Assembly: GCA_015680685.1 (NCBI GenBank)
Contig: MNCI01001077.1
Coordinates: 253,627 to 317,626 of the forward strand
Source: Gnetum montanum
Lineage: Eukaryota > Plantae > Gnetophyta
Direction: 5' to 3'
DNA: 64,000 nt
The notes beneath the pieces are model-generated. The model made no database searches. It was not told where the DNA came from and worked only from the letters and a program-made list of their open reading frames with translations. Positions 1-64,000 of this stretch are shown here, one piece after another. Each line of letters starts with the position of its first letter. Within the stretch, counting starts at the first letter, position 1. Both the position numbers and the translations under genes were made by a program.

Positions 1-429
1 TTTTCGAAGGCCAGAGGTGCTAACTTAGTGCGATTGGAAATCACCAAGTAAGCCGAGTCTTCCTTTCTTACTCTTGCTATGTTGTGCTATGCTGCGTAGT
101 GTAGCATAATGCCTTTTCTTGCAACAATTTGTAGTTGACTATTTAAACAACTACCTTCTAAAGCCTGCTACACTATATAGCGTGGCATAGCATAGAAAAC
201 TCCTTAACTAGAAAACCTGCCAAATGTTTTTGTGCATTTTGAGCACCATCGACAACTCTCTGCATTTTCTTTGAGTAGGCTACCAGCTGGATGAATCACC
301 TAGCTAGAAAATTTGCCAGATTATGTAGCCTAGACTCAGAGCATCCACTTCTTGCTGAAGTGACTTGACGTTGCCTGAACTACAAAGACCTAGTAAAGTA
401 AGAATGCCCTAAAAATTTAGGGTGTTTCA
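1..429 (-). mobile_element. 5' part of a Tat-family LTR (same family as 22598-24445 and 38604-), running off the window start
   Basis: Reverse complement begins TGAAACACCCTAAATTTT at 429 and is collinear with the LTRs at 22598 and 38604 (CTACGCTA/TAGCATAG motifs, CTGGCCTTCGAAAA). Confidence 0.85.
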
Positions 430-1349
430 GGTCTTTCCTTTCATCATTCTTGCCCAAGAGGTAGAAGGAACATGCTTAATTATATCATTACCTTAGAAAA
501 CTATTCCTACCCTTTTACATAATTTTTTTGATAAGGTAGGGAAAGAGAAATGCCTTTCTTCCATGCTTAATTTTCTTAAATTGCTTCTCTATCTCTAGAT
601 AGATTAGCTATGGAAGATTCATAGGGAATTTTCCACCTAGAGTAGAATACACATGGGTAGAAAAGGTAGTCACATTATTTGGTCTCATTGTCAGATTAAG
701 GTGATAGGTCACTATGTTGAAATATACATGCTCCATGATGTGAATACACCATACTCCTTACAATCCACTCCATAACATCATTGGGTCCACTTCTTATTTG
801 CCTCTAGGTCTACTTGTATGCAGCTCTCTACCAAATTTGTTTCAATATTAGGCAACCCAAGGGCCTACATAATGACTCCACTGAGTAGGATAACTGAATG
901 TTCTTTATCTTCATTGTCACTCCTACCTGCCTATTATTCTAAAAGAGATATGTCTCTCCCATGTACCATTTCTCACTAAAAATGATGATTGGCCACACTG
1001 GAGAGTTTTGCAACTACATATTGACTTTTATTGGAACATGTTCTAAGAATGATCCAAATTTCATTTCCTAGAGAACTAAACAATGGATGTCATGAGGCTT
1101 GATCTGAGCAAGGTAGTCCTCAAGTGTTGGTGTTAGTCTTAGCACCTCATCTTGATGGGATTGTTTAATTAGAACCACTTTTTCAAGAATTTGTTTGATA
1201 GATTCCACTTTGGGATCCTCCTGAAGAGGTCTTGTCACATGAGTTTCTACTACTTGTTCTTGGGTTTGTTCTTGTTGATCTCTTTCAACTCTAGGTCATT
1301 TGTTCCTTGTTTGGGATGGTCTTCCTTTCTGTGGATGTTTGAATCTAGG

Positions 1350-3500
1350 TGTCATCCGTAATTACAACATGACCAAGAATTATAACTTAATGTGTAACTT
1401 TGAAACATTTGAAATACCTTATCTCTTGCGGTAGTTACACTTGGCTAAGTTGTGATCATGGTCATTTGATTATTTTAATATTATATTATTTTATTATTAT
1501 CTAATTAAATAGGTTATTAAAGTATTTTTGAAGAATTTAACTTCTATAAGTTAATGATTTAATATTATTTTATTCATTAAACCAAATGGGTAGTTTAAAA
1601 AATGTTAAAAAAAATTTCTATCAAAAACATAAAGTTTGTGGCCCTCATAATGTAAAGCATACATCCAAAAGCTACAAGACTAAAGAATGGAGTGAATTGA
1701 ATAAAATATTTGAAAGTTATAGGCTTTGAAAGGTTTTGAGCTCTAAAAAATTGTAAAAACTTCCCTTACATTTGAACCACATTGTAAAAAATTCTTAAGT
1801 GATGGTTGTTATATACAAAATTTTTTCCATGTGTTGACTAAGCCTCATTGATCATTGTTAACTACATCGACTAGGCCTAGTTGACATAGCTATTGATCAT
1901 AGTTTGATCAAGTTAAAATTTGAAAAATATAAGGATTTTTTGAGTGAAATTGGAATCAAAAGAAAGCCAAAAAAGTCAAGAACATAATGAGATGCATGAA
2001 GAGGATTTGATAGTTTGAATAAATGGAGAAATTAATTTGAGAATGTAATTTTATTGGAGAAATTCCTTAAGGAGCACATAGTTGGATGCAACCAATGAGG
2101 AATGTAGATGATTTGATTGCAAAAATGCCTAAGGATAAGCAACTTAACTAGCCCAAATAAGAGCTATGCAAGTGGATTCTTCCCATAGCAGGCTTATGCC
2201 CTTTTCTCCCTTTACATAACCTCAACTAAGGAGTCCATGGATCTCATAGTTGATTAATGGTTATGAAATGTTAAGGATTGAATCCAGAAGAATCCATCTA
2301 AGAATTTTAACACATCAAACTAAGATAATAAGAAAAATTGGAAAATCAACAATGAGTCAAGTTATGAAAAGCATGATGGATGAGAGAGTAATTGGAATGG
2401 AACTCCTAATCATGGTCACATGAAGTTCCTTTTGAATTTTATGGTTAAATGACTCAATAAAGTCCATCCTTAGTGTAGAAAAAAACCAACCAAATTTAGT
2501 GACTTTTCATCGCCACTCTAGGATCAATCCACCTCCTCAAGACATAAGAATGTTTGCACAGATAACCACCATTCATCACTTGAGAAGAAAAGAGAAGTAG
2601 GAACTGAGAAAGGACCTTAGTTAGAGGGGACCTTCATGCATGGGCAACATGTCTTTCTAATCCCATAACTAGTGCTTATAGCCTATTATTTTTTCTAAGG
2701 GATGTGCTTTGAATTTCCATCATGTTGTGTTTTTTCTTTTAGATTTTATGTTTTTATGAGTTTTTGAATGGGAACCACATCATGAAAAAACTTATTGAAC
2801 TTCATGTTATTGGTTATCTTAGAATGGTAAGAAATCCATGAAAACACTTATGAAACTAAGTGAGTAGAGAGGCAGAAAGAGTATTGAATCCTCCTTGAAG
2901 TTACACCCTATTTAAACCTTGAATATTTCCTAAGTTTGAAAACTACCAAGGTCATAAATTCATTAAAGTTTCATTAATGGAAAGGGACCTCATATTTCAA
3001 AAACAAGGAAAACTATAGAGTTTATAGATGAGTGGATGACATGGACTCGCTACCTATTCCATGAAAAAGAAACTTTTTATAAGTCATTAATCATCAAAAT
3101 TAAAAAAAAAAGAAACCAAACATTAGGAATAAAAACCATTAGGTACAAACCATTGTTAACAAACAACTACAACATAAAATTGTCTTATTGATAATAAAGT
3201 AATTTTATTAGAAAAAAAGGAAAATTCACATCAAAATAAATAAAAATATAAAATAAAATGTAAAATAGTCAAGAAAAATAAAACATAGTAATGATGTTGT
3301 AAAACAAAAATTTGGAAAAATAACAAAGTGTAAAACAAAAAGGTATAAAAATAAAGTGTAAAACAAAAAAGTAAAAACATTGAAGACCCATTTTAATGAT
3401 TAGCATAGATGAAAATCTCCCCCATGACTGAATTGAAAAGAGGACATCTAAGAAATTTAGCATGGTTTTCCATCTAATCAAGCATTAATTTTGCTACCTT
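1350..3500 (-). mobile_element. Probable 3' LTR and 3' UTR of the Athila-like element; boundaries unresolved
   Basis: TG start at 1350 (TGTCATCCG), AT-rich non-coding sequence downstream of the minus-strand integrase, and a GGGGGAG purine tract at ~3417-3424 on the minus strand. No second LTR to compare. Confidence 0.3.
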
Positions 3501-3509
3501 GCTTGGACT

Positions 3510-6500
3510 GATGGAAATGTTTTATTTGTTGCATGTTAACCAGCTGTTGCTTGTTTGGGCTCTTAGGTTTGTAAATTAACATGACCCTTGAATGAAAGAT
3601 TTTATAAATAATATAAGCCCCTTCCACAACATTTGGAACTTAGTTTAGTGGGGTACATATATGGGGTTCTAGTAGAGGACCTTGTCTCATGGTTGAAATT
3701 TTACCTTCCATATTCTAAGTTCATGGCATTTTCTATTGAATGTCTTATGCACTTCATTCAAAGATAGGGCTACTAATCAATTTTCATCTAGCATGTTGAG
3801 GTTGATCAATCTACCTTTTTGTTCTTGGCTAAGATTAAGATATAGATCATAGGCTATTGAAAGTGTGTAGAGCTTGGACTAAATTAGAATACTTGGTAAT
3901 TTTTTGTACACTAGCTCATATGGAGAGTAGCCTATAGGGAGCTTCCATGTGGAGTAGTATGCCCAAAGGGCATAGTTCAATCTTGTGATCAAATCTCTCC
4001 TATATTTACTAATTGTTTGAGTTTAAATCTTAGTGATTCCCCTATTGGTAATCTTTGCTTAATCATTGGTTTGGGTGTGGTAGGGTGTTGTTAGTTTATG
4101 TTCAACCCCCAAGCATTGCATGACCTTGTGAAATGTAGCACTTGTAAAATAAGTACCATTATTAGATATTAGTGCATGTGCCACTCGAAACATATTTATA
4201 AAATTTTGTTGCATAAACTAAGTAGTAGTGGAAGATGTACAATTAGTGATGGTTGCTACTTCTGTCCATTTGGTACAATAGTCAATAATGACTATTATGT
4301 ACACCTTTCCATTTGGCATGGTCATGATGAGACCAATGAAGTATATGCCCCATATGCTGAAGGGTTTCAATGATAGGATTCAATATTGAGGCTCCTTCAT
4401 TTGAGTGGTCATCCCACCATCTAATTGATAGTGTTCAAAAGAGTAGATGAATGGGTGGGAATCCTTGAGGATTATTCATTGGTAATACTTTGCTCTTAGG
4501 ATCTTAATGGTCATTTGTCTCCCTACATAGTGGTTGCCACAAGGATCCTCATGAGCATCTTAAAGAACACATAGTTGAAGAGCATCAGGAACACACCAAT
4601 GAACTAGGCCATTAACTCACACCTTCTAAATATGTCTATTAATCTCCATGAAGGCTTTCGAATAATGAAGAAATTGTTGTTTCATCTAGACATCCAGGTC
4701 TTATGGCATCTCTTGAATGAGAAAATAAGTGAGGATGCCATCATACCATTTGGGTTCAATAGACACTTATTCATTTATTACATCAACAAAGAGAAGTTCA
4801 TTAAGATATTAATCAGAGAGTGGGCTCTCATCTTCCTTTTTGTTCAATTGTAATTGAGACACAAGTGATTAGTGACCACATTATTTGTTCCATTTCAATC
4901 AAACATTGTAAGATCAAAATCTTGCAAGATCACTAGCCACCATATAACATTGGGGCTCACTATTGGTTTATTCATTAGGAAGTAAATGACACTATTGTCA
5001 ATGTGCATACATATCACTTATCCAAGCACATAATGCCTAAACTTCTCCAAAGCATACACCATGGTCATGAGCTCTTTCTTCATTGTGGTGTAATTAAGTT
5101 TTGCACCCACAATGCTTTAGCTTGCATAGTAGATGTAATATGGAAATTTTTGATCATCTAATTACATAAGCACATCTCCCAAGCCATATTGTAATGCATC
5201 TATCATAATGTGAAATGGTTGGAACCAATCAAGTGCTCATAGAATTGGAGTTTCTACAAGCTTCTCCTTAAGTTGCTAGAATACCTTTTCACATTACTTG
5301 GTCCATATGAATGGAGCATCTTTCATTTTCAGCTTAACTAATGGTTTCAAAATCTTAAATAAATTCTTTATGAATCACTGGTAGTAGACAGTGTGTCTAA
5401 GGAATTATATAACATATTTAATAGTTTTTGGTTGGTTGGTTGTTCCTTGGATGATCCTAATCATTTCAGGATCTACCACAATCCCTACTTAAGAAATTTT
5501 GTGCACCAACACAATGCCCTCCTAGATCATGAGATGGCTCTTTTAGAAATTGAGTCAAAGATTAGCTAGATGCATGTTTTAAGAAATTACTCAAGATAGT
5601 GTAGGGCCTACTCAAATGTAGCACAATATATGGAAATGTCATCCATGGAATCTTCCATTTTGCTACCAATCTACTATTGAAAAATGCTTAGGACAAGACA
5701 TTACACAAACCAAACAAAATATTTCAATATGTAAAAGTTTCCTAAGGACTTGTGAACATAGTTTTCACCTAATCCCTTGGTGTGATATAAATCTAGTTAT
5801 AGCCACTATAACCATCTAGAAAGCTATAATAGCAATGCCTAGAGATTGTGTCCAACACCTAGTCCAAAAATGGTAATGGAAAATGATCTTCGAATGTTGC
5901 CATGTTCAACAACTTAACATCAATACACATATTCCACTTTTCTTCTTTCTCTGGCATAATCACAAGTGAACTAATGCACTTTCTATATGAAATTAGATAA
6001 ATGAACCCCACCTTGAGGAGTTTTTCAATTTCCTCATTGATGATCTACTTCAATTTAGGGTTTAGCCATCACTGTAGCTACCTCTTTAGCTTGATGGAAG
6101 GATCAGTATAGATGTGATGCAAGCACATCTTAGGATCAATCCTAGTAAGTTCAAGATATAACAAAGAAAAGGCTATTGGCCATTTTTTAATCATATTTAG
6201 TAGTAATCATTTTTGTTGAGGAGCAAGGTTTGCATTAATTATCACTAACTTGTCATTTTTTTAGAAATGCATATTGCATGGTAGTAGGTAGAGTTTTTAA
6301 CTCTAAGGGCTCTTATTTAAAATTGTTAGGGATTTCCAAATATTTCCAATTAGTATCATCAAGTTCATCATTAGAGAGTTGGCAATGGACTTGCTATAGT
6401 TCATCCATGCCTTCAACATATCCATAAGTTAGGTTCTCAATAGGTTCCATGCAAAGTGTGCTACTTTTAGAATTAGCTATTAGCCACTAGGAACTCTCCT

Positions 6501-7040
6501 ATTTTGTGGCTGCTACATATAGGTACTTTTGGATTTTACATTCATCTACATACTATCTGCATGCTTTGATTGATGTACTTTTGATAGACTAGAGATTTTG
6601 CACATAATTTCACCCTATATAGTTGTATACAATGCATGGAACTATCTTCTTCTTAATCTTTTCAAATGTATTTTCCTTGAAAATGTATAGGAAAAGATCT
6701 CTAATGTCCATTCATGTATAAAAAATGCTTAACCATGCCATTTCCATAATGATTAAGAGGTCCCCCTTGCAATTGTTAACTTTGATTACCATGAAATCAA
6801 CAAGATATGATCACCCATAGATAGTGATCACAATGTCCACCACTAATCCCAAGGGAACAGTGATGGACTAATTTTCCAATTCTAAATGGATATTATTCTT
6901 CTTGAGAGGAGGTAGGTTCCAAGAATTGTACATTTCATGGGAAATTAGATTAATACTAAAACTTGAATCAAGAAGAGATTTTCATGGCTCATTTCCAACA
7001 ATCATGAAGTAGATAAGAAAACTACTAGGATAATTTCTTT
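3510..7040 (-). pseudogene. Degenerate Ty3/gypsy pol (protease-RT-RNase H-integrase), Athila-like, no aRH
   Basis: Minus-strand translation gives EEIEKLLKVGFIY, DHFPLPFLD, YSFLDGYSGYN (RT), ILQDFDL (end of RH), then integrase to a ...QIKHF C-terminus; many stops and frameshifts. Confidence 0.85.
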
Positions 7041-8029
7041 TCCTAGGAAGATTGTCAACCTTGATTCAATTAGATATAGCATAGGTTAACATGGCTATGT
7101 GGATCTTGGGAGTCATCTGGTTTGAAGTACTCTCAAAAGAAATTAATGTAGAGGATGAGGGAGACATAGGACCACCAACCATATAAGTTAGTGAGGGCTT
7201 TTTAGGACTATTGGTTCCAGAGAATGACCTTTTATGTGATATAGGTTTCAAAACACTTGACTGAGGAGTTGGTTATAAGTTAACAACCCTAGTAGCATTA
7301 TGATGTTACTTCTACATAGAAATTTTACTTTGCATGAATGGAGCAAGTGGTAATTGGGTTGAGGTTAAAGGACTATGTGTTAAAGGATGATGAGGGTGAT
7401 AAGTATATGTGGATTCCCCTCTAAGAGATGGAGAATGAGTTCTATAGTACTCTAAAGGATAGTAGTGATGTTAAAAAGAAGCATGATTGTAACAGTCATG
7501 TGGAGACATGGGTTGCTGAACATAGTACCCATATAGATCTAGCTATTTGTAAGTGTAAAATTGACAACTTTTTGTGGCTTTTTACGCATCATGTGATGTA
7601 GATTGGTTGCTTCAATGGTTCCTTCGGAACCCTGAAGGACATAAAGCCTCCAATCACCATTTGACCCCGTTTTTTCACAATAGTTTTGCATGTGTTATGT
7701 ACCCTATCACGTAATAGCATAAATGTGACACCCTTTTGTAGTTGTTTATGCATTGTGTGGTATAGATCAGTCGCTCCAACAGTTCCTTCAGAATCCTGCA
7801 AGACATAAAGCCTTTGAATGCCATCTGATCTCCTTGTTTCCCTCATTTGCAAATCCTTTTATCTTTGCGAAATAATTTCCCCAAGAACCATTGCTAACAC
7901 CTCTAATGTTGAGATTCCCCTCATGGTTCAAGGCATCGTAGGTGCTGAACAACCACTCAGCCCAGTGCTGGGGCCATGCCGATTCCTTAGGACCCAAAAC
8001 TAGGGACCTGAGGGATTGGCCCAACAACA

Positions 8030-11000
8030 TGAGCAATACAACTTCCTCTATGCTAAGATGCAGGGAAACCTACCCTTAGATGCACAAGAGTCTGAAGAGA
8101 AGCATAGCTTCAAGTTCACCTACTACAATTGAAAGGAGTTTATTTCCACTCCTGGCATTTCCATCCCCTGAATGAAAATGAACCAATGGATTTTAGATCA
8201 GCTGATCTAGGTGACTAGGCTGGAGGAGTTGTAATACATAGTCTCTCATTATGACGAGGCTTTCCAGGATGGATAGGAGGAACTGGATTCTCAATCTAAA
8301 GGCTAGGGCTCAAACCAATCATACCACCATCCCTCCTACCTTGTCCTTTTGGACAAACCTATTGTCTACTATTGCTCCCTTCAAGATCACGTCTACACCA
8401 TTGTAAATGACGACTCCATTGGTAACAGGTAGCCATACAATTCCTTTGGTACATCAACACGCCTATGACCATGTCTCAACCCGAGTCACTACTCCTCTAA
8501 TAACTTTTTACCAATCCTTTTTTGCTTCACAACATACACCAATCATGGCTACCCTGCCCCATGTTCACACCATACCTACCTCAAAGTCGTGTGCAGCTTT
8601 CGCTTCCACTTCTACATTTGCATCTGTTCCACCATCAGCGGAGGGCCTAGGCTCATGCACATGGTGGACCCCATTCACTTCTCTTCTTGTGATGCTACCA
8701 TCACAAGTTTCTCACTACATTCACCATTAAACCTACCCAGCCTCGTAAATAGTACAACCTAGCATGGAACTATGGTCTATTCCACTAGCCCCACAAATGG
8801 CCTACCTCGTAGCGGAACCCATGGATGCTACTCCAACAGCACCACCTACCAGGTGGTGGACAATGCAAGTAGCACAATTCATAGGGGCCACTCCAATGAC
8901 ACCTCCGATGGGTCACATTGCTGCCCCTACCACTCCATAGATGAGAGCCGCCTCGATGGTTCCCCAACTAGCTACATCATCCCTCGGTCTGGATTAAGCA
9001 TTCCAACTTATCCCAACCTTTACTAAGAAAATAAAATACCTTAAGGCTATCGAGTATGACATGGTACAAGTCATGGACTTCTACCAAGACTATCTCGTCA
9101 GCTCAGTAGTCCCTACACTAATGTTACCCCTAGGGATGTCACTCCCCCATTTCATGAAATACAATGGGTAGGAATATCCCAACACACATCTTGTTAGATT
9201 TAGGTCTAAGTCCCTTCTTCTACAATAATGGCTGCATACGATCATCTGTGTCTTTTCCTTTTCTTCAACTTGAAAAGCCCTGGACTGGTACCATGTCCTT
9301 CCACGCTCCATATCAACCCTAGAGAAGCTTCTGACCTAGTTCGTGATGCACTTTAAGTACAACTTGAGACCAGAGGTCATGCTAGATCAGTTGATGAGTG
9401 TAAAACAAGATCTGCTGGAACCAATCCATAAGTTCATCCAGCTTTGGAGTGTGACCCTTAACGAAATCCATGAGCTAATCGTGGAGGCCCACTTGCTGGC
9501 TATCTTTAAGCATGTAGTGAATGATTTTATTAAGTCTAAGCTATATTACCTTGCTCCATATACTCTTAGTTAGGATTTCACCCAGACTAAGATCATATAG
9601 GATTCAACTGAGGAAAGGAAATACCTAGCCTACATTGCATACAAGAACACCTTCAAAAAGAAGGAAAAAGACAAGGATAAGGCTGCAACAACCATAGTGG
9701 CCGTTGTGGCCAATGAAGCCAAACCCCACAATAGTAACAAGAACAACTAAAAATTGATTGCACTTGCAACTAACCCCATGCCTAAATAGGGAAACACACC
9801 ACAACCTTCCACATCTGCACTTGAGACATTTGCACCACCTAAACTAAACTTCGATCGTAAAGATCGCTCAAAGTATACCCCACTACCCATCAAGCCTTCA
9901 GATCTTTTGAAGCAATTACTAGCAGCAAGGTACATCCAACACAGGTAGATTTTGGAGAAGTGAGCTAGGAAGCAATAGTGATACTATGAACTCCTTAGGA
10001 ACCCCTTGTTGGCTTTGCCCAATGAGCCCCCCAGTTCCTAAGGGTTTTAAGCTAGAGCAATTCTATGACTATCATCAACAGTGTGGTCATGACATGAATT
10101 ATTGCATGGCATTGAAGGATGATATCCAGAGGATGATCGATCAAGGGAAATTGGTGCTAGATGAAAGCAACCTATTATGTCCTGGGAATCAATCCCTTCA
10201 TGTCTACACTGACCCTCTCAATGCCAACAATGTCGATTACATTATCAACACCATCAATATTGACAATAATCCTAGACCACCCTAGCAGTCGTTTGTAGTT
10301 GGTGTATCTCAGCATAGTGCACCATCACCACCAGCATCTAATCAAAGTTTGCAATAACATTTTGTCTTGAGAGTCTATCCTCGAACATCTCCCCTTGCAC
10401 CACCTATTCCCTAGGCATCCACCCCTGCACCACCTATTAGCAAAACCACACCACCATATACTAACACCGTTAGCTCCATTCGTTATCAAGGGGCCAAGCC
10501 ATGCAACAGCCCTTGCCCTAAATATGGTAGCTTCATAGCCTTCTCTTCCTAGGAAATGAGAAGTGCGCTTCATAAGTGAGACGTCAAAGGAAAGTACTTT
10601 TCCAAGTACTTCCAAGCCTATGTCTCCACCCCCTGCATCTACACTGTTGTCACCGAAAGATAACATTGCTACAAGTGCACAGTCTTCACTATCTTGTCCA
10701 AAAGGGTCTAAACCCAAACCAAAAACTGTCCCTCCTTGGGAAATTTATCTTCTGGGATGAATAGAAGAGGAGAATGGAAGTAAAAAAAAAAAGTGCCAAA
10801 ACCTTTTATGCACTCTCACCAGGTCAAGCAAGCTCTGAAATAGAAGAACACTACACTGAGCCTGTATGACTTGATCATGACATCTACCACAAACCGTGAG
10901 GCTTTTTTCTACATGTTAATGACAATTCTTGTTGATGAGAACATGCCAGTGGAAGAGAAGGCCATCCATTTGGTTATGCTTCCTTCTACGCTTGTAGAAC

Positions 11001-11662
11001 CAAAGACATCCCAACTAACTTTTTGCGATGATTCCATTAGGGAAGGCACTGAAAATGGTTAGGTGACTACAACAACTCTTTTCATCATAATTCAGGTCAG
11101 CCAACATAAGATCCGAAGGGTAAACATTGATGATGGAGCTACCACAAATGTCATCCCTTTCTCTATTGTGGATAAGCTAGGTTTGATCAACCAGATCAGA
11201 CCCGCAACAACGTCATGCTTAAATTCGTACAATGGAGCATGGGTTGTGGTAAAAGGCATGGTCCATATTGACTTTGTGGTAGGGGACCAATTCCCCAAAA
11301 ATGAAACATTCATCATGGTTGAAGAGATGCCCAACTTTAACCTGATCTTGGGGAGGTCATGGTTAGCATAACTTAGGGCTTTCTCTTTGCCCATTCATTA
11401 GGAAATCCATCTATCCTATGTAGGTAGGAAGGTGGTAATCCATGTCGAAAAGGTAGATATGGAACAAGGCTTAGAGATTGTAACCTCTGATAATGAAGCG
11501 CCTGTGTCTATAGATACTAATCATCTAGTAAGAGAGCCGGCTCAGCATGCTGATTCAGAAAATGAAAACACATCGACTGAGTTGCCCTTCCAAGAAAAGG
11601 ATAATGATTTAGATGAAGGCCATAGCAAGATGTCTCAGCCTTGTGCCTCGCCAAATCCATGA
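8030..11662 (+). pseudogene. Element A gag-protease ORF (decayed)
   Basis: Pro-rich N-terminus; capsid-like LPHFMKYNG...KALDWYH...FVMHFKYN (~9140-9560); Tat-type Zn knuckle YDYHQQCGHDMNYC (~10065-10110); protease VNIDDGATTNVI...FNLILGRSWL (11063-11371); stop at 11662, same position as in C. Start approximate. Confidence 0.85.
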
Positions 11663-11824
11663 TGGGTCAAGAAGTAGTTATGCTTTGCGTAGCAATCCCA
11701 CTACTTCTTGCCCAGTTTGCATCCTTTGTACATTTACCACCTTTTTTGTTTTACATCCACCCATCTATGCTAAGTACTATTTAGCCATTATCTAAATCAT
11801 TAGCATATAATTTCTTTACCACGC

Positions 11825-11940
11825 CATGGTCCAAAATGGCCTAAAACTACACTACTATCTGATGGCCCGAAATGGCCTAAAACTAGCAGGGGCCCAAAAT
11901 GGCCTACAACTAGCCATGGCCCGAAATGGCCTAAAACTAA
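11825..11940 (+). repeat. Array 1 of hairpin motif GGCC-N6-GGCC-TAAAACTAGC (4 units), downstream of the protease stop
   Basis: ggcccgaaatggcctaaaactag repeated; the equivalent array in C is at 51316-51535. Confidence 0.85.
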
Positions 11941-12107
11941 AACATTAAAAGCAAAAACATAACATAAAATTGATCAAATAGATAATGCATAAGCTAGCAT
12001 AAAATAAATTTTCTTTGAAAATTTACTTCCTTCATTAAATTTTTATCCATCAAATAATGTTTGCAAAATTTTTACAAAAAATTGAAATTTTCAAAAATCC
12101 CATGCTA

Positions 12108-15100
12108 TCATGGGTTCTCTTCACCCATATCATCATCACTTGCATCGTTTACTCTTGCATCATTCCCTTCTGCATCACCTTCCTCTGCATTACCCTCTTT
12201 TGCCTCTTCATTTCCACCCTCTACGGGCCCTACATCTACATATGCAACCTGCATTGTAAAAGTGAAGTAGTTAGCTAGAGAAACACATGAAAGCTAGAAT
12301 AGAGCATAAGCCTTTTCCATAGCAAAAAGTGACTAACCCGAGATGTCCCTATCTCTTCTTTGAAGGGTATGCAATCCAAACCAAGCTTGAGGTGGTGCTA
12401 GACCTCCTCCTCCATGATATTTTCCCAATGCCTATTACTTGGTTTAGCATCTGTAGTAATTTTTTCCTTTTTGACAGTTGTCCATATCGGTAGTCCCGGA
12501 GAAAAGGAGGTAGTAGCGGTCTCACCTGTGGGAAGATACACTTCCCGTTCAAGAGATTTAGTGACCTTTACCTACTCCATGAACTTGTTTTAAGCCTCAA
12601 AAGTGCCAATGGAATTTACAAATGCTTCATAGGTAAATGCCTTCACTAAAGCATCCCTGTATAGTTTTAGGTAGGTGGAACGTTCTAGTTTATATATGTG
12701 TTTATGATTTTTCTAGGACTACCCCCACTTGTGAACTTTGGTGTTATAGTCTTTTTAGTCCTGGTTCATCTTAGTTAACAAGTCCATCTACATCCACTAT
12801 TCTATTATCTCCCGGGTGGCCTCATTGTTACACCGCACTACTGTCCAGTATCTAGCATAATCTATGATAGCCATGTGCCAACTACCAATATTGGTATCAT
12901 GAGCCAAGACAAACTCACACCTAGATTAGAGATCTCCCATTTTGGTGCTCATTTTAGCCTTCTCTTTCTCAACCTTCTAGATGCATTTCCACAACTCCTC
13001 ATTGATGTGCCTACACTCCCACAAGGAGCGTGCCAAGTGCAAAGCACATTTGATAGCCTCGTTGTATATGCAAAGAGGTACCTCAGCCACTTTGGGTAGG
13101 AATGTAGGCATGACGCCAACTTTCAACTCTCGTGTTGGGTCCCACTTGAGTCGAGAGGCTGTGACCACACAAAGAGCGCATCAATCACATTAGTGTAGCA
13201 ATGTTAGCAAACTTAAGAACTCTAGCATAGCAACATAAAAGATCCTAGCATAGCTACTTTACTTACCCACTTCATGATCAACTTGTCTGAGATAGTCGAT
13301 CATGTCGTTGATGAACCCTTGCATGACCCATGGTTCCAGGCAAATCAGAGGGGGTCCTACAGCATTAACAGTGGTGTATATCATGCAAAAAATGCATCAG
13401 TAATGATTGAGGTGAACTATGATAAGGCTGTGAGTAAAGCAAACAATAGTGTGAGGGCTCCTACCTAGTAAACCCTCGATGGTGATAATGGGGGGATCCA
13501 TCAACACATCATCAAATATATTGTCAAACTCACCAGCATATAATTATATTTCACCTCCTTTCCAACTCAAAACTATGGCAGCATCCTTAGCATTTTTTCA
13601 TTCCCCCGATGTGGAACTGAATTTGGCAAAGGGATCTCTAGCAGAAGTCCCTTCTAGGTTGATGCAGGATTGCTCTTTATTCACTGGGACCTTTTCTTTT
13701 GAGGCACTAGCATCCTCCTCATCCCTAGGAGACTCCTTTTTATCTCCAAAAATTTCCTCCTTGTTAGTAGGAGGATTTACCTTGATGATAAGAGCCCCTT
13801 CCCTAGTGACAGGAGCTCCTTCCTTCTTAACTAGGGTCCTTTCCTCTATGACTAGGCACCACACATCTTTATTTTCTGTCCCCATTTTAGGAGCTAACAC
13901 CTCTTCATCATCATCTTCTTCTTCTTCCTCTTATTTTGGTAGCAAAAAACATATTCACGTTATAGCTTAAATCACATTAGCTTAAAATAGGTGCTATGCT
14001 ATCTAGCATAGCATGGCATAGAAGGCATTGATCAAAATAGATGAAGAAATAAACATAAGCAAAAGCATTTACCAATGGGGGGTTATGTCCTGCATAGCTT
14101 AAACTACAATGTCCACCCCTCTTCTTCTTCTATATGGAGGGTCTCCTCAGGTAGACGAGGCCTCTTTCATTCCAACTTAGTGGCCACTATCTTAGTGATG
14201 AGAGGTTTCCCCTGTAATACGCTACCTGTAGTAGTAGGGGGTGCCTCTCCCACGCTGTCTTGGCCATGAACATTGTTGTCCACCCGATCCTTAGTCATCA
14301 TAGAAAATGACTCCCTAATAGCTTTTGTAGGATCTTGGACTTGGGTGGTCCAGAGGATTTGGCAGATCCATAGTTTGGAAATTTGGTTGCGATCTCACAT
14401 AACACAAACTTCATTCTCATGGACTATCAAAAAATCCACAAAACATCCCAAGTAGGCTATGTGAAAGGCATGGTGCATGTTGAAATGGGACTCCTGCTTA
14501 TTATGAAGTGTGACAATTTCAGTTTGCAGGCCCTTGCATAGATTCATAGCCTACTTGTAGCGAGCCCTCTCTTCCATGACCTCCTGGATCACCCAAGCTT
14601 GCTCAATCCCAATGATCTTTCCTTGGGAAAGTAGTTGGGGGAAAGCATGGGCACAAAAGATGAAATAAACCTCTTTGGTGGCTCTTGGCCTAACCTTCTT
14701 TATGGGGATTCCCTTTCACTCTTTTGCAACCCCTAGCCACTCCTCAATGTCCTCCTTTTGATGGTTCACCTCTTTCTTGGTCTTTGAACCTATAGGCAGA
14801 GCATCAGTAGGGACACTAAAAAGATTCACAAATAGCTGATCATTGATTTCAAGGACCACCCACACACCATGTACATGTGTGTGGAAGTAGTATGCCTTTT
14901 TGAAAAAGGAGTCCACTAGGGTGAGCATCTCAGCAGAAGGGATGCTTGGATTCAGAAATAGAAACAAATCCATGACCCCAACATCTTGAAGGTTCTTGAT
15001 CAAGGATTCTGAGGCTGTGCCGCATATCCACTATTAGCTCTCATCTACCTCCCCATACTTGAAGTAGATGTTGGCCTCCTGGTTCTTAGAGGTAATCACC

Positions 15101-16736
15101 ATCAACTCCTGGGACTTCTTCGCCCCTACAATAGTTTGCATAGAAGCCCAAAAATACAAGAAAGTAAAAAATAAAGTTAGGAAAAGCATAACTAGCAGAA
15201 AAAATAGGAATGACACTAGAACATGCAGTAACTTACTATTTAGCTTACTAGGTTTAAACGGTGACTGGAATGGTGGAAGATCAACCAAGACATCTTCAAT
15301 GACAATGAATTTAAAGGGTGTGCATCCTTCATCCAACCAACTGGACTTCTTGCATTTGTTATAGAGTTTTGGATACCAGGTTGGGTAGGTTTTGTACTCA
15401 CCCCTACATTAGTCTATCACACCTACGCACATATTCTTAGCAAAAGAAAACTCCTGTGGTTCCATCTATGCTAAGGTCAACACATCCGTATTGTCGTGAA
15501 GCCCATCCTCATTGATAAAAAACCTAGTAACAAAAACACTGTTAACATTTGGCTAGTGTAGAAAACATTGCATGGCATAGCAAAACATGGCTACAAAACT
15601 CACCCGCCAGCACTATAGAACATTCTTGGTGGGTTTTGAAAGCATGTTCCCACGTGACATGCAATAAACAAAGTGTTGTACGGATGGTAGCAATTATACT
15701 CGAAAATCTCCCTGATCCAGGCCAAATGCCTCAAATTTCTAGGGCATTGACTAGATCCTTCTCCCTGCCCACTGCTAATCGTTCCATTTTTTAAAAATCT
15801 TAGAATACCCCAATTTTCCCTAGGCAATAGGGTTTTTGTTATGGTGGCTACTACCTCCTTTGCCAGGTGTGACCAAACGATCACACTGAAGCATTGGAAG
15901 AGAAATTGTAGGAACACCTACGCTCCCTCCTAGAACCAAACCACCTATTGCCCCACACGTGTATTAGGTAGAGGAACATTGGCCACTAGTTCACTCACAC
16001 AACATAGGACCCCTATGATTTTTTGGACGATTAAGATTGGCCTTAGCACCACCTTGCACAACATGATAGAAAATGTTAATAGTGTGTTCTAGTGAAGTTC
16101 AAATAGAGCGTAGCAAAATTAGCATTTGGAAGATAGCGTAGCACAGTTCTCACATAGTGTAGCAAAAATACGAAGGAAATAGCATAGAGAAATTAGCTTA
16201 GAATAGCAACAAAGTGATTAGCCCTAATAAAGAGATTAACATCATGCTATGACAGAACACGTGTTACATTGTCACATCATGCAGATGGCCAAACCCTCCT
16301 GAGGATCCTACGCTACGCTGTTTGCATGCCAAGTGAATCAAATCATCCAAGCCTCTGCAATAATGACTACCGCAGTGATGGCAATCTCGATGACCTTGCA
16401 TACAACTTTAGCATAGTTTCTATACATCTGCCATAGTCAAAACGATGATAGAAATGGTATAAGGGACAAAACAATGACAACACAATGACAGAGAAAACAT
16501 AGATAGGTAAACAAAATCATAGAAATAAAAATAAGAAAAACAAAAACAATAACAGAGGCATAAGAAAATAGAGGAAGCATAGTAGCCTACCAAGTCAAAG
16601 GTGTCTCCTCTTGCACCATGAAACGTGCCTGCGACACACACCCTAGGATTTCCTTCACCTTGTCGACCTTTGCAAGTGCCAGGTATTTACATTCTTTCCT
16701 AAGAGCCATTGTCTTGCTTGCTGACTCTTTCTTCAT
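12108..16736 (-). pseudogene. Element A antisense multi-exon accessory gene in the protease-RT spacer (decayed)
   Basis: ORF pieces 15600-15917, 15034-15336, 14716-15003, 13598-13900, 12977-13168 and 12349-12552 are joined by GT..AG introns at 16428-16590, 15524-15603, 15126-15236, ~13930-14072, 13159-13266 and 12249-12337. Acidic last exon ends ...DDDMGEENP* at 12108. Homologous in C and D. Confidence 0.8.
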
Positions 16737-16863
16737 TACTATGTCGAATCGCCTTGCTCTCTATTGGCACAATTTCTCTATGTTTCGAATGTGTGATTTG
16801 CGCTCTAAATGTGGACTCTGCATTATTATGGTGAAAATGACAAGTTTACTAGGGGTTAATCCC

Positions 16864-16871
16864 TATTTATA
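16864..16871 (-). promoter_or_regulatory. Candidate TATA box of the antisense gene
   Basis: GCTATAAATAGGG on the minus strand ~130 nt upstream of ATG 16736; C has CCATAAATAGGG at 46510-46521. Confidence 0.55.
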
Positions 16872-17049
16872 GCTGCAATGTTGAAAAGGAAACTTTTCAT
16901 TCGCTCTCCCCATTTAATGTGGAGTATTCTATGCAGCGTAGCATGCCCGCCACAACATGGTAGCACTATTCACATTAAGATAGGTGGCCCTGGGTGAAAA
17001 GCCTTGACACACTTCAAACTAGTCATTTTCCTTCAAAAGAACATCTCAT

Positions 17050-17432
17050 TAGCTATCCAAAAAGACCTTAAACTAGCAATCCTAATGCATAGTTTCAATC
17101 TAATTAGTGGTCCACAAAGACCTTAAACTAGCATTTTTGATCCTTTTACTTGTTGGTAGTCCTCAATGACATTAAACTAACAATTTCACATTTTTACATA
17201 AATAGTTTTCCATTCTTTATGCTAGCAGTTTTGTATATCTATTTCTAGGTGGTCCGCAAAGACCTTAAACTAGCACCTTCAAAAGTTTCACATTATGGTG
17301 GTCTGCAACAACCTTAAACTAATACTCTACCTATTGGAAATCCTCAAAGATGTTAAACTAGCAGTGTTTACATTTTTACACTAGCAATTTTGCATTTTTA
17401 CATCCAAGCTGTCCACCAAAACATTAAACTTG
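17050..17432 (+). repeat. Array 2 of hairpin motif GGTC-N6-GACC-TTAAACTAGCA with variable spacers, upstream of RT (~7 units)
   Basis: gaccttaaactagca-type cores at ~17064, 17119, 17168, 17261, 17310, 17350 and 17420. Confidence 0.8.
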
Positions 17433-17577
17433 ATAATCCTAAGCTTTCTATCATACTTTCCATTTATTTCAATTACTCACATTTCATTGCTACTTTGCAA
17501 ATTTTCACTATGCATATTTACTACAAATAGGTACCTCTTAACTAGACTCTCATTTCATTTTGGCAAGTTGAGCAAGG

Positions 17578-20500
17578 ATGGAAATCCATCATGATCTCTC
17601 TTCACCTTTAGCTTTAGCAAGTCGACATGGCAAAATCGCAAGAAAACTGAAGGCTGGTTAAAATCCATCATGATCTCTCTTCACCTTTAGCTTTAGCAAG
17701 TCGACATGGCAAAATCACAAGAAAACTGAAGGCTGGTTAAAATCCATCATGATCTCTCTTCACCTTTAGCTTTAGCAAAACATCATCTTAGACCCACACA
17801 TGAAAGTAGTTAAGCAGAAGGCTTGCAAAGTTAAACCAAAGATTGCACTAGCCGTACGAGATGAAATCACCAAGCTATACTAGGCTGGTTTCATCCAAGT
17901 AGTTGATTACTCGGAATGGATGTTTAACATCATTGTAGTTTCTAAGAAAATAGGAGGAATACGAATCTATATATAATTTCGGGATCTAAACAAGGCGATG
18001 ATCAAAGAAGATTTCCCACTTCCGAGTATCAATCAACTCATTGACACTAAAGCTAGTCATGCTCTATTATCCTTCATGGATGGTTTCTCCTATTACAACC
18101 AAATTCACATTAACCTAGAGCATCAGTTAACAACAATCTTCATGACCCCATGGGGTACCTTTTGTTACACTATGATGCATTTTGGGCTCAAGAACGCTGG
18201 ATCAACCTACGAGCAAGTCATGACTTATATCTTTAGGGATTACATCTTAGAAATGCTGAACGACTATGTGGATGACATAGTGGTGAAATCTAAGGAAGCC
18301 GTTGATCACCCCAACGATCTTGGAGTAGTCCTCAAGTGTTTTCAGATGCACAATTTATTCCTCAATCATAAAAATTATGTCTTTGGGGTGAGAACCAGAT
18401 GCATGTTAGGGTTTATAGTATCAGAGGTTCGAATACGAGTGGACCTTGAAAAATTCAAGGCCATCGTTAACCTGGCACCATCTACAAATCTTAAGGAATT
18501 GCATGGGTTACAAGGTAGAGTATAGTTCATCAGAAAGTTTATAGCAAAATTGACTGATAAGTTCCATCCCATGCAACATCTACTGAAGAAAGGGGTTAAC
18601 TTTGAATGGACACCACAATGTCATCAAGCCTTTGATGATTTGAAGAAATATCTTTTGCACCTCCCAACTATTTATCTACCATAGAGGGATAAGCCTTTCT
18701 TCATCCACCTTACCACCTCAGACACGTCTATCACGGTACTATTCTGTTAGAAATAGAATGATAGTTCTAAGATACCAGTATACTACCTAAGTCATGCACT
18801 AATAGTGTATGAGGTGAAATACAAAAAGGTGGAAAGAAACCACCTTGCCTTAGTTTTTGCATTGAACAAGTGGAGGCACTATCTTTTTCTTAGCAAGAGA
18901 AACATACTCCGGGCTATCACAAATAGTCTATATGAAAGCAATAGGAGAGCCCAATGGAAGGCAATAATAGCGGAATTTGATTTGCCTTATGTGAGCCAAT
19001 CATGGATGAAAGATCAAGCCATAGCAACGTAACTTACGACCTCACCCATCGACAACTAAGCAATCATTAACTCTGAATTCCTAGACGAGCATGTTAGCAC
19101 TATCAACACCATCCCATCACATCTTGAAGCTACTTTGCATTTTGACGGCACCTCGACCATGCAAGGGGGTAGTGCAGCTACATTCATCACATTCCCCTCT
19201 ATTGAAATGCATTCTTTTGTTTATCATTTTTCATTCCCTTGTACAAAAAATATGGCAAAGTACGAGGGGTTACTTAGGGGCCTCTTAGCAGCCCAAGCAT
19301 TAAGCATACAACACCTGGCAATTTGCAGAGATTCACAACTAGTTGTGAATAAAATCATCGAGGTCTATTCCTACAAGGCTACATACCTACAACCCTACTA
19401 CAACTTAGTGAAAAGCCTACTCAAATAGTTTGCAACAACGTACGTGCAACACGTGCCACACAATGGAAAAACCATAGTAGATGCCTTGGCTACCTTAGTG
19501 TTAAATATTCCATCACACTTGTTTGCAAGTTTACCAATGTCGATTACCAAGTGTATGGAGCCTATCACTCAGGCGGGACATGTAGCCTCTACTAGCGCTG
19601 TAGATGCCTAGGAGTAATACACCAACATTAAAGCCTACCTACAACATGATGAGCCCCCAAGTAGATTGACATCTACCCAGGGAGATGCAATTTGTAAGCA
19701 TGCTCGGCAATATGTGCTCATGGGAGACAATGCCCTATGCAAACGCTCCTATGATGGGATATTTTTAGCATGCGTAAATGAGGAGCAAGCGCAGAAGGTG
19801 ATTAATGAAGTAAACAAGGGACTATGTGGTGGACACATAGCACCTAGGGCTATTGCCACAAAAATTAGATGTCCAAGGTATTACTGGCCTCACATGGAGC
19901 ATGATTACCTGGCCAAATTCAAGATGTGTGATACATGCCAACAATACACAAATCTCATACACGTTTTACCTATAGAGCTGCATCCAACACAGGTCATGTG
20001 GCCTTTCCAATGATGGGGACTAGACCTCATAGGACCTATCACTCCTAAGTCCTCCGTAGGGCATAGCTTCATCATCACTGCCACTGAGTATTTTACTAAG
20101 TGGGTGGAGGCTATCCTCCTAAGGAATACTACATCTCAACAAGTTTTCCACTTCATCTTGGATAACATCGTGACAAGGTTTGGGCTTCCCATAACTATTG
20201 TGACTGAAAATAGGCCATAATTCAGTAGTGTGGAAACCCAAATCTTTTGTGGAAATCTTGGCATCAGAGAATTGTTCTCCTCACCATATTACCCATAGGC
20301 AAATGAACAAGCAAAGGCTCTAAATAAGTCCATCATCAACTTGCTAAAAAAATGCTTAACAATAGCAAGAGGCGATGGCATGAGCAAATCCTCTATGTGT
20401 TGTGGGATTATAGGATGACATGTAGGGCTACGATAGGTAAGACACCATATAGTCTTGTTTATGGATTTGAAGTGGTGTTACCTCTTGTGTTGCAAGTGCC

Positions 20501-20855
20501 ATCACTTCAGATGATTCTATCAAGTGTCATGAGCGAAGCCCAAAACAACGAGTCGAGGATCATCGACCTCGACTCAATAGAGGAGGAGTGTGCATAAACA
20601 CTAGGTTTCATAGAGCATTATCAGAATAAAAAATGGCAAAAACATCATGCAAATATACATCAATGGACAATACATAAAGGAGACCTCATTCTCAAGGTTG
20701 TCCGTTAGCACATGAAAAATTTCTCAGCAAACTGAGAAGGTCCATACATGATCACACAAGCCTTTGGGAATGGGGCCTTCAAGCTGGTAGACATGGATGA
20801 CAATGAGTTTGCAAATCTAGTGAATCACTCAAAACTCAAACCATACTACATCTAA
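17578..20855 (+). pseudogene. Element A RT-RNase H-archaeal RNase H-integrase ORF (decayed)
   Basis: FPLPSINQL, SFMDGFS, YVDDIVVKS (RT); YYLSHAL and AEFDL (RH); HFDGTS...CTKNMAKYEGL (aRH, 19135); GLCGGH, WGLDLIGP, GPY and KLKPYYI* at 20855 (INT). Confidence 0.92.
17582..17778 (+). repeat. 79-bp tandem repeat (2.5 copies) at a deletion junction
   Basis: aaatccatcatgatctc... starts at 17582, 17661 and 17740; copies are nearly identical. Confidence 0.9.
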
Positions 20856-20872
20856 ACCATGAACATGGTAAG

Positions 20873-21230
20873 CTCGTCCACTACAATGTAAAACTGGAAA
20901 ACAAACGTCCACTATGATGTAAAAATGGTAAAGTAGTCTGCTATGACTATAAACTAGCACAGACAATCTGCTATGAATATAAAATAGCACATACTGTCTA
21001 CCATGACTATAAAATGGCACAAACTATCTACCATAACATAAAAATGGCAAAGCATAGTCTTCTAGGACCTTAAACTAGATCATCCAATGTCAGCTATGAT
21101 GATAAACTAGGACAATGGTCTGCTGGGATCTTAAACTAGTGCAACGGTCTTCTAGGATATTAAACTAGTACACCATGGTATACTGACACCTTAAACTAGC
21201 ACATCATGGTCTACCAGGACCTTAAAATGG
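20873..21230 (+). repeat. Array 3 of ~30-nt hairpin/pseudoknot motif right after the integrase stop (~12 units)
   Basis: Units such as agtc-tgctat-gact-ataaa-ctagca (20935-20959) and ggtc-taccag-gacc-ttaaa. Confidence 0.85.
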
Positions 21231-22584
21231 GTTTGCAGCATGTCCCTGGGATGCATCTATGCCAGTATACAACTAGTGAGCATACATAGTGCTGACACGG
21301 GGTGGGATGTTGCAAGTCTAGAATGTAGTTCACGATGCCAAGAAAACACCCTCTAGAACCTATGTAATGCCACTACTCTTGACATCTTGCTAATTCTCTA
21401 GATATTTCATATGACATCTTGCTAACCCTCTGGACCTACTACTGCCATGGCTCATTACCCTAGTAGTAGCTTCCCTAGTTAGCACCTGCTATTAGAGTTC
21501 TAGCAGTATTGTGGCCTAGCCGTGATATTATTATCCTCCATCCCTTGCCAGCACTTGAGCTTAAGAGATGTTTAGCTACTGGGTACCCCCATCACACAGC
21601 TAAACTGATAATGCTTTCCTTAGGCAGGGATTCCTGAGCATCTGCATTCACAGTAACTCCTAGCTTTCTCGATGCCATCTACTCCACACTGATGTTGCCA
21701 AGGTCACTACTAGCCTTCCCAGTTTGGATGTCACATGCCTCAGCAACAAAGTCCAAAGCTCCAACAGCATCCACATTAAGCAAGACCTTTGCCTTAATTT
21801 TGCATCATGGTTGTTTCTCCTAGTTTTCTTTTCGTTACGTTTGCAGGGTGTATACCAGAGGGGCATCGGTTAGAGGTGTGTTTCGTTATGGCGGTAGGAC
21901 ACTACATCACTACAAGGTGTTCATCTTGATTAGCTTGGCTACTTCGGAGTGCACATCCTATCCTCCCCTTTAAGCTCCTTTACCTTGTTCCTTGAACCTA
22001 CAATTCCACTCTCTCTCCCCTCATTTACAATCTGTTCCCAACATCTATCAAGCCCTTCCATATGCTCAACCACAAACTCCATGATGCGCGTAAAACAACT
22101 CATTGTATGGGAAGCATCAATAGGAAAGTTAAAGCCCCATGTGGATGTAACACAACTCATCCTAGGAAAGAAACACTTTTCCTACAACAAGGTTGTATGC
22201 AAATGTAAATGACAAAATAGCAAAAGGAAAAACCGTAAGAGAGAAAAAATTCACATGTACGAAAAAATGGGTTGTTTTGCAGTAACCCTCTCTAAGAATT
22301 TTGATGAGAGGTTGAAGGTTAGCAAAAGCAAAGATGACCATGCAAACAACTCCCTCACAAGCACTCCAACGGGGGATTCTGCTAAGTTTCATATTTACCA
22401 TTTTCGTGAACCTCCTTCCCTCCCTGCTTAGCCATTCCTTTTTCCTGCATAACCAATGCAACACTCTCAAGCATAGTTGAGTTGACATCTTGGTGATCAC
22501 CGAAGAGTAATTTTAGCATTTTATCTTTTGTGGTGTTTCATATTCTTTGTTGGCATCTCTCGGGTCCATCCTCCAGACGTCGAC

Positions 22585-22597
22585 AAAGAGGAGCCAA
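22585..22597 (+). other. Polypurine tract of element A
   Basis: AAAGAGGAGCCAA directly before TGAAACACCC; C has the equivalent AAAGATGGGCCAA. Confidence 0.75.
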
Positions 22598-24445
22598 TGA
22601 AACACCCTATATTTTCAAGGCATTCTTGCTTCACCAGGTCCTTGGAATTTAGGTAGCGTCATGAAAATTTGGGAGGAAATGGATGTTCTAAGTTCATATT
22701 GTCCAGTTTGGCAAGTTTTCTACACCCAGTGTTGACAGGCCCAATGGACTCTCCGGCCTGCCCACTTGGGTAGTTCATCTAGCTAACAGTCTACTAAGAA
22801 GTAATGCATGGGGTTGTTGATGGTGTTCAAGATGCACAAAATAGTTTGAAAATTTTTCTAGTCAAGACATTTGCTACACTATGTAGTGTAGTAGGCCTTG
22901 CAAGATAGTTGTTCAGGAAATCAACTATGAACTGTTGCAAGACAAAGTGCTACACTGTGCTACGCTATGCAGCGTAGCACAATGTAGAAAAAGCAAGACA
23001 GAAAGGCCCAGCTTACTTAGTAATTTCAATTTCACTCAGCAAGCACTTTTGGCCTTCAAAACCAGTTGGTTTTCTCAACTTCAAGTCCTTTAGCAAAGCT
23101 CCCCTTACTAGAAAAGTAGCAGATTAAGCAATAAGTAGGCTATGTTGGTTGCTACACTATGCAGTGTAGCATAGCATGACAATGATGCCAGAATGACAAA
23201 AGGCATCTCAAAATGTAGGATTAGCATGTTCAAAGGATTCAAATCATACAAAACAAAGGTTGCAGATTGTCAACGTGATCATTAGAAAAAATTTTACAAC
23301 TCAAGTGCAAATCACAGGTAAGGTTAGCTTCTACACTATGCTACTCTACGTAGCGAGCATAGCATAGCAAACATGCAGAACTAGCCAATACACTTCAAAG
23401 GCTTCTAGCACCTGCAATTAACTCCAATGCAAATTTATTCTTCAAATTGGTGGCTACGCTATTGTATGCTATATAACATAGCACAACGTAGTAAGGAGCT
23501 ATGTTACGCTAACAAGCTACACTCCATAGTGTAGCTGGCAGCTACGCTACATCGGTGTGCTTCACTCCTTGTCTGCATCATTGGCACACCTAACCCTGGT
23601 ACCTCCAATTTTGATAGTGTGATTGTAGCATGGAAGGATTTTCAATCAATCAGCTTTGCATGTTCATGTAGTACGGACATGTCAATACCTTGTGGGTCTA
23701 GGACATGTGGAATCCAAAGTGCATTTCTTACATGTTCCTAGCCCTATAAATACCCCGATGAGCAACATTCCAATGGTTTGCAAATCCATTAAAAAATTAG
23801 TTGTTAAGTTAGAAAAAACTGAGAAGGATTGGAAAAAATTGCAGCTATTGGAAAATTTGCAATTCCAGTGTTTGGAAAAAATCTTAGATTTTAGCAATTG
23901 CTAGCATTTTTTGTTGGAAAACTAGCAACCGAAAGAGCTTATGAACATTAAGCAATTGGAACTCTTGTTTGGCATTCTGTTAGCTCTTTTCTATTACCTT
24001 TGTGGCATTTTGCATCATTAGCTCTTGAATCCGCATTCAAGCATACAGTTGGCTTACTTTGAACATCTTGGTTACTTTTGGGATCTCTATGCTTTCCAGT
24101 GTCATGCAACCAATTGTATCCACTTTGACAAAGTAGAGTCATAGTCTTAAAGTGGTGCATTTATTAAATTTAGTTTACTTTATTCTCCTACTTATCATTG
24201 CATTTTACATCATTTTCATTTCCTTGCATATAATAATCATTATTTTCTGTTATAAACATTGTTTTCAAATTACACATTTGCAAAAGGTTTAGTGACATTG
24301 ATTAAGCCCTTGTCTAATTGACCAGACTATTCAGGGCATCCCATTTCCATTTTATCTAGCACGGGCCTCAAATGGATCTAGGTTTAAGACTATTTAACCG
24401 ACAACCTCTCGATGTTTCTAGCTACTGACGTTTTTGGTCGCTACA
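22598..24445 (+). mobile_element. 3' LTR of element A (~1.85 kb)
   Basis: TGAAACACCC...GGTCGCTACA; TATAAATA at 23745; 3' flank GCAAT. Confidence 0.9.
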
Positions 24446-24619
24446 GCAATGGCTAGGAAAAATGGTTCTGTAAGCAAGTGCACAACAATGGAAGAAGTGT
24501 GACAAGAGAAGAAAATCATACAAACTAGACCACCTAATTCTTCCATGGGAGAATCATCCATAGCTATAATTTTTAGGTAATTCATTCTATCCAATGGTTT
24601 GCTTTACTTCAGCCAATGC

Positions 24620-25200
24620 AAGCACTAGCATATTTTGTTTCTCTCAGCTTGACAAGCCAACATTTTTCATTTGAGATAGGCTACTATTTTTGAATTTTTT
24701 TAGACTAAAAAGAGAAGTGTTTTGGTTTTTTGAACTTAGGATAAGCTAACCTTTTCATTTTTCTTATTCTTAGAGACTAGCATTTTTCTATTTTTAGCCT
24801 TAGAGGCCTAGCCTTTTCCATATTCTCTAGCTTTGAAGAAAACATATTGTGGTTTTTTTCCCCTACAGCTAGCATATTTTGGTTTTCCTTAGCCTAGACT
24901 ACTAGCATTTTCATTGTTCACACCTAGAATAGACAACATTTTTAGTTTCCTCATCCTATAAGACTAATTTTTTCACTTTTCTAACATGTGAAACTAGCAT
25001 ATTTTGACAAAATATAGTGTGTTTGGTTCCTTAGCTTCAAAGGCTACTATAATTGATTTCCTAAGCATGAGAAACATCCAACATTTTTTTTCTAACTTAA
25101 GAAGCTAGTGCTTTGCTACTTTCTTGGACACCATGGGCCTCAATGTCCTAGATCTAACAACATTTTTTTGGCTTATTCTTAGCACTAGAGGCCCTTAAGT
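24620..25200. repeat. Degenerate ~35-40-bp tandem repeat (CTAGCATTTT...CTTAGC)
   Basis: Recurrent rctagcattttt and ttcttagc cores at roughly regular spacing. Confidence 0.55.
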
Positions 25201-27173
25201 TTCTATATCTTTGCCTTGCAACTATTTGATGAAATGTACAAGCTCACTTAATTTGGCTTATGATGTGTTCATTCTTAGGCTAACATCAAGGTTTAATTTG
25301 GCTTCTCTAATTATGTTATCTTATGTTAGTTTTCATTGTTTTTCTCTTTCTGTGTTGTTTATATATTATTTTATCATTTTTTTCATGTTCTAATGGTTGG
25401 TCAAAGTGTTTTCAAGCCTATGCTTAAGGAGATTCTTATTATTTTTCAGATGGTGAACATCTTCTATTGCATGGGAATGAATTTCCAAAATAATCATATG
25501 CTCGATATGATATTATACAAGAGAGCCCATGTATGGTTTAGGCCTTAGACCAAGGAGTTTCTACTATATAATTTTAGCATGATGCTATGGTCATACTTGG
25601 TTGTGGATGTCTCTACTATAATCATAGAGACGATATTAGTTGGATCCTTCAACTATATCCTAGAATATATTCAAGATGATCCTAAAGCTTGCATAGAGTT
25701 AGAGCATCATTGGACTACATACTTAATAGAGATTCATAAGATATATTGCATTTGGAATCTATTTTCTTACTCTTTGTTTAGTGCTAATAACACCATGTTG
25801 TTGATTCATAGGTCAAAAATTGTGTTCCAAAATCTTCTAGGTAACATTTACATGCTAGAAGGATAATTTTTTATATAATTTAACATGTTTATGTTTGATT
25901 TTATGGTTTTCTATTTGACTAGTTTTATTTTATCTATAGGTTTCATGTTCAAAGAGGAGGACTAGTTACAAATGGTTAGACCTTACTTCTAGCTCATGCT
26001 GCATTGAAGAAATTTACTCAAGGTGACAACATTACGGTATAGGTAATTATCCAACTTGATGTCAAAGTAGCCAGGTATAATATGAACTATTCATAAGTAC
26101 ATAAAAAATTTATAGCTACTAAGTGCATCCACAAGTTTTGAGATCTTCCACACTATGATGTGAGGGTCTCAATCCAACANGAAAGGGAAAATATAGCATA
26201 GAATGAAGGAAAAGATTCTAGTTACATAAGAATCTTTGAGACTTTTTTAAATTCTACTTCTAGTGGGACCTTATCCCTAGAGAAGTGCAAAATTGAGGAT
26301 GTGAACAAGTTTTATCCTATTTTTTATTCTAATTTCTTTCCTATTTTGTTATCCTAGAAGAAGATCATAAAACTACATTAGGCCTAGACAATGCAATAGG
26401 TAATCATGAATGCAGTTATGCTTGACTAGGTTATGTTGACACATTTTTACCATTCCGTGGAGCAACGATCTATTAAGAATACTATAGGCAAATGAGCATA
26501 TTCATTATTAGCACAAAACTCTATCGTACACATTTTTTAGGATGAATAAAGAAATGTTTCCTTCTAGATTATTTATATAGGATCAATTTCACTAGGCATG
26601 TAAGCTTTGGTACTTAAATGAAGATTGCCTTTCCTAGTGGAAAATTGAAGACATGTTTAGTTACTGTTGTAGGACATTGAAATCATTTAATGATTCCCCA
26701 TGTGATGCACTATGGAAGACTTGTCAGGAACTCAAGCTCATTAAAGCTTTATGTATCACAACCATGCAAATTTTAGAGAACAAAGCTTTTGTAAAAAGTA
26801 AACCTTGGCCATATTCTAGATTAATGGTAAGCTAAACAGAAGAAGAAAATATATTTATGGCACATGATGTTATATTAGAGAGGACTAGGGAGAAATATAT
26901 GCATAAAAGAATCACCTTAATCTCTCAATTTTAGAGGTTTCTCTAGACTGAAATCTTGAGTAGGCATCACATTTCAAGAGCTTAATCGAAGTTGGGAAGT
27001 TGTAGTGATTTCACTCATAAGTATTAGTTTTGTTATCTATAAGCTTCACTATTGCATCATCTTCATGAATCTAACAACCTCATAATTTTATAGGTTTTAG
27101 TTACAAATTAACCTGTTTAACATGGTTTGAAAGATTGCCTCTATAACCATCAAAATTCCATGCCTACTACACA

Positions 27174-27181
27174 TGGTATCA
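27174..27181 (+). other. Possible tRNA-iMet PBS of an old, unresolved LTR element into which the copia inserted
   Basis: ...CTACACA followed by TGGTATCA; only 8 nt match and no recognisable ORF follows. Confidence 0.3.
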
Positions 27182-27810
27182 TATCACAAACTCAAAGCTT
27201 AGCTTCTAAGAATTGATCATTGGGGATCATATATTCAAGTAATTATTAATGGATTTCTGTAATTGCGAGATAAGGTTACTATTGATGAAGAAGAAAGGCT
27301 TATTAATGTCCTAAAGACTATAGAGATTATTCAATTAATAGGGTAGGAAAGTGATCAATTGTCTAGAGTTCTTTATATAAATTCTTGAAGAAGGAAGGTC
27401 AATGAAATTTTGGAGAGATTCCCAAAACCCACTCTAAAATATAATCAATGTGTCCTAAAGAAAGTAGTGGCACTAGAAATGACTTGTACTGATAAACACT
27501 TCCAAGAAATATAGAGGATAGAAAATGTAGCTTTTGAATGGGTTTTTCATGCAAGAAAGGTGATTGATGATGATGGAGCATTAAAAATGGATGGTGTTTT
27601 CAATTAATATCAAATGGGAAAAGATTACTTGTATATTTTAGCAAGGAACTAGATTTCAAGGCATATAATGCTCTTTACTACATTTCTAGAAAACCAAATA
27701 ACAAATAGAAAGTAATGATTGCTTGGAATTGCTATAATGAATGGTATCATTTATATTTTATTAATCTTCTTGAGCTAGTTAAAAATGATGTGGATTCTAA
27801 GGGCCTTTTG

Positions 27811-28227
27811 TATCAACCTCTAAGGCTGTGCACTACTTACCTCAACTGAAAAAAAATCACAAAATAGAACAAAATAGGGGAAACTAAATTTTACATTCTT
27901 ATTCAGTTTAAATTGCCTTTAAATAAGCAAATGCATCAATAAGAAAATATCAACTATATCCTAATATGAAGTCACTGCTATAATAGTCAACCCTTTAACT
28001 TCTATAATGGTCGACCCTTCAACTTCTATAATGGCCAACCCTTCAATTTCTATAATGACTGACCCTTCAATTTCTATAATGACCAACCCTTCAACTTCTA
28101 TAATGGCAAACCATTAAACTTATGTAATAGTTGACCATTCAACTTCTAACAACTAAATCCCTAAGGATAGTTTCTAAAGACTAGGACAAACAAAAAAGGC
28201 ATGTTTAATAATTAAACACATTTAACA
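27811..28227 (-). repeat. Copia 3' LTR with ~7 copies of a 24-bp tandem repeat
   Basis: Matches 32315-32761; aacttctataatggtcgacccttc units at ~27975-28150; PPT complement ccttcccgtaaac at 28228. Confidence 0.9.
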
Positions 28228-28279
28228 CCTTCCCGTAAACTAAAAGTTAGTAAATTATCAATTTAACAACAATCATTTA

Positions 28280-31200
28280 ACATGTAGACTCCAAGATACT
28301 TTCTCAGCCTTTGGAATATTGATAACTTAAGGGGTTTAGTTAGAATATCAATGAGTTAATTTTCAGTCTTCCAAAACACCAAATCAATAACACCATCATT
28401 GCATAGATCGAACAAGAAGTGAAATCTCACATTAATATGCTTACTTCTTCCATGTAGCACAAGATTTTTGGATAACTTTATGGTGGAATTGTTGTCACAA
28501 AAATTTGTAGTAATCCACTCTTGGTTGAAATATAGCTCATTAAGAATTTTTCTTAGCCAAATAGCTTGGCAAGCATAAGATGTTGCAGCAATAAATTCAG
28601 CCTTTGTGGTTGAGAATGTAATAATTGATTACTTCTTAGATGGCCATGAAACAACCCCTATGTTCATCATAAAAACATATCTCGAAGTGCTCTTCTTATC
28701 ATCTTGATCTCCTTCATAATCACTATTAGTAAATCCCACAAATTCAGATTTCTTACCTTTCTTGTAAAACAACCCAAAATCTTTAGTCCCATGCAAGTAA
28801 TGAAATATTCTTTTAGTACCCAAGAAATTAATCTTCTTTGGAGACTTCATATATCTATTGATAATACTCATAGCATGCATTATATCAGGTTTGGTTCTAG
28901 TCAAATACATTAGACTCCAAACAATTTTCTTGTAAAGTGTACCCTTGACCTTGCTTCCTTTAGGATCTTTGTTTAGCCTCAAGCCAATCTCAATTGAAGT
29001 GTTTATAGGATTGTAATCCTTCATCTTAAACCTATCCAAAATTTCTCTTGCATACTTCTTTTAAGAAATAATGATTCCAATAGGGGATTACACTACTTCC
29101 ATGCAAAGATAGTAATGCATTTCTCCAATATTAGTCATTTCAAACTCATTCATCATTAACTTCTTCAATTTTTCAAATGAACCACTATCATTGCTAGTGA
29201 AAATAATATCATCAACATATAAACATACAATGAGAATGTTTCCTCCATCAATATTTGTAAAATGTGTATGCTCATATGGACATTTTTGAGATCCCTCCTT
29301 TGAAAAATAGGTATTTATATAACTATACCAAGCTCTTGAAGCTTGTTTTAGTTCATANGGGCACAAAACCATTGGTGTGAAGTGGGATCTTCAAAATAAA
29401 ACTAAAGGAGATTGGTGAAGTTAACAAGTATAAGGTGAAATTGGTGGCTAATGGATACAAGCAAGAATATGGGATTAACTATAAATAATTATTTTCTCCT
29501 ATTTCAAGGCATGATACAATTAGATTGATGATTACATTGGTAGCATAGAATTCATGGCCTATCTTCCAAATGGATGTCAAGTCTACATTCTTGCATGGAG
29601 ACTTGGAGGAACTAGNCTTTCAATGGATTCAATTTCATCCATCATTTTTATTTCTTCATTTTTATTATTTAATAGCACTTTCAAAATTTGTGGGATCATA
29701 ATTTACAAACAAAGCAAAGTGGATGATTGGGTGATCAAATTGGTTAATTCCTGCTACCTCATAATCCATTATCCATAAGGATCTTTCTCAAATATAGTGA
29801 GATTTAGATGCTACTACTATTAGTGAAGTCTTAGCATCCATAGTTCTTGGTGCTTCAACCTTCATTATTTTTGGGATTTCATCCTCCATAGTTCTTGGTG
29901 CTTCAAAGTCTGTAGTTCTAGATTTTGTAGTTTGGGTGTTACAGAGTCTACAGTTTCACTATAGAAAATAATTGAAGTATGTTGTTTCCCCTTCCAATTC
30001 CAACTGTTCTCTTCATTAAACATGACATCTCTACTAGTCACAATCTTCTTTTTCAAAGGATTATACAATTTATATGCTTTGGATACTTCACTTATACTAA
30101 GAAAGACACATTTTTCAGTCTTCTCCTCCAGCTTCTTCCTCTTCTCATCAGGGACATGTGCATAGGTAATGCAACCAAAGATTCTAAAGTGATTCACTAT
30201 TGGTTTCCTTCCACTCTAAGCCTCTTTTGGTATCATGTTTTGAATAGCAAAGGTGGAACTTCTATTCAAAACATGGATGATCCAATTAATAGCCTCCAGC
30301 CAAAAACTCTTTGGAATACTTCCTATTGCCAAGAGGCATCTCATCATATTGAGGATGGTTCTATTTTTCCTCTCTAATACACAAATTTTTATGGTGTATA
30401 AGGGGTTGTGAGATCTCTCTAAATGCCATGATTCTCACAAAAAACATCAAACTCTTTTCAACAATATTCTCCTTCATGATATGTAGGAAGATTCTTAATA
30501 ATCTTTCCAAACTCATTCTCAACATCTTCCTTGAAGCTTTTAAATGCATTAAAAGCTTTATACTTCTTCTACAAAAAATAAACCTAACTTTTTCAAGTAT
30601 AATCATCAATGAACATGATCAAATACCTCTTACCTCCACTTGAAGATGGTTTTATTAGCCCAAAAATGTTAGAGTGAAATAGCTCAAGGACATTCTTTGC
30701 TTTTCATGACTTTCTTAAAAGAATTGAGAACAATGTTTTTTACCAACAATACATTCTTCATAGACTCCAAAAGGAATTGTAATTTGAGGAAGACCAATCA
30801 TCATACTTTTCTATAGTAGAGTCTTTAATCCTCCAAAATTGAAGTGGCCATATCAAAAATGCCAAATTCATGTTAGGTGTTTTACTTCAACCTTTAGGCA
30901 AGATTGAGCACTTTCAATCCACAATGGAAATAATCTATTGGAACTCATTTGAACAACTATAATAGCTCCTCTTGAATGATCATAAATTTCACAAGCATCC
31001 TTCTAAATGATTATTACATAACCCTTCTATTACAATTGACCAACACTTAACAAATTTATTTTCAAATTAGGAACATAAAAAACATTGAAAATTGTTTCTA
31101 CAAAACCATTCTTTGTTCTAATGTTAATATCCCCTTTCCATTAAATTTACAGTAGAACAATCATCAAAAATTACTGTAGAATGAAAAATTTCACCTAAGT

Positions 31201-32195
31201 AAGGAAAATAGGACTTGAATCCACACATATGGTTGTTGTAGCCAGTATCTAGATACCATACATCTAACTAAGACTCTCAGTTGGCTTGAACCACCATCAA
31301 CAAAGGCTCACACTCCTTCTCTTCTATAAAATTTGATTTCTCTTCTTTCTCATTGGGTAGTCTAGTGTAGCATTTAGAATGATAGTGTCTATATTTATGA
31401 CATCTAAAGTAGTCCACCTTAGGTTTGTCAACTTTTCCTCTACCTTTCCCTTGAAATTTATTACTATTCCCTTTGAAATGTCTATTGCCATCTCTATTGC
31501 CTTGATCTCATCTTCCTCTACCTCTTCCTCTTGAGGAATAAGTAAATGTATAATCCTTTAAATCTTGCTCTTTAGAAGTTATTTTTTGATTCATCTTCTA
31601 GTCATGAACTGATAAAGAACTTTGAAGTTCATCAAGGAAGAATGCATCAACATCTTTGGATTCTTCAATTGCACAAACAACATAATCAAACTTGGGGGAT
31701 AGGGAGCATAATATTTTCTCAACAATAATTGCATCCTGCATATTCTCATCATGAAATCACATGTTATCAGCTATTCCCATTATCCTTCCATAAAATCTAG
31801 TAACAAACTTCCCATCTTTCATCTGTAGAGTCTCAAAATCCCTTCTCAAGGCTTAAAGCTATGCATGATTTACTCTTGAAGACCCCTGATATTTCTTCTT
31901 CATAGAATCCTGAATATCGTTGGAAGTTTATTTCTATGAATAGTATTCAAGATAGAACAATCAATTGCTTGAAATAAAAAAATTATTTCCCTTCAAATAT
32001 TATAGCCTTAGTCCCTCTAGCTCCTTTCTTTGTTCATTTGTGAGTTTAACCTCAACTGCGAATCATACTAAACCATCTTCAACAACTTGCCAATACTCCT
32101 TATACTTCAAGAAACCTTCCATCAACATGCTTCAGTGGTCATAGTGGCCATCAAAATGTTGGATGGTAGGCTATACAAAATTTTTTAGAGGCCAT
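28280..32195 (-). pseudogene. Copia gag-pol (decayed)
   Basis: FDGHYDH (gag N-terminus), CHKYRHYHSKC knuckle, WYLDTG..NHMCG (protease), FRIFGCITYAHVPDEKRKKL (INT), LKQASRAW and LYVDDII (RT), GFTNSDY..VSWPSKK (RH). Confidence 0.92.
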
Positions 32196-32303
32196 TTATG
32201 CACTACTATGCTCTTCTCTCTAGCCTCCTAAACTAGGTGCACTATTGTGCTTTTCACTCTAGCCTTATGAACTAGGCTTTCTCTTTAGCTTTCTGAGCTG
32301 AGA

Positions 32304-32313
32304 TTTGATACCA
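32304..32313 (-). other. Copia primer-binding site (tRNA-iMet type)
   Basis: Minus-strand TGGTATCAAA, one base after the 5' LTR end. Confidence 0.8.
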
Positions 32314-32314
32314 C

Positions 32315-32761
32315 TATCAACCTCTAAGGCTATGCACTTCTAGCCTATGCACTGCTATCCTCAATTGAGAAAAAAAAAACAACAAAACAAAACAAAATAG
32401 GGGTAAATAGAGGAAACTAGATTTCACATTTTTATTCAACTAATAATGGCCTTTAAATAGGAAAATAGATCAATGAAAAAATAGCAATTGAATCCTAATA
32501 TGAAGAAACTTCTATAATAATCAACCTTTTAACTTCTATAATAGTCAACCGTTCAATTTCTATAATGGCCAACCCTTCAACTTCTATAATGGTCGACCCT
32601 TCAACTTTTGTAACAATCGATCCTTCAACTTCTATAACAACAAACCCTTCAACTTTTGTAATAGATGGCCATTCAACTTCTAGCAATCAAATACCTAAGG
32701 ATAGTTCCTAAAGACTAGGACAAACAAAAAAGGCATGGTTACCAATTAAACACATTTAACA
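32315..32761 (-). repeat. Copia 5' LTR with 24-bp tandem repeats
   Basis: TGTTAAATGTG...GAGGTTGATA; ORF 32495-32686 is only the translated repeat. Confidence 0.9.
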
Positions 32762-33199
32762 GTCCATAGATGGAAAATGTTGTAGATACAGAATTCATTT
32801 ACCTAGCTTGCTACCCTCTAGAGATGGAGGAAAGTTGCATAGTTAATATCAGGGTCAAGGAAAATTATAATAAGTTGATATTAGATGGAGTTACTTCTTC
32901 TCATGAGTTATTGCAAGGACAATGATGTGAATCACAACAATAGTAGCAACACCATTCAAGATGCTGTCATGGGAATGACAGTTTAGGCTTTGAGAACTCT
33001 TGGCACCATTGTCATAGTGGCCACCTAGGCTCAAGTATAGGCTCAAGTGCTAGTAGACTAGTTTCAACATCATCAAAAATAGTATGATCATTGATAATAG
33101 ATGCTCACATTCAGTGGAAAGCATAGTGTTCCACAGAGAATGGTAGCCACTTACAATGTTCCACAAAGAATTTTAATTATCAAGGGAATATTTACTTCA

Positions 33200-35880
33200 A
33201 AATTTTTTGATTTCACAAATATTATATACATGCTTTGAGAAGAAATGGGATTTATGAACATTTTTCAAATACAAATTTCTATTCTATAGAAATTGAAACT
33301 TCTCATAGAAGTTAAAACTTCTTATGTTAGTTATAACAAGATCCCCTTAATATTTATAACTCTTCCTAATTTTGTAATTACCAAAAAGACACTTGTTAAC
33401 TATGGCTTGAATTTTTCATAACTTCTTATAGAAGTTATAACTTCTTATGGTAGTTATGAGTTAACATCCTAGATATTTGTAATTTACCTTAATCTTCCAT
33501 GATGATTGTAACTATCCAAAAACCACTATAAAAATGGCTCCAAGGATAGAATTAAAAAGGATGGATGAATAGAGGGGGTTTTAGGGAAGAAGATCAAAAA
33601 GAAATATATTGAAGAATATAAAGCAAGGCTTGCTAAAGGAATAAATTCAGCTACTTTTTTTTAATCCTGTGAGTTCCTTTTGTATCCCATTTTGTCTTAG
33701 CTACTTAGTTAATGGTTTAGATAGTATTATTCTTGGAATTTAATTTTGGGATTTTCTGATCACTCTTATAGCTTTGTTCTTTGTGCAGCACTAGACTTCT
33801 ATTCGATTTGCCATATAAGAGCTTATGTTATCTTAGAAAAGCATTTTGAGCAATTTAATAGTAATATCTTTATGAAATTGACTATTTGAGTCTAGAGGAT
33901 CTGGAAAATCTTTGATACTTTGAGATAACTAAAATAGCTTCATTTTTTAAAAGTTTATTCCCTTGATATTTCAATCTTGAAATTGTCAATTTTTTCTAAA
34001 GGCTCTATTATTTGTAATTCTCCACAACTATTAACTAGACAAATAAAAGCCTGTAATTTTTCATTTACAAAGTGTTTTGGTAGTCAAATAAGAGTTTCTT
34101 TTATGAAATTTCTTGTTGAGCTTAAAGGGTTTGGACAATTCATAATATTTAGATTGAATTGGAATAGCTTTACTGCAAACTATTTCCTAATGTCAATTTA
34201 TCTCACTTAAATGGTTGATATTTCATAAAAATCAACCTTTCTTTTCTTTTCTTTTCATAAATCCATTGAATCTCACTCTATTTCTAGTTTTCTTTTGGAA
34301 ATTTCTTTCTGGGAGAAATTAGAAGTAGATTTTGATAGAATTGTGCTCAAACATTTTTATGAAATTTTTTTTGTTTTAAGAAACATACTATAGGAACTAC
34401 ATAGACTAAATGACTTAACAAAATAAAAATCTTTAATGACTCACAGTATTTGACAAGGTTAGCTAAATTTTTGTTATAATAGCTAGTTACAATTTCTTAC
34501 ACAAACCGAACCATTTCAACAATCACAATAGCAAACACACATTTATGTTTAGTTTGCTCTATAATCACTAAGTTTATTTAGAGGTATCTAGGCCTTAGTG
34601 TTTCTAGAGACTATTAAGCACATAAACCATGTTCAAAGGGGTACCTTTGTTTTCCATGAACCTAGTCGTGTGACTGAAGCTGAAATGTTAGTAGCTGGAA
34701 ACAACCACCAATGGGTTGCAATTTTGGTTTCAAGGCTCTAAATAGAATTCTTGAAGCTTTGAAAGAAAATTTACTCTTTGTTTCATGTGCATTTTACTTT
34801 TTCTTATGGTATACTTGAGGGGCAAGATGGCACTCCCAAAAGCCAAACATCTATGATGAAGAAGCCCAAAACCTCATAGCCTCAAGATTTTACTTGTTTG
34901 ACCTCATTACAACCTCTAAAATCCATTTACCCCATTCTTCCATGCTAGAGTGACTCATCTAGCATGGGAATAGTGGGGAGACCTTAAGTTCCCTTAAACA
35001 ACCTTCAAACAAGCTTGAAATTAGCTAGAAACTTGCAAAATCAAAGTCTATAGTGCTAGGGGCCTAGAAACCTAGTAAAAGTGCCCCTAAATCACTCTAA
35101 CTTTATAAAATAAGTTTCTCCCTATTTTTCCATTTTTAGGATATTATTTATACCATGGAAAAAGGGTGGAAGTCATTTTGATAACTATTGACACTCAAAT
35201 TACCTCAAATTGCCTTAGAATGAAGCTAGAAGATGCACAAGTTCTACATCTAGACTCCAATTTCCTATTTGATCATATTTTTCCTTCTTTTGGCTTTGAT
35301 TTTTGTTCTCCATGCTAAATCACATCTTTTCCACACTGGCCAGCATGGAAACAAGTGGGGAAAGCTTCAGAACCTATTTTTTGACCTTTGTAGACCTCCA
35401 AAATGCTTAATTTTATGGGATACGATCATGCAATACCTTTTGAAGGTCCTCAAACCTAAATTTTGGACCTTCAAACATCCCAAAACATATTTAACTTAGT
35501 CTCCATACTAAGGGTCCTTATTTTCATCCTAAGCCTTGGATGAAAGCCTCAAAGCACTCGATTTTTGGGTCTAAACAACCTAGAAATAGCTCTAATTGAT
35601 GCCTAAACTTACCTAATAGCATTGTAGACTCAAAACATAGCCTGATAAGGCCTAAAACTAGCAAAAATCTAACCACTTTTGGCCTATATTAACCAAATTT
35701 ATGACATATAATCTATTTTTCTTAATATTTTCCTTATTACATAATGTGTAAGCTTGATTTTGGACTTATGTTGCACTAATGACATGGTTGACCTTCTATA
35801 GCTTGATATAGCCTTATATGTTTGTTGCTTGTCTTGTTATAGCTCTATTTACATTTTTCTGGTCTTTACATGGTATCAAA
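33200..35880. mobile_element. Unresolved LTR-like remnants, ending in CA plus a Met-type PBS at 35871
   Basis: GGTCTTTACA|TGGTATCAAA at 35861-35880; repeated AACTTCTTATAGAAGTT palindromic motifs at ~33295-33450; no coding signal. Confidence 0.35.
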
Positions 35881-35924
35881 TAGTGGGGTTTGACCTTCTC
35901 TAATAGCTATTTGACACCATATGA

Positions 35925-36010
35925 CAATGCCTTGCTAAACGTCTTAAACTAGCATCATAGTCCACCAAGATTATAAACTAGCATCATGGCCTATTAAGGA
36001 CCAAAGCTAG
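35925..36010 (+). repeat. Remnant of the pre-RT hairpin array of element B
   Basis: ttaaactagca; agtc-caccaa-gatt-ataaa-ctagca. Confidence 0.6.
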
Positions 36011-36244
36011 AAAAATGATGGCATTTATTGACCATTTTTAGCTTTATAATTCCCTTTTTTTGACCTTTATGTGATCTTTTTTCAGATCTATTTCACTTTA
36101 CTAAATTCACCTTATCTCACTAATGACCTTCGATGGCCTTGATTACATTAAAGTTGTATATGTTTTATGGCATTTTAACATTATTTATTAACTTTTAACT
36201 AGGTTCCACTTCATATGATTTTGGTTTATATGTATTATCAAAGT

Positions 36245-38603
36245 ATGAGTACCTAGGAGCAAATTAGTTTTCCTTTGTATTTAGATGGACCTCACGATGA
36301 TAGTAAATGATGTATCAACCCTGATTGCCTAGATCTTGATCCTGAGAGTCTTGTAGACCACATAGCCATAATAGAGAAACCTTTAGAATGTCTTGAAATC
36401 CTAGTCCAAACACTTGACTTAGAAGTAGGATACATAGTTGAAGACCCTCTAGTTGAGGTTTCTATCACAACATGGTGTTGAGAAAAAACCCCTTAAACTA
36501 AGTTCCTCACTAGAGCCTCAATGTGTCCAAGATATCATCAAAGTCTTACAAAATAGCATTAAGGCATTGTCCTAGTCATATGAAGATATGCTAGGCCTAG
36601 ATCCACATCTAGTCTAGCACAACATCATATTGGATCCTAGCATTAGACCAGTTAAGCAAAAACCATGCAAGATTAGACATAATTTGGCTTTGGTAGTTCG
36701 CAATGAAATATCAAACCTCTATCAAGAAAGTTTCATTAGGGCTATTGATTATGCAGAATGGGTATCTAACATAGTGGTAGTCCCTATGAAAAATGAAAGT
36801 ATCTATATTTGCATTGATTTTCAAGGCCTAAATAAAGCAACAATCAAGGATGACTTCCCTTTTTGCAGTACTTATCAACTTATTGATAGAATAGCTGAAC
36901 ATGCCTTGTTGTCCTTTATAGATGGATTCTTAGGATATAACCAAATTAGGATCAACCTCAAGCACCAACTTATCATAACCTTTATGACCACATGGGGTAC
37001 TTTTTGTTATAGCATGATGCCTTTTGGCCTTAAGAATGCTGGAGCAACATACCAAAGAGCCATGACTTGTAACTTCAGTGATCACATGTTAAGTTTGCTT
37101 ACTGATTACATAGATGACATAACTATGAAGTCTAAGATAGCCAATGACAATGCTAATGACCTATATCTTATGCTTAAACAATGCCTCAAATATAAGCTTA
37201 GTATCAATCCTAAGAACTATGTCTTTGGTGTCAAGACTAGTAAGATGCTTGGCTTTCTAGTATCTAAAGTAGGGATACACATAGATCATAATAATATTAA
37301 GGCCATATCCAAATTTTCAACACATACCAATCCTAAGAAGATTTAGGAATTACAATATGGATTACAATTTATTTGTATGTTTATCGCTAGGCTTACGGAA
37401 AAGTTATAGCTCATGCAATAATTGCTTAAGAAAGGAGTTCACTATGAGTGAACAACTCAAAGCCAAAAGGACTTTAAAAACCTTAAGGAAGAGTTGACAC
37501 AACTATTGATAATCTATCCTCTACAAGATGGTAAACCATTTCATATTTATCTATCCATCTCTAATACATTCATTACCTTTCTAGTTTGTCATAAATGTGA
37601 TGATGGAGTAGAAATGCATATATACTACCTTAGCCATGCATTAGCTACCCACAAGACTTGATACACTGAGGTGGAGAAGTATTTTCTAGCACTAGTCTTC
37701 TCTTTGAAGAAATGGAAAAACTACATCTTCGAAAGCCAAGTCAATGTAATTTCCAAGGATAATGTACATAGAGTCATAATGATCAACATCTATAAAAGTA
37801 GCTATATAGCTTGATGGAAAGCCACAACTGTGAATTTCAACCTCCATTATGTCTCTAAATCATCAACAAAAGGTTAAGTTATAGCCATACAACTCATAGT
37901 TTCACCTATTTATAGCCATAGATCCTAAGTTCCTTCATGAATGCATTAACACAATTAACCAAGTGCCCAAGGCTTATGAGGTAGCCATGAACTTTGACAA
38001 AGCTTCAATCGCCCATGGGGCTAGTGCTACTACCATTGTAACATTCTCATATGGTGAAATCCAATCCTTTGTCTATTTTTAGATGTTTTAATGTACCAAC
38101 AACATAGAAAAATATGAGGATCTAATAAGAGGGATGATGATAGCTCATGACCTAGGAATTAGATGCCAAGCCATCAAAGGTGATTCACAACTCATGGTTA
38201 ACCAAGTAACCAAAGTCTATGCATGAAAAGTTAAGCACTTATAACCTTACTATGATCTAGGAAAGCAATTACTATAGTAATTCAGACATTGATGTTCAAT
38301 ACCTACTCAAAAATAAAAATTCCATAGTTGATGCAATTCCAATGTTAGCCCTTATTGTGGCACCCAATGTGTTTAGCAACTTCCCCACCTTAACCATGGA
38401 CTATGCTACTCCCATCACACAAAACACTGAGGATACCTTTGTGGTCATATTTCATACTGTTCCTCCTAAGGAATGGTATGATGATATCAAATTTTACATT
38501 ATTCATGGTAAATCCTCACAAGACTTGACTACTACTTAGAAGGATGTCATACACAATTGATCAAAGCAATATGTGATCATAGGTGGTAACACATTATGTC
38601 AAT
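36245..38603 (+). pseudogene. Element B: Tat RT-RH-aRH and start of integrase, cut by an LTR insertion
   Basis: ORF 36630-37346 (DDFPF, SFIDGF, MPFGLKNAGATYQRAM, YIDDI); aRH CTNNIEKYEDL at ~38090; ends ...GGNTLC at 38600. Confidence 0.9.
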
Positions 38604-39366
38604 TGAAACACCCTAAAATTTCAAGGCACTCTTGCTTCACTAGGATCTTGCAAATAAGGAAAACATTTCCATAAGTGTAGCCTCATGATAGTTTGGCAAG
38701 AAATGAATGCACTGAGTTTAGACTATTCAGTTCAGCAAGTTTTCTACCTCCAAACATGACAAGCCCGATGGACTATCAAGCCTGCCCACCTAGATGTTTC
38801 AGCCAGTTGACAGTCTATTCAGAAACCATGCTTGGAGTTGTCGATAGTGCTCAAGATGCATAAAATAGTTTCGAAAGTTTTATAGTGAAGAAGTTTGCTA
38901 CCCTACGCTATGCTATGTAGCATAGCAAACCTTGGAAGATAGTTGCTCAGGAAATCAAGTGCAAACTATTACAAAATAGGGTGCTATGCTATGCTACACT
39001 ATGCAACGTAGCATAGTGTAGCAAAGACAAATCAGAAAGGTCTAGCTTACCAAATGATTCCAATGAAGAAATTGCACTCGACAAGCACTCTGGCCTTTAA
39101 AACTAGTTGCCCTCTTTGATTTCAAGTTCTTTAGCAAGGTCTCTTACTAGAAAGTGGTGGATTAAGCAAAAAAAAAGTAGGATATGCTAGGTACTATGCT
39201 ATGCTATGCTACATAGTGTAGCACAGCGTAGAAAAAATATAAGAGCAGTAAGAAAAGTTTCAAATGTAAGTTCAACAAGTTCAAAGGCTCTCCTTTGCAA
39301 GTGTTAGTTGTAGCTATTAGCATGGTCAAAGCCTCAAACAAGTGTTTGGAATTTCAGCATGGGTCG
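38604..39366 (+). mobile_element. 5' part of an A-family LTR inserted in B, itself interrupted by element C
   Basis: TGAAACACCCTAAAATTTCAAGGCA; collinear with ~22598-23240 up to ~39290. Confidence 0.88.
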
Positions 39367-41021
39367 TGTAGCAACCAAAAATGTTAGTGGCTGGAAAAAT
39401 ATCGAGGGGTCATCGACCATTGACAGTCTTAACCCGGTTTCTACAGGAGGGATGTGCTAGATGGGACAGAAATAGGATGCCCTAAACAGTCTGATCGATC
39501 AAATAAGAACTTAGTCAGTGTTAATATAACCTTTCGCAACATGTAATTTGAAAGCGAAACTGATAGCGCGAAGTAATGCTTAAATGTAAAAGAGATAGAA
39601 AATAGTGTAAAATGTAATAATAAATACGAAAGAAAGTAAAATGTAGTTAGAAAAATGAACTACTTTGAAGCTACAACTTTACTTTGTCAAGATGGATACA
39701 ATTGGTTGCACAATGCTGAGAAGTCCAGAGATCTTGAGAGTAACCAAGATGCATAGAGTAAGATGGCTATGTGCTCGAATGTGGACTCAGGCATTAACAA
39801 TGAAAAGTGCTACCAAGGTGGTAGGAAAGAGTAGAAAAAAATGCCAACTAAGAGTGCTAACTATTTATAATGTCAAATAGAAATCTTATAATGCTTGAGG
39901 TTGCAGTGCTAACTTTTTCTTTGTTAGCCAACAAAATTGTTAGTCGACCATATTACTTAGAAAAATGAGGATCAGGAACCCTCCAAGTGTTGCTCATTGG
40001 AATATTTATAGGATTGAGGGCATGCAAAAGATGCGGTTTGGACACCACATGCCCTGGGATTTTACTGACCTGTCTATGCTGCACATGCCTACATGATCAT
40101 TGGCTAAATCTACCCTGCCATAATTACAAGCTTTCCACACTATAATTGCACTATCAGAGCAATGGTGTGATTAGGTGGAGTGCATTGATGTAGTGTAAGT
40201 TCTCACCACATTTTTCTTTGCTTCGTAGTGTATCATGTTTTGCATGGTGTAGCATCTTGTTACGCTATGCTACGCTACACAACGTAGTGTAGCTGTTGAT
40301 TTCAAGAAAAAAATTTGTGTTTTTCCTACTACATGCATTGGAAACCTTTGAAGAATGTTGACTATTTGTTGCATTTTTGCTATGCTACATAGCGTATCAT
40401 AGCGTAGTAGCTGGCCTTAGTCACAAAAAATCTACAAACTTTACCTTTTGTGCTACGAAACTTGCGAACTTGCTAACCCCACCCTTTGAGATGTGTTTTG
40501 TCACTTTCGCAGAATTGCTACACCTTGTTGCGCCATGTAGCTTAGCTTAGCGTAATAGCAAACATGACCTATTTTTTCCATGTTTGGCACTTTCTGATGG
40601 AAGGAGACATTGCTAAAGGACTTGACGTCGGGTGAGGGGACTGACCGTCTAGCTTTTGCTACGCTATGCTATGCTGCATAGCATAGCGTAGCACTGTGCT
40701 TCTACAAACGTCTTCTGAAGTTTACCATGCTACATAGCGTAGCAAAATTCCTTGACTTAGAAAAATTGCTGAAGAGTTTTGTGCATTCTAAGAACTACCA
40801 ACAATTCCATGCACCACTCCTAAGTGTGATGTCAGCTAGATGAACTACTCAGGTGGGTAGGCTGGAGAGTCCATTTAGCCTATTGACACCTAGGGTAGAA
40901 AACTTGCCGAACTAGACATTCTAAACATTAGAGCATCCATCTCTTGAAGAACTTCTGTAACACTATGCAAATTCCAAAGACTTGGTGAAGAAATCGTGCC
41001 TCCAAATTTTTGGGTGTTTTA
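39367..41021 (-). mobile_element. 3' LTR of element C (~1.65 kb)
   Basis: Minus strand T(G>A)AAACACCC...GGTTGCTACA; TATA at 40003-40010; PPT complement at 41022-41036. Confidence 0.9.
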
Positions 41022-42069
41022 TTGGCCCATCTTTTTTGACATCTAGAGGATGGGCTCAAGAGACATTGACAAAGAATACGAAACACCATGGAAGATAAGA
41101 TGTTAATGTTGCTACTCAGTGATCGTCAAGATGTTGCTTGGCTAGGATTGAGAGTGTTGTAGGGAGGAAGGAGGTTTAGGAAAAGTGTAAAGATGAGGTT
41201 TAGCAGAGTCCCTCGTTAGAGTGCTCATGAGGAAGTTATTCACGTTTCCATCTTTACTTTCACCGACCTTCAACCTCTTGTAGGATAGGTGTTTCTTTTC
41301 CAGGATGAGTTTTGTTACATCCATGTTGGGTTTTGACCTACCTACAGATGCTTCCCATGCATTGAGCTATGTTACACACATCATGGAATTTGCACTCTAA
41401 AGTAGCCAAGCTAGTCAAGGCACTCACTTTGCGATGTTGTAGCATTTGCTACTATGGCCAGATGTGCTTTCGATTGCACATTGTAAGCACCACGGAGAGT
41501 GAAACAACCATGATGCAAAGCAAGGGTAGAGGTCTTGCTTACTGTAGATGTTGTTGAAGCTCTTGGATGCTCGTGCTGGTGCACGGTGTCCAAAGTTGAA
41601 AGGCCAGTAGCAGTCTTGGAAACATCGGCATGGAGGAGTTGGTGTCGAAGGTGCCAGGAGTTGCTGTGAGTGAGAATGCTCTGAAATCCCTATCAAAGGC
41701 ATGCATTCTTAGTTCAACTATGGGATCAGCTATGACATAGCTAAACATCGTGTGAGCCCAGATGTTAGCAGGGGGATGGAGGGTAACAATATTGTGGCTA
41801 AGCCACAATACTACTAGAACTCCAATGGTAGACACTGGCCAAGGTGGTGGGCCATGGCGACAGTAGGTGCAAAGGTCTAGTGTGATGTCATATGACATCT
41901 ATGGAGGGTCATCAGGATGCCAAGACTGGTGGCATCATGTATGTTTCAAATCTTGTTCCTATTGTGTTGTGAACTGCATTTTGGAGCTGCAATGTCCCAC
42001 CCCAACGTCGGCATAGTGCATGCTCATTCGATGTGTACTTGGCGTAGATGCATGCTACGGACGTGACGT

Positions 42070-42400
42070 AAATCTAGTTTAAGGTCTTGGTAGACCGTGT
42101 GCTGGTTTAGGGTCCTAGAGGATTTCTGTGCTTGTTTAAGGTCCCAGTAGACTGTACATGCTAGTTTAACATCATAGCGGATGTGTCATGCCAGTTTATA
42201 GTCATAGCAGACTAGTTGTGCTAGTTTTACATCAAAGTAGATGGTTGTCACTAGTTTAACATAATAGCAGATGCACTGTGCCAATTTATACTCATAGCAG
42301 ACTAGCTATGCTAGTTTTACATCGTAGCAGATGATCGTCACTAGTTTAATGTCGTAGCGAACACTACTTGTTGCTGTCGGTTTAACATTGTAGCGGATGT
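42070..42400 (-). repeat. Element C array 3 (post-integrase hairpin/pseudoknot units, ~11)
   Basis: Minus-strand agtc-tgctat-gact-ataaa-ctggca and catc-tgctac-gatg-taaaa-ctagca, among others. Confidence 0.85.
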
Positions 42401-42419
42401 TGCTTGTTGCCTTCATGCT

Positions 42420-45400
42420 TTAGATGTAGTACGGCTTGAGGTATGAATGATTCACTAGGTTGGTGACCGTGTTGCTGTCCATGTCCACCAACTTGAAGAC
42501 TCCATTCCAAAAGGCTTTAGTAACCATGTATGGGCCTTCCCAGTTGGTTGAGAATTTTCTCACATGCTCATGGAGAGCTTTGAGGATGAGGCCTCCCTTC
42601 TGTACTGGTCATTGATCCGTGTCTGCATGGTGCTTTTGCTATTGCTTGCTCTGGTAGTGCTCTATGTGACTCAAGGTTTGTGCACACTCCTCCTCTATTG
42701 AGTTGAGGTCGATGATCCATGACTCATTATTTTGGGCTTCACTCACGACAGCAGATAGGATCATCCAAAGTGATGGTACCTGTAAATTGAGAGGCAACAC
42801 AGGTTTAGATCCATGAATAAGGCTGTAAGGAGTCTTACTTGTCATGGTTCTACATGTCGTTCTGTAGGCCCATAGAATGTAGAGGATTTGCTTGTGCCAC
42901 CCCCACTTGCTGTTGTTAAGCATACGCTTCAGCAAGTTGATGATGGACTTATTTGTAGCCTTTGCCTATCTATTCGCCTACTAGTAATACATGGAGGAGA
43001 AGATTGCCTAATTCCTATATTACTGCAAAAGGTTTGGATTTATGTACTACTAAATTATGATCCGTTGTCAGTTACAATAGTTATCACAAGCCCAAACCTT
43101 GTCACAATGTTGTCAAGGATGAAGTGGCAGATCTACTGAGACATCATCTTCCTCAAGGGAATAGCTTCCACCCACTTAGTAAAATACCCAGTGGCAGTGA
43201 TAATGAAGCTATGCCCTCTAGAGGACTTAGGTGTGATAGGTCCTACAAGGTTTAGTCCCCATCATTGAAAAGGCCACGTGATTTCCATTGGGTTTAGGTC
43301 TGTAGGTGAGATGTGTATGAGATTTGTGTATCTCTAGTACATGTCACATGTCTTGGCTTTTGATAGGTATTCATGCTCCATGTGGGGCCAATAGTACCCT
43401 AGGCATCTAATTTTCGTAGCCATAGCCCTGGGTGCTATGTGTCCATCACACAACCCCTTATGTACTTCATTAACTACCTTCTACACCTACTCCTGACCCA
43501 TGCATGCCAACAATATTCCATCATAGGAACGTCGACATAGGGCATCATTCCCCATGAGCGTATATTGCCGAGCACACTTGCGGATCGCATCTCTCTAAGC
43601 AGATGTTAGTCCACTTGGGGGTTCACCGTGTTGTAGGTAGGCTTTAATGTTAGCATGCCATTCCTAGGTATCTACAATGCTAATAGAGGCCACATGTCCC
43701 ACCTGAGTGATAGGCTCAATACATTCGACAATCAAAGTCAATAGAGTTGCGAACGAATGGGGTGGAATGTTTAATGCAAGGGTGGCTAAGGCGTCTACCA
43801 TGGTGTTCTCGTTGCATGGCACGTGTTGCACCTATGTGGTTGAAACTTGTTTAGGCAAGCTTTTTGCTAGATCACAGTAGGCTTGCAGGTGCATGGCTTT
43901 GTAGGCATAGACCTCGGTGATTTGGTTCACAACTAGTTGTGAATCATTGCGGATTACCAAGTGTTGTATGCATAGTGTTTGGGCAGTTGAGAGGCCTTTG
44001 AGTAGCCCCTCATACTCTGCCATATTTTTGGTGTAGGGGAATGTAAAATGATAAGAAAATGGATACATTTCCCCTAAGGGAAATGTAATGATGATGGCTG
44101 CACTACCTCCTCATGTGGTTGAAGTGCCGTCGAAGTGTAAAGTAGCTTCCAGGTGCGATGGGACGATGTTGATAATGCCAACATGTTCATCTAGGAATTC
44201 GGGATCTATGGTTGCATGGTCGTCGACGGGTGAGGCCGTAAGTTATGTTGCTATGGCTTAACCCTTAGTCATTGACTAGTTTACATAGTGTAGGTCGAAC
44301 TCTGTGGTGATTGCTTTCCATCGGGCTGTCTAGCTACTTTCATACAAGTTGTTAGTGATAGCTTAGAGTATGTTGCTTTTGCAAATGATGTTAATTGTAC
44401 TATGAAATAGCTAGTGCCTCCACCTTTTTAACAGAAACACTAAGGCAAGTAAATTCCTCTCCACTTTGTTCTATTTCACCTCATGCACTATTAATGCATG
44501 ACTCAGATAATACACTGGTATCTCAGATCCATCATCTCGTTTCTGACATAGCAGTGCTGTGATAGATGTGTTGGAGGTGGCAAGGTAGATGAAGGAAGGC
44601 TTACCCCGCTATAGTAGATGCACAGTTGGAAGATGCAAAAGCTCTTCTTTGAAGTCATCAAAGGCTTCTTAACATTTGGTTTTCCACTCGAAGTTAACCC
44701 CTTTCTTTAGAAGATGTTGCATGGGGTGTAACTTGTTAATCAACTTTGCTATAAACCTTCAGATGAACTATACCCTACCTTTCAATCCACCTAACTCCTT
44801 AAGATTTATGGGACATGCCAGGTTGATGATGGCCTTGACTTTGTCAAGGTCCACCCGTATTCCAACCTTCGATACCACAAACCCTAACATGCATCTATTT
44901 TTTACCCGAAAGACACACTTCTTAGGATTAAGACGTAGATTATGCATTTGAAAACACTTGAGGACTACCCATAGATCACGTGGGTGATCAACTACCTCCT
45001 TGGAATTGACTGCTATATCATCCTTGTAGTCATTTAATGTTTCTAGGATTTAGTCGTTGAAGATGTAAGTCATGGCTCTTTGCTAGGTTGCCCAAGCATT
45101 CTTGAGTTCAAAAGGCATCATGGTGTAACAAAAGGTCCCCCATGGGGTCATGAAGGTTGTTGTTAGCTGATGCTCTAGATTGCTGCAAATCTGGTTGTAG
45201 CTAGAGAAACCATCCACGAAGGATAGTAGGGCATGACCAGCCATAGTGTCGATGAGTTGATTGATTCTTGGAAGTGGAAAATCATCCTTGATAGTTGCTT
45301 TGTTCAAATCTTGGAAGTCTATATAGATCTTTATTCCTCCCATTTCCTTAGAAACCATGACGATGTTGGATACCCATTCTGAATAATCAACTGCACAGAT

Positions 45401-45889
45401 GAAACCATCTTGGTATAGCTTTGTGATATCATCTGTTACGGCTAATGCAATTTTTGGCTTAACCTTACAAGCTTTTTTCTTGATTTCCTTCATGCGCGGG
45501 TCTAGGATGATGTTATGTTGTATAAGCCTTGGATCTAAACATAGGATGTCACTGTATGACCATGCAAAGACTTTGATGTTGTCTTGTAGAATCTTGGCTA
45601 CATTTTTATGCCTCTTCACATCTAGGAGGGAGCTATGTTTTAACATTTCTACTTCCCCCTTCGACGTGATCACAGGAATCCCAAAAAGAGGGTCCTCAAT
45701 TACATCCTCAGCCTCCAAATCTAGGGTTTGGACCAGATGCTTTGGCTAGTCTAGTGATGTTTCTAAAGATGCTATGGTGCTAGCTATGGTTGACTCCCAG
45801 TCGATTAGGTCGAGGTTCAATTATCTTGCGAGCTTGCCATGTGGACCTACTAAAGCCAAAGACGTGGAGAGATCGCAATGGATTTCCAT
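42420..45889 (-). pseudogene. Element C RT-RH-aRH-INT ORF (decayed)
   Basis: ORFs 45083-45718 (RT), 43832-44068 (aRH) and 42639-42935 (INT); stop at 42420; in-frame ATG at 45889. Confidence 0.92.
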
Positions 45890-46014
45890 TTTTTTCTTAA
45901 CCTGTCAAGATGAGATGATAGCTTGGTTAAGAGGCACTTGTTGGTAGTAATTCTGTATAACGAAAACTTGCAAAGCAATAATGAGATGTAACTAGCTAAG
46001 TATGATGTAACGAT

Positions 46015-46325
46015 TAAAATTTACTAGTTTTAAGTCATGACAAACTACTATGGCATGGAGATGTAGAGCTACTAAAATAGAAAATGTAAAACTATCGATG
46101 TGAGAATGTGAAGTTGCTAAGGAATGCAAAAATGCTAATGTGAAAATGTGAAACTGCTAGGTTAGCATCATTGCAAACTACGAATGTATAACAGATCAAA
46201 ACTGCTAGTTTAAGGTCTTCTCAGACCAGTGACAAGAGTGGAAAACTATAATAAAAATGCTAGTTTAAGGTCTTTTCAGACTGGTAACGTTACAACTAGG
46301 CTAGGGTTGCTAGTTTAAGGTATTT
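46015..46325 (-). repeat. Element C array 2 (pre-RT)
   Basis: Plus-strand gctagtttaaggtc units at ~46205, 46259 and 46309, with weaker copies. Confidence 0.75.
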
Positions 46326-46645
46326 TTGAACAAATATGATTGAAAATATATTTTTTCATTTTTTGGGAAAGGAAGTAATTAGCTTGGAGAGTGTCAAGGT
46401 TTTAATTCCAATAGTGCTACGATGTTGTGGTGAGCAAGCTACGCTATATGGCACACTCCACATTAAATGAAGAGAGAGAGTAGCAAGTTTCACTCTTTCA
46501 CCATTACAGCCATAAATAGGGATTAAACCATGGTAAGCTTGTCATTCTCACCTTAAGAGCGCAGAGCCCATATTTGGAGCACAAATCTATTTCGAAGCAC
46601 GGAGCGATTGTACTAACAGCAAGCAAGGTGATTTTTTGCATAGTG

Positions 46646-49600
46646 ATGAGGAAAAATCTACAAATAGGATGATGGCTCCAAGAAGGAATGTACTGACTTG
46701 GTGCTTGCTAAGGTTGAGGAGGTGAAGAAAACCTAGGGTGTGTGACACAAGCGCACGTTGTGGCGCGGGAGGACACGTCATTGATCCGGTAGGCTACTAT
46801 GCTTCCTCTATTTTTTTGTGATTCTATTATCATTTTTTTGTGTTTCTTTCTCCTTTCATTTTTTATTCTAGTCTTAGTCATTTATGTTTTCTATCATCAC
46901 ATTCTTTTGGCCTTTGCATTACCAATGTTTATCATTTTGGTAGTGGCAGATGCATAAATTCTATGCTATCATTGCATGTAAGGTCGTTTAAATCGCCACC
47001 ACTGCGGTTTTCATAACCGTGGGGGTTTGAATAGTTTAATTTACTTTGCTTTCAAATGGAATAGTGTAAGACCCTCAAGAGGTTTGGCCATGTGTGACGT
47101 GGCAGTGCAAAACATCTTCTATTGAGGCGTATTGTTAACCACCCTGTTAGGGTTAATTTCTTTGTTGCTACGCTAGGCTATTTTTGCTACACTATCGTTT
47201 TCATGTTCTTGTTGCGCTATGTGAAAAAATGGGGTTATGCTACGCTATATTTATGAACTGCTAGGTATTGCTATGTTGTGTGCACATTGCACTTAAACAT
47301 GATGCTAACACTTGCTAGTTGTATTATGCAAGATGGGGCTAAGGCCAATTCTGATTGTCTTAAAAATTGTAGGGGTCCTGTGTCATGTAAGAAAACCTAT
47401 GGCCAATGCTCCTCCTCCCCAAATACATGTGGGAGAGTGGGGGGCTTGGTTCAGGAAAGAAGCATAGGAGTTCCTACAATACCTCCTTGAACCCTTCAGT
47501 GTGATCATTTGGTCATACCCAGAGGAGGAAGAGGCAGCTATCATAACCGAAGCCATATTTCGTGGGGCAAGCTAGGGAATCCTGAGGTTTTTGATAGATG
47601 GAGAAATCATGAGTAGGGAGGGAGAAAGCTCCAGTCAATGCCCAATAGGGTTAAGGAGTTTTTTCTAGATCTAAGATATGCATGAATATAGCTACTACCA
47701 TTCTTACAACACATTTTTTGTTGCACATTATATGGAAATATGCTTCCAAAACCCACCAGGAACTATTTACTGTGCTGGTGAATGAGTTTTGTAGCCTTGT
47801 TCTGTTGTGTTGCATGATGCTGGCCATATTGGCCAAATGCTAACAATGTGTTTTTGTTACCAGGTTTTACATCAACAAGGAAGGGATTCATGACTGACCG
47901 AGTCTACTGACTACAACACGTATAGCCCTACAGGAGTTCTCTTCTACTGAGAACCTGGAGGCAGGTGTGATTGGTCAATGCAAGGGTGAATACCACACCT
48001 ATCCACACCTATTCCCCATTACCTATGATCCGTTCAAGGGGTCTAGTTGGCTAGATGAGGGACGGGCACAACCCTTCAAACTGATCACCGTTGATCAAGT
48101 TCTAGTTAGTCTTCCACTATTCCCATCACCGTACAAACCTGGCAGGCTAAATAGTAAGTGTTGCATGCTCAAGTACCTTTGCAATCTTTGGATTTTCTAT
48201 GTTTTTGTGCTAAGTATTTCTTGTGAAAACTGTTATAGGGGTGAAGAAGCCTTAGGAGGTGACGATGGTAACCACCAAGATACATGAGGCAAACATCTAC
48301 TTCAAGTATGGAGAAGTAGATACAAGCCAACGCTAGATAAACGGTGCAGCTTTTGGATTCCTTAGTCTAGAATATCCAAAAGGTTGGGCTTATGGATCTA
48401 TTCCTGGCCACTAATCTAAGCATTCCTACTACTGAGATGCTCTCCTTGATCAACTCCTTTTTCGACAAGGTGAGCCACTTTTGCACGCGCATATAGGGAG
48501 TGTGGGTGATCATTGAAATCAATGACCAGCTGTTCACGGACCTCTTCGGTGTCTCTGCTGATGGCATCCTCATAGGTTCAAAGGGCAAGAAGGAGATGAC
48601 CCTTCAGAAGAAGGAAATTAAGGAGTAGTTAGGGATTACTAAGGAACGAAAGGGGCTCCCCATGGAGAAGCTTAATGAAGGACCCGCCAAGGAGATTTAC
48701 CCTATCTTCCATGCTCGTGCATTCCCCTAGCTACTTTCCGAAGGGAAGGTGCTTGGGATTGAGCAAGCTTGGATAATGCATGAGGTCATGGAAGAGGGGA
48801 CCCATTACAATTGGGCTAGGTTTCTATGTGAAGGCTTGCAGACAAAAATCTTGGAACTCCATAAGAAATCAGAGTCTTGTTCCAATATATATTATGTCTT
48901 TTACACAGCCTATGTGAAGCATTTCATGGAGTTTCTAGTTGTTCACAAGAATGGAGCCTGGGTTATGCGAAATCACAACTAGATTTCCAAACCATGGATC
49001 TACCAGATCCTCTGGACCACCCAAGCCCAAGATCCCCTAGAAATAATTGAGAAGTCGTTCTTTGTGACGACTAAGGATCTGGTAGCCTGCAAATTTCATG
49101 ACCAAGATAGCATAGGAGACACGCCCCCTGTTGTAGCTGGTAGTGTGTTACCGGGCAGACATCTCATAGCCAAGACTATGGCCAAAAAGTTGCAATGGAA
49201 GAGGCCTCCTTCAGCTAAGTAAACCCTTTGCATGGAGGAAGAGAAGGGGTAGAGACTACAGCTTAAGCTGCAGAGGAAACAACCCTCCATTGGTAAACAA
49301 TTTTTTTTAATGTATACTTTGTTATTTTCTGCTATGCTATGTCACGCTAGGCTGCGTAGCATAGCGTAGCACCTACTTGAAGCTAACTTTTTTTGGACCA
49401 ATGCAAACATGCTTCTTGAATGGAAGAGGAAGAAGAAGAAGAAGAAGAAGGCGATGAAGAGGTGTCTACCCCTAAGATGGGGGCGATGAATAAAGACATA
49501 GAGGCCCCTGTCTCAGAAGAAAGGGCCCTGGTCAAGAAGAAAGGAGCTCCTACTGGTAAGGCAAGGGCTCTTGTCATTAGGTAGAATCCTCCTACTAATG

Positions 49601-51132
49601 AGGAGGGAATTTTTAGAGATGAATAAGAGTCTTGTTTGGGTAAGAAAGATGCTGGTATCTTGAAAGAAAATACACCAATGAATGAAGAAGTGGCCTGTAC
49701 AGACTTGGCAGGGACTTCTACCAAGGCTGTCCTCATTGTCTTGTATCAGTAGAAAGGGAGACTGCAATCGGACGCTGGTGAGTTCGGTAATGTGTCTGCC
49801 TTATCATAGTCTATTTCAGCTATTGCTAATATGTTTAGTTATGTAATAGGTGCCACTGTTAATGCTGCAGGACCCCCTCTGACTTGTGTAGAACCATGGG
49901 CCAAGATCCCTGATAAATTTACGTTCATGCATGGAGTTGTTGATGACATGATTAGCCACCTTCAGCAAGTGGACCTTGATGTGCATAAGTAGCAGTGTTA
50001 GGTGCTCTCATGTTTCCATGCTAGAATCTCATGAGCTTGCTAATCTTGCTATGCTAATGCGATTACTACACTCTTTGTGTCATGGAAGCCTCTCGGCTCA
50101 AATGGGACCTGGCACGGCCTTTGAAAGTTGGTGTCGTGCCTACATTCCTACCTAAAGTGACTAAGGTGTCTCATCATGCATACGACAAGGCTTGAGAATG
50201 CACTTTTCACTCGGCACACTCCTTGTGGGAGTGTAGGCACGTCAACGAGGACCTGTGGAAATGGGTCCAAAGAGCTAAAAAAAAGGAGGCCGACTTGAGA
50301 ACCAAGGTGGAGGATCTTAAGTTGAGGAACGAGTTCCTCATAGGCTGTGGCACTAATAATAAGGACTAGCACACAACTGTAATAGATTATTCCATATTTT
50401 GAATAGTCATGTGTCAGAACGTTGAAACCACTGGTAAAATAATAAAACAGTGGATGAAAATGGACTTGTTAGCCCAGAAGTGTTAAGATTTGAAAGATTT
50501 CAGTGTGAAGGTTTATGAATTGGGGAAATCCTAGAAAAACCAAAAACACATGTATAAACTTGAAAATTCCACCCATCATAAATTTTACAGGAACACTGGT
50601 GTGGAGGAATTTACGTATAAAGCATTCATAAATGCCATTGATGCTTTGGAGGCCTATGCCAAGTTCAAAGAGTAGGTAAATGTTATAGAATCTCCTAACT
50701 GGAAAGTGGACCTTCCCAGAGGAAAGATCACAACCATATCCTTTTACCTGGGACCACCAAGGTGGACAACCACTGAAAGGGAGAGAGCTGCTATGGACGT
50801 TGAACCAAGCAATAGGCATTGGGTGGACATCACGGTAGAGGAGGTCTGGCATCGCCTCGGGCTCGCTTTATACTAGATATCCTTCGAGATGGATGCAGGT
50901 CCTTCTCAAGTTAGTTGATTTTTACTGTATTAATTCTTATGCTCTGTTGTAGATTGCGTGTGTTTCTTTAGATGACCACTTCATTCCTATGATGTAGGCT
51001 CCAGATGAGAGTGCAGTGCTCGTAGAGAGAAGGAATGAAGAATCAATAGAGGACAACGTTAATGAAGCTGATGCAAAAGGAGATGATGTAGAAACAAATG
51101 ATTAAGATAATGCAAATAGGGACAACCCATGA
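46646..51132 (+). pseudogene. Element C antisense multi-exon accessory gene (decayed)
   Basis: ORFs 47967-48287 and 48749-48982 (YNWARFL) and a poly-Glu tract at ~49425; introns 46789-46949, ~47780-47863, 48154-48238, 49293-~49425 and 50910-50997; stop at 51130. Confidence 0.8.
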
Positions 51133-51315
51133 CAACATGGGATTTCTTTTGAAGTTTCAAATTTTTGTAAAAAAAAATTAATAATTTCACGAACATTGTC
51201 CAAAAGGCAAAAGTTTTGAATAAAGAAGAGAATTTAGGAAAAGAAATTAATTTTGCATTAACTTGTGCATTGTCTATGTGCTACGTTTTGGTGTAAAATT
51301 TTCATGCTTTCATGT

Positions 51316-51535
51316 GCTAGTTTTAGGCTATTTCGGGCCATTACTAGTTTTAGGCCATTTCGGGCTCTTGCTAATTTTAGGCTATTTCAAGCCATTGCTA
51401 GTTTTAGGCCGTTTTAGGCCATAGCTAGTTTTCGACTATTTCGGGCCTCAGCTAGTTTTAGGCCATATCAGGCCATTGCTAGTTTTAGGCCATTTTAGGC
51501 CTTTGCATAGCATAGTTTTAGGTCGTTTCAGGCCA
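51316..51535 (-). repeat. Element C array 1 (post-protease, ~8 units of ~27 nt)
   Basis: Plus-strand gctagttttaggccatttcgggcc repeats. Confidence 0.9.
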
Positions 51536-51656
51536 CTGTGTAGGCATGCCAAAAGGATGGTACATTAACAAAGAAAAAGATGATGAATGTACACGAATGG
51601 AAACTAGGCAGGAAGTAGTGGGGTTGCTACGCTATGCATAGCTGCTTCTTGACCCA

Positions 51657-54165
51657 TCATGGGTTGAGCGGAACATAGGGCCGAGGTGCTTTGCCAGGGC
51701 CCTCGTTCACATCATTGTCCCCCACTTGGAAGGGCAACTCAACCCATGCGCTTTTCTTTTGGTAACTAGCTTGCTGAGCTGATTCTCCCACTAAATGATT
51801 AATGTGTGCATAAGCAGGTGCTTCATTCTTATAGGTTACAACCTTTGAGCCCTGCTCCATGTCTATGTTATTAATTGCCTACACTACTACCTCATCACCA
51901 TGGATCACCACCTCCCTACCTGCGTATGGTAGGTGGATTTCCTAATGAATGGGTGAAGAGAAAACCCTAAGTTGTGCTAACCATGATCTCCCCATGATTA
52001 AATTAAACCTAAGACTTTCTTCTACCACGATGAACATTGCGTTTGTGGGGAACTGATTCCTTGCCATGAAGTCTATGTGAACCATGCCTTTGAACAAGAT
52101 GTGTGCCCTATTGAATGACCTTAGGTATGATGTTATTGTGGATTTTATTTGGTCGACCAAGCCCAACTTGTCCACAATAGGAAAGGGGATGATGTTTGTG
52201 GCAGCCCCATCATCAATGTGTACCCTTTGGACTTGGTGTTGGCTCATCCAAATTATGATGAATAGAGGTGTCATAGTCACCTAACCCCTTTCAGGATCTT
52301 TTCTAATGGTGTCGTCATAGAAAGTCAGTTGATACGGTTCTGGCTCTGTAGGCATGAAAGGAAGCATGATCGAGTGGACCACTTCTTCTTCTGCTAGCAT
52401 GTATTTGTTTACTGGAATCACTGTTAACATGTGGATTAGCGTCTCGCGGTGGGGGACAGATCTCATGATTAGGTCATACAAGCTCAGTGTAGTTTTTTTT
52501 TCTTTTAGAACTTGTTTGACCTAAGTGAGGGCATCCAAAAGGTATTGGCCAGCACCTTGTTTAACACTCTCCTCTTCTTCTATTCGTCCCATAAGAAGAA
52601 ATTCCCAAGGAAGGGTGACTTCGGATCTAGGTTCAGAATGTTTTTGGCAAGGTGGCATAGACTGTACAGTTATAGTGACATCCCTCTTTTGTGATGAGGG
52701 CATAGATGCAGGGGGTGGAGATGTAGGCTTGGGAATACCTTGGATGGTACTTCCTCTTTACGTCTCACCTGTGAAATGAACTTCTCATTTTTTAGGATGA
52801 GAAGGTTGTTCAACTATGTTGTGTGGGGTGGGGGCTGTTGAATGGATCAGCCCCTTGATATTAAATGGAGCTAACAGTGTTAGCGGGTAGAGTCGCATGG
52901 CTTTGCTAATAGGTGGCATGGGGGTGGATGCCTATGGAGGAACTCTCAGGAAAAATGGATGTTGTGAGTTTGAACCAGCTGCTGGTGGTGCTAGTGCACT
53001 ATGCTGAGTCACATGGATCATGAATGGCTATTGGGGTGGCCTAGGATCACTATCAATTCCGATGACGTTGATGACATAATCAGCATTGTTGGCATTGAGG
53101 GGGTCTATGTAGACATGCATAGATTGGTTCTCAGGGCATACTGGGTTGATTTTGTCCAATACCAGTTTTCCCTAATTGATCAATATCTTGATGTCATCTT
53201 GCAATGCCAGATAATAATCTATGTTGTGACCACACTGTTGGTGATAGTCATAAAACCTGTCCATCTTGAAATACTTAAGAACTGGGGGCTCATTGGGTAG
53301 GTCTAGAGAGGGGTTCCTAAGGATCTCATAGTAGCATTGATGTCTACTGATTCCTTCTTATGAAATTATCTTGTGTTGGATATGCCTCACTGTGAATAGT
53401 TTCTTTAGAAGTTCTGAAGGCTTGAGAGGCAGTGGGGTGTACTTTGAGTGATCTTTATATTCAAAGTTCGGTTTGGGTTGTGCAGATGTCTCAGGTGCAA
53501 GTACTGGAGGTTGCAGTGCATTACCTTGCTTCAGCATGGGGTTAGCTATGGGTACGGCCAATTTTCTGTTGTTCTTGTTACCATTTTTACTAGGTTTGAG
53601 CTTGGCCTCGGTTACCATAGTGGCCACTATGGTTGTTGGGACCTTACCCTTGTCCTTCTTTGTGAAGGTGTTTTTGTAAGTGATGTCGGCTGGGTCTTTA
53701 CTTGCCTTGGACGCATCCTATATACTCTTATTCTAAGTGATGTCTTGACTAAGAGTGCAAGGGACGAGGTAGTATAGTTTAGACTTGATAAAGTCATTCA
53801 CTGCATCCTTAAAGATGGCCAACAAGTGGGCCTCCATGATGGTCTCGTGGATTTCTTTAAGGGTTACCCTCCAATGCTGGATGAACTTCTAGACTGGTTC
53901 CAGACGATCCTACTTCATGCGAGATGAACTTCTAGACTGGTTATACTTGAAGTGCATCATGAACTAGGTTAGGAGCTCCTCTAGAGTTGAAATGGATGAG
54001 CATGGAAGAGCGCAATACCAATCCAGGGCTTTCTCGGCTAGCGACATAGCAAATACATGAATAATCATGTGCGGCCATTATTGCAACAGGAGGGATTCAG
54101 ATATAAAGGTAATAAGATGTGCATTGGGATCTCCCTTCCCATTGTGCTTCATGAAGTGGGGGAGG
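51657..54165 (-). pseudogene. Element C gag (partial)-protease
   Basis: Protease VHIDDGAATNII (51942-52280); gag pieces 53358-53627 homologous to A; truncated just upstream of LPHFMKHNG by the LTR at 54166. Confidence 0.88.
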
Positions 54166-55565
54166 TGAAACACCACAAAATTTGAAGGCATTCTTGCTTC
54201 ACCACACCTTTGCAATTCGCACAACATTACGAAAGTTCTTTAGGAGATGGATGCTCTAATGATTCAGACTATCCGCTTAAGCAATTTTTCTAAGTCAAGG
54301 GATCTTGCTACGCTATGCTATACCATGTAGTATAGAAAACTTTAGAATACGTTTGCAAAAATGCAATGCTATGCTACGTAGCATAGCACAGCATAGCAAA
54401 AGATGAACAACCAGTCCTCTCGCCTGACTTCAAGTTCTTCGGAAATGTCTCCTTCCATCAGAAAGTGGTGAACTTGGGCAAAATTATGTCATGTTTGCTG
54501 CTACACTCTGCTAATCTACAAGGAACAATGAGGTGTAGCAATTCTAAGAAAGTGATAGAAGGCAACTCATAGGGCAAGATCAGCAAGTTTGCAAGTTTCA
54601 TAGTGCAAAAGATAAAGTTTACAGATTGAAGACATTTTTGCAACTAAGGCCAGTTGCTACGCTATGATATGCTACATAGCATAGCATAGCATGGAAAATA
54701 TGCGAAAAATAGTTAGCCCACTTCAAAGGTTTCTAACACATGTAGTAGGACACAATGCAATTTTCTTGCTTCAAACCGGCAGCTACGCTACGCCACGCTA
54801 CGTAGCATAGCACAGCGTAATAAGATGCTATGTCATGCCACACATGCTATGCTACAAACCATAGAAAAACATGAAAAGAAGTTATGTGACATCAATGCAC
54901 TTCACATAATTGCACTGTTTCTCTAACAATGTAATTACGGCATGGAAGGCTTGTAATTATGACATGGCAGGCTCACCCAATGGTCATATAGGCACGTGCA
55001 GCATATACAGGTCAACACAAGCCTAGGGCACATGGCATTCAAACTACATCTTTCATGTGCCCTTGGTCCTATAAATACCCCAATGAGTGATACGTAAAAG
55101 GGTCCCCAGCTCTGACTCTCTTACTTTTTTGGCTTTTGTAGCTTTTTGATCCCTAGTCTATTTTCTTGGAAATTTGATCAACTAACAGTCTGGTTGGCTG
55201 ACAAGAAAAATGTTGGCATTGTGATCTCAAGCATTTTAAGCTTTTTGTTTGACATTGTAAAAAGTTAGCATTTTTAGTTGGCATTTTATTTTGTTCTTTT
55301 CTTCTACCTTGGTAGAACTTCACGTTGTTGATGATTGAGTTCACATTCAAGCACATAGCCACCTTGCCCTACACGTCTTGGTTACTCTTGGGATCTCTGC
55401 ACTTCTCAACGCTATGCAAACAATTGTATCCATCCTAATAGCGCGAGGTCATAGCTTCAAAGTGGTGCATGTTTCGAACTACATTTTACTTTGTCTCCTA
55501 CTTACTATTTCATTTTACACTGCTTTATATTTTTTTTTCTTTTTACATTTAATAATTGCTTTGCA
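54166..55565 (+). mobile_element. C-family LTR inserted in the gag of C; 3'-truncated, with an internal deletion
   Basis: TGAAACACCACAAAA; collinear with the reverse complement of 39367-41021 until ~55565; TATA at 55070. Confidence 0.88.
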
Positions 55566-55599
55566 GTATAGGGCACATCAGCCCTCTTTGCAATATAGG

Positions 55600-57400
55600 G
55601 CACATCATCTGGTTCCAACCTCACACTGTTACATGTGTATATTGAGGTACCAGATGACCCTCCTGTCATGATGGACACGGATTCATCAATCCCCTCAGGA
55701 GCATCTTAGGACTCAGCTGTTTCGAACAAATGGTTAATCCATGGACAAGATAGTTGAGTTCGATCCCGTAGAACATATTTATTGTCTGTGCGAACAAAGA
55801 TAGCTAATGAAGAATGCAAATTTAAAATGGGACTACGCCTTAACATTTGAGTGTAATCGCACTATCTCCTTATGAAGGCCTGACAACAAAAATTGAGCCC
55901 AATTATAACACATCCTAATTTCTAGGATAGTTCGCATGATGCACACAACTTAAACACCAAGACTCCTCACCTGGGATAGGGATTTAGGAAACACTCGTGC
56001 CCTGAACAGGGGATATAATTCATTAACTTCCTCAACCTTTGAGTTCCCTTGCATATGGAATCCCTTGGAGCCCTTAGTAATTCCTAACCAATCCTCTAGC
56101 TCACGTACCATATTAAGCTCTTTCTAAGCCCTATCCAAAACTACATTTATGCCATCTTCTGGTACACCGAACAGGTTTGAAAAGAATTCAGCTGATAGAT
56201 GGAAAAATATTTTGACACCCTTAATATGGGTGTTGTAGTAGGAGATGGACTTGTCGAATGAATCCATGATCCTGATCATTTCAGCTCTCGATACATCAGG
56301 ACTCGGGCTTGTAAAGAGCTCCTTAAGGCTAGCATCATCTAAACAACAGACAATAGATGATGGGGCATGGATGCACAACCATTTCAGTGTCTTGCTAATC
56401 TCCCCAAACTTCATCGATAGGGTACTCTCTGTTTGTCTTGTCGTAATAGGGTCTCCGCCAGGAGGGACGTCAACTTTAAATATAATTTGAAACCTTCACA
56501 TCAGTATGACCACCAGCAGTAGGACAAACACACTTGAGCATCTACGAAATACTATCACTTACCTTTAGTTGTGGACTTTGAGGTGCTACCCAAGTCAGAA
56601 TCACGAGGGAAAATTGGTCCATTATGCGACCAATCTCCATGCAGCCACCCACAAGCCGTGTATTGTGTGAATGCTCTAGAAAATTATTTATGGAAATAGA
56701 CAATATCATCCTTGGTTTGAGCTAATATAGCTTCATGAAGGGTGGGACCTGCCATAAATGTCTCTAGAGCAGTATGAGCCAAGGCAAGTCCATCATCATT
56801 GATGCATGTCCCATCTTGGGTAACTTGGGGCCTGCAAAAGAATGGTCGTCAAAATAGAAGCAAATGCCAAATGATAAAAACCAAAAACAACAAGCTAAAA
56901 AATCTTACCTCTCTACCCGGTACACTGTGCCAGGAGGGTTCTGAAATAACATGTGTGCACATGCAACTAGAAACAAGGTGTTGTTGAGATAATCACACCC
57001 TCGTGGCAATAGGTCCCACATGCACGCTAACGGGTGAGTAGATCTGGGCCCGCCAGAGGGACTATCCTTGATCATAAGCAGCCCCTTGTCAATGTCTACC
57101 ATAAAAATTATGATGTCCCCCGAAGCTCCTGGAAACATAGCCTTAAGCACGCTCCGTGCCACTTGTTTGCTCAGATGCGACTAGACCACCACCTTAAATC
57201 TATCCAGATGAAGACGAGGAATTCACATGCCCCTTCCCTAAACCATACCCCATTGTTGTTAATGGTTAGATCAGGGGTAGGTTCATCAGTCTCAAGGGGC
57301 CCGAACCATGCTAGTACCCCAACTAGCTCAACTACCAGGAGGAAAGGCTCAGTTTCACTGCAAGTAACCAAAAAGCCACGATAAATCAGCCATACATGAA
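55600..57400 (-). pseudogene. Element D antisense accessory gene, 5' half (divergent homologue)
   Basis: KFGE...FSNLFGVP (56124-56414), LEDWLGITK, YNWAQFL; introns 56832-56908 (GTAAGA..TTGCAG) and ~56474-56562 (GTAAGT..AG). Confidence 0.8.
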
Positions 57401-57459
57401 AATGAGATGAACGAACAAAATTCCATGTTGCAGGCCAACACTTCAAAAAATTAAGAAAC

Positions 57460-58480
57460 TATTTACGCTCGATGTATATGCTATCAACAAACTGAAAATA
57501 CTCAACATATATGCTACCTAAAAAAAAATAAAACTGTTCACGCTCAGCGTATACGCTGTGAAAACCACCAGCGTATATGCTGTGCAAACAGTTTACACTG
57601 TACGCTGTAAAAAACTGCCAGCGTATATGCTTTGAAAATAGTTTATGCTAAACGCTATGAAAATAGTTTATGCTATAGGGTGTGCAAACATGTCAGTGTA
57701 TACACTGTGAAAAGTTCATGCTGTACGCTGTGAAAACAGTCAGCGTATACACTGTGAAAATTATTTACGCTACATACTGATAAAATTGTCTATGCTGTAC
57801 ATTGTCAAAACCCTCTATGCTACACACTCTTCAAACTGTCTACGTTGTACACTGAGGAAACCTTCTACGCTCAGCGTACAGACCCTATACGCTATAGAGA
57901 CCCTCTACACTACAGATCTATGCTAAGCGTACAGACGCTATATGCTGTACACACCCTCTACGCTAACTGTCTACGCTACCAAAACCCTCTACGCCATGAA
58001 AACTGTCTACGCTACGAAACTTTCTACACCAAATAACATGTATAGATGAAAATAAGTAACAGAGGCAAGATTAGAGCCTAACTATGTGACAATCTAGGCC
58101 ACGATGGAACCCTTGGCCTAGGCAGACACTGCAGAATGGCCTCGCTTTTCTTCGCGAAAGTCAAGTTAGGCCCCTTCCTCCCCTAGCCTTCTACCTCCTT
58201 GACCTTGCCCATTTCAACATCCTTTACGCTACAACTGATAGGTTCTATGCTGAGGTCTGAGTCTGCATGCCGAGCTGAATCCTCTATGCTGAATTGGAGC
58301 CTATACACTCACACCAAAGTTTTAAGCCTCTACGCTCATGCTTACGCTGGGGTTTGAGTTTGTACGCTTACGCTGGAGTTTGAGCCTCTACGTTTATGTT
58401 AGGTTTGGTGGTTTACGCTTACGCTCAAGGTTTACACTTACGCTGAAGATTTACACTTACACTAAAGGTTTATGCTCACA
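57460..58480. repeat. Dense TACGCT-motif repeat region
   Basis: Dozens of tacgct/tatgct/tacact and agcgta motifs in short degenerate units. Confidence 0.8.
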
Positions 58481-58775
58481 CTCCGAATCGCTTCAAGTTC
58501 GGTGCTTCTAAGTGACAGCCTTACACTATATATAGCATCGCTTCGGTCCCATCGCCGCAGCTGCCTTTGATTATTTTAATGTTTTTAATAGTTTATCAAT
58601 TTTATTTAAAAATTGTTAAAAATACAAAGCACAAAAGAGAATATATAAAACAAAGTGAACACTACCACACTCTAATTTCCTCGTAACCCAACTTCAGATG
58701 CCCACACTAAACATTTTGGTGCAATCTCTCTGATGCAAAATATACGGCGAATAGGCATCATCAAATCACCCATAT

Positions 58776-59097
58776 AGCCTGGTATGGCCTTAAACTACCA
58801 TGACAACCTACTATGGCCTTAAATTGCCATATTCGGTTCACATGATGGCCTAGTATGACCTTAAATTGCCATGATGGCCTGGTAAGGTCTTAAACTGCCA
58901 CATACATCCCACACATGGCCCGGTATGGCCTTAAACTGCCAAGACGGTCTGGTATGGCCTTAAACTGCCATGACGGCCCGTTAAGGCCTTAAACTATCAC
59001 AAACTACCCCATACAGCCCGGTAAGGCCTTAAACTACCACATTCGGCCTGGTAAGGCCTTAAACTGCCATGCGTCTTGGTGCGACGATAAACCACCA
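58776..59097 (+). repeat. Element D pre-RT hairpin/pseudoknot array (~10 units)
   Basis: ggcc-yggtaw-ggcc-ttaaa-ctrcca units; last unit cgtc-ttggtgc-gacg-ataaa-ccacca. Confidence 0.9.
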
Positions 59098-59190
59098 TCA
59101 TGCATGTACACATGATTTACGTTGCCAGGGAACATGAAACAACACTTATTAGCTCATTCTACCCTCTGTTTATTGGCAGGAACAAGCCTG

Positions 59191-62100
59191 ATGTATTTTT
59201 AGCATTTATCCACACCCTTGATCATCGATGGACCATATGGAAAAATCACAAGAGAAATCAACATAAACTCCATCAGCTTAGGTACATCAACGGAAGACAC
59301 ACTCATAGGCTCGACACAACCAAACGATAGATAACTACAAAGGTATGACAAGATCCCTCGACATAGAAGTCGATAGTATCACTGATGACCCATTGACTAA
59401 AACCCCCATCGTTATGCCTGATGGTGAAACCAAAATATTAAAATTGAGTGCACTATTGCAACCTCAACTGGCCAATGATGTAGAAGAGGTGATTCGAAAA
59501 AACATGAAAGCATTCACTTGGTCATACACAGACATGCTCGGGTTGGATCCTCGAATCATCAAGCATAATATTATCCTTGATCCAAAATTGAGGCCAGTGA
59601 AGCAAAACGCATGAAAGGTTAAACCTGAGGTGGCATTGGCAGTTCGCAATGAGATTGCCAAGCTTTATCAGGTAGGTTTTACTTAGGCTGTCGATTACGC
59701 TGATTGGGTATCCAACATGGTCATTGTCCTGAAAAAGAATGGAAGCATTTGCTTATGCATTGACTTCCAGGATCTAAATGTTGCAACCATAAAAGATGAT
59801 TTTCTCCTACCCAGCATTGATTAGCTTGTTGACACGACCGCTGGGCATGCCCTATTATCTTTTATGGATGGCTTCTTGGGGTATAACCAGATATGCATTA
59901 ACCTAGAGAATTAGCTCCAGACTACCTTTATGACACCATGGAGAACCTTTTGTTACACAATGATGCCCTTCGGTCTCAAGAACACTGGGGCCACATATCA
60001 AATGGCCATGACATTCATTTTTAACGATTACAAGCTACACTCGCTCAATGACTATGTCGATGATATCGTGGTTAAATTGAAGACATCAAAACAACATGTA
60101 CAAGACCTTGACTTGGTGCTAAAACATTGTTTAAAATATGAGTTCACACTTAATCCAAAGAAATGCATCTTCGGAGTCAAGACAGGAAAAATTCTTGGAT
60201 TCATAGCCTCGAAAGTAGGGATATGAGTAGACCCTAATAAAGTTAAGGCCATAACAAACTTAAAACCACCTAGCAACCTTACCGAACTCTGAGGTCTACA
60301 AGGTAGATTACAGTTCATCAGGCATTTCATAGAAAAACTAACGGACAAATTAAAATCTATGAACCACTTGCTATGCAAGAACATCCATTTTGAATGGACT
60401 CCATAGTGCGAGGAAGCATTTGACAATATTAAAAAAGCACTTATCCGACTACCCACGGTTTATCCACCTAAAAATGATAAACCTTTTTACATATACCTTG
60501 CCACTTCAGATTCGTCAATCACATCCATGCTTTGCCAAAAACAAGATGATGGAACCGAAGTCCCTGTCTACTACCTAAGCCATGCATTAGTAGCCCATGA
60601 GAAGAAGTATAACGAGATGGAGAGGTCATGTTTAGCCCTGGTATTTTCCTTAAATAAATGGCAACATTACCTCTTCCATAACCAAGTTAACATAATCTGC
60701 AAGGATAATGTGCTTAGAGCCATCACAGAAAACATTTACGAGATATGTAAAATAGCCTGTTGGAAAGCCATGATAGCTGAGTTTGACCTACACTACATAG
60801 CGCAATCATCAGTTAAGGGTCAAGCCATAGCAAATCAAATGACCGCATCACCAACGCACGATCAAGCAACGATAGAGCCAGAATTCCCTGACGAAAATGT
60901 AAGAGCAATAGACATACTACCCAATGACTATGATGCTATTTTGAACTTTGATGGGGCATCCACCTCTCGAGAGGGAAGTGCTACCGCCATCATCACCTAT
61001 CCCTCTGAGGAGATTTGACCCTTTGCTTATCATTTCAACTTTCACTGTACCAACAACATAGCAGAGTATGAAGGTCTCCTTAGAGGTCTTATGGCAGCAC
61101 TAGCTTCAAACATCACACAACTAGTGGTCAAGGGACACTCACAACTAGTTTTAAACCAAGTCACAGATATTTATACATGCAAAGCGCAACATTTACAACC
61201 ATACTGTGACTTGGCAAAACACTTAATGAGGTAATTCGAAAACATTGATGTGCAACACATCTCTAGAAATGATAATACCATCGCAGATGCACTAGCCACC
61301 CTAGCATTAAACATATCCCCTGACATGTGCCATACGTTGCCAAGCTCCATAATTAGCTATGCAAAACCCATAACCGATACACTTGATACATTGCCAATTG
61401 CATCCATTAGTATAACACACATGATAGAATGGTATGACGACATAAAAGAGTACCTTCTACATGGTGAAACATCGCGACATCTAACGAATGCACAAAAAGA
61501 TGTGGTACGAGAGCTTTCTAAGCAATATGCACTAGTAGGGGACACCTTGTGTCGTCGATACTATGAAAGCATATTGCTAACATGTGTTAGTAGCACTGAT
61601 GCCCAAACCATAGTTGATCAAGTACATGATGGACTATGCGGAGGACACATAGCACCAAAAGAAATGGCAACGAAAATAAGATGCTTAGGCTATTATTGGC
61701 CACATATGGAGTATGACTATCTCTCCAAGGCTAAAATATGTAGTACCTATCAAAGACACAGTAATCTGATCCATGTCCCACCAAATGAGTTGCATATAGC
61801 ACAAATCACATGACCCTTTCAAAAGTGGGGGTTGGACCTTATTGGACCAATAACACCTTCATCTTCTACAGGGCATAGTTTCATCATAACCGCGAAAGAA
61901 TATTTCACGAAGTGGGTAGAAGCTATTCCCGTTTGAAAAACCACATCTAAACACGTATGCAACTTCATTCTTGAAAACATTGTGACCCGGTTTGGCATCC
62001 CCATAGCCATCATCACTGACAATGGGCAACAATTCAGTAATGCCAAAACCAAAAATTTATGTGAAAGTCTGGGGATCAAAAACTCATTTTCATCCCCGTA

Positions 62101-62213
62101 CTACCCTCAGAGCAATGGGCAAGTAGAGGCCACAAACAAAACCATCATTACAATACTTAAAAGGATGCTTACCCAAAGCAAGAGAAGATGGCACGAACAG
62201 CTGGTATACGTAT
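59191..62213 (+). pseudogene. Element D RT-RH-aRH-INT, cut in integrase by element E
   Basis: ORFs 59345-59614, 59930-60226 (YVDD), 60527-61018 (RH, NFDGAS), 61250-61813 and 61982- (YYPQSNGQVEATNK). Confidence 0.93.
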
Positions 62214-63755
62214 TGAAACACCGTGAAAATTGCAAGTCGGCCTCAGGCAAAGATTCACAATTCAGGCAAGGGCGCATGTCAAAATTCAGAAGGGAGAGTA
62301 AGACAGAGCAACAACGAGAGGCGCATAGCATCAAGTCTTCAACCTCCTGTGTAGATTCCTAATCTTACTATGTTTTCTCTATTTACGCTATACCACGCGA
62401 CGTAGCGTAATGGCGCTTAGCTTGATTCTGTTTAAACATAGTCCGGTATCAGAAGGCTAGTTACTTCGGCATGGGGAAAGGCTTGAGCAGTGTAATATGT
62501 AACTTCTTGTATATTTTGCTAAGTCTTTTGTTCAAGGCCAGGTTTACACTCTATTACGCACGGCAGCGTAATGAGCTCCAAAACGGTCAAAGGCAAAGTC
62601 TAAGAAAGTGCGATTGCTCATCATACGCTCATTACGCAACGCAGCGTATCGCAACGTATTGCACCGCCAAGCTAAACATTGTTTTACACTTCATTACGTG
62701 CAGCTGCGTAAGAAAGCGTAAAATAGCTTAAATCCATGGCTTTCATGTTATGTTACACTCGTGCACGCAACGCAGCGTGAATGAGTGTGATATAACCCAA
62801 AGATAGTTGAAATACGCCCGACGCGCATCTGTTCTTTACACGCACAATACGCAAATAAGCGTATTGTGCGTAGTCATAAAGTTTGACATAAAAATGGTCA
62901 GACCAACAGTACCCGAAACATTTGGGACATACATCATCAGGGTTGCGCCTTTTCCACAGGGCGTCGCAGCCTATAAATACCCCAGTTGACAAAGATACAG
63001 GGGTTGGCAAATCAAAGAGGCAAAGGGCAGTTTTTCTGAGCACAGGAGCACTTATCACTTTGAGCAGAGACAGAGAGGGTAGCACTTTGGCAATTGTTGA
63101 CAGCATCACCTTCCAGCAAAAAGAGAGCACAATTCGCTTTGTGCATCAGCAACACAGCTTTTCTCCATCAGCGACCATTGGCGGTCCTAAACAAAAACTA
63201 CCTAAGGCGAAAGAAGCAGATACAAGATCGTGGGATTATCTTGCATGGTTCGCAGGCTCTATTGGTCAGAAACAGTTGATCGATAGACGTCAGAGCTTGA
63301 CCTTCCTTGCATCCCAACTTTGGCCCATGAGGTAGATTGGAATGCTGTTTGGACAGTTTTCTTGTTGTTTTGTGCTTGCTTTACGTCAAGTAATCGGAGT
63401 CTCCCCATTGTAACGCGATATACAAAATATACATCTTTTAAGTCAAAGCGCAGAGCTTGAAACCATGTGTTTCTCTTGTGTTGGCCTCCTCTTATCGTGT
63501 TTAGTGTTATCACCGTCGCAATTCATCTACATTGCTTTTCCCTCATTTTGCGATTCCTCGAATCAGATCGTTCCATGAGATATTCATTATCTCCATCAAT
63601 TTACTGACTAGTAAGTCCCTGTCTAATTGACAAGACCATCCAGGGCGCCGTGGATTCATTTTTCCAACATAGCCCTCGCATGGATCCATGGTTGAAATTG
63701 TGTACGCAGGATTTTGTTTGGTATTTTCCAGCTGTCGATGTTTTCCGTCGTTACA
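62214..63755 (+). mobile_element. 5' LTR of element E (~1.54 kb), a CpG-richer and probably younger Tat family
   Basis: TGAAACACCG...CCGTCGTTACA; TATAAATA at 62972; followed by a PBS. Confidence 0.9.
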
Positions 63756-63761
63756 GTTTTC

Positions 63762-63778
63762 TAGCGCTAGAAGAAGGG
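63762..63778 (+). other. Primer-binding site, tRNA-Asn type
   Basis: TAGCGCTAGAAGAAGGG is TGGCGCTAGAAGGAGGG with two G>A changes, complementary to the plant tRNA-Asn(GUU) 3' end as I recall it. Confidence 0.75.
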
Positions 63779-64000
63779 CCTAGGCTCTGATCTGAATATT
63801 TTAGGTAGCCCTGTTAGTGATCCATACCCTAAACCATAGACGTAATACCTCTATGGAAGTTTACGGCAAATCGTGTGGTATAGATTGGTTGCAAGGATGA
63901 TTTCTTTGGAATCCTACAGGGTAGAAAGCCTATTCATGCTTTTGTTGCTAGCCATTTCTTAGATCCGATTACCAGTTATCGTTAATCTCATTTCTTAATG

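Follow-up and report, generated by a model that had tools for sequence, protein, structure and literature searches.

The window analyzed here, a 64,000-nucleotide stretch of Gnetum montanum DNA, contains four copies (A, C, D and E) of a long gene that, in copy A, lies on the minus strand within a plus-strand Ty3/gypsy retrotransposon. The host element is of Tat type, with the order gag-PR followed by RT-RH-extra RNase H-INT. In element A, the gag-protease region (9142..11663, approximate start) is frameshifted, ends at a stop common to A and C and matches positions 54164-51600 of C at 69% DNA identity; the aspartyl protease match was weak in A (E 0.06) and reached E 0.005 in C. The pol region of A, with RT, an RNase H region, an extra RNase H-like domain and integrase, spans 17776..20390 and is followed by the 3' LTR at 22598..24446, while no 5' LTR of A, nor any complete stretch from a 5' LTR to gag, was found within the window. 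Pfam scans of pol matched RVT_1, RVT_3 and Integrase_H2C2 in A and, in sequence, RVT_1, RT_RNaseH, RVT_3, Integrase_H2C2 and rve in D. The RVT_3 match probably represents the archaeal-type RNase H and, as judged from its domain matches, the element belongs to structure #1 of the Tat clade, which requires the RT-RH-additional RNase H-INT order. Between gag-PR and RT-RH-INT there is a gap of ~6 kb in both A and C, and it is this PR-RT gap, not the space between pol and the 3' LTR, that holds the gene.

All copies of the antisense gene in the window are decayed. Copy C (46650..51132, plus strand) resides in a host element on the minus strand (54164-39367). In copy D (55550..57357, minus strand), a deletion that also took gag-PR has cut the gene to exons 3-5. 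Copy E (25417..26414, plus strand), the fourth copy and one added in this analysis, retains exons 3, 4 and part of 5 in strongly decayed form and has no identifiable host element. A further element, B, has pol and no recognizable antisense gene upstream of it.

In copy A, the six introns listed by a prior sequence-only reading, together with one or two more that are likely, yield a model of 8-9 exons and about 1,100-1,200 codons, all on the minus strand. Exon 1 (16591..16736), with the first ATG, is open in A and has a dN/dS of 0.42 over 44 codons; it gave no significant match to D, and a seeming A-D likeness in this exon was dropped for the same reason. Intron 1 (16428..16590; T 55%) is undamaged at either end in both A and C and leads into a candidate exon 2 (16223..16427), in which the frame fitting exon 1 has a dN/dS of 2.4 and another frame 0.54. 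The phase in which intron 1 enters the following exon is ambiguous, and the exons at the 5' end lack clean phasing. A likely additional intron (16053..16222; T 41%) follows, with its donor somewhere at about 16270-16222, its acceptor AAG at 16053, and 4 indels, none of them in frame. Exon 3 (15604..16052; dN/dS 0.65) encodes the conserved N-terminal domain, which could be aligned in four copies, and is followed by a phase 2 intron (15524..15603), by exon 4 (15237..15523; dN/dS 0.61), homologous in D and E (p 0.005-0.03), and by a phase 1 intron (15126..15236). The conserved central domain lies in exon 5 (14073..15125), alignable among A, C and D and present as a fragment in E. After a phase 1 intron with a weak acceptor (13930..14072) come exon 6 (13534..13929; dN/dS 0.89), encoding an acidic linker, and a possible additional phase 1 intron (13378..13533), whose acceptor has decayed in A and whose sites are clean in C (49778-49849); this 156-nt segment is a multiple of three and so stays in frame whether or not it is removed. 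Exon 7 (13267..13377; dN/dS 0.35 over 35 codons), a phase 1 intron (13159..13266) with a donor decayed in C, exon 8 (12338..13158; dN/dS 0.64, no indel relative to C), a phase 0 intron (12249..12337) and exon 9 (12108..12248) complete the model. Exon 9 encodes an acidic tail and the stop, has no internal stop in A, is in phase 0 and has a dN/dS of 1.35, indicating that it is unconstrained.

The coordinates and GT..AG ends of all six introns were as the sequence-only reading had given them, and their lengths (163, 80, 111, 143, 108 and 89 nt) agreed with the 80-165 nt proposed. They are T-rich as claimed, with 38-55% T compared to 18-30% in exons and no overlap of the ranges, a contrast that is partly circular since T-rich segments had been chosen in the first place. 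Equivalent junctions, some with decayed donors, were likewise present at aligned sites in C: the introns at 46789-46949, 48154-48238 and 50910-50997 are intact, donors are decayed at 47782 and 49985, and acceptors are weak at 49432 and 50088. In D, the intron 56908-56832 and the donor at 56562 were both verified, the latter pairing with an acceptor at 56474. The further claim that intron positions are conserved across divergent families could be upheld for two introns only, D and E being truncated and B lacking the gene. All four copies carry the intron after exon 3 at one and the same codon and in one phase (77-82 nt in each of A, C, D and E), and the three that retain the intron after exon 4 (A, C and D) likewise agree in its codon and phase. 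Intron sequences differ, as had been stated: intron identity was at shuffle level for A-D and D-E, and intron DNA is unrelated between A and D although their RTs are 61% identical.

Joined across exons 3-9, the model comprises 3,258 nt with 6 of 6 junctions in phase, in a test that was not blind, most boundaries having been taken from the earlier reading. A blind splice-site scan found one intron per gene region, not above shuffles (p 0.07-0.43). Donor hexamers common to copies numbered 4 on the gene strand, 1 on the opposite strand and 0-2 in gag and pol controls, in a scan that missed two real donors beside alignment gaps. Thus, the introns exceed chance by indel frame, dN/dS, and shared position and phase, and not by motif strength alone. 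With GT..AG ends, a T-rich body, in-phase flanks and conserved position, they have, at the level of sequence, the traits of U2-type introns.

The proposal that the gene was under selection was borne out by a dN/dS of 0.66 between A and C (95% interval 0.56-0.76), consistent with purifying selection; the shuffled-column null was 0.99 and none of 300 shuffles was as low. Compared to pol, with a dN/dS of 0.33, constraint on the gene is weaker. Substitutions between A and C were distributed 329/253/386 over the three codon positions (p 1e-6), the other two frames on the same strand had dN/dS of 0.83 and 1.35, and frames on the opposite strand 0.78-1.42. Between A and D, identity in exon 5 was 0.52/0.65/0.36 by codon position. 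Exons 6 and 9 showed no constraint. Furthermore, 4 of 5 exon indels between A and C were in frame compared to 1 of 19 intron indels (p=0.002), a difference that weakens to p=0.04 once exons 1-2, with conflicting frames and 5 indels of which none is in frame, are counted.

These data bear on whether the gene is a passenger, that is, a DNA transposon or host gene that, introns included, entered an ancestral element in reverse orientation and was carried along, its signature of selection stemming from life outside the element or from repeated captures. The gene-free element B, copy E with no identifiable host and a constraint weaker than that of pol would fit such a history. However, A, C and D carry the gene at the same place and in the same orientation beside pol, with RT identities of 61-74%, and no transposase domain was found. 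Moreover, A and C are collinear through gag, gene and pol and yet show selection, which argues that selection acted inside the element. We therefore regard a passenger as improbable.

Transcription was assessed in six of eight available same-species RNA runs, including poly(A)-selected and stranded ones, by eight read mappings with joints called at 3 or more reads. The junction reads proposed as a check on splicing did not appear at the listed introns in these six runs, in which coverage was thin and most reads were <90% identical; the sole read joints fell in tandem arrays. Reads from relatives covered exons in poly(A)-selected and stranded runs. In run X1, coverage was higher on the gene's strand than on the opposite one (40.7 vs 9.4 for A and 73.9 vs 16.8 for C); this bias was equally strong over gag, at 52.2 vs 4.4, extended across introns and may represent read-through. 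At 14091, 7 reads share a purine-rich loose end that resembles the start of exon 6; it was of low complexity, perhaps marks a variant exon end, and was not counted. Together with the negative blind scan, the zero junction reads would also fit a locus without splicing, in which the supposed introns are T-rich spacers that separate short ORFs and have GT/AG ends by chance, or one that makes mainly regulatory antisense RNA. Yet in these spacers of 77-170 nt the GT/AG ends, the position and the phase are retained and the interior is randomized, the exons have no starts and stops of their own, and indels respect the frame in exons only, so that we consider an unspliced locus very improbable.

The protein motifs named for A, C and D were recovered in the alignment, at 33-53% identity to A, the YNWA motif of A being interrupted by a stop. 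The acidic linker and tail were also confirmed, with D+E making up 20-23% of exon 6 and 33-34% of exon 9, whereas the probable coiled coil in exon 8 received mild support only (heptad contrast p 0.03-0.05). The suggested resemblance to proteins of Transposase_28, PMD or Athila env-like type found no backing. PF04195 did not match exons 3, 4, 5 or 8, and no Pfam hit to PMD, Transposase_32 or Athila ORF1 domains appeared up to an E of 10, in scans that took exons singly from decayed copies and may miss remote homology. Pfam matches to NIF, Cmc1 and CCDC92 (E 0.02-0.1) were dismissed as weak chance hits. No homologue was found for exon 5, a longer exon 5 alignment or exon 8 in a set of 5.8 billion proteins, nor by HMMER in a 1.84-billion set, in PDB sequences (best E 0.15) or in metagenome and viral contigs; the searched sets may contain few plant transposon proteins, as an RNase H query retrieved no locus either. 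Structure models were unusable (mean pLDDT 33).

A gene that is real and spliced might instead encode a structural or env-like product, acting in the particle, at the membrane or in transport, as with the sense extra ORFs of Athila-type elements. The likely coiled coil would suit this, as would the opening stretch of exon 3, which in copies A and C is hydrophobic (19-residue hydropathy of 2.2 and 1.9, respectively), and the helical motifs of exon 5, which may resemble Transposase_32/Athila ORF1. However, E has no hydrophobic segment at that place and none is common to all copies, Pfam gave no match, and the gene has a putative antisense promoter of its own instead of being spliced from the LTR transcript: a TATA-like box at 16865..16871 (minus strand) is kept in A and C. 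A structural role thus appears doubtful.

Tandem repeats surround the cassette. Downstream of the gene lies a 27-bp array detected by TRF (11864..11939), with a counterpart of 7 overlapping matches in C (51289-51533); upstream lies an array with the same core motif as the others (17023..17362), and a 30-bp array follows pol (20911..21226). The motif occurs in 23 copies compared to 2.5 expected, clustered at both cassette ends and after pol, and all in the same orientation with respect to the element. The CpG observed/expected ratio of the arrays was 0.09-0.68, with no consistent excess or protection. Tandem arrays are common in Tat elements generally, according to excerpts of PMC11963269.

On the sense strand, a candidate splice donor of a hypothetical Ogre-like intron lies at the end of PR (11424..11429) and is the only donor-like site common to A and C in 11100-11900. 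An acceptor-like site before pol (17530..17566) is intact in C (45902) and D (59179) and decayed in A; its phase is 0 in C and D and 1 in A. The reads contained no PR-to-RT joint, one of two sets of mappings ending before A's acceptor. We slightly favor an arrangement in which the whole cassette lies inside such a sense intron; spliced sense RNA would then supply Gag-PR-Pol, and unspliced RNA alone would transmit the antisense gene.

Position, strand, exon phases, selection and shared intron positions, all observed at the locus, underlie our preferred reading, to which we assign a probability of about 0.7: a large, decayed antisense gene in the PR-RT gap of a Tat-type element, selected at the protein level, with a likely promoter of its own, seven or eight small introns that were likely removed by splicing, and a nuclear helper acting on the element as its likely product. 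Known replication of such elements implies that RNA of the gag-pol strand alone is packaged and reverse-transcribed, and that any sense-strand introns would disappear. Since the packaged RNA is the other strand, antisense introns would be invisible to the spliceosome and copied intact, in line with the sequence-only reading. The gene probably entered backwards as intron-bearing genomic DNA, from a DNA transposon or host gene, and not as an mRNA copy. As to function, we tentatively suggest that the N-terminal and central domains with the coiled coil form an oligomer that might bind the element's repeat arrays, boosting its expression or shielding it from silencing. Neither searches nor models yielded a homologue or fold linking the protein to DNA binding. 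A bolder version, which we think unlikely, would make it an eight-intron host-like gene lying backwards in a gag-pol intron and encoding a sequence-specific anti-silencing factor of a new family, a retrotransposon counterpart of VANC that binds the cassette-flanking arrays and helped these elements fill a giant genome.

Introns are generally said to be missing from plant LTR retrotransposons, the excerpted text of PMC12786077 naming Ogre and EVADE as exceptions. Ogre (Tat lineage IV), as portrayed in parts of PMC4408406, resembles the element here in having PR joined to gag and apart from pol, the RT-RH-extra RNase H-INT order, an extra ORF and tandem arrays. However, its extra ORF is sense, lies upstream of gag and encodes PMD plus a coiled coil, whereas here a 4.6-kb antisense multi-exon gene occupies the 6-kb PR-RT gap, splicing of which is hypothetical. 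Retand, Grande and RIRE2, in the accessible portions of PMC7264820 and PMC11963269, share antisense conserved ORFs, nearby tandem arrays and a proposed nuclear or DNA-binding role, and the Grande ORF has its own promoter. Yet these ORFs lie between pol and the 3' LTR, are mostly TRP28 and are called as ORFs, the word 'intron' being absent from the main text of both papers; the gene here differs from the Retand-type antisense TRP28 ORF in preceding RT and in the lack of PF04195 from exons 3, 4, 5 and 8. The dual RNase H order extends beyond angiosperms to the cypress/yew group, gnetophytes, Ginkgo and ferns (PMC10508981, PMC13468544, in extracts). Tat structure #1 shares this order, and those extracts do not describe an extra PR-RT gene; the terms 'antisense', 'intron' and 'eORF' are absent from PMC13468544. 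The brtn gene of Boty from Botrytis, mentioned in a section of PMC7264820, is likewise an antisense accessory gene in a Ty3/gypsy element, unlike the gene here in its pol-3' LTR position and its protein. Antisense extra ORFs in Tat elements are already known; the many introns and the PR-RT position were not found in the literature searched.

Because an antisense gene of several exons in the PR-RT gap would mostly escape notice, accessory genes may be under-counted, and the locus suggests that a retroelement is able to keep a complete spliced gene over long spans of time. With VANC of VANDAL, as presented in portions of PMC5735166, the likeness is a functional analogy only, in that both pair an element-encoded accessory protein with family-specific non-coding tandem repeats; VANC belongs to Mutator-like DNA transposons, and no sequence or fold link between it and the gene here was found. 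The predicted product, an orphan of some 1,100 residues, and the repeats that may be its targets offer a lead on the role of Tat extra ORFs.

The window (GC 38.7%) consists of old LTR retrotransposons nested in one another, among which a decayed multi-exon gene on the strand opposite gag-pol (12108-16736, minus, in element A) is real. Of element A (+), gag-PR (~9142-11663), pol (17776-20390) and a 3' LTR (22598-24446) remain; element C (-) matches it collinearly at 69-74% DNA identity; element D (+) retains a partial LTR, a partial antisense gene and pol; and element B (+) retains RT plus a portion of the region after it. RT identity to A was 74% for C, 61% for D, 55% for B and 32% for a distant gypsy pol on the minus strand (3633-6251). 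At the start of A pol (17582-17778) a 79-bp unit is repeated 2.5 times at 99% identity, which reflects either a local duplication that happened recently within an old copy, or an artefact of assembly. In D, Pfam matches run in the order RT, RNase H, second RNase H-like domain and integrase; in A the same order appears, less the first RNase H. Such a domain order is the Tat 'structure #1' as defined in PMC10508981, which PMC13468544 describes from angiosperms, ferns, gnetophytes, Ginkgo and the cypress/yew group.

PR and RT are 6 kb apart, and the antisense gene occupies this gap, with repeat arrays on both flanks; its TATA-like box is retained in A and C. All six introns that the sequence-only reading had proposed in A were found where it placed them, and the features of C and D match its description. 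To the introns of A we add a likely one that ends at 16053 and a possible one at 13533-13378, and to the gene copies a fourth, E, at 25417-26414. A, C, D and E agree in the position, phase (2) and length (77-82 nt) of the intron that follows exon 3, and for the next one, after exon 4, the phase is 1 in each of A, C and D; the likeness of A and D intron DNA is at shuffle level. Upstream of exon 3, D (57358-58075) and E (24450-25390) carry long, repeat-filled, T-rich stretches; in A and C this place is taken up by a pair of short introns plus a possible exon. This possible exon 2 opens with ATG in A and C (16427 and 47333), as does exon 3 in C, and these may be alternative starts. In D, the LTR passes directly into the middle of the gene (54166-55550); the LTR end, gag-PR and the 3' half of the gene were lost by one deletion. 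Downstream of the recognisable exons of E, an element whose two LTRs are 81% alike is inserted (27823-32761); by eye, without Pfam support, it looks Copia-like and minus-strand. In B (32762-38335), arrays, a decayed acceptor-like site and RT are present; no antisense gene or upstream gag was recognisable in that interval, where a single weak exon 5-like stretch occurs (34685-34804, +, E 0.09).

Four lines of evidence place an antisense gene with introns above chance, among them the intron positions and phases shared between copies (above); one line, a blind splice-site scan, stands against it. Across exons 3-9 (1,086 codons) all six junctions are in phase, in a test that was not blind, five of them having come from the sequence-only reading. 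Between A and C, 4 of 5 exonic indels (3,258 bases) keep the frame against 1 of 19 in introns (1,020 bases; p 0.002); the contrast gave p 0.008 with the six originally proposed introns alone and p 0.04 when exons 1-2, with five frame-breaking indels, were added. Selection, which had also been proposed, is borne out by an A-C dN/dS of 0.66 (0.56-0.76) over 1,009 codons (null 0.99; 0 of 300 shuffles as low). The corresponding value for pol is 0.33, and decay after insertion drives both toward 1. Furthermore, each copy has 25 stops in 1,055 codons, versus 66-93 in other frames, and identity between A and D in exon 5 is 0.52, 0.65 and 0.36 by codon position. Exons 6 (0.89) and 9 (1.35) show no constraint. 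Exon 1 is constrained (0.42), but leads into a frame of exon 2 with dN/dS 2.4, another frame giving 0.54, so that the exon structure at the 5' end of the gene is tentative. The blind scan, scored with plant splice-site frequencies, yielded a single intron in each gene region, a count that did not exceed the shuffles; this is expected if splice sites have decayed, yet lends no support.

Same-species RNA runs were mapped at 80% likeness; none contains this copy, and the mapped reads derive from relatives (in run X1, 632 of 746 reads on A were <90% alike). Among these reads from relatives, no joints matched the introns of the antisense gene. From T-run reads, the first mate of X1 and of a second run, X3, appears to run opposite to the RNA, and on that orientation X1 favours the gene's strand by ~4 to 1. 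The bias is equally strong over gag and inside introns, so that read-through accounts for it just as well as a transcript of the gene's own would.

The packaged RNA would be the gag-pol strand, on which the antisense introns would appear as complements, unspliced, so that reverse transcription would copy them. Sense-oriented introns are lost in the retrotransposition reporters of PMC12786077, and we infer that this established logic would explain intron survival here. The presence of introns also implies that the gene was captured as genomic DNA or as unspliced RNA. The PR-pol gap of Ogre elements is a spliced intron (PMC4408406). A and C have one donor-like site in common at the end of PR, and an acceptor-like site lies ahead of pol in C and D; the phases of these sense sites disagree between copies. 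An Ogre-like sense intron is, by a slight balance, the probable nature of this gap. If so, retention of the cassette would require packaging of unspliced RNA, and its persistence in three families would argue for a benefit to the element.

Neither three word-indexed searches nor a full HMMER search, nor comparison with PDB sequences or scans of contigs, found a homologue of the encoded protein, and its predicted structures were unusable. The suggested likeness to Transposase_28, PMD and Athila proteins found no match in Pfam, nor did Transposase_32. From the proposed layout, the conserved N-terminal/central part (exons 3-5), acidic linker and acidic tail stood, and the coiled coil is likely (p 0.03-0.05); no transmembrane segment is common to all copies. 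Tat elements are already known to carry antisense extra ORFs. Among the titles and abstract openings listed by full-text literature searches, none described a plant LTR element with an antisense gene of several introns, or with one between PR and RT; prior mention of either is possible.

Tandem arrays, frequent in Tat-type elements generally, adjoin both ends of the cassette and stand after pol: 11864-11939, 17023-17362 and 20911-21226 in A; 42127-42366, 46023-46309 and 51289-51533 in C; 58765-59071 in D; and 35662-35982 in B. They have one short core motif in common (23 occurrences versus 2.5 expected; a variant core in D), whose orientation with respect to the element never changes. Tentatively, we favour as a predicted function a role in the nucleus, where the protein would regulate expression of the element itself, a possibility suggested by this recurrent motif and by other Tat antisense proteins, which are found in the nucleus or have predicted DNA binding (PMC7264820, PMC11963269). 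The targets of VANC are likewise a recurring short motif (PMC5735166).

Follow-up and report, generated by a model that had tools for sequence, protein, structure and literature searches.

Results

Tat-type retrotransposons of the window

The window, the whole 64,000-nucleotide stretch of Gnetum montanum DNA analysed here, holds four decayed copies of Tat-type Ty3/gypsy retrotransposons, all four of them dead. Copy A (internal region at about 9–21.3 kb), the fragment D (about 35.6–38.6 kb) and copy C lie on the plus strand, and copy B (about 42–54 kb) lies on the minus strand. Copy C carries the array that is our subject (58776–59097, plus strand) and is interrupted near 62206 (62.2 kb) by another repeat. 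Pfam places reverse transcriptase (RT), RNase H (RH), an additional RNase H (aRH) and integrase (INT) in that order in copies A and C, within broken pol frames at 17776–20855 (plus strand; integrase stop codon at 20853–20855) and 59309–62205 (plus strand; RVT_1, RT_RNaseH, RVT_3, Integrase_H2C2 and rve). Copy D retains RT at 36618–37346 (plus strand). Weak Pfam matches to protease lie about 6 kb upstream of RT in copies A and B; the remnant in copy A (11063–11371, plus strand) matches Asp_protease_2 with an E-value of 0.0011, below the curated cut-off.

An aRH between RH and INT, and a protease set apart from pol, fit the Ogre/Retand layout of the Tat clade. In the available text of PMC4408406 and PMC6317226, Tat lineages IV–VI (Ogre/Retand) keep gag-protease separate from pol, in Ogre by a spliced intron. 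By analogy, the 5–6 kb spacer between protease and RT is likely to be an Ogre-like intron. A pyrimidine-rich stretch ending in AG between the array and RT of copy C (59150–59179, plus strand) is a possible 3' splice site; splice sites were judged by eye only, and the four-way alignment before RT is poor. Copies A and B are 69–74% identical throughout. The nearest proteins to the window's elements are plant retroelement proteins at 31–36% identity, and CpG is depleted in the window (observed/expected 0.30–0.55).

Several other features surround the arrays. The protease–RT spacers of copies A, B and C contain decayed antisense coding-like sequence (11950–16900, minus strand; 46500–51300, plus strand; 55600–58500, minus strand), and Pfam detected no family in any of 15 frames taken from these antisense spacers and from the gag region read through its stops. 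A TATA-like motif, identified by eye, lies on the antisense strand (near 16865, 46515 and 58530), some 200–250 nt upstream of the pre-RT array; a scan for sigma-70 promoters and terminators, of a type ill-suited to a eukaryote, remained at chance level. A repeat beginning TGAAACACC interrupts or borders copies A, D, B and C (22598, 38604, 54166 and 62206) and may be one LTR family inserted several times. At 27823–32761 (minus strand) there is a decayed Ty1/copia element (RVT_2, SH3_retrovirus) flanked by two 81%-identical repeats, each of which contains a 24-nt tandem array. The pol start of copy A carries a recent 79-nt tandem duplication (17582–17778; 2.5 copies, 99% identical). Upstream of the copy C array, 57545–58027 and 58340–58472 hold 18–50-nt tandem repeats rich in TACGCT/AGCGTA, which do not match the unit described below.

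Arrays of a 25-nt unit at three fixed sites

The copy C array comprises ten units on the plus strand and ends about 130 nt before the pol reading frame. Nine are hexaloop units (starting at 58776, 58805, 58847, 58876, 58917, 58946, 58975, 59015 and 59045) and the tenth is a heptaloop unit (59072–59097). The hexaloop unit is 25 nt long: a 4-bp stem, a 6-nt loop, a 5-nt WWAAA linker and a 6-nt tail. The heptaloop unit lacks the G at loop position 2, and in it a G–C replaces the otherwise constant A–U loop–tail pair. The first-pass annotation of this DNA had described a 4-bp stem, a 6–7-nt loop, WWAAA and a complementary tail, and the ten units bear that description out; the stems and loop–tail pairs that it listed, including those at 20935 and 20995, are all present where it placed them.

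Hexaloop units were collected in regions picked from earlier hits, anchoring on the loop ends, linker and tail and leaving the outer stem and the extended loop–tail pairs free. This gave 55 units in eight arrays, all of them on the sense strand of the elements and outside Pfam-supported ORFs. The arrays occupy three fixed sites: after protease (four units in A, seven in B), before RT (seven in A, nine in C, three each in B and D) and after integrase (11 each in A and B).

In copy A (plus strand) the post-protease array lies at 11828–11942 (4 units with a 27-nt period and the loop CGAAAU, without extended loop–tail pairing), seven dispersed units lie before RT at 17054–17434, and the post-integrase array lies at 20875–21232 (11 units, with a twelfth at 21177 found by a covariance model). 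In copy B (minus strand) the corresponding arrays are at 51315–51534 (7 units with a 27-nt period, an eighth at 51369–51393 by covariance model), 46022–46332 (3 units, a fourth at 46308–46332 by covariance model) and 42072–42399 (11 units). Copy D has three units before RT at 35639–36012 (plus strand). Both post-integrase arrays and the copy C array are of a type with Watson–Crick loop–tail pairing. The post-integrase arrays begin 19 nt (copy A) and 20 nt (copy B) past the stop codon and end ahead of a purine tract, which in copy A lies at about 21299–21307. The pre-RT position is retained in copies A, B, C and D despite a pol DNA identity of 63–66% between A/B, C and D.

The unit fits a viral Xrn1-resistant RNA

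The coremin element (xrRNA-C) of RNA viruses has rules that come from mutagenesis. As set out in the available text of PMC6546385 and PMC10520033, these are a 4-bp hairpin with a closing C–G or U–A pair, a loop YGAD, YGNNAD or longer, and a spacer UUAAACUAC of about 9 nt in which A16–A20 are essential and U13U14 are free, with a second hairpin next. In a Watson–Crick variant of coremin (xrRNA-WCC) the loop pairs with the spacer, as PMC10321173 presents it. The portions of PMC6546385, PMC10520033 and PMC10321173 at hand make the second hairpin, directly downstream, necessary for resistance in both viral types, and two extra nucleotides before it nearly abolish the resistance of the viral motif (PMC6546385, same portion). 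Plant XRN4 in yeast yields the same 5' end at coremin, according to the part of PMC5869530 available. The loop CGAAAU, which is the loop of our post-protease arrays, is Xrn1-resistant in a viral context in the available text of PMC10520033.

Set against these rules, the closing pair is C–G in all nine hexaloop units of the copy C array and agrees in 45 of the 55 units overall, with hairpins within the permitted 3–5 bp. The loop reads YGNNAD in seven of the nine and in 24 of 55, a count that rises to 46 of 55 once G>A decay and any final letter are tolerated. The spacer has AACUA in 36 of 55 units. In the copy C array three of the nine have AACUA, two of which match UUAAACUAC exactly, and four have AACUG, a form present in viral contigs too. 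At the spacer positions where tested viral substitutions were fatal, four of these nine units carry G (not among the substitutions tested) and two carry U. The placement is also that of xrRNA-C, being non-coding, on the sense strand and after stops or between ORFs (19–20 nt past the integrase stop in copies A and B). As in xrRNA-WCC, at least three antiparallel loop–spacer pairs with covariation occur in 31 units, and do not occur in the other 24; the units depart from the G at the first loop position and the G–C pair next to the stem that also characterize xrRNA-WCC.

A second hairpin follows the spacer in 30 of the 55 window units; the same test finds one at 63 of 150 random positions and in 37 of 47 viral units. 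For eight of the nine hexaloop units of the copy C array, it is the sequence of the following units that supplies this hairpin. The next unit begins at least 4 nt after the spacer; tandem viral units (contigs L001–L004) are also spaced by a few nucleotides.

Applying the published coremin rules to the window yields 13 units, all 13 on the sense strand of the element, against 0–1 in each of 12 dinucleotide shuffles. A relaxed coremin scan yields 42 units against 5–14 in shuffles. By contrast, a loose descriptor (hairpin, AAA linker and loop–tail pairing) finds 33 against 14–36 in ten shuffles, which is chance level, so the signal lies in the conserved letters and their clustering and not in pairing potential alone. 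The first-pass annotation had called for an Rfam search and a covariance model. Rfam gave no match at the gathering score anywhere in the window, and no ribozyme family matched either; the covariance model, built from the window units, detects viral and Ty3/gypsy units elsewhere (see below).

Because the unit matches a named and mutationally mapped viral element, the motif is known and its host is new. Judged by its letters, the unit fits the coremin Xrn1-resistant RNA and is not a new motif, and the window units are likely to work like coremin xrRNA. The annotation had proposed a multimerised structured RNA that it did not know from LTR retrotransposons, with nuclease blocking among the four functions it offered; the sense-strand multimer is supported, but the motif itself was already known as coremin.

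The hairpin covaries between arrays and the loop–tail helix splits by array

Across the 55 units, 85.9% of 220 stem 1 cells are paired, compared with 12–45% in slid controls. Changes on both sides are found in 41 cells against 15.3 in shuffles (none of 500 shuffles was as high), a count that overstates independent changes because the units are related by tandem duplication. Stem position 1–14 has four pair types, and both-side changes occur at three of the four stem pairs. Changes of the C>T/G>A type account for 22 of the 31 unpaired stem cells.

The loop–tail helix is formed in 56.4% of cells across all units, and it splits by array. Extended loop–tail pairing is found in 31 of 55 units and is confined to three of the eight arrays (both post-integrase arrays and the copy C array). 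In these 31 units, pair 8–22 is formed in 30, pair 7–23 in 28 (18.3 expected; C–G in 21, G–C in 7) and pair 9–21 in 27. In the other 24, A9–U21 is formed in every unit, 8–22 in three, 7–23 in eight and 6–24 in 11. Pair 10–20 is formed in nine of 55 units and in none of the nine of the copy C array. The loop opens with a pyrimidine (C or U) in 54 of 55 units.

Within the nine hexaloop units of the copy C array no pair is changed on both sides, and the covariation is between arrays. On our reading of the alignment, the loop–tail helix within the window rests on about four independent double changes. The first-pass claim that stem and loop–tail pairs covary is thus strongly upheld for the hairpin between arrays but finds nothing within those nine units. 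The full pseudoknot that it proposed agrees with the 31 units with extended pairing, but is not universal. Its argument from G–U pairs carries weight at pair 8–22 (U–G in 11 and C–A in one of the 31 units) but little for stem 1, where G–U pairs (13 cells) are accompanied by A–C/C–A mismatches (22 cells), a mixture expected from decay by deamination.

Relatives in viral contigs and metagenomes

A two-unit pattern matched four contigs in IMG/VR. A noda-like virus contig has four units from about 13 nt past the RdRp stop codon, including loop–tail covariation; a tombus-like virus and another RdRp contig each have two units between ORFs; and the fourth contig is unannotated. Patterns fixing only the loop, closing pair and tail of the copy C array matched 60 IMG/VR stretches, representing 41 distinct contexts. 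All four stem pairs, three of which the pattern did not require, are present in 16 of the 41, in 12 stem types; we estimate the full-stem expectation at about 5% for even composition. Eleven of the 16 full-stem contexts lie less than 100 nt from the stop of a long ORF, and among the 25 lacking a full stem, nine likewise lie close to a stop. RdRp families match six of the 17 upstream ORFs tested (one weakly); one other is a phage protein and ten gave no match. One viral contig (L149) has a stem and loop identical to those of unit 58917. Scanning IMG/VR for the variant seen in copies A and B (CYGCUAW/CUAGC) returned a single match, without a paired stem.

A published-type pattern gave 60 distinct contexts, in which a loop G7 is accompanied by a pyrimidine at tail position 24 in eight of nine cases, against 14 of 51 otherwise (Fisher p 0.0009, with the relatedness of contexts uncorrected). 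This association, which supports the loop–tail register, comes from data that were not used to set that register.

A metagenome scan gave 46 stretches, 14 of which were parsed for units. Most of the others have no paired stem and resemble chance matches or bacterial DNA, and no plant Tat relative was demonstrated among the metagenome matches. In one Ty3/gypsy contig (L095), three units and then a purine tract come after an intact integrase that has SH3 and chromodomain. In a second (L119), the stretch from integrase to the purine tract contains three octaloop units, and in a further contig (L124) the units lie behind a gag ORF. L095 and L119 are unrelated to the window's elements, yet the units recur in the same 3' UTR placement. 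Five contigs from a single metagenome sample (L090, L112, L119 on its minus strand, L123 and L128) share one repeat family with about 20–45 units per contig, in hexaloop and octaloop Watson–Crick forms with rich stem covariation; L128 has two copies of an LTR-like repeat. L095, L119, L124 and this one-sample family appear to be of fungal origin.

With the covariance model built from the window units, a tombus-like virus unit reaches 32.5 bits, a higher score than most of the training units have. The model finds units in L095, L119, L121 and L124 and in five of six viral twins tested, misses L001 and L147, and matches none of 12 bacterial-type control loci at E≤1. Rfam gave five matches at E≤1 on 12 other loci, none of which covers a unit.

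The exact viral hexaloop coremin pattern is also present in non-coding DNA of many phage-like contigs of 12–107 kb (L005, L007, L008, L020–L029, L045–L047 and others; match at 2001–2022). In L008 the pattern abuts the 5' side of an Rfam GP20-b RNA, and the L007 region matches Lactobacillus phages. RNase J of Firmicutes is a 5'–3' nuclease, and one idea is that the patterns in phage contigs could be a roadblock to it. The tombus-like virus contig L002 has a weak Rfam GIR1 match (1150–1332, minus strand; 39.5 bits against a gathering score of 100) between its tandem units and the coat gene. In L106, coremin-like units (1559–1622, minus strand) precede a cytochrome P450 ORF that shares their strand, possibly a cellular or transposon-derived case.

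RNA reads and predicted folding

None of the indexed RNA runs contains the stretch itself. Raw reads of same-species runs map across the array, mostly from copies less than 90% alike, indicating that relatives of the element are transcribed across the array. The fragment libraries, ill-suited to show either and with reads from diverged copies, have no pile-up of read starts at the array and no splice joints. Depth is higher over pol than over the spacer; we did not count this as evidence because coding DNA recruits the reads of relatives better. Among the 40 best-supported of 121 read variants, nine lie inside units, bearing in mind that short reads may be placed on the wrong unit of a repeat. 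Eight of the nine keep hairpin pairs, loop letters or central loop–tail pairs. The in-unit variants include U–A/U–G exchange at pair 8–22 in both directions, and one at 59091 (A>T, 17 of 37 reads in X1) that hits the A-rich linker. Nested folding, a method without pseudoknots, predicts pairing between units, which it favours because GGCC is self-complementary.

Discussion

We consider it probable that the arrays would act as roadblocks to 5'–3' exoribonucleases (XRN4, possibly nuclear XRN2/3) and to scanning ribosomes. From its letters and pairs, the hexaloop unit is predicted to fold as a compact pseudoknot. The A-rich linker would run along the minor groove of the 4-bp hairpin and loop A9 would pair with tail U21, with up to four more loop–tail pairs in the Watson–Crick variant. 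On RNA that has been decapped or cleaved, XRN would halt immediately 5' of the first folded unit, and repetition of units would raise the chance of a stall. The expected products are a stable 3' non-coding fragment, a pol-bearing fragment and a protected spacer RNA. The arrays after protease and before RT would bracket the likely-intron spacer, giving stable spacer or pol-bearing fragments, and on unspliced RNA they may block ribosome scanning into pol. Such roadblocks would be placed as in RNA viruses, past stop codons and between ORFs. Small pseudoknots of this size need not resist Xrn1; in the available text of PMC10321173, resistance was absent from the BWYV knot and from 15 of the 17 frameshifting hits.

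The fold might instead be kept only as a translation roadblock that stops 40S scanning past the gag-protease and integrase stops or towards pol, with XRN not stalled. A coremin in a 5' UTR cut luciferase about five-fold, hexaloops as much or more (PMC10520033, in part), and the Watson–Crick variant impedes ribosomes without the second hairpin that it needs against Xrn1 (PMC10321173, in part); that hairpin is doubtful in the window units, and the arrays do follow stop codons and precede the pol frame. However, the post-integrase arrays have no downstream ORF to guard, and the letters retained are those needed for Xrn1 resistance, though in the available text of PMC10520033 both functions mostly share them. 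We regard a purely translational role as unlikely. Binding of Gag or a host protein (for packaging, dimerisation, nuclear export of unspliced RNA or control of protease–RT spacer splicing) would suit multimeric sites, two of the arrays bracket the likely intron, and other LTR elements use structured export elements with pseudoknots, according to the part of PMC12786077 available. Yet the same unit lies past the stops of RNA-virus contigs (noda-, tombus- and others), which lack both Gag and a nuclear phase. Packaging signals usually lie near the 5' LTR, which no array here adjoins, and we think such binding sites similarly unlikely.

Tandem arrays are frequent in the non-coding regions of non-chromoviruses (PMC6317226, in part), and neutral minisatellites of the non-coding parts of Tat/Ogre elements could acquire pairing from palindromic seeds copied in tandem. 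The near-identical copies within an array, the lack of double changes in the nine hexaloop units of copy C and the chance-level result of the loose descriptor are what such copying would give; the four pair types at 1–14 with both-side changes at three of four stem pairs, the strict sense-strand use, the three fixed positions across diverged families, the letter-level match to a tested viral motif and the recurrence in unrelated elements are not, and neutrality is quite improbable. Least of all do we credit a role as stimulators of –1 frameshifting or read-through, which is very improbable. Coremin and its Watson–Crick variant resemble the BWYV knot and give 13–30% frameshifting behind a slippery site in vitro (PMC10321173, in part), but a frameshift pseudoknot would sit in an open frame, 5–9 nt behind a slippery heptamer. 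The arrays lie outside reading frames and no such heptamer was found in 58701–59100, and we rejected a frameshift signal by position. For the window arrays we found no support for frameshifting, self-cleavage or packaging.

What is new here is the host class, an LTR retrotransposon, and the unit variant; the coremin kind is known. The xrRNA, coremin and retrotransposon literature that we searched (titles and abstract openings, mainly open-access) reports no such motif in a retrotransposon, and in the literature found xrRNAs of coremin type have so far been described from RNA viruses only. The string 'transpos' does not occur in PMC10520033 or PMC5869530, and a 2025 review of plant LTR host factors (PMC12786077) mentions Xrn1 only for yeast Ty1 in its available text. 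In the parts available of the 2023 papers (PMC10520033, PMC10321173) no coremin structure was solved and the pseudoknot was hypothetical; our literature search found no later structure. The units predict specific coremin pairs (A9–U21, 8–22, 7–23 and G6–Y24), which makes this open structural question testable.

If the roadblock reading is true, chromosomal xrRNA arrays would assign a role to one class of UTR tandem repeats and would offer a clue to RNA handling in Tat elements whose gag-protease and pol are split; elements in high copy number could sequester XRN4. The 25-nt unit is easy to assay and could serve as a small RNA stabiliser. More speculatively, and with less than even confidence, we propose that coremin-type xrRNAs may be a widespread, overlooked cis-element of Ty3/gypsy elements in plants and fungi. 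Programmed XRN stalling would yield subgenomic RNAs, one a 3' fragment without coding sequence and another that carries pol; some UTR 'minisatellites' would be stacked nuclease roadblocks, and the Watson–Crick variants would give the coremin pairing register.

The window's elements share with Ogre/Retand (Tat lineages IV–VI) the RT–RH–aRH–INT order, a protease split from pol and non-coding tandem arrays; the available text of PMC4408406 and PMC6317226 assigns those repeats no structure or function. They differ in their 5–6 kb protease–RT spacer and in nearest proteins that are only 31–36% identical. The luteoviral P1–P2 frameshift pseudoknots (BWYV, PLRV) have the size, topology and adenosine-rich linker of our units; as presented in part of PMC10321173, they are coding, lie behind a slippery site and are not Xrn1-resistant, whereas our units lie in non-coding sequence and have the coremin letters. 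Class 3 plant-virus xrRNA (xrRNA-LT; PMC12397905, in part) shares the presumed function and a hairpin loop paired with a 3' tail, but is about 54 nt long with a longer two-helix stem and solved structures, compared with 25 nt here. In xrRNA-WCC (PMC10321173, in part), antiparallel pairing of the loop with the spacer end produces a small H-type pseudoknot with an A-rich linker, as predicted for our units. By its text description, xrRNA-WCC has tetraloops starting with G and three pairs, whereas the loops here are pyrimidine-first, of 6–7 nt, with four to five pairs.

The closest known system is the hexaloop form of coremin. In the available text of PMC6546385, PMC10520033 and PMC5869530 it has the same 4-bp hairpin closed by C–G, YGNNAD loop and UUAAACUAC-type spacer, and it too lies on the sense strand just past stop codons or between ORFs, sometimes repeated. 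The units here often have a spacer ending in CUAGC or CUGCC, and a dedicated second hairpin is not evident. Their host is an LTR retrotransposon and not an RNA virus, and they form arrays of 3–12 units in three places.
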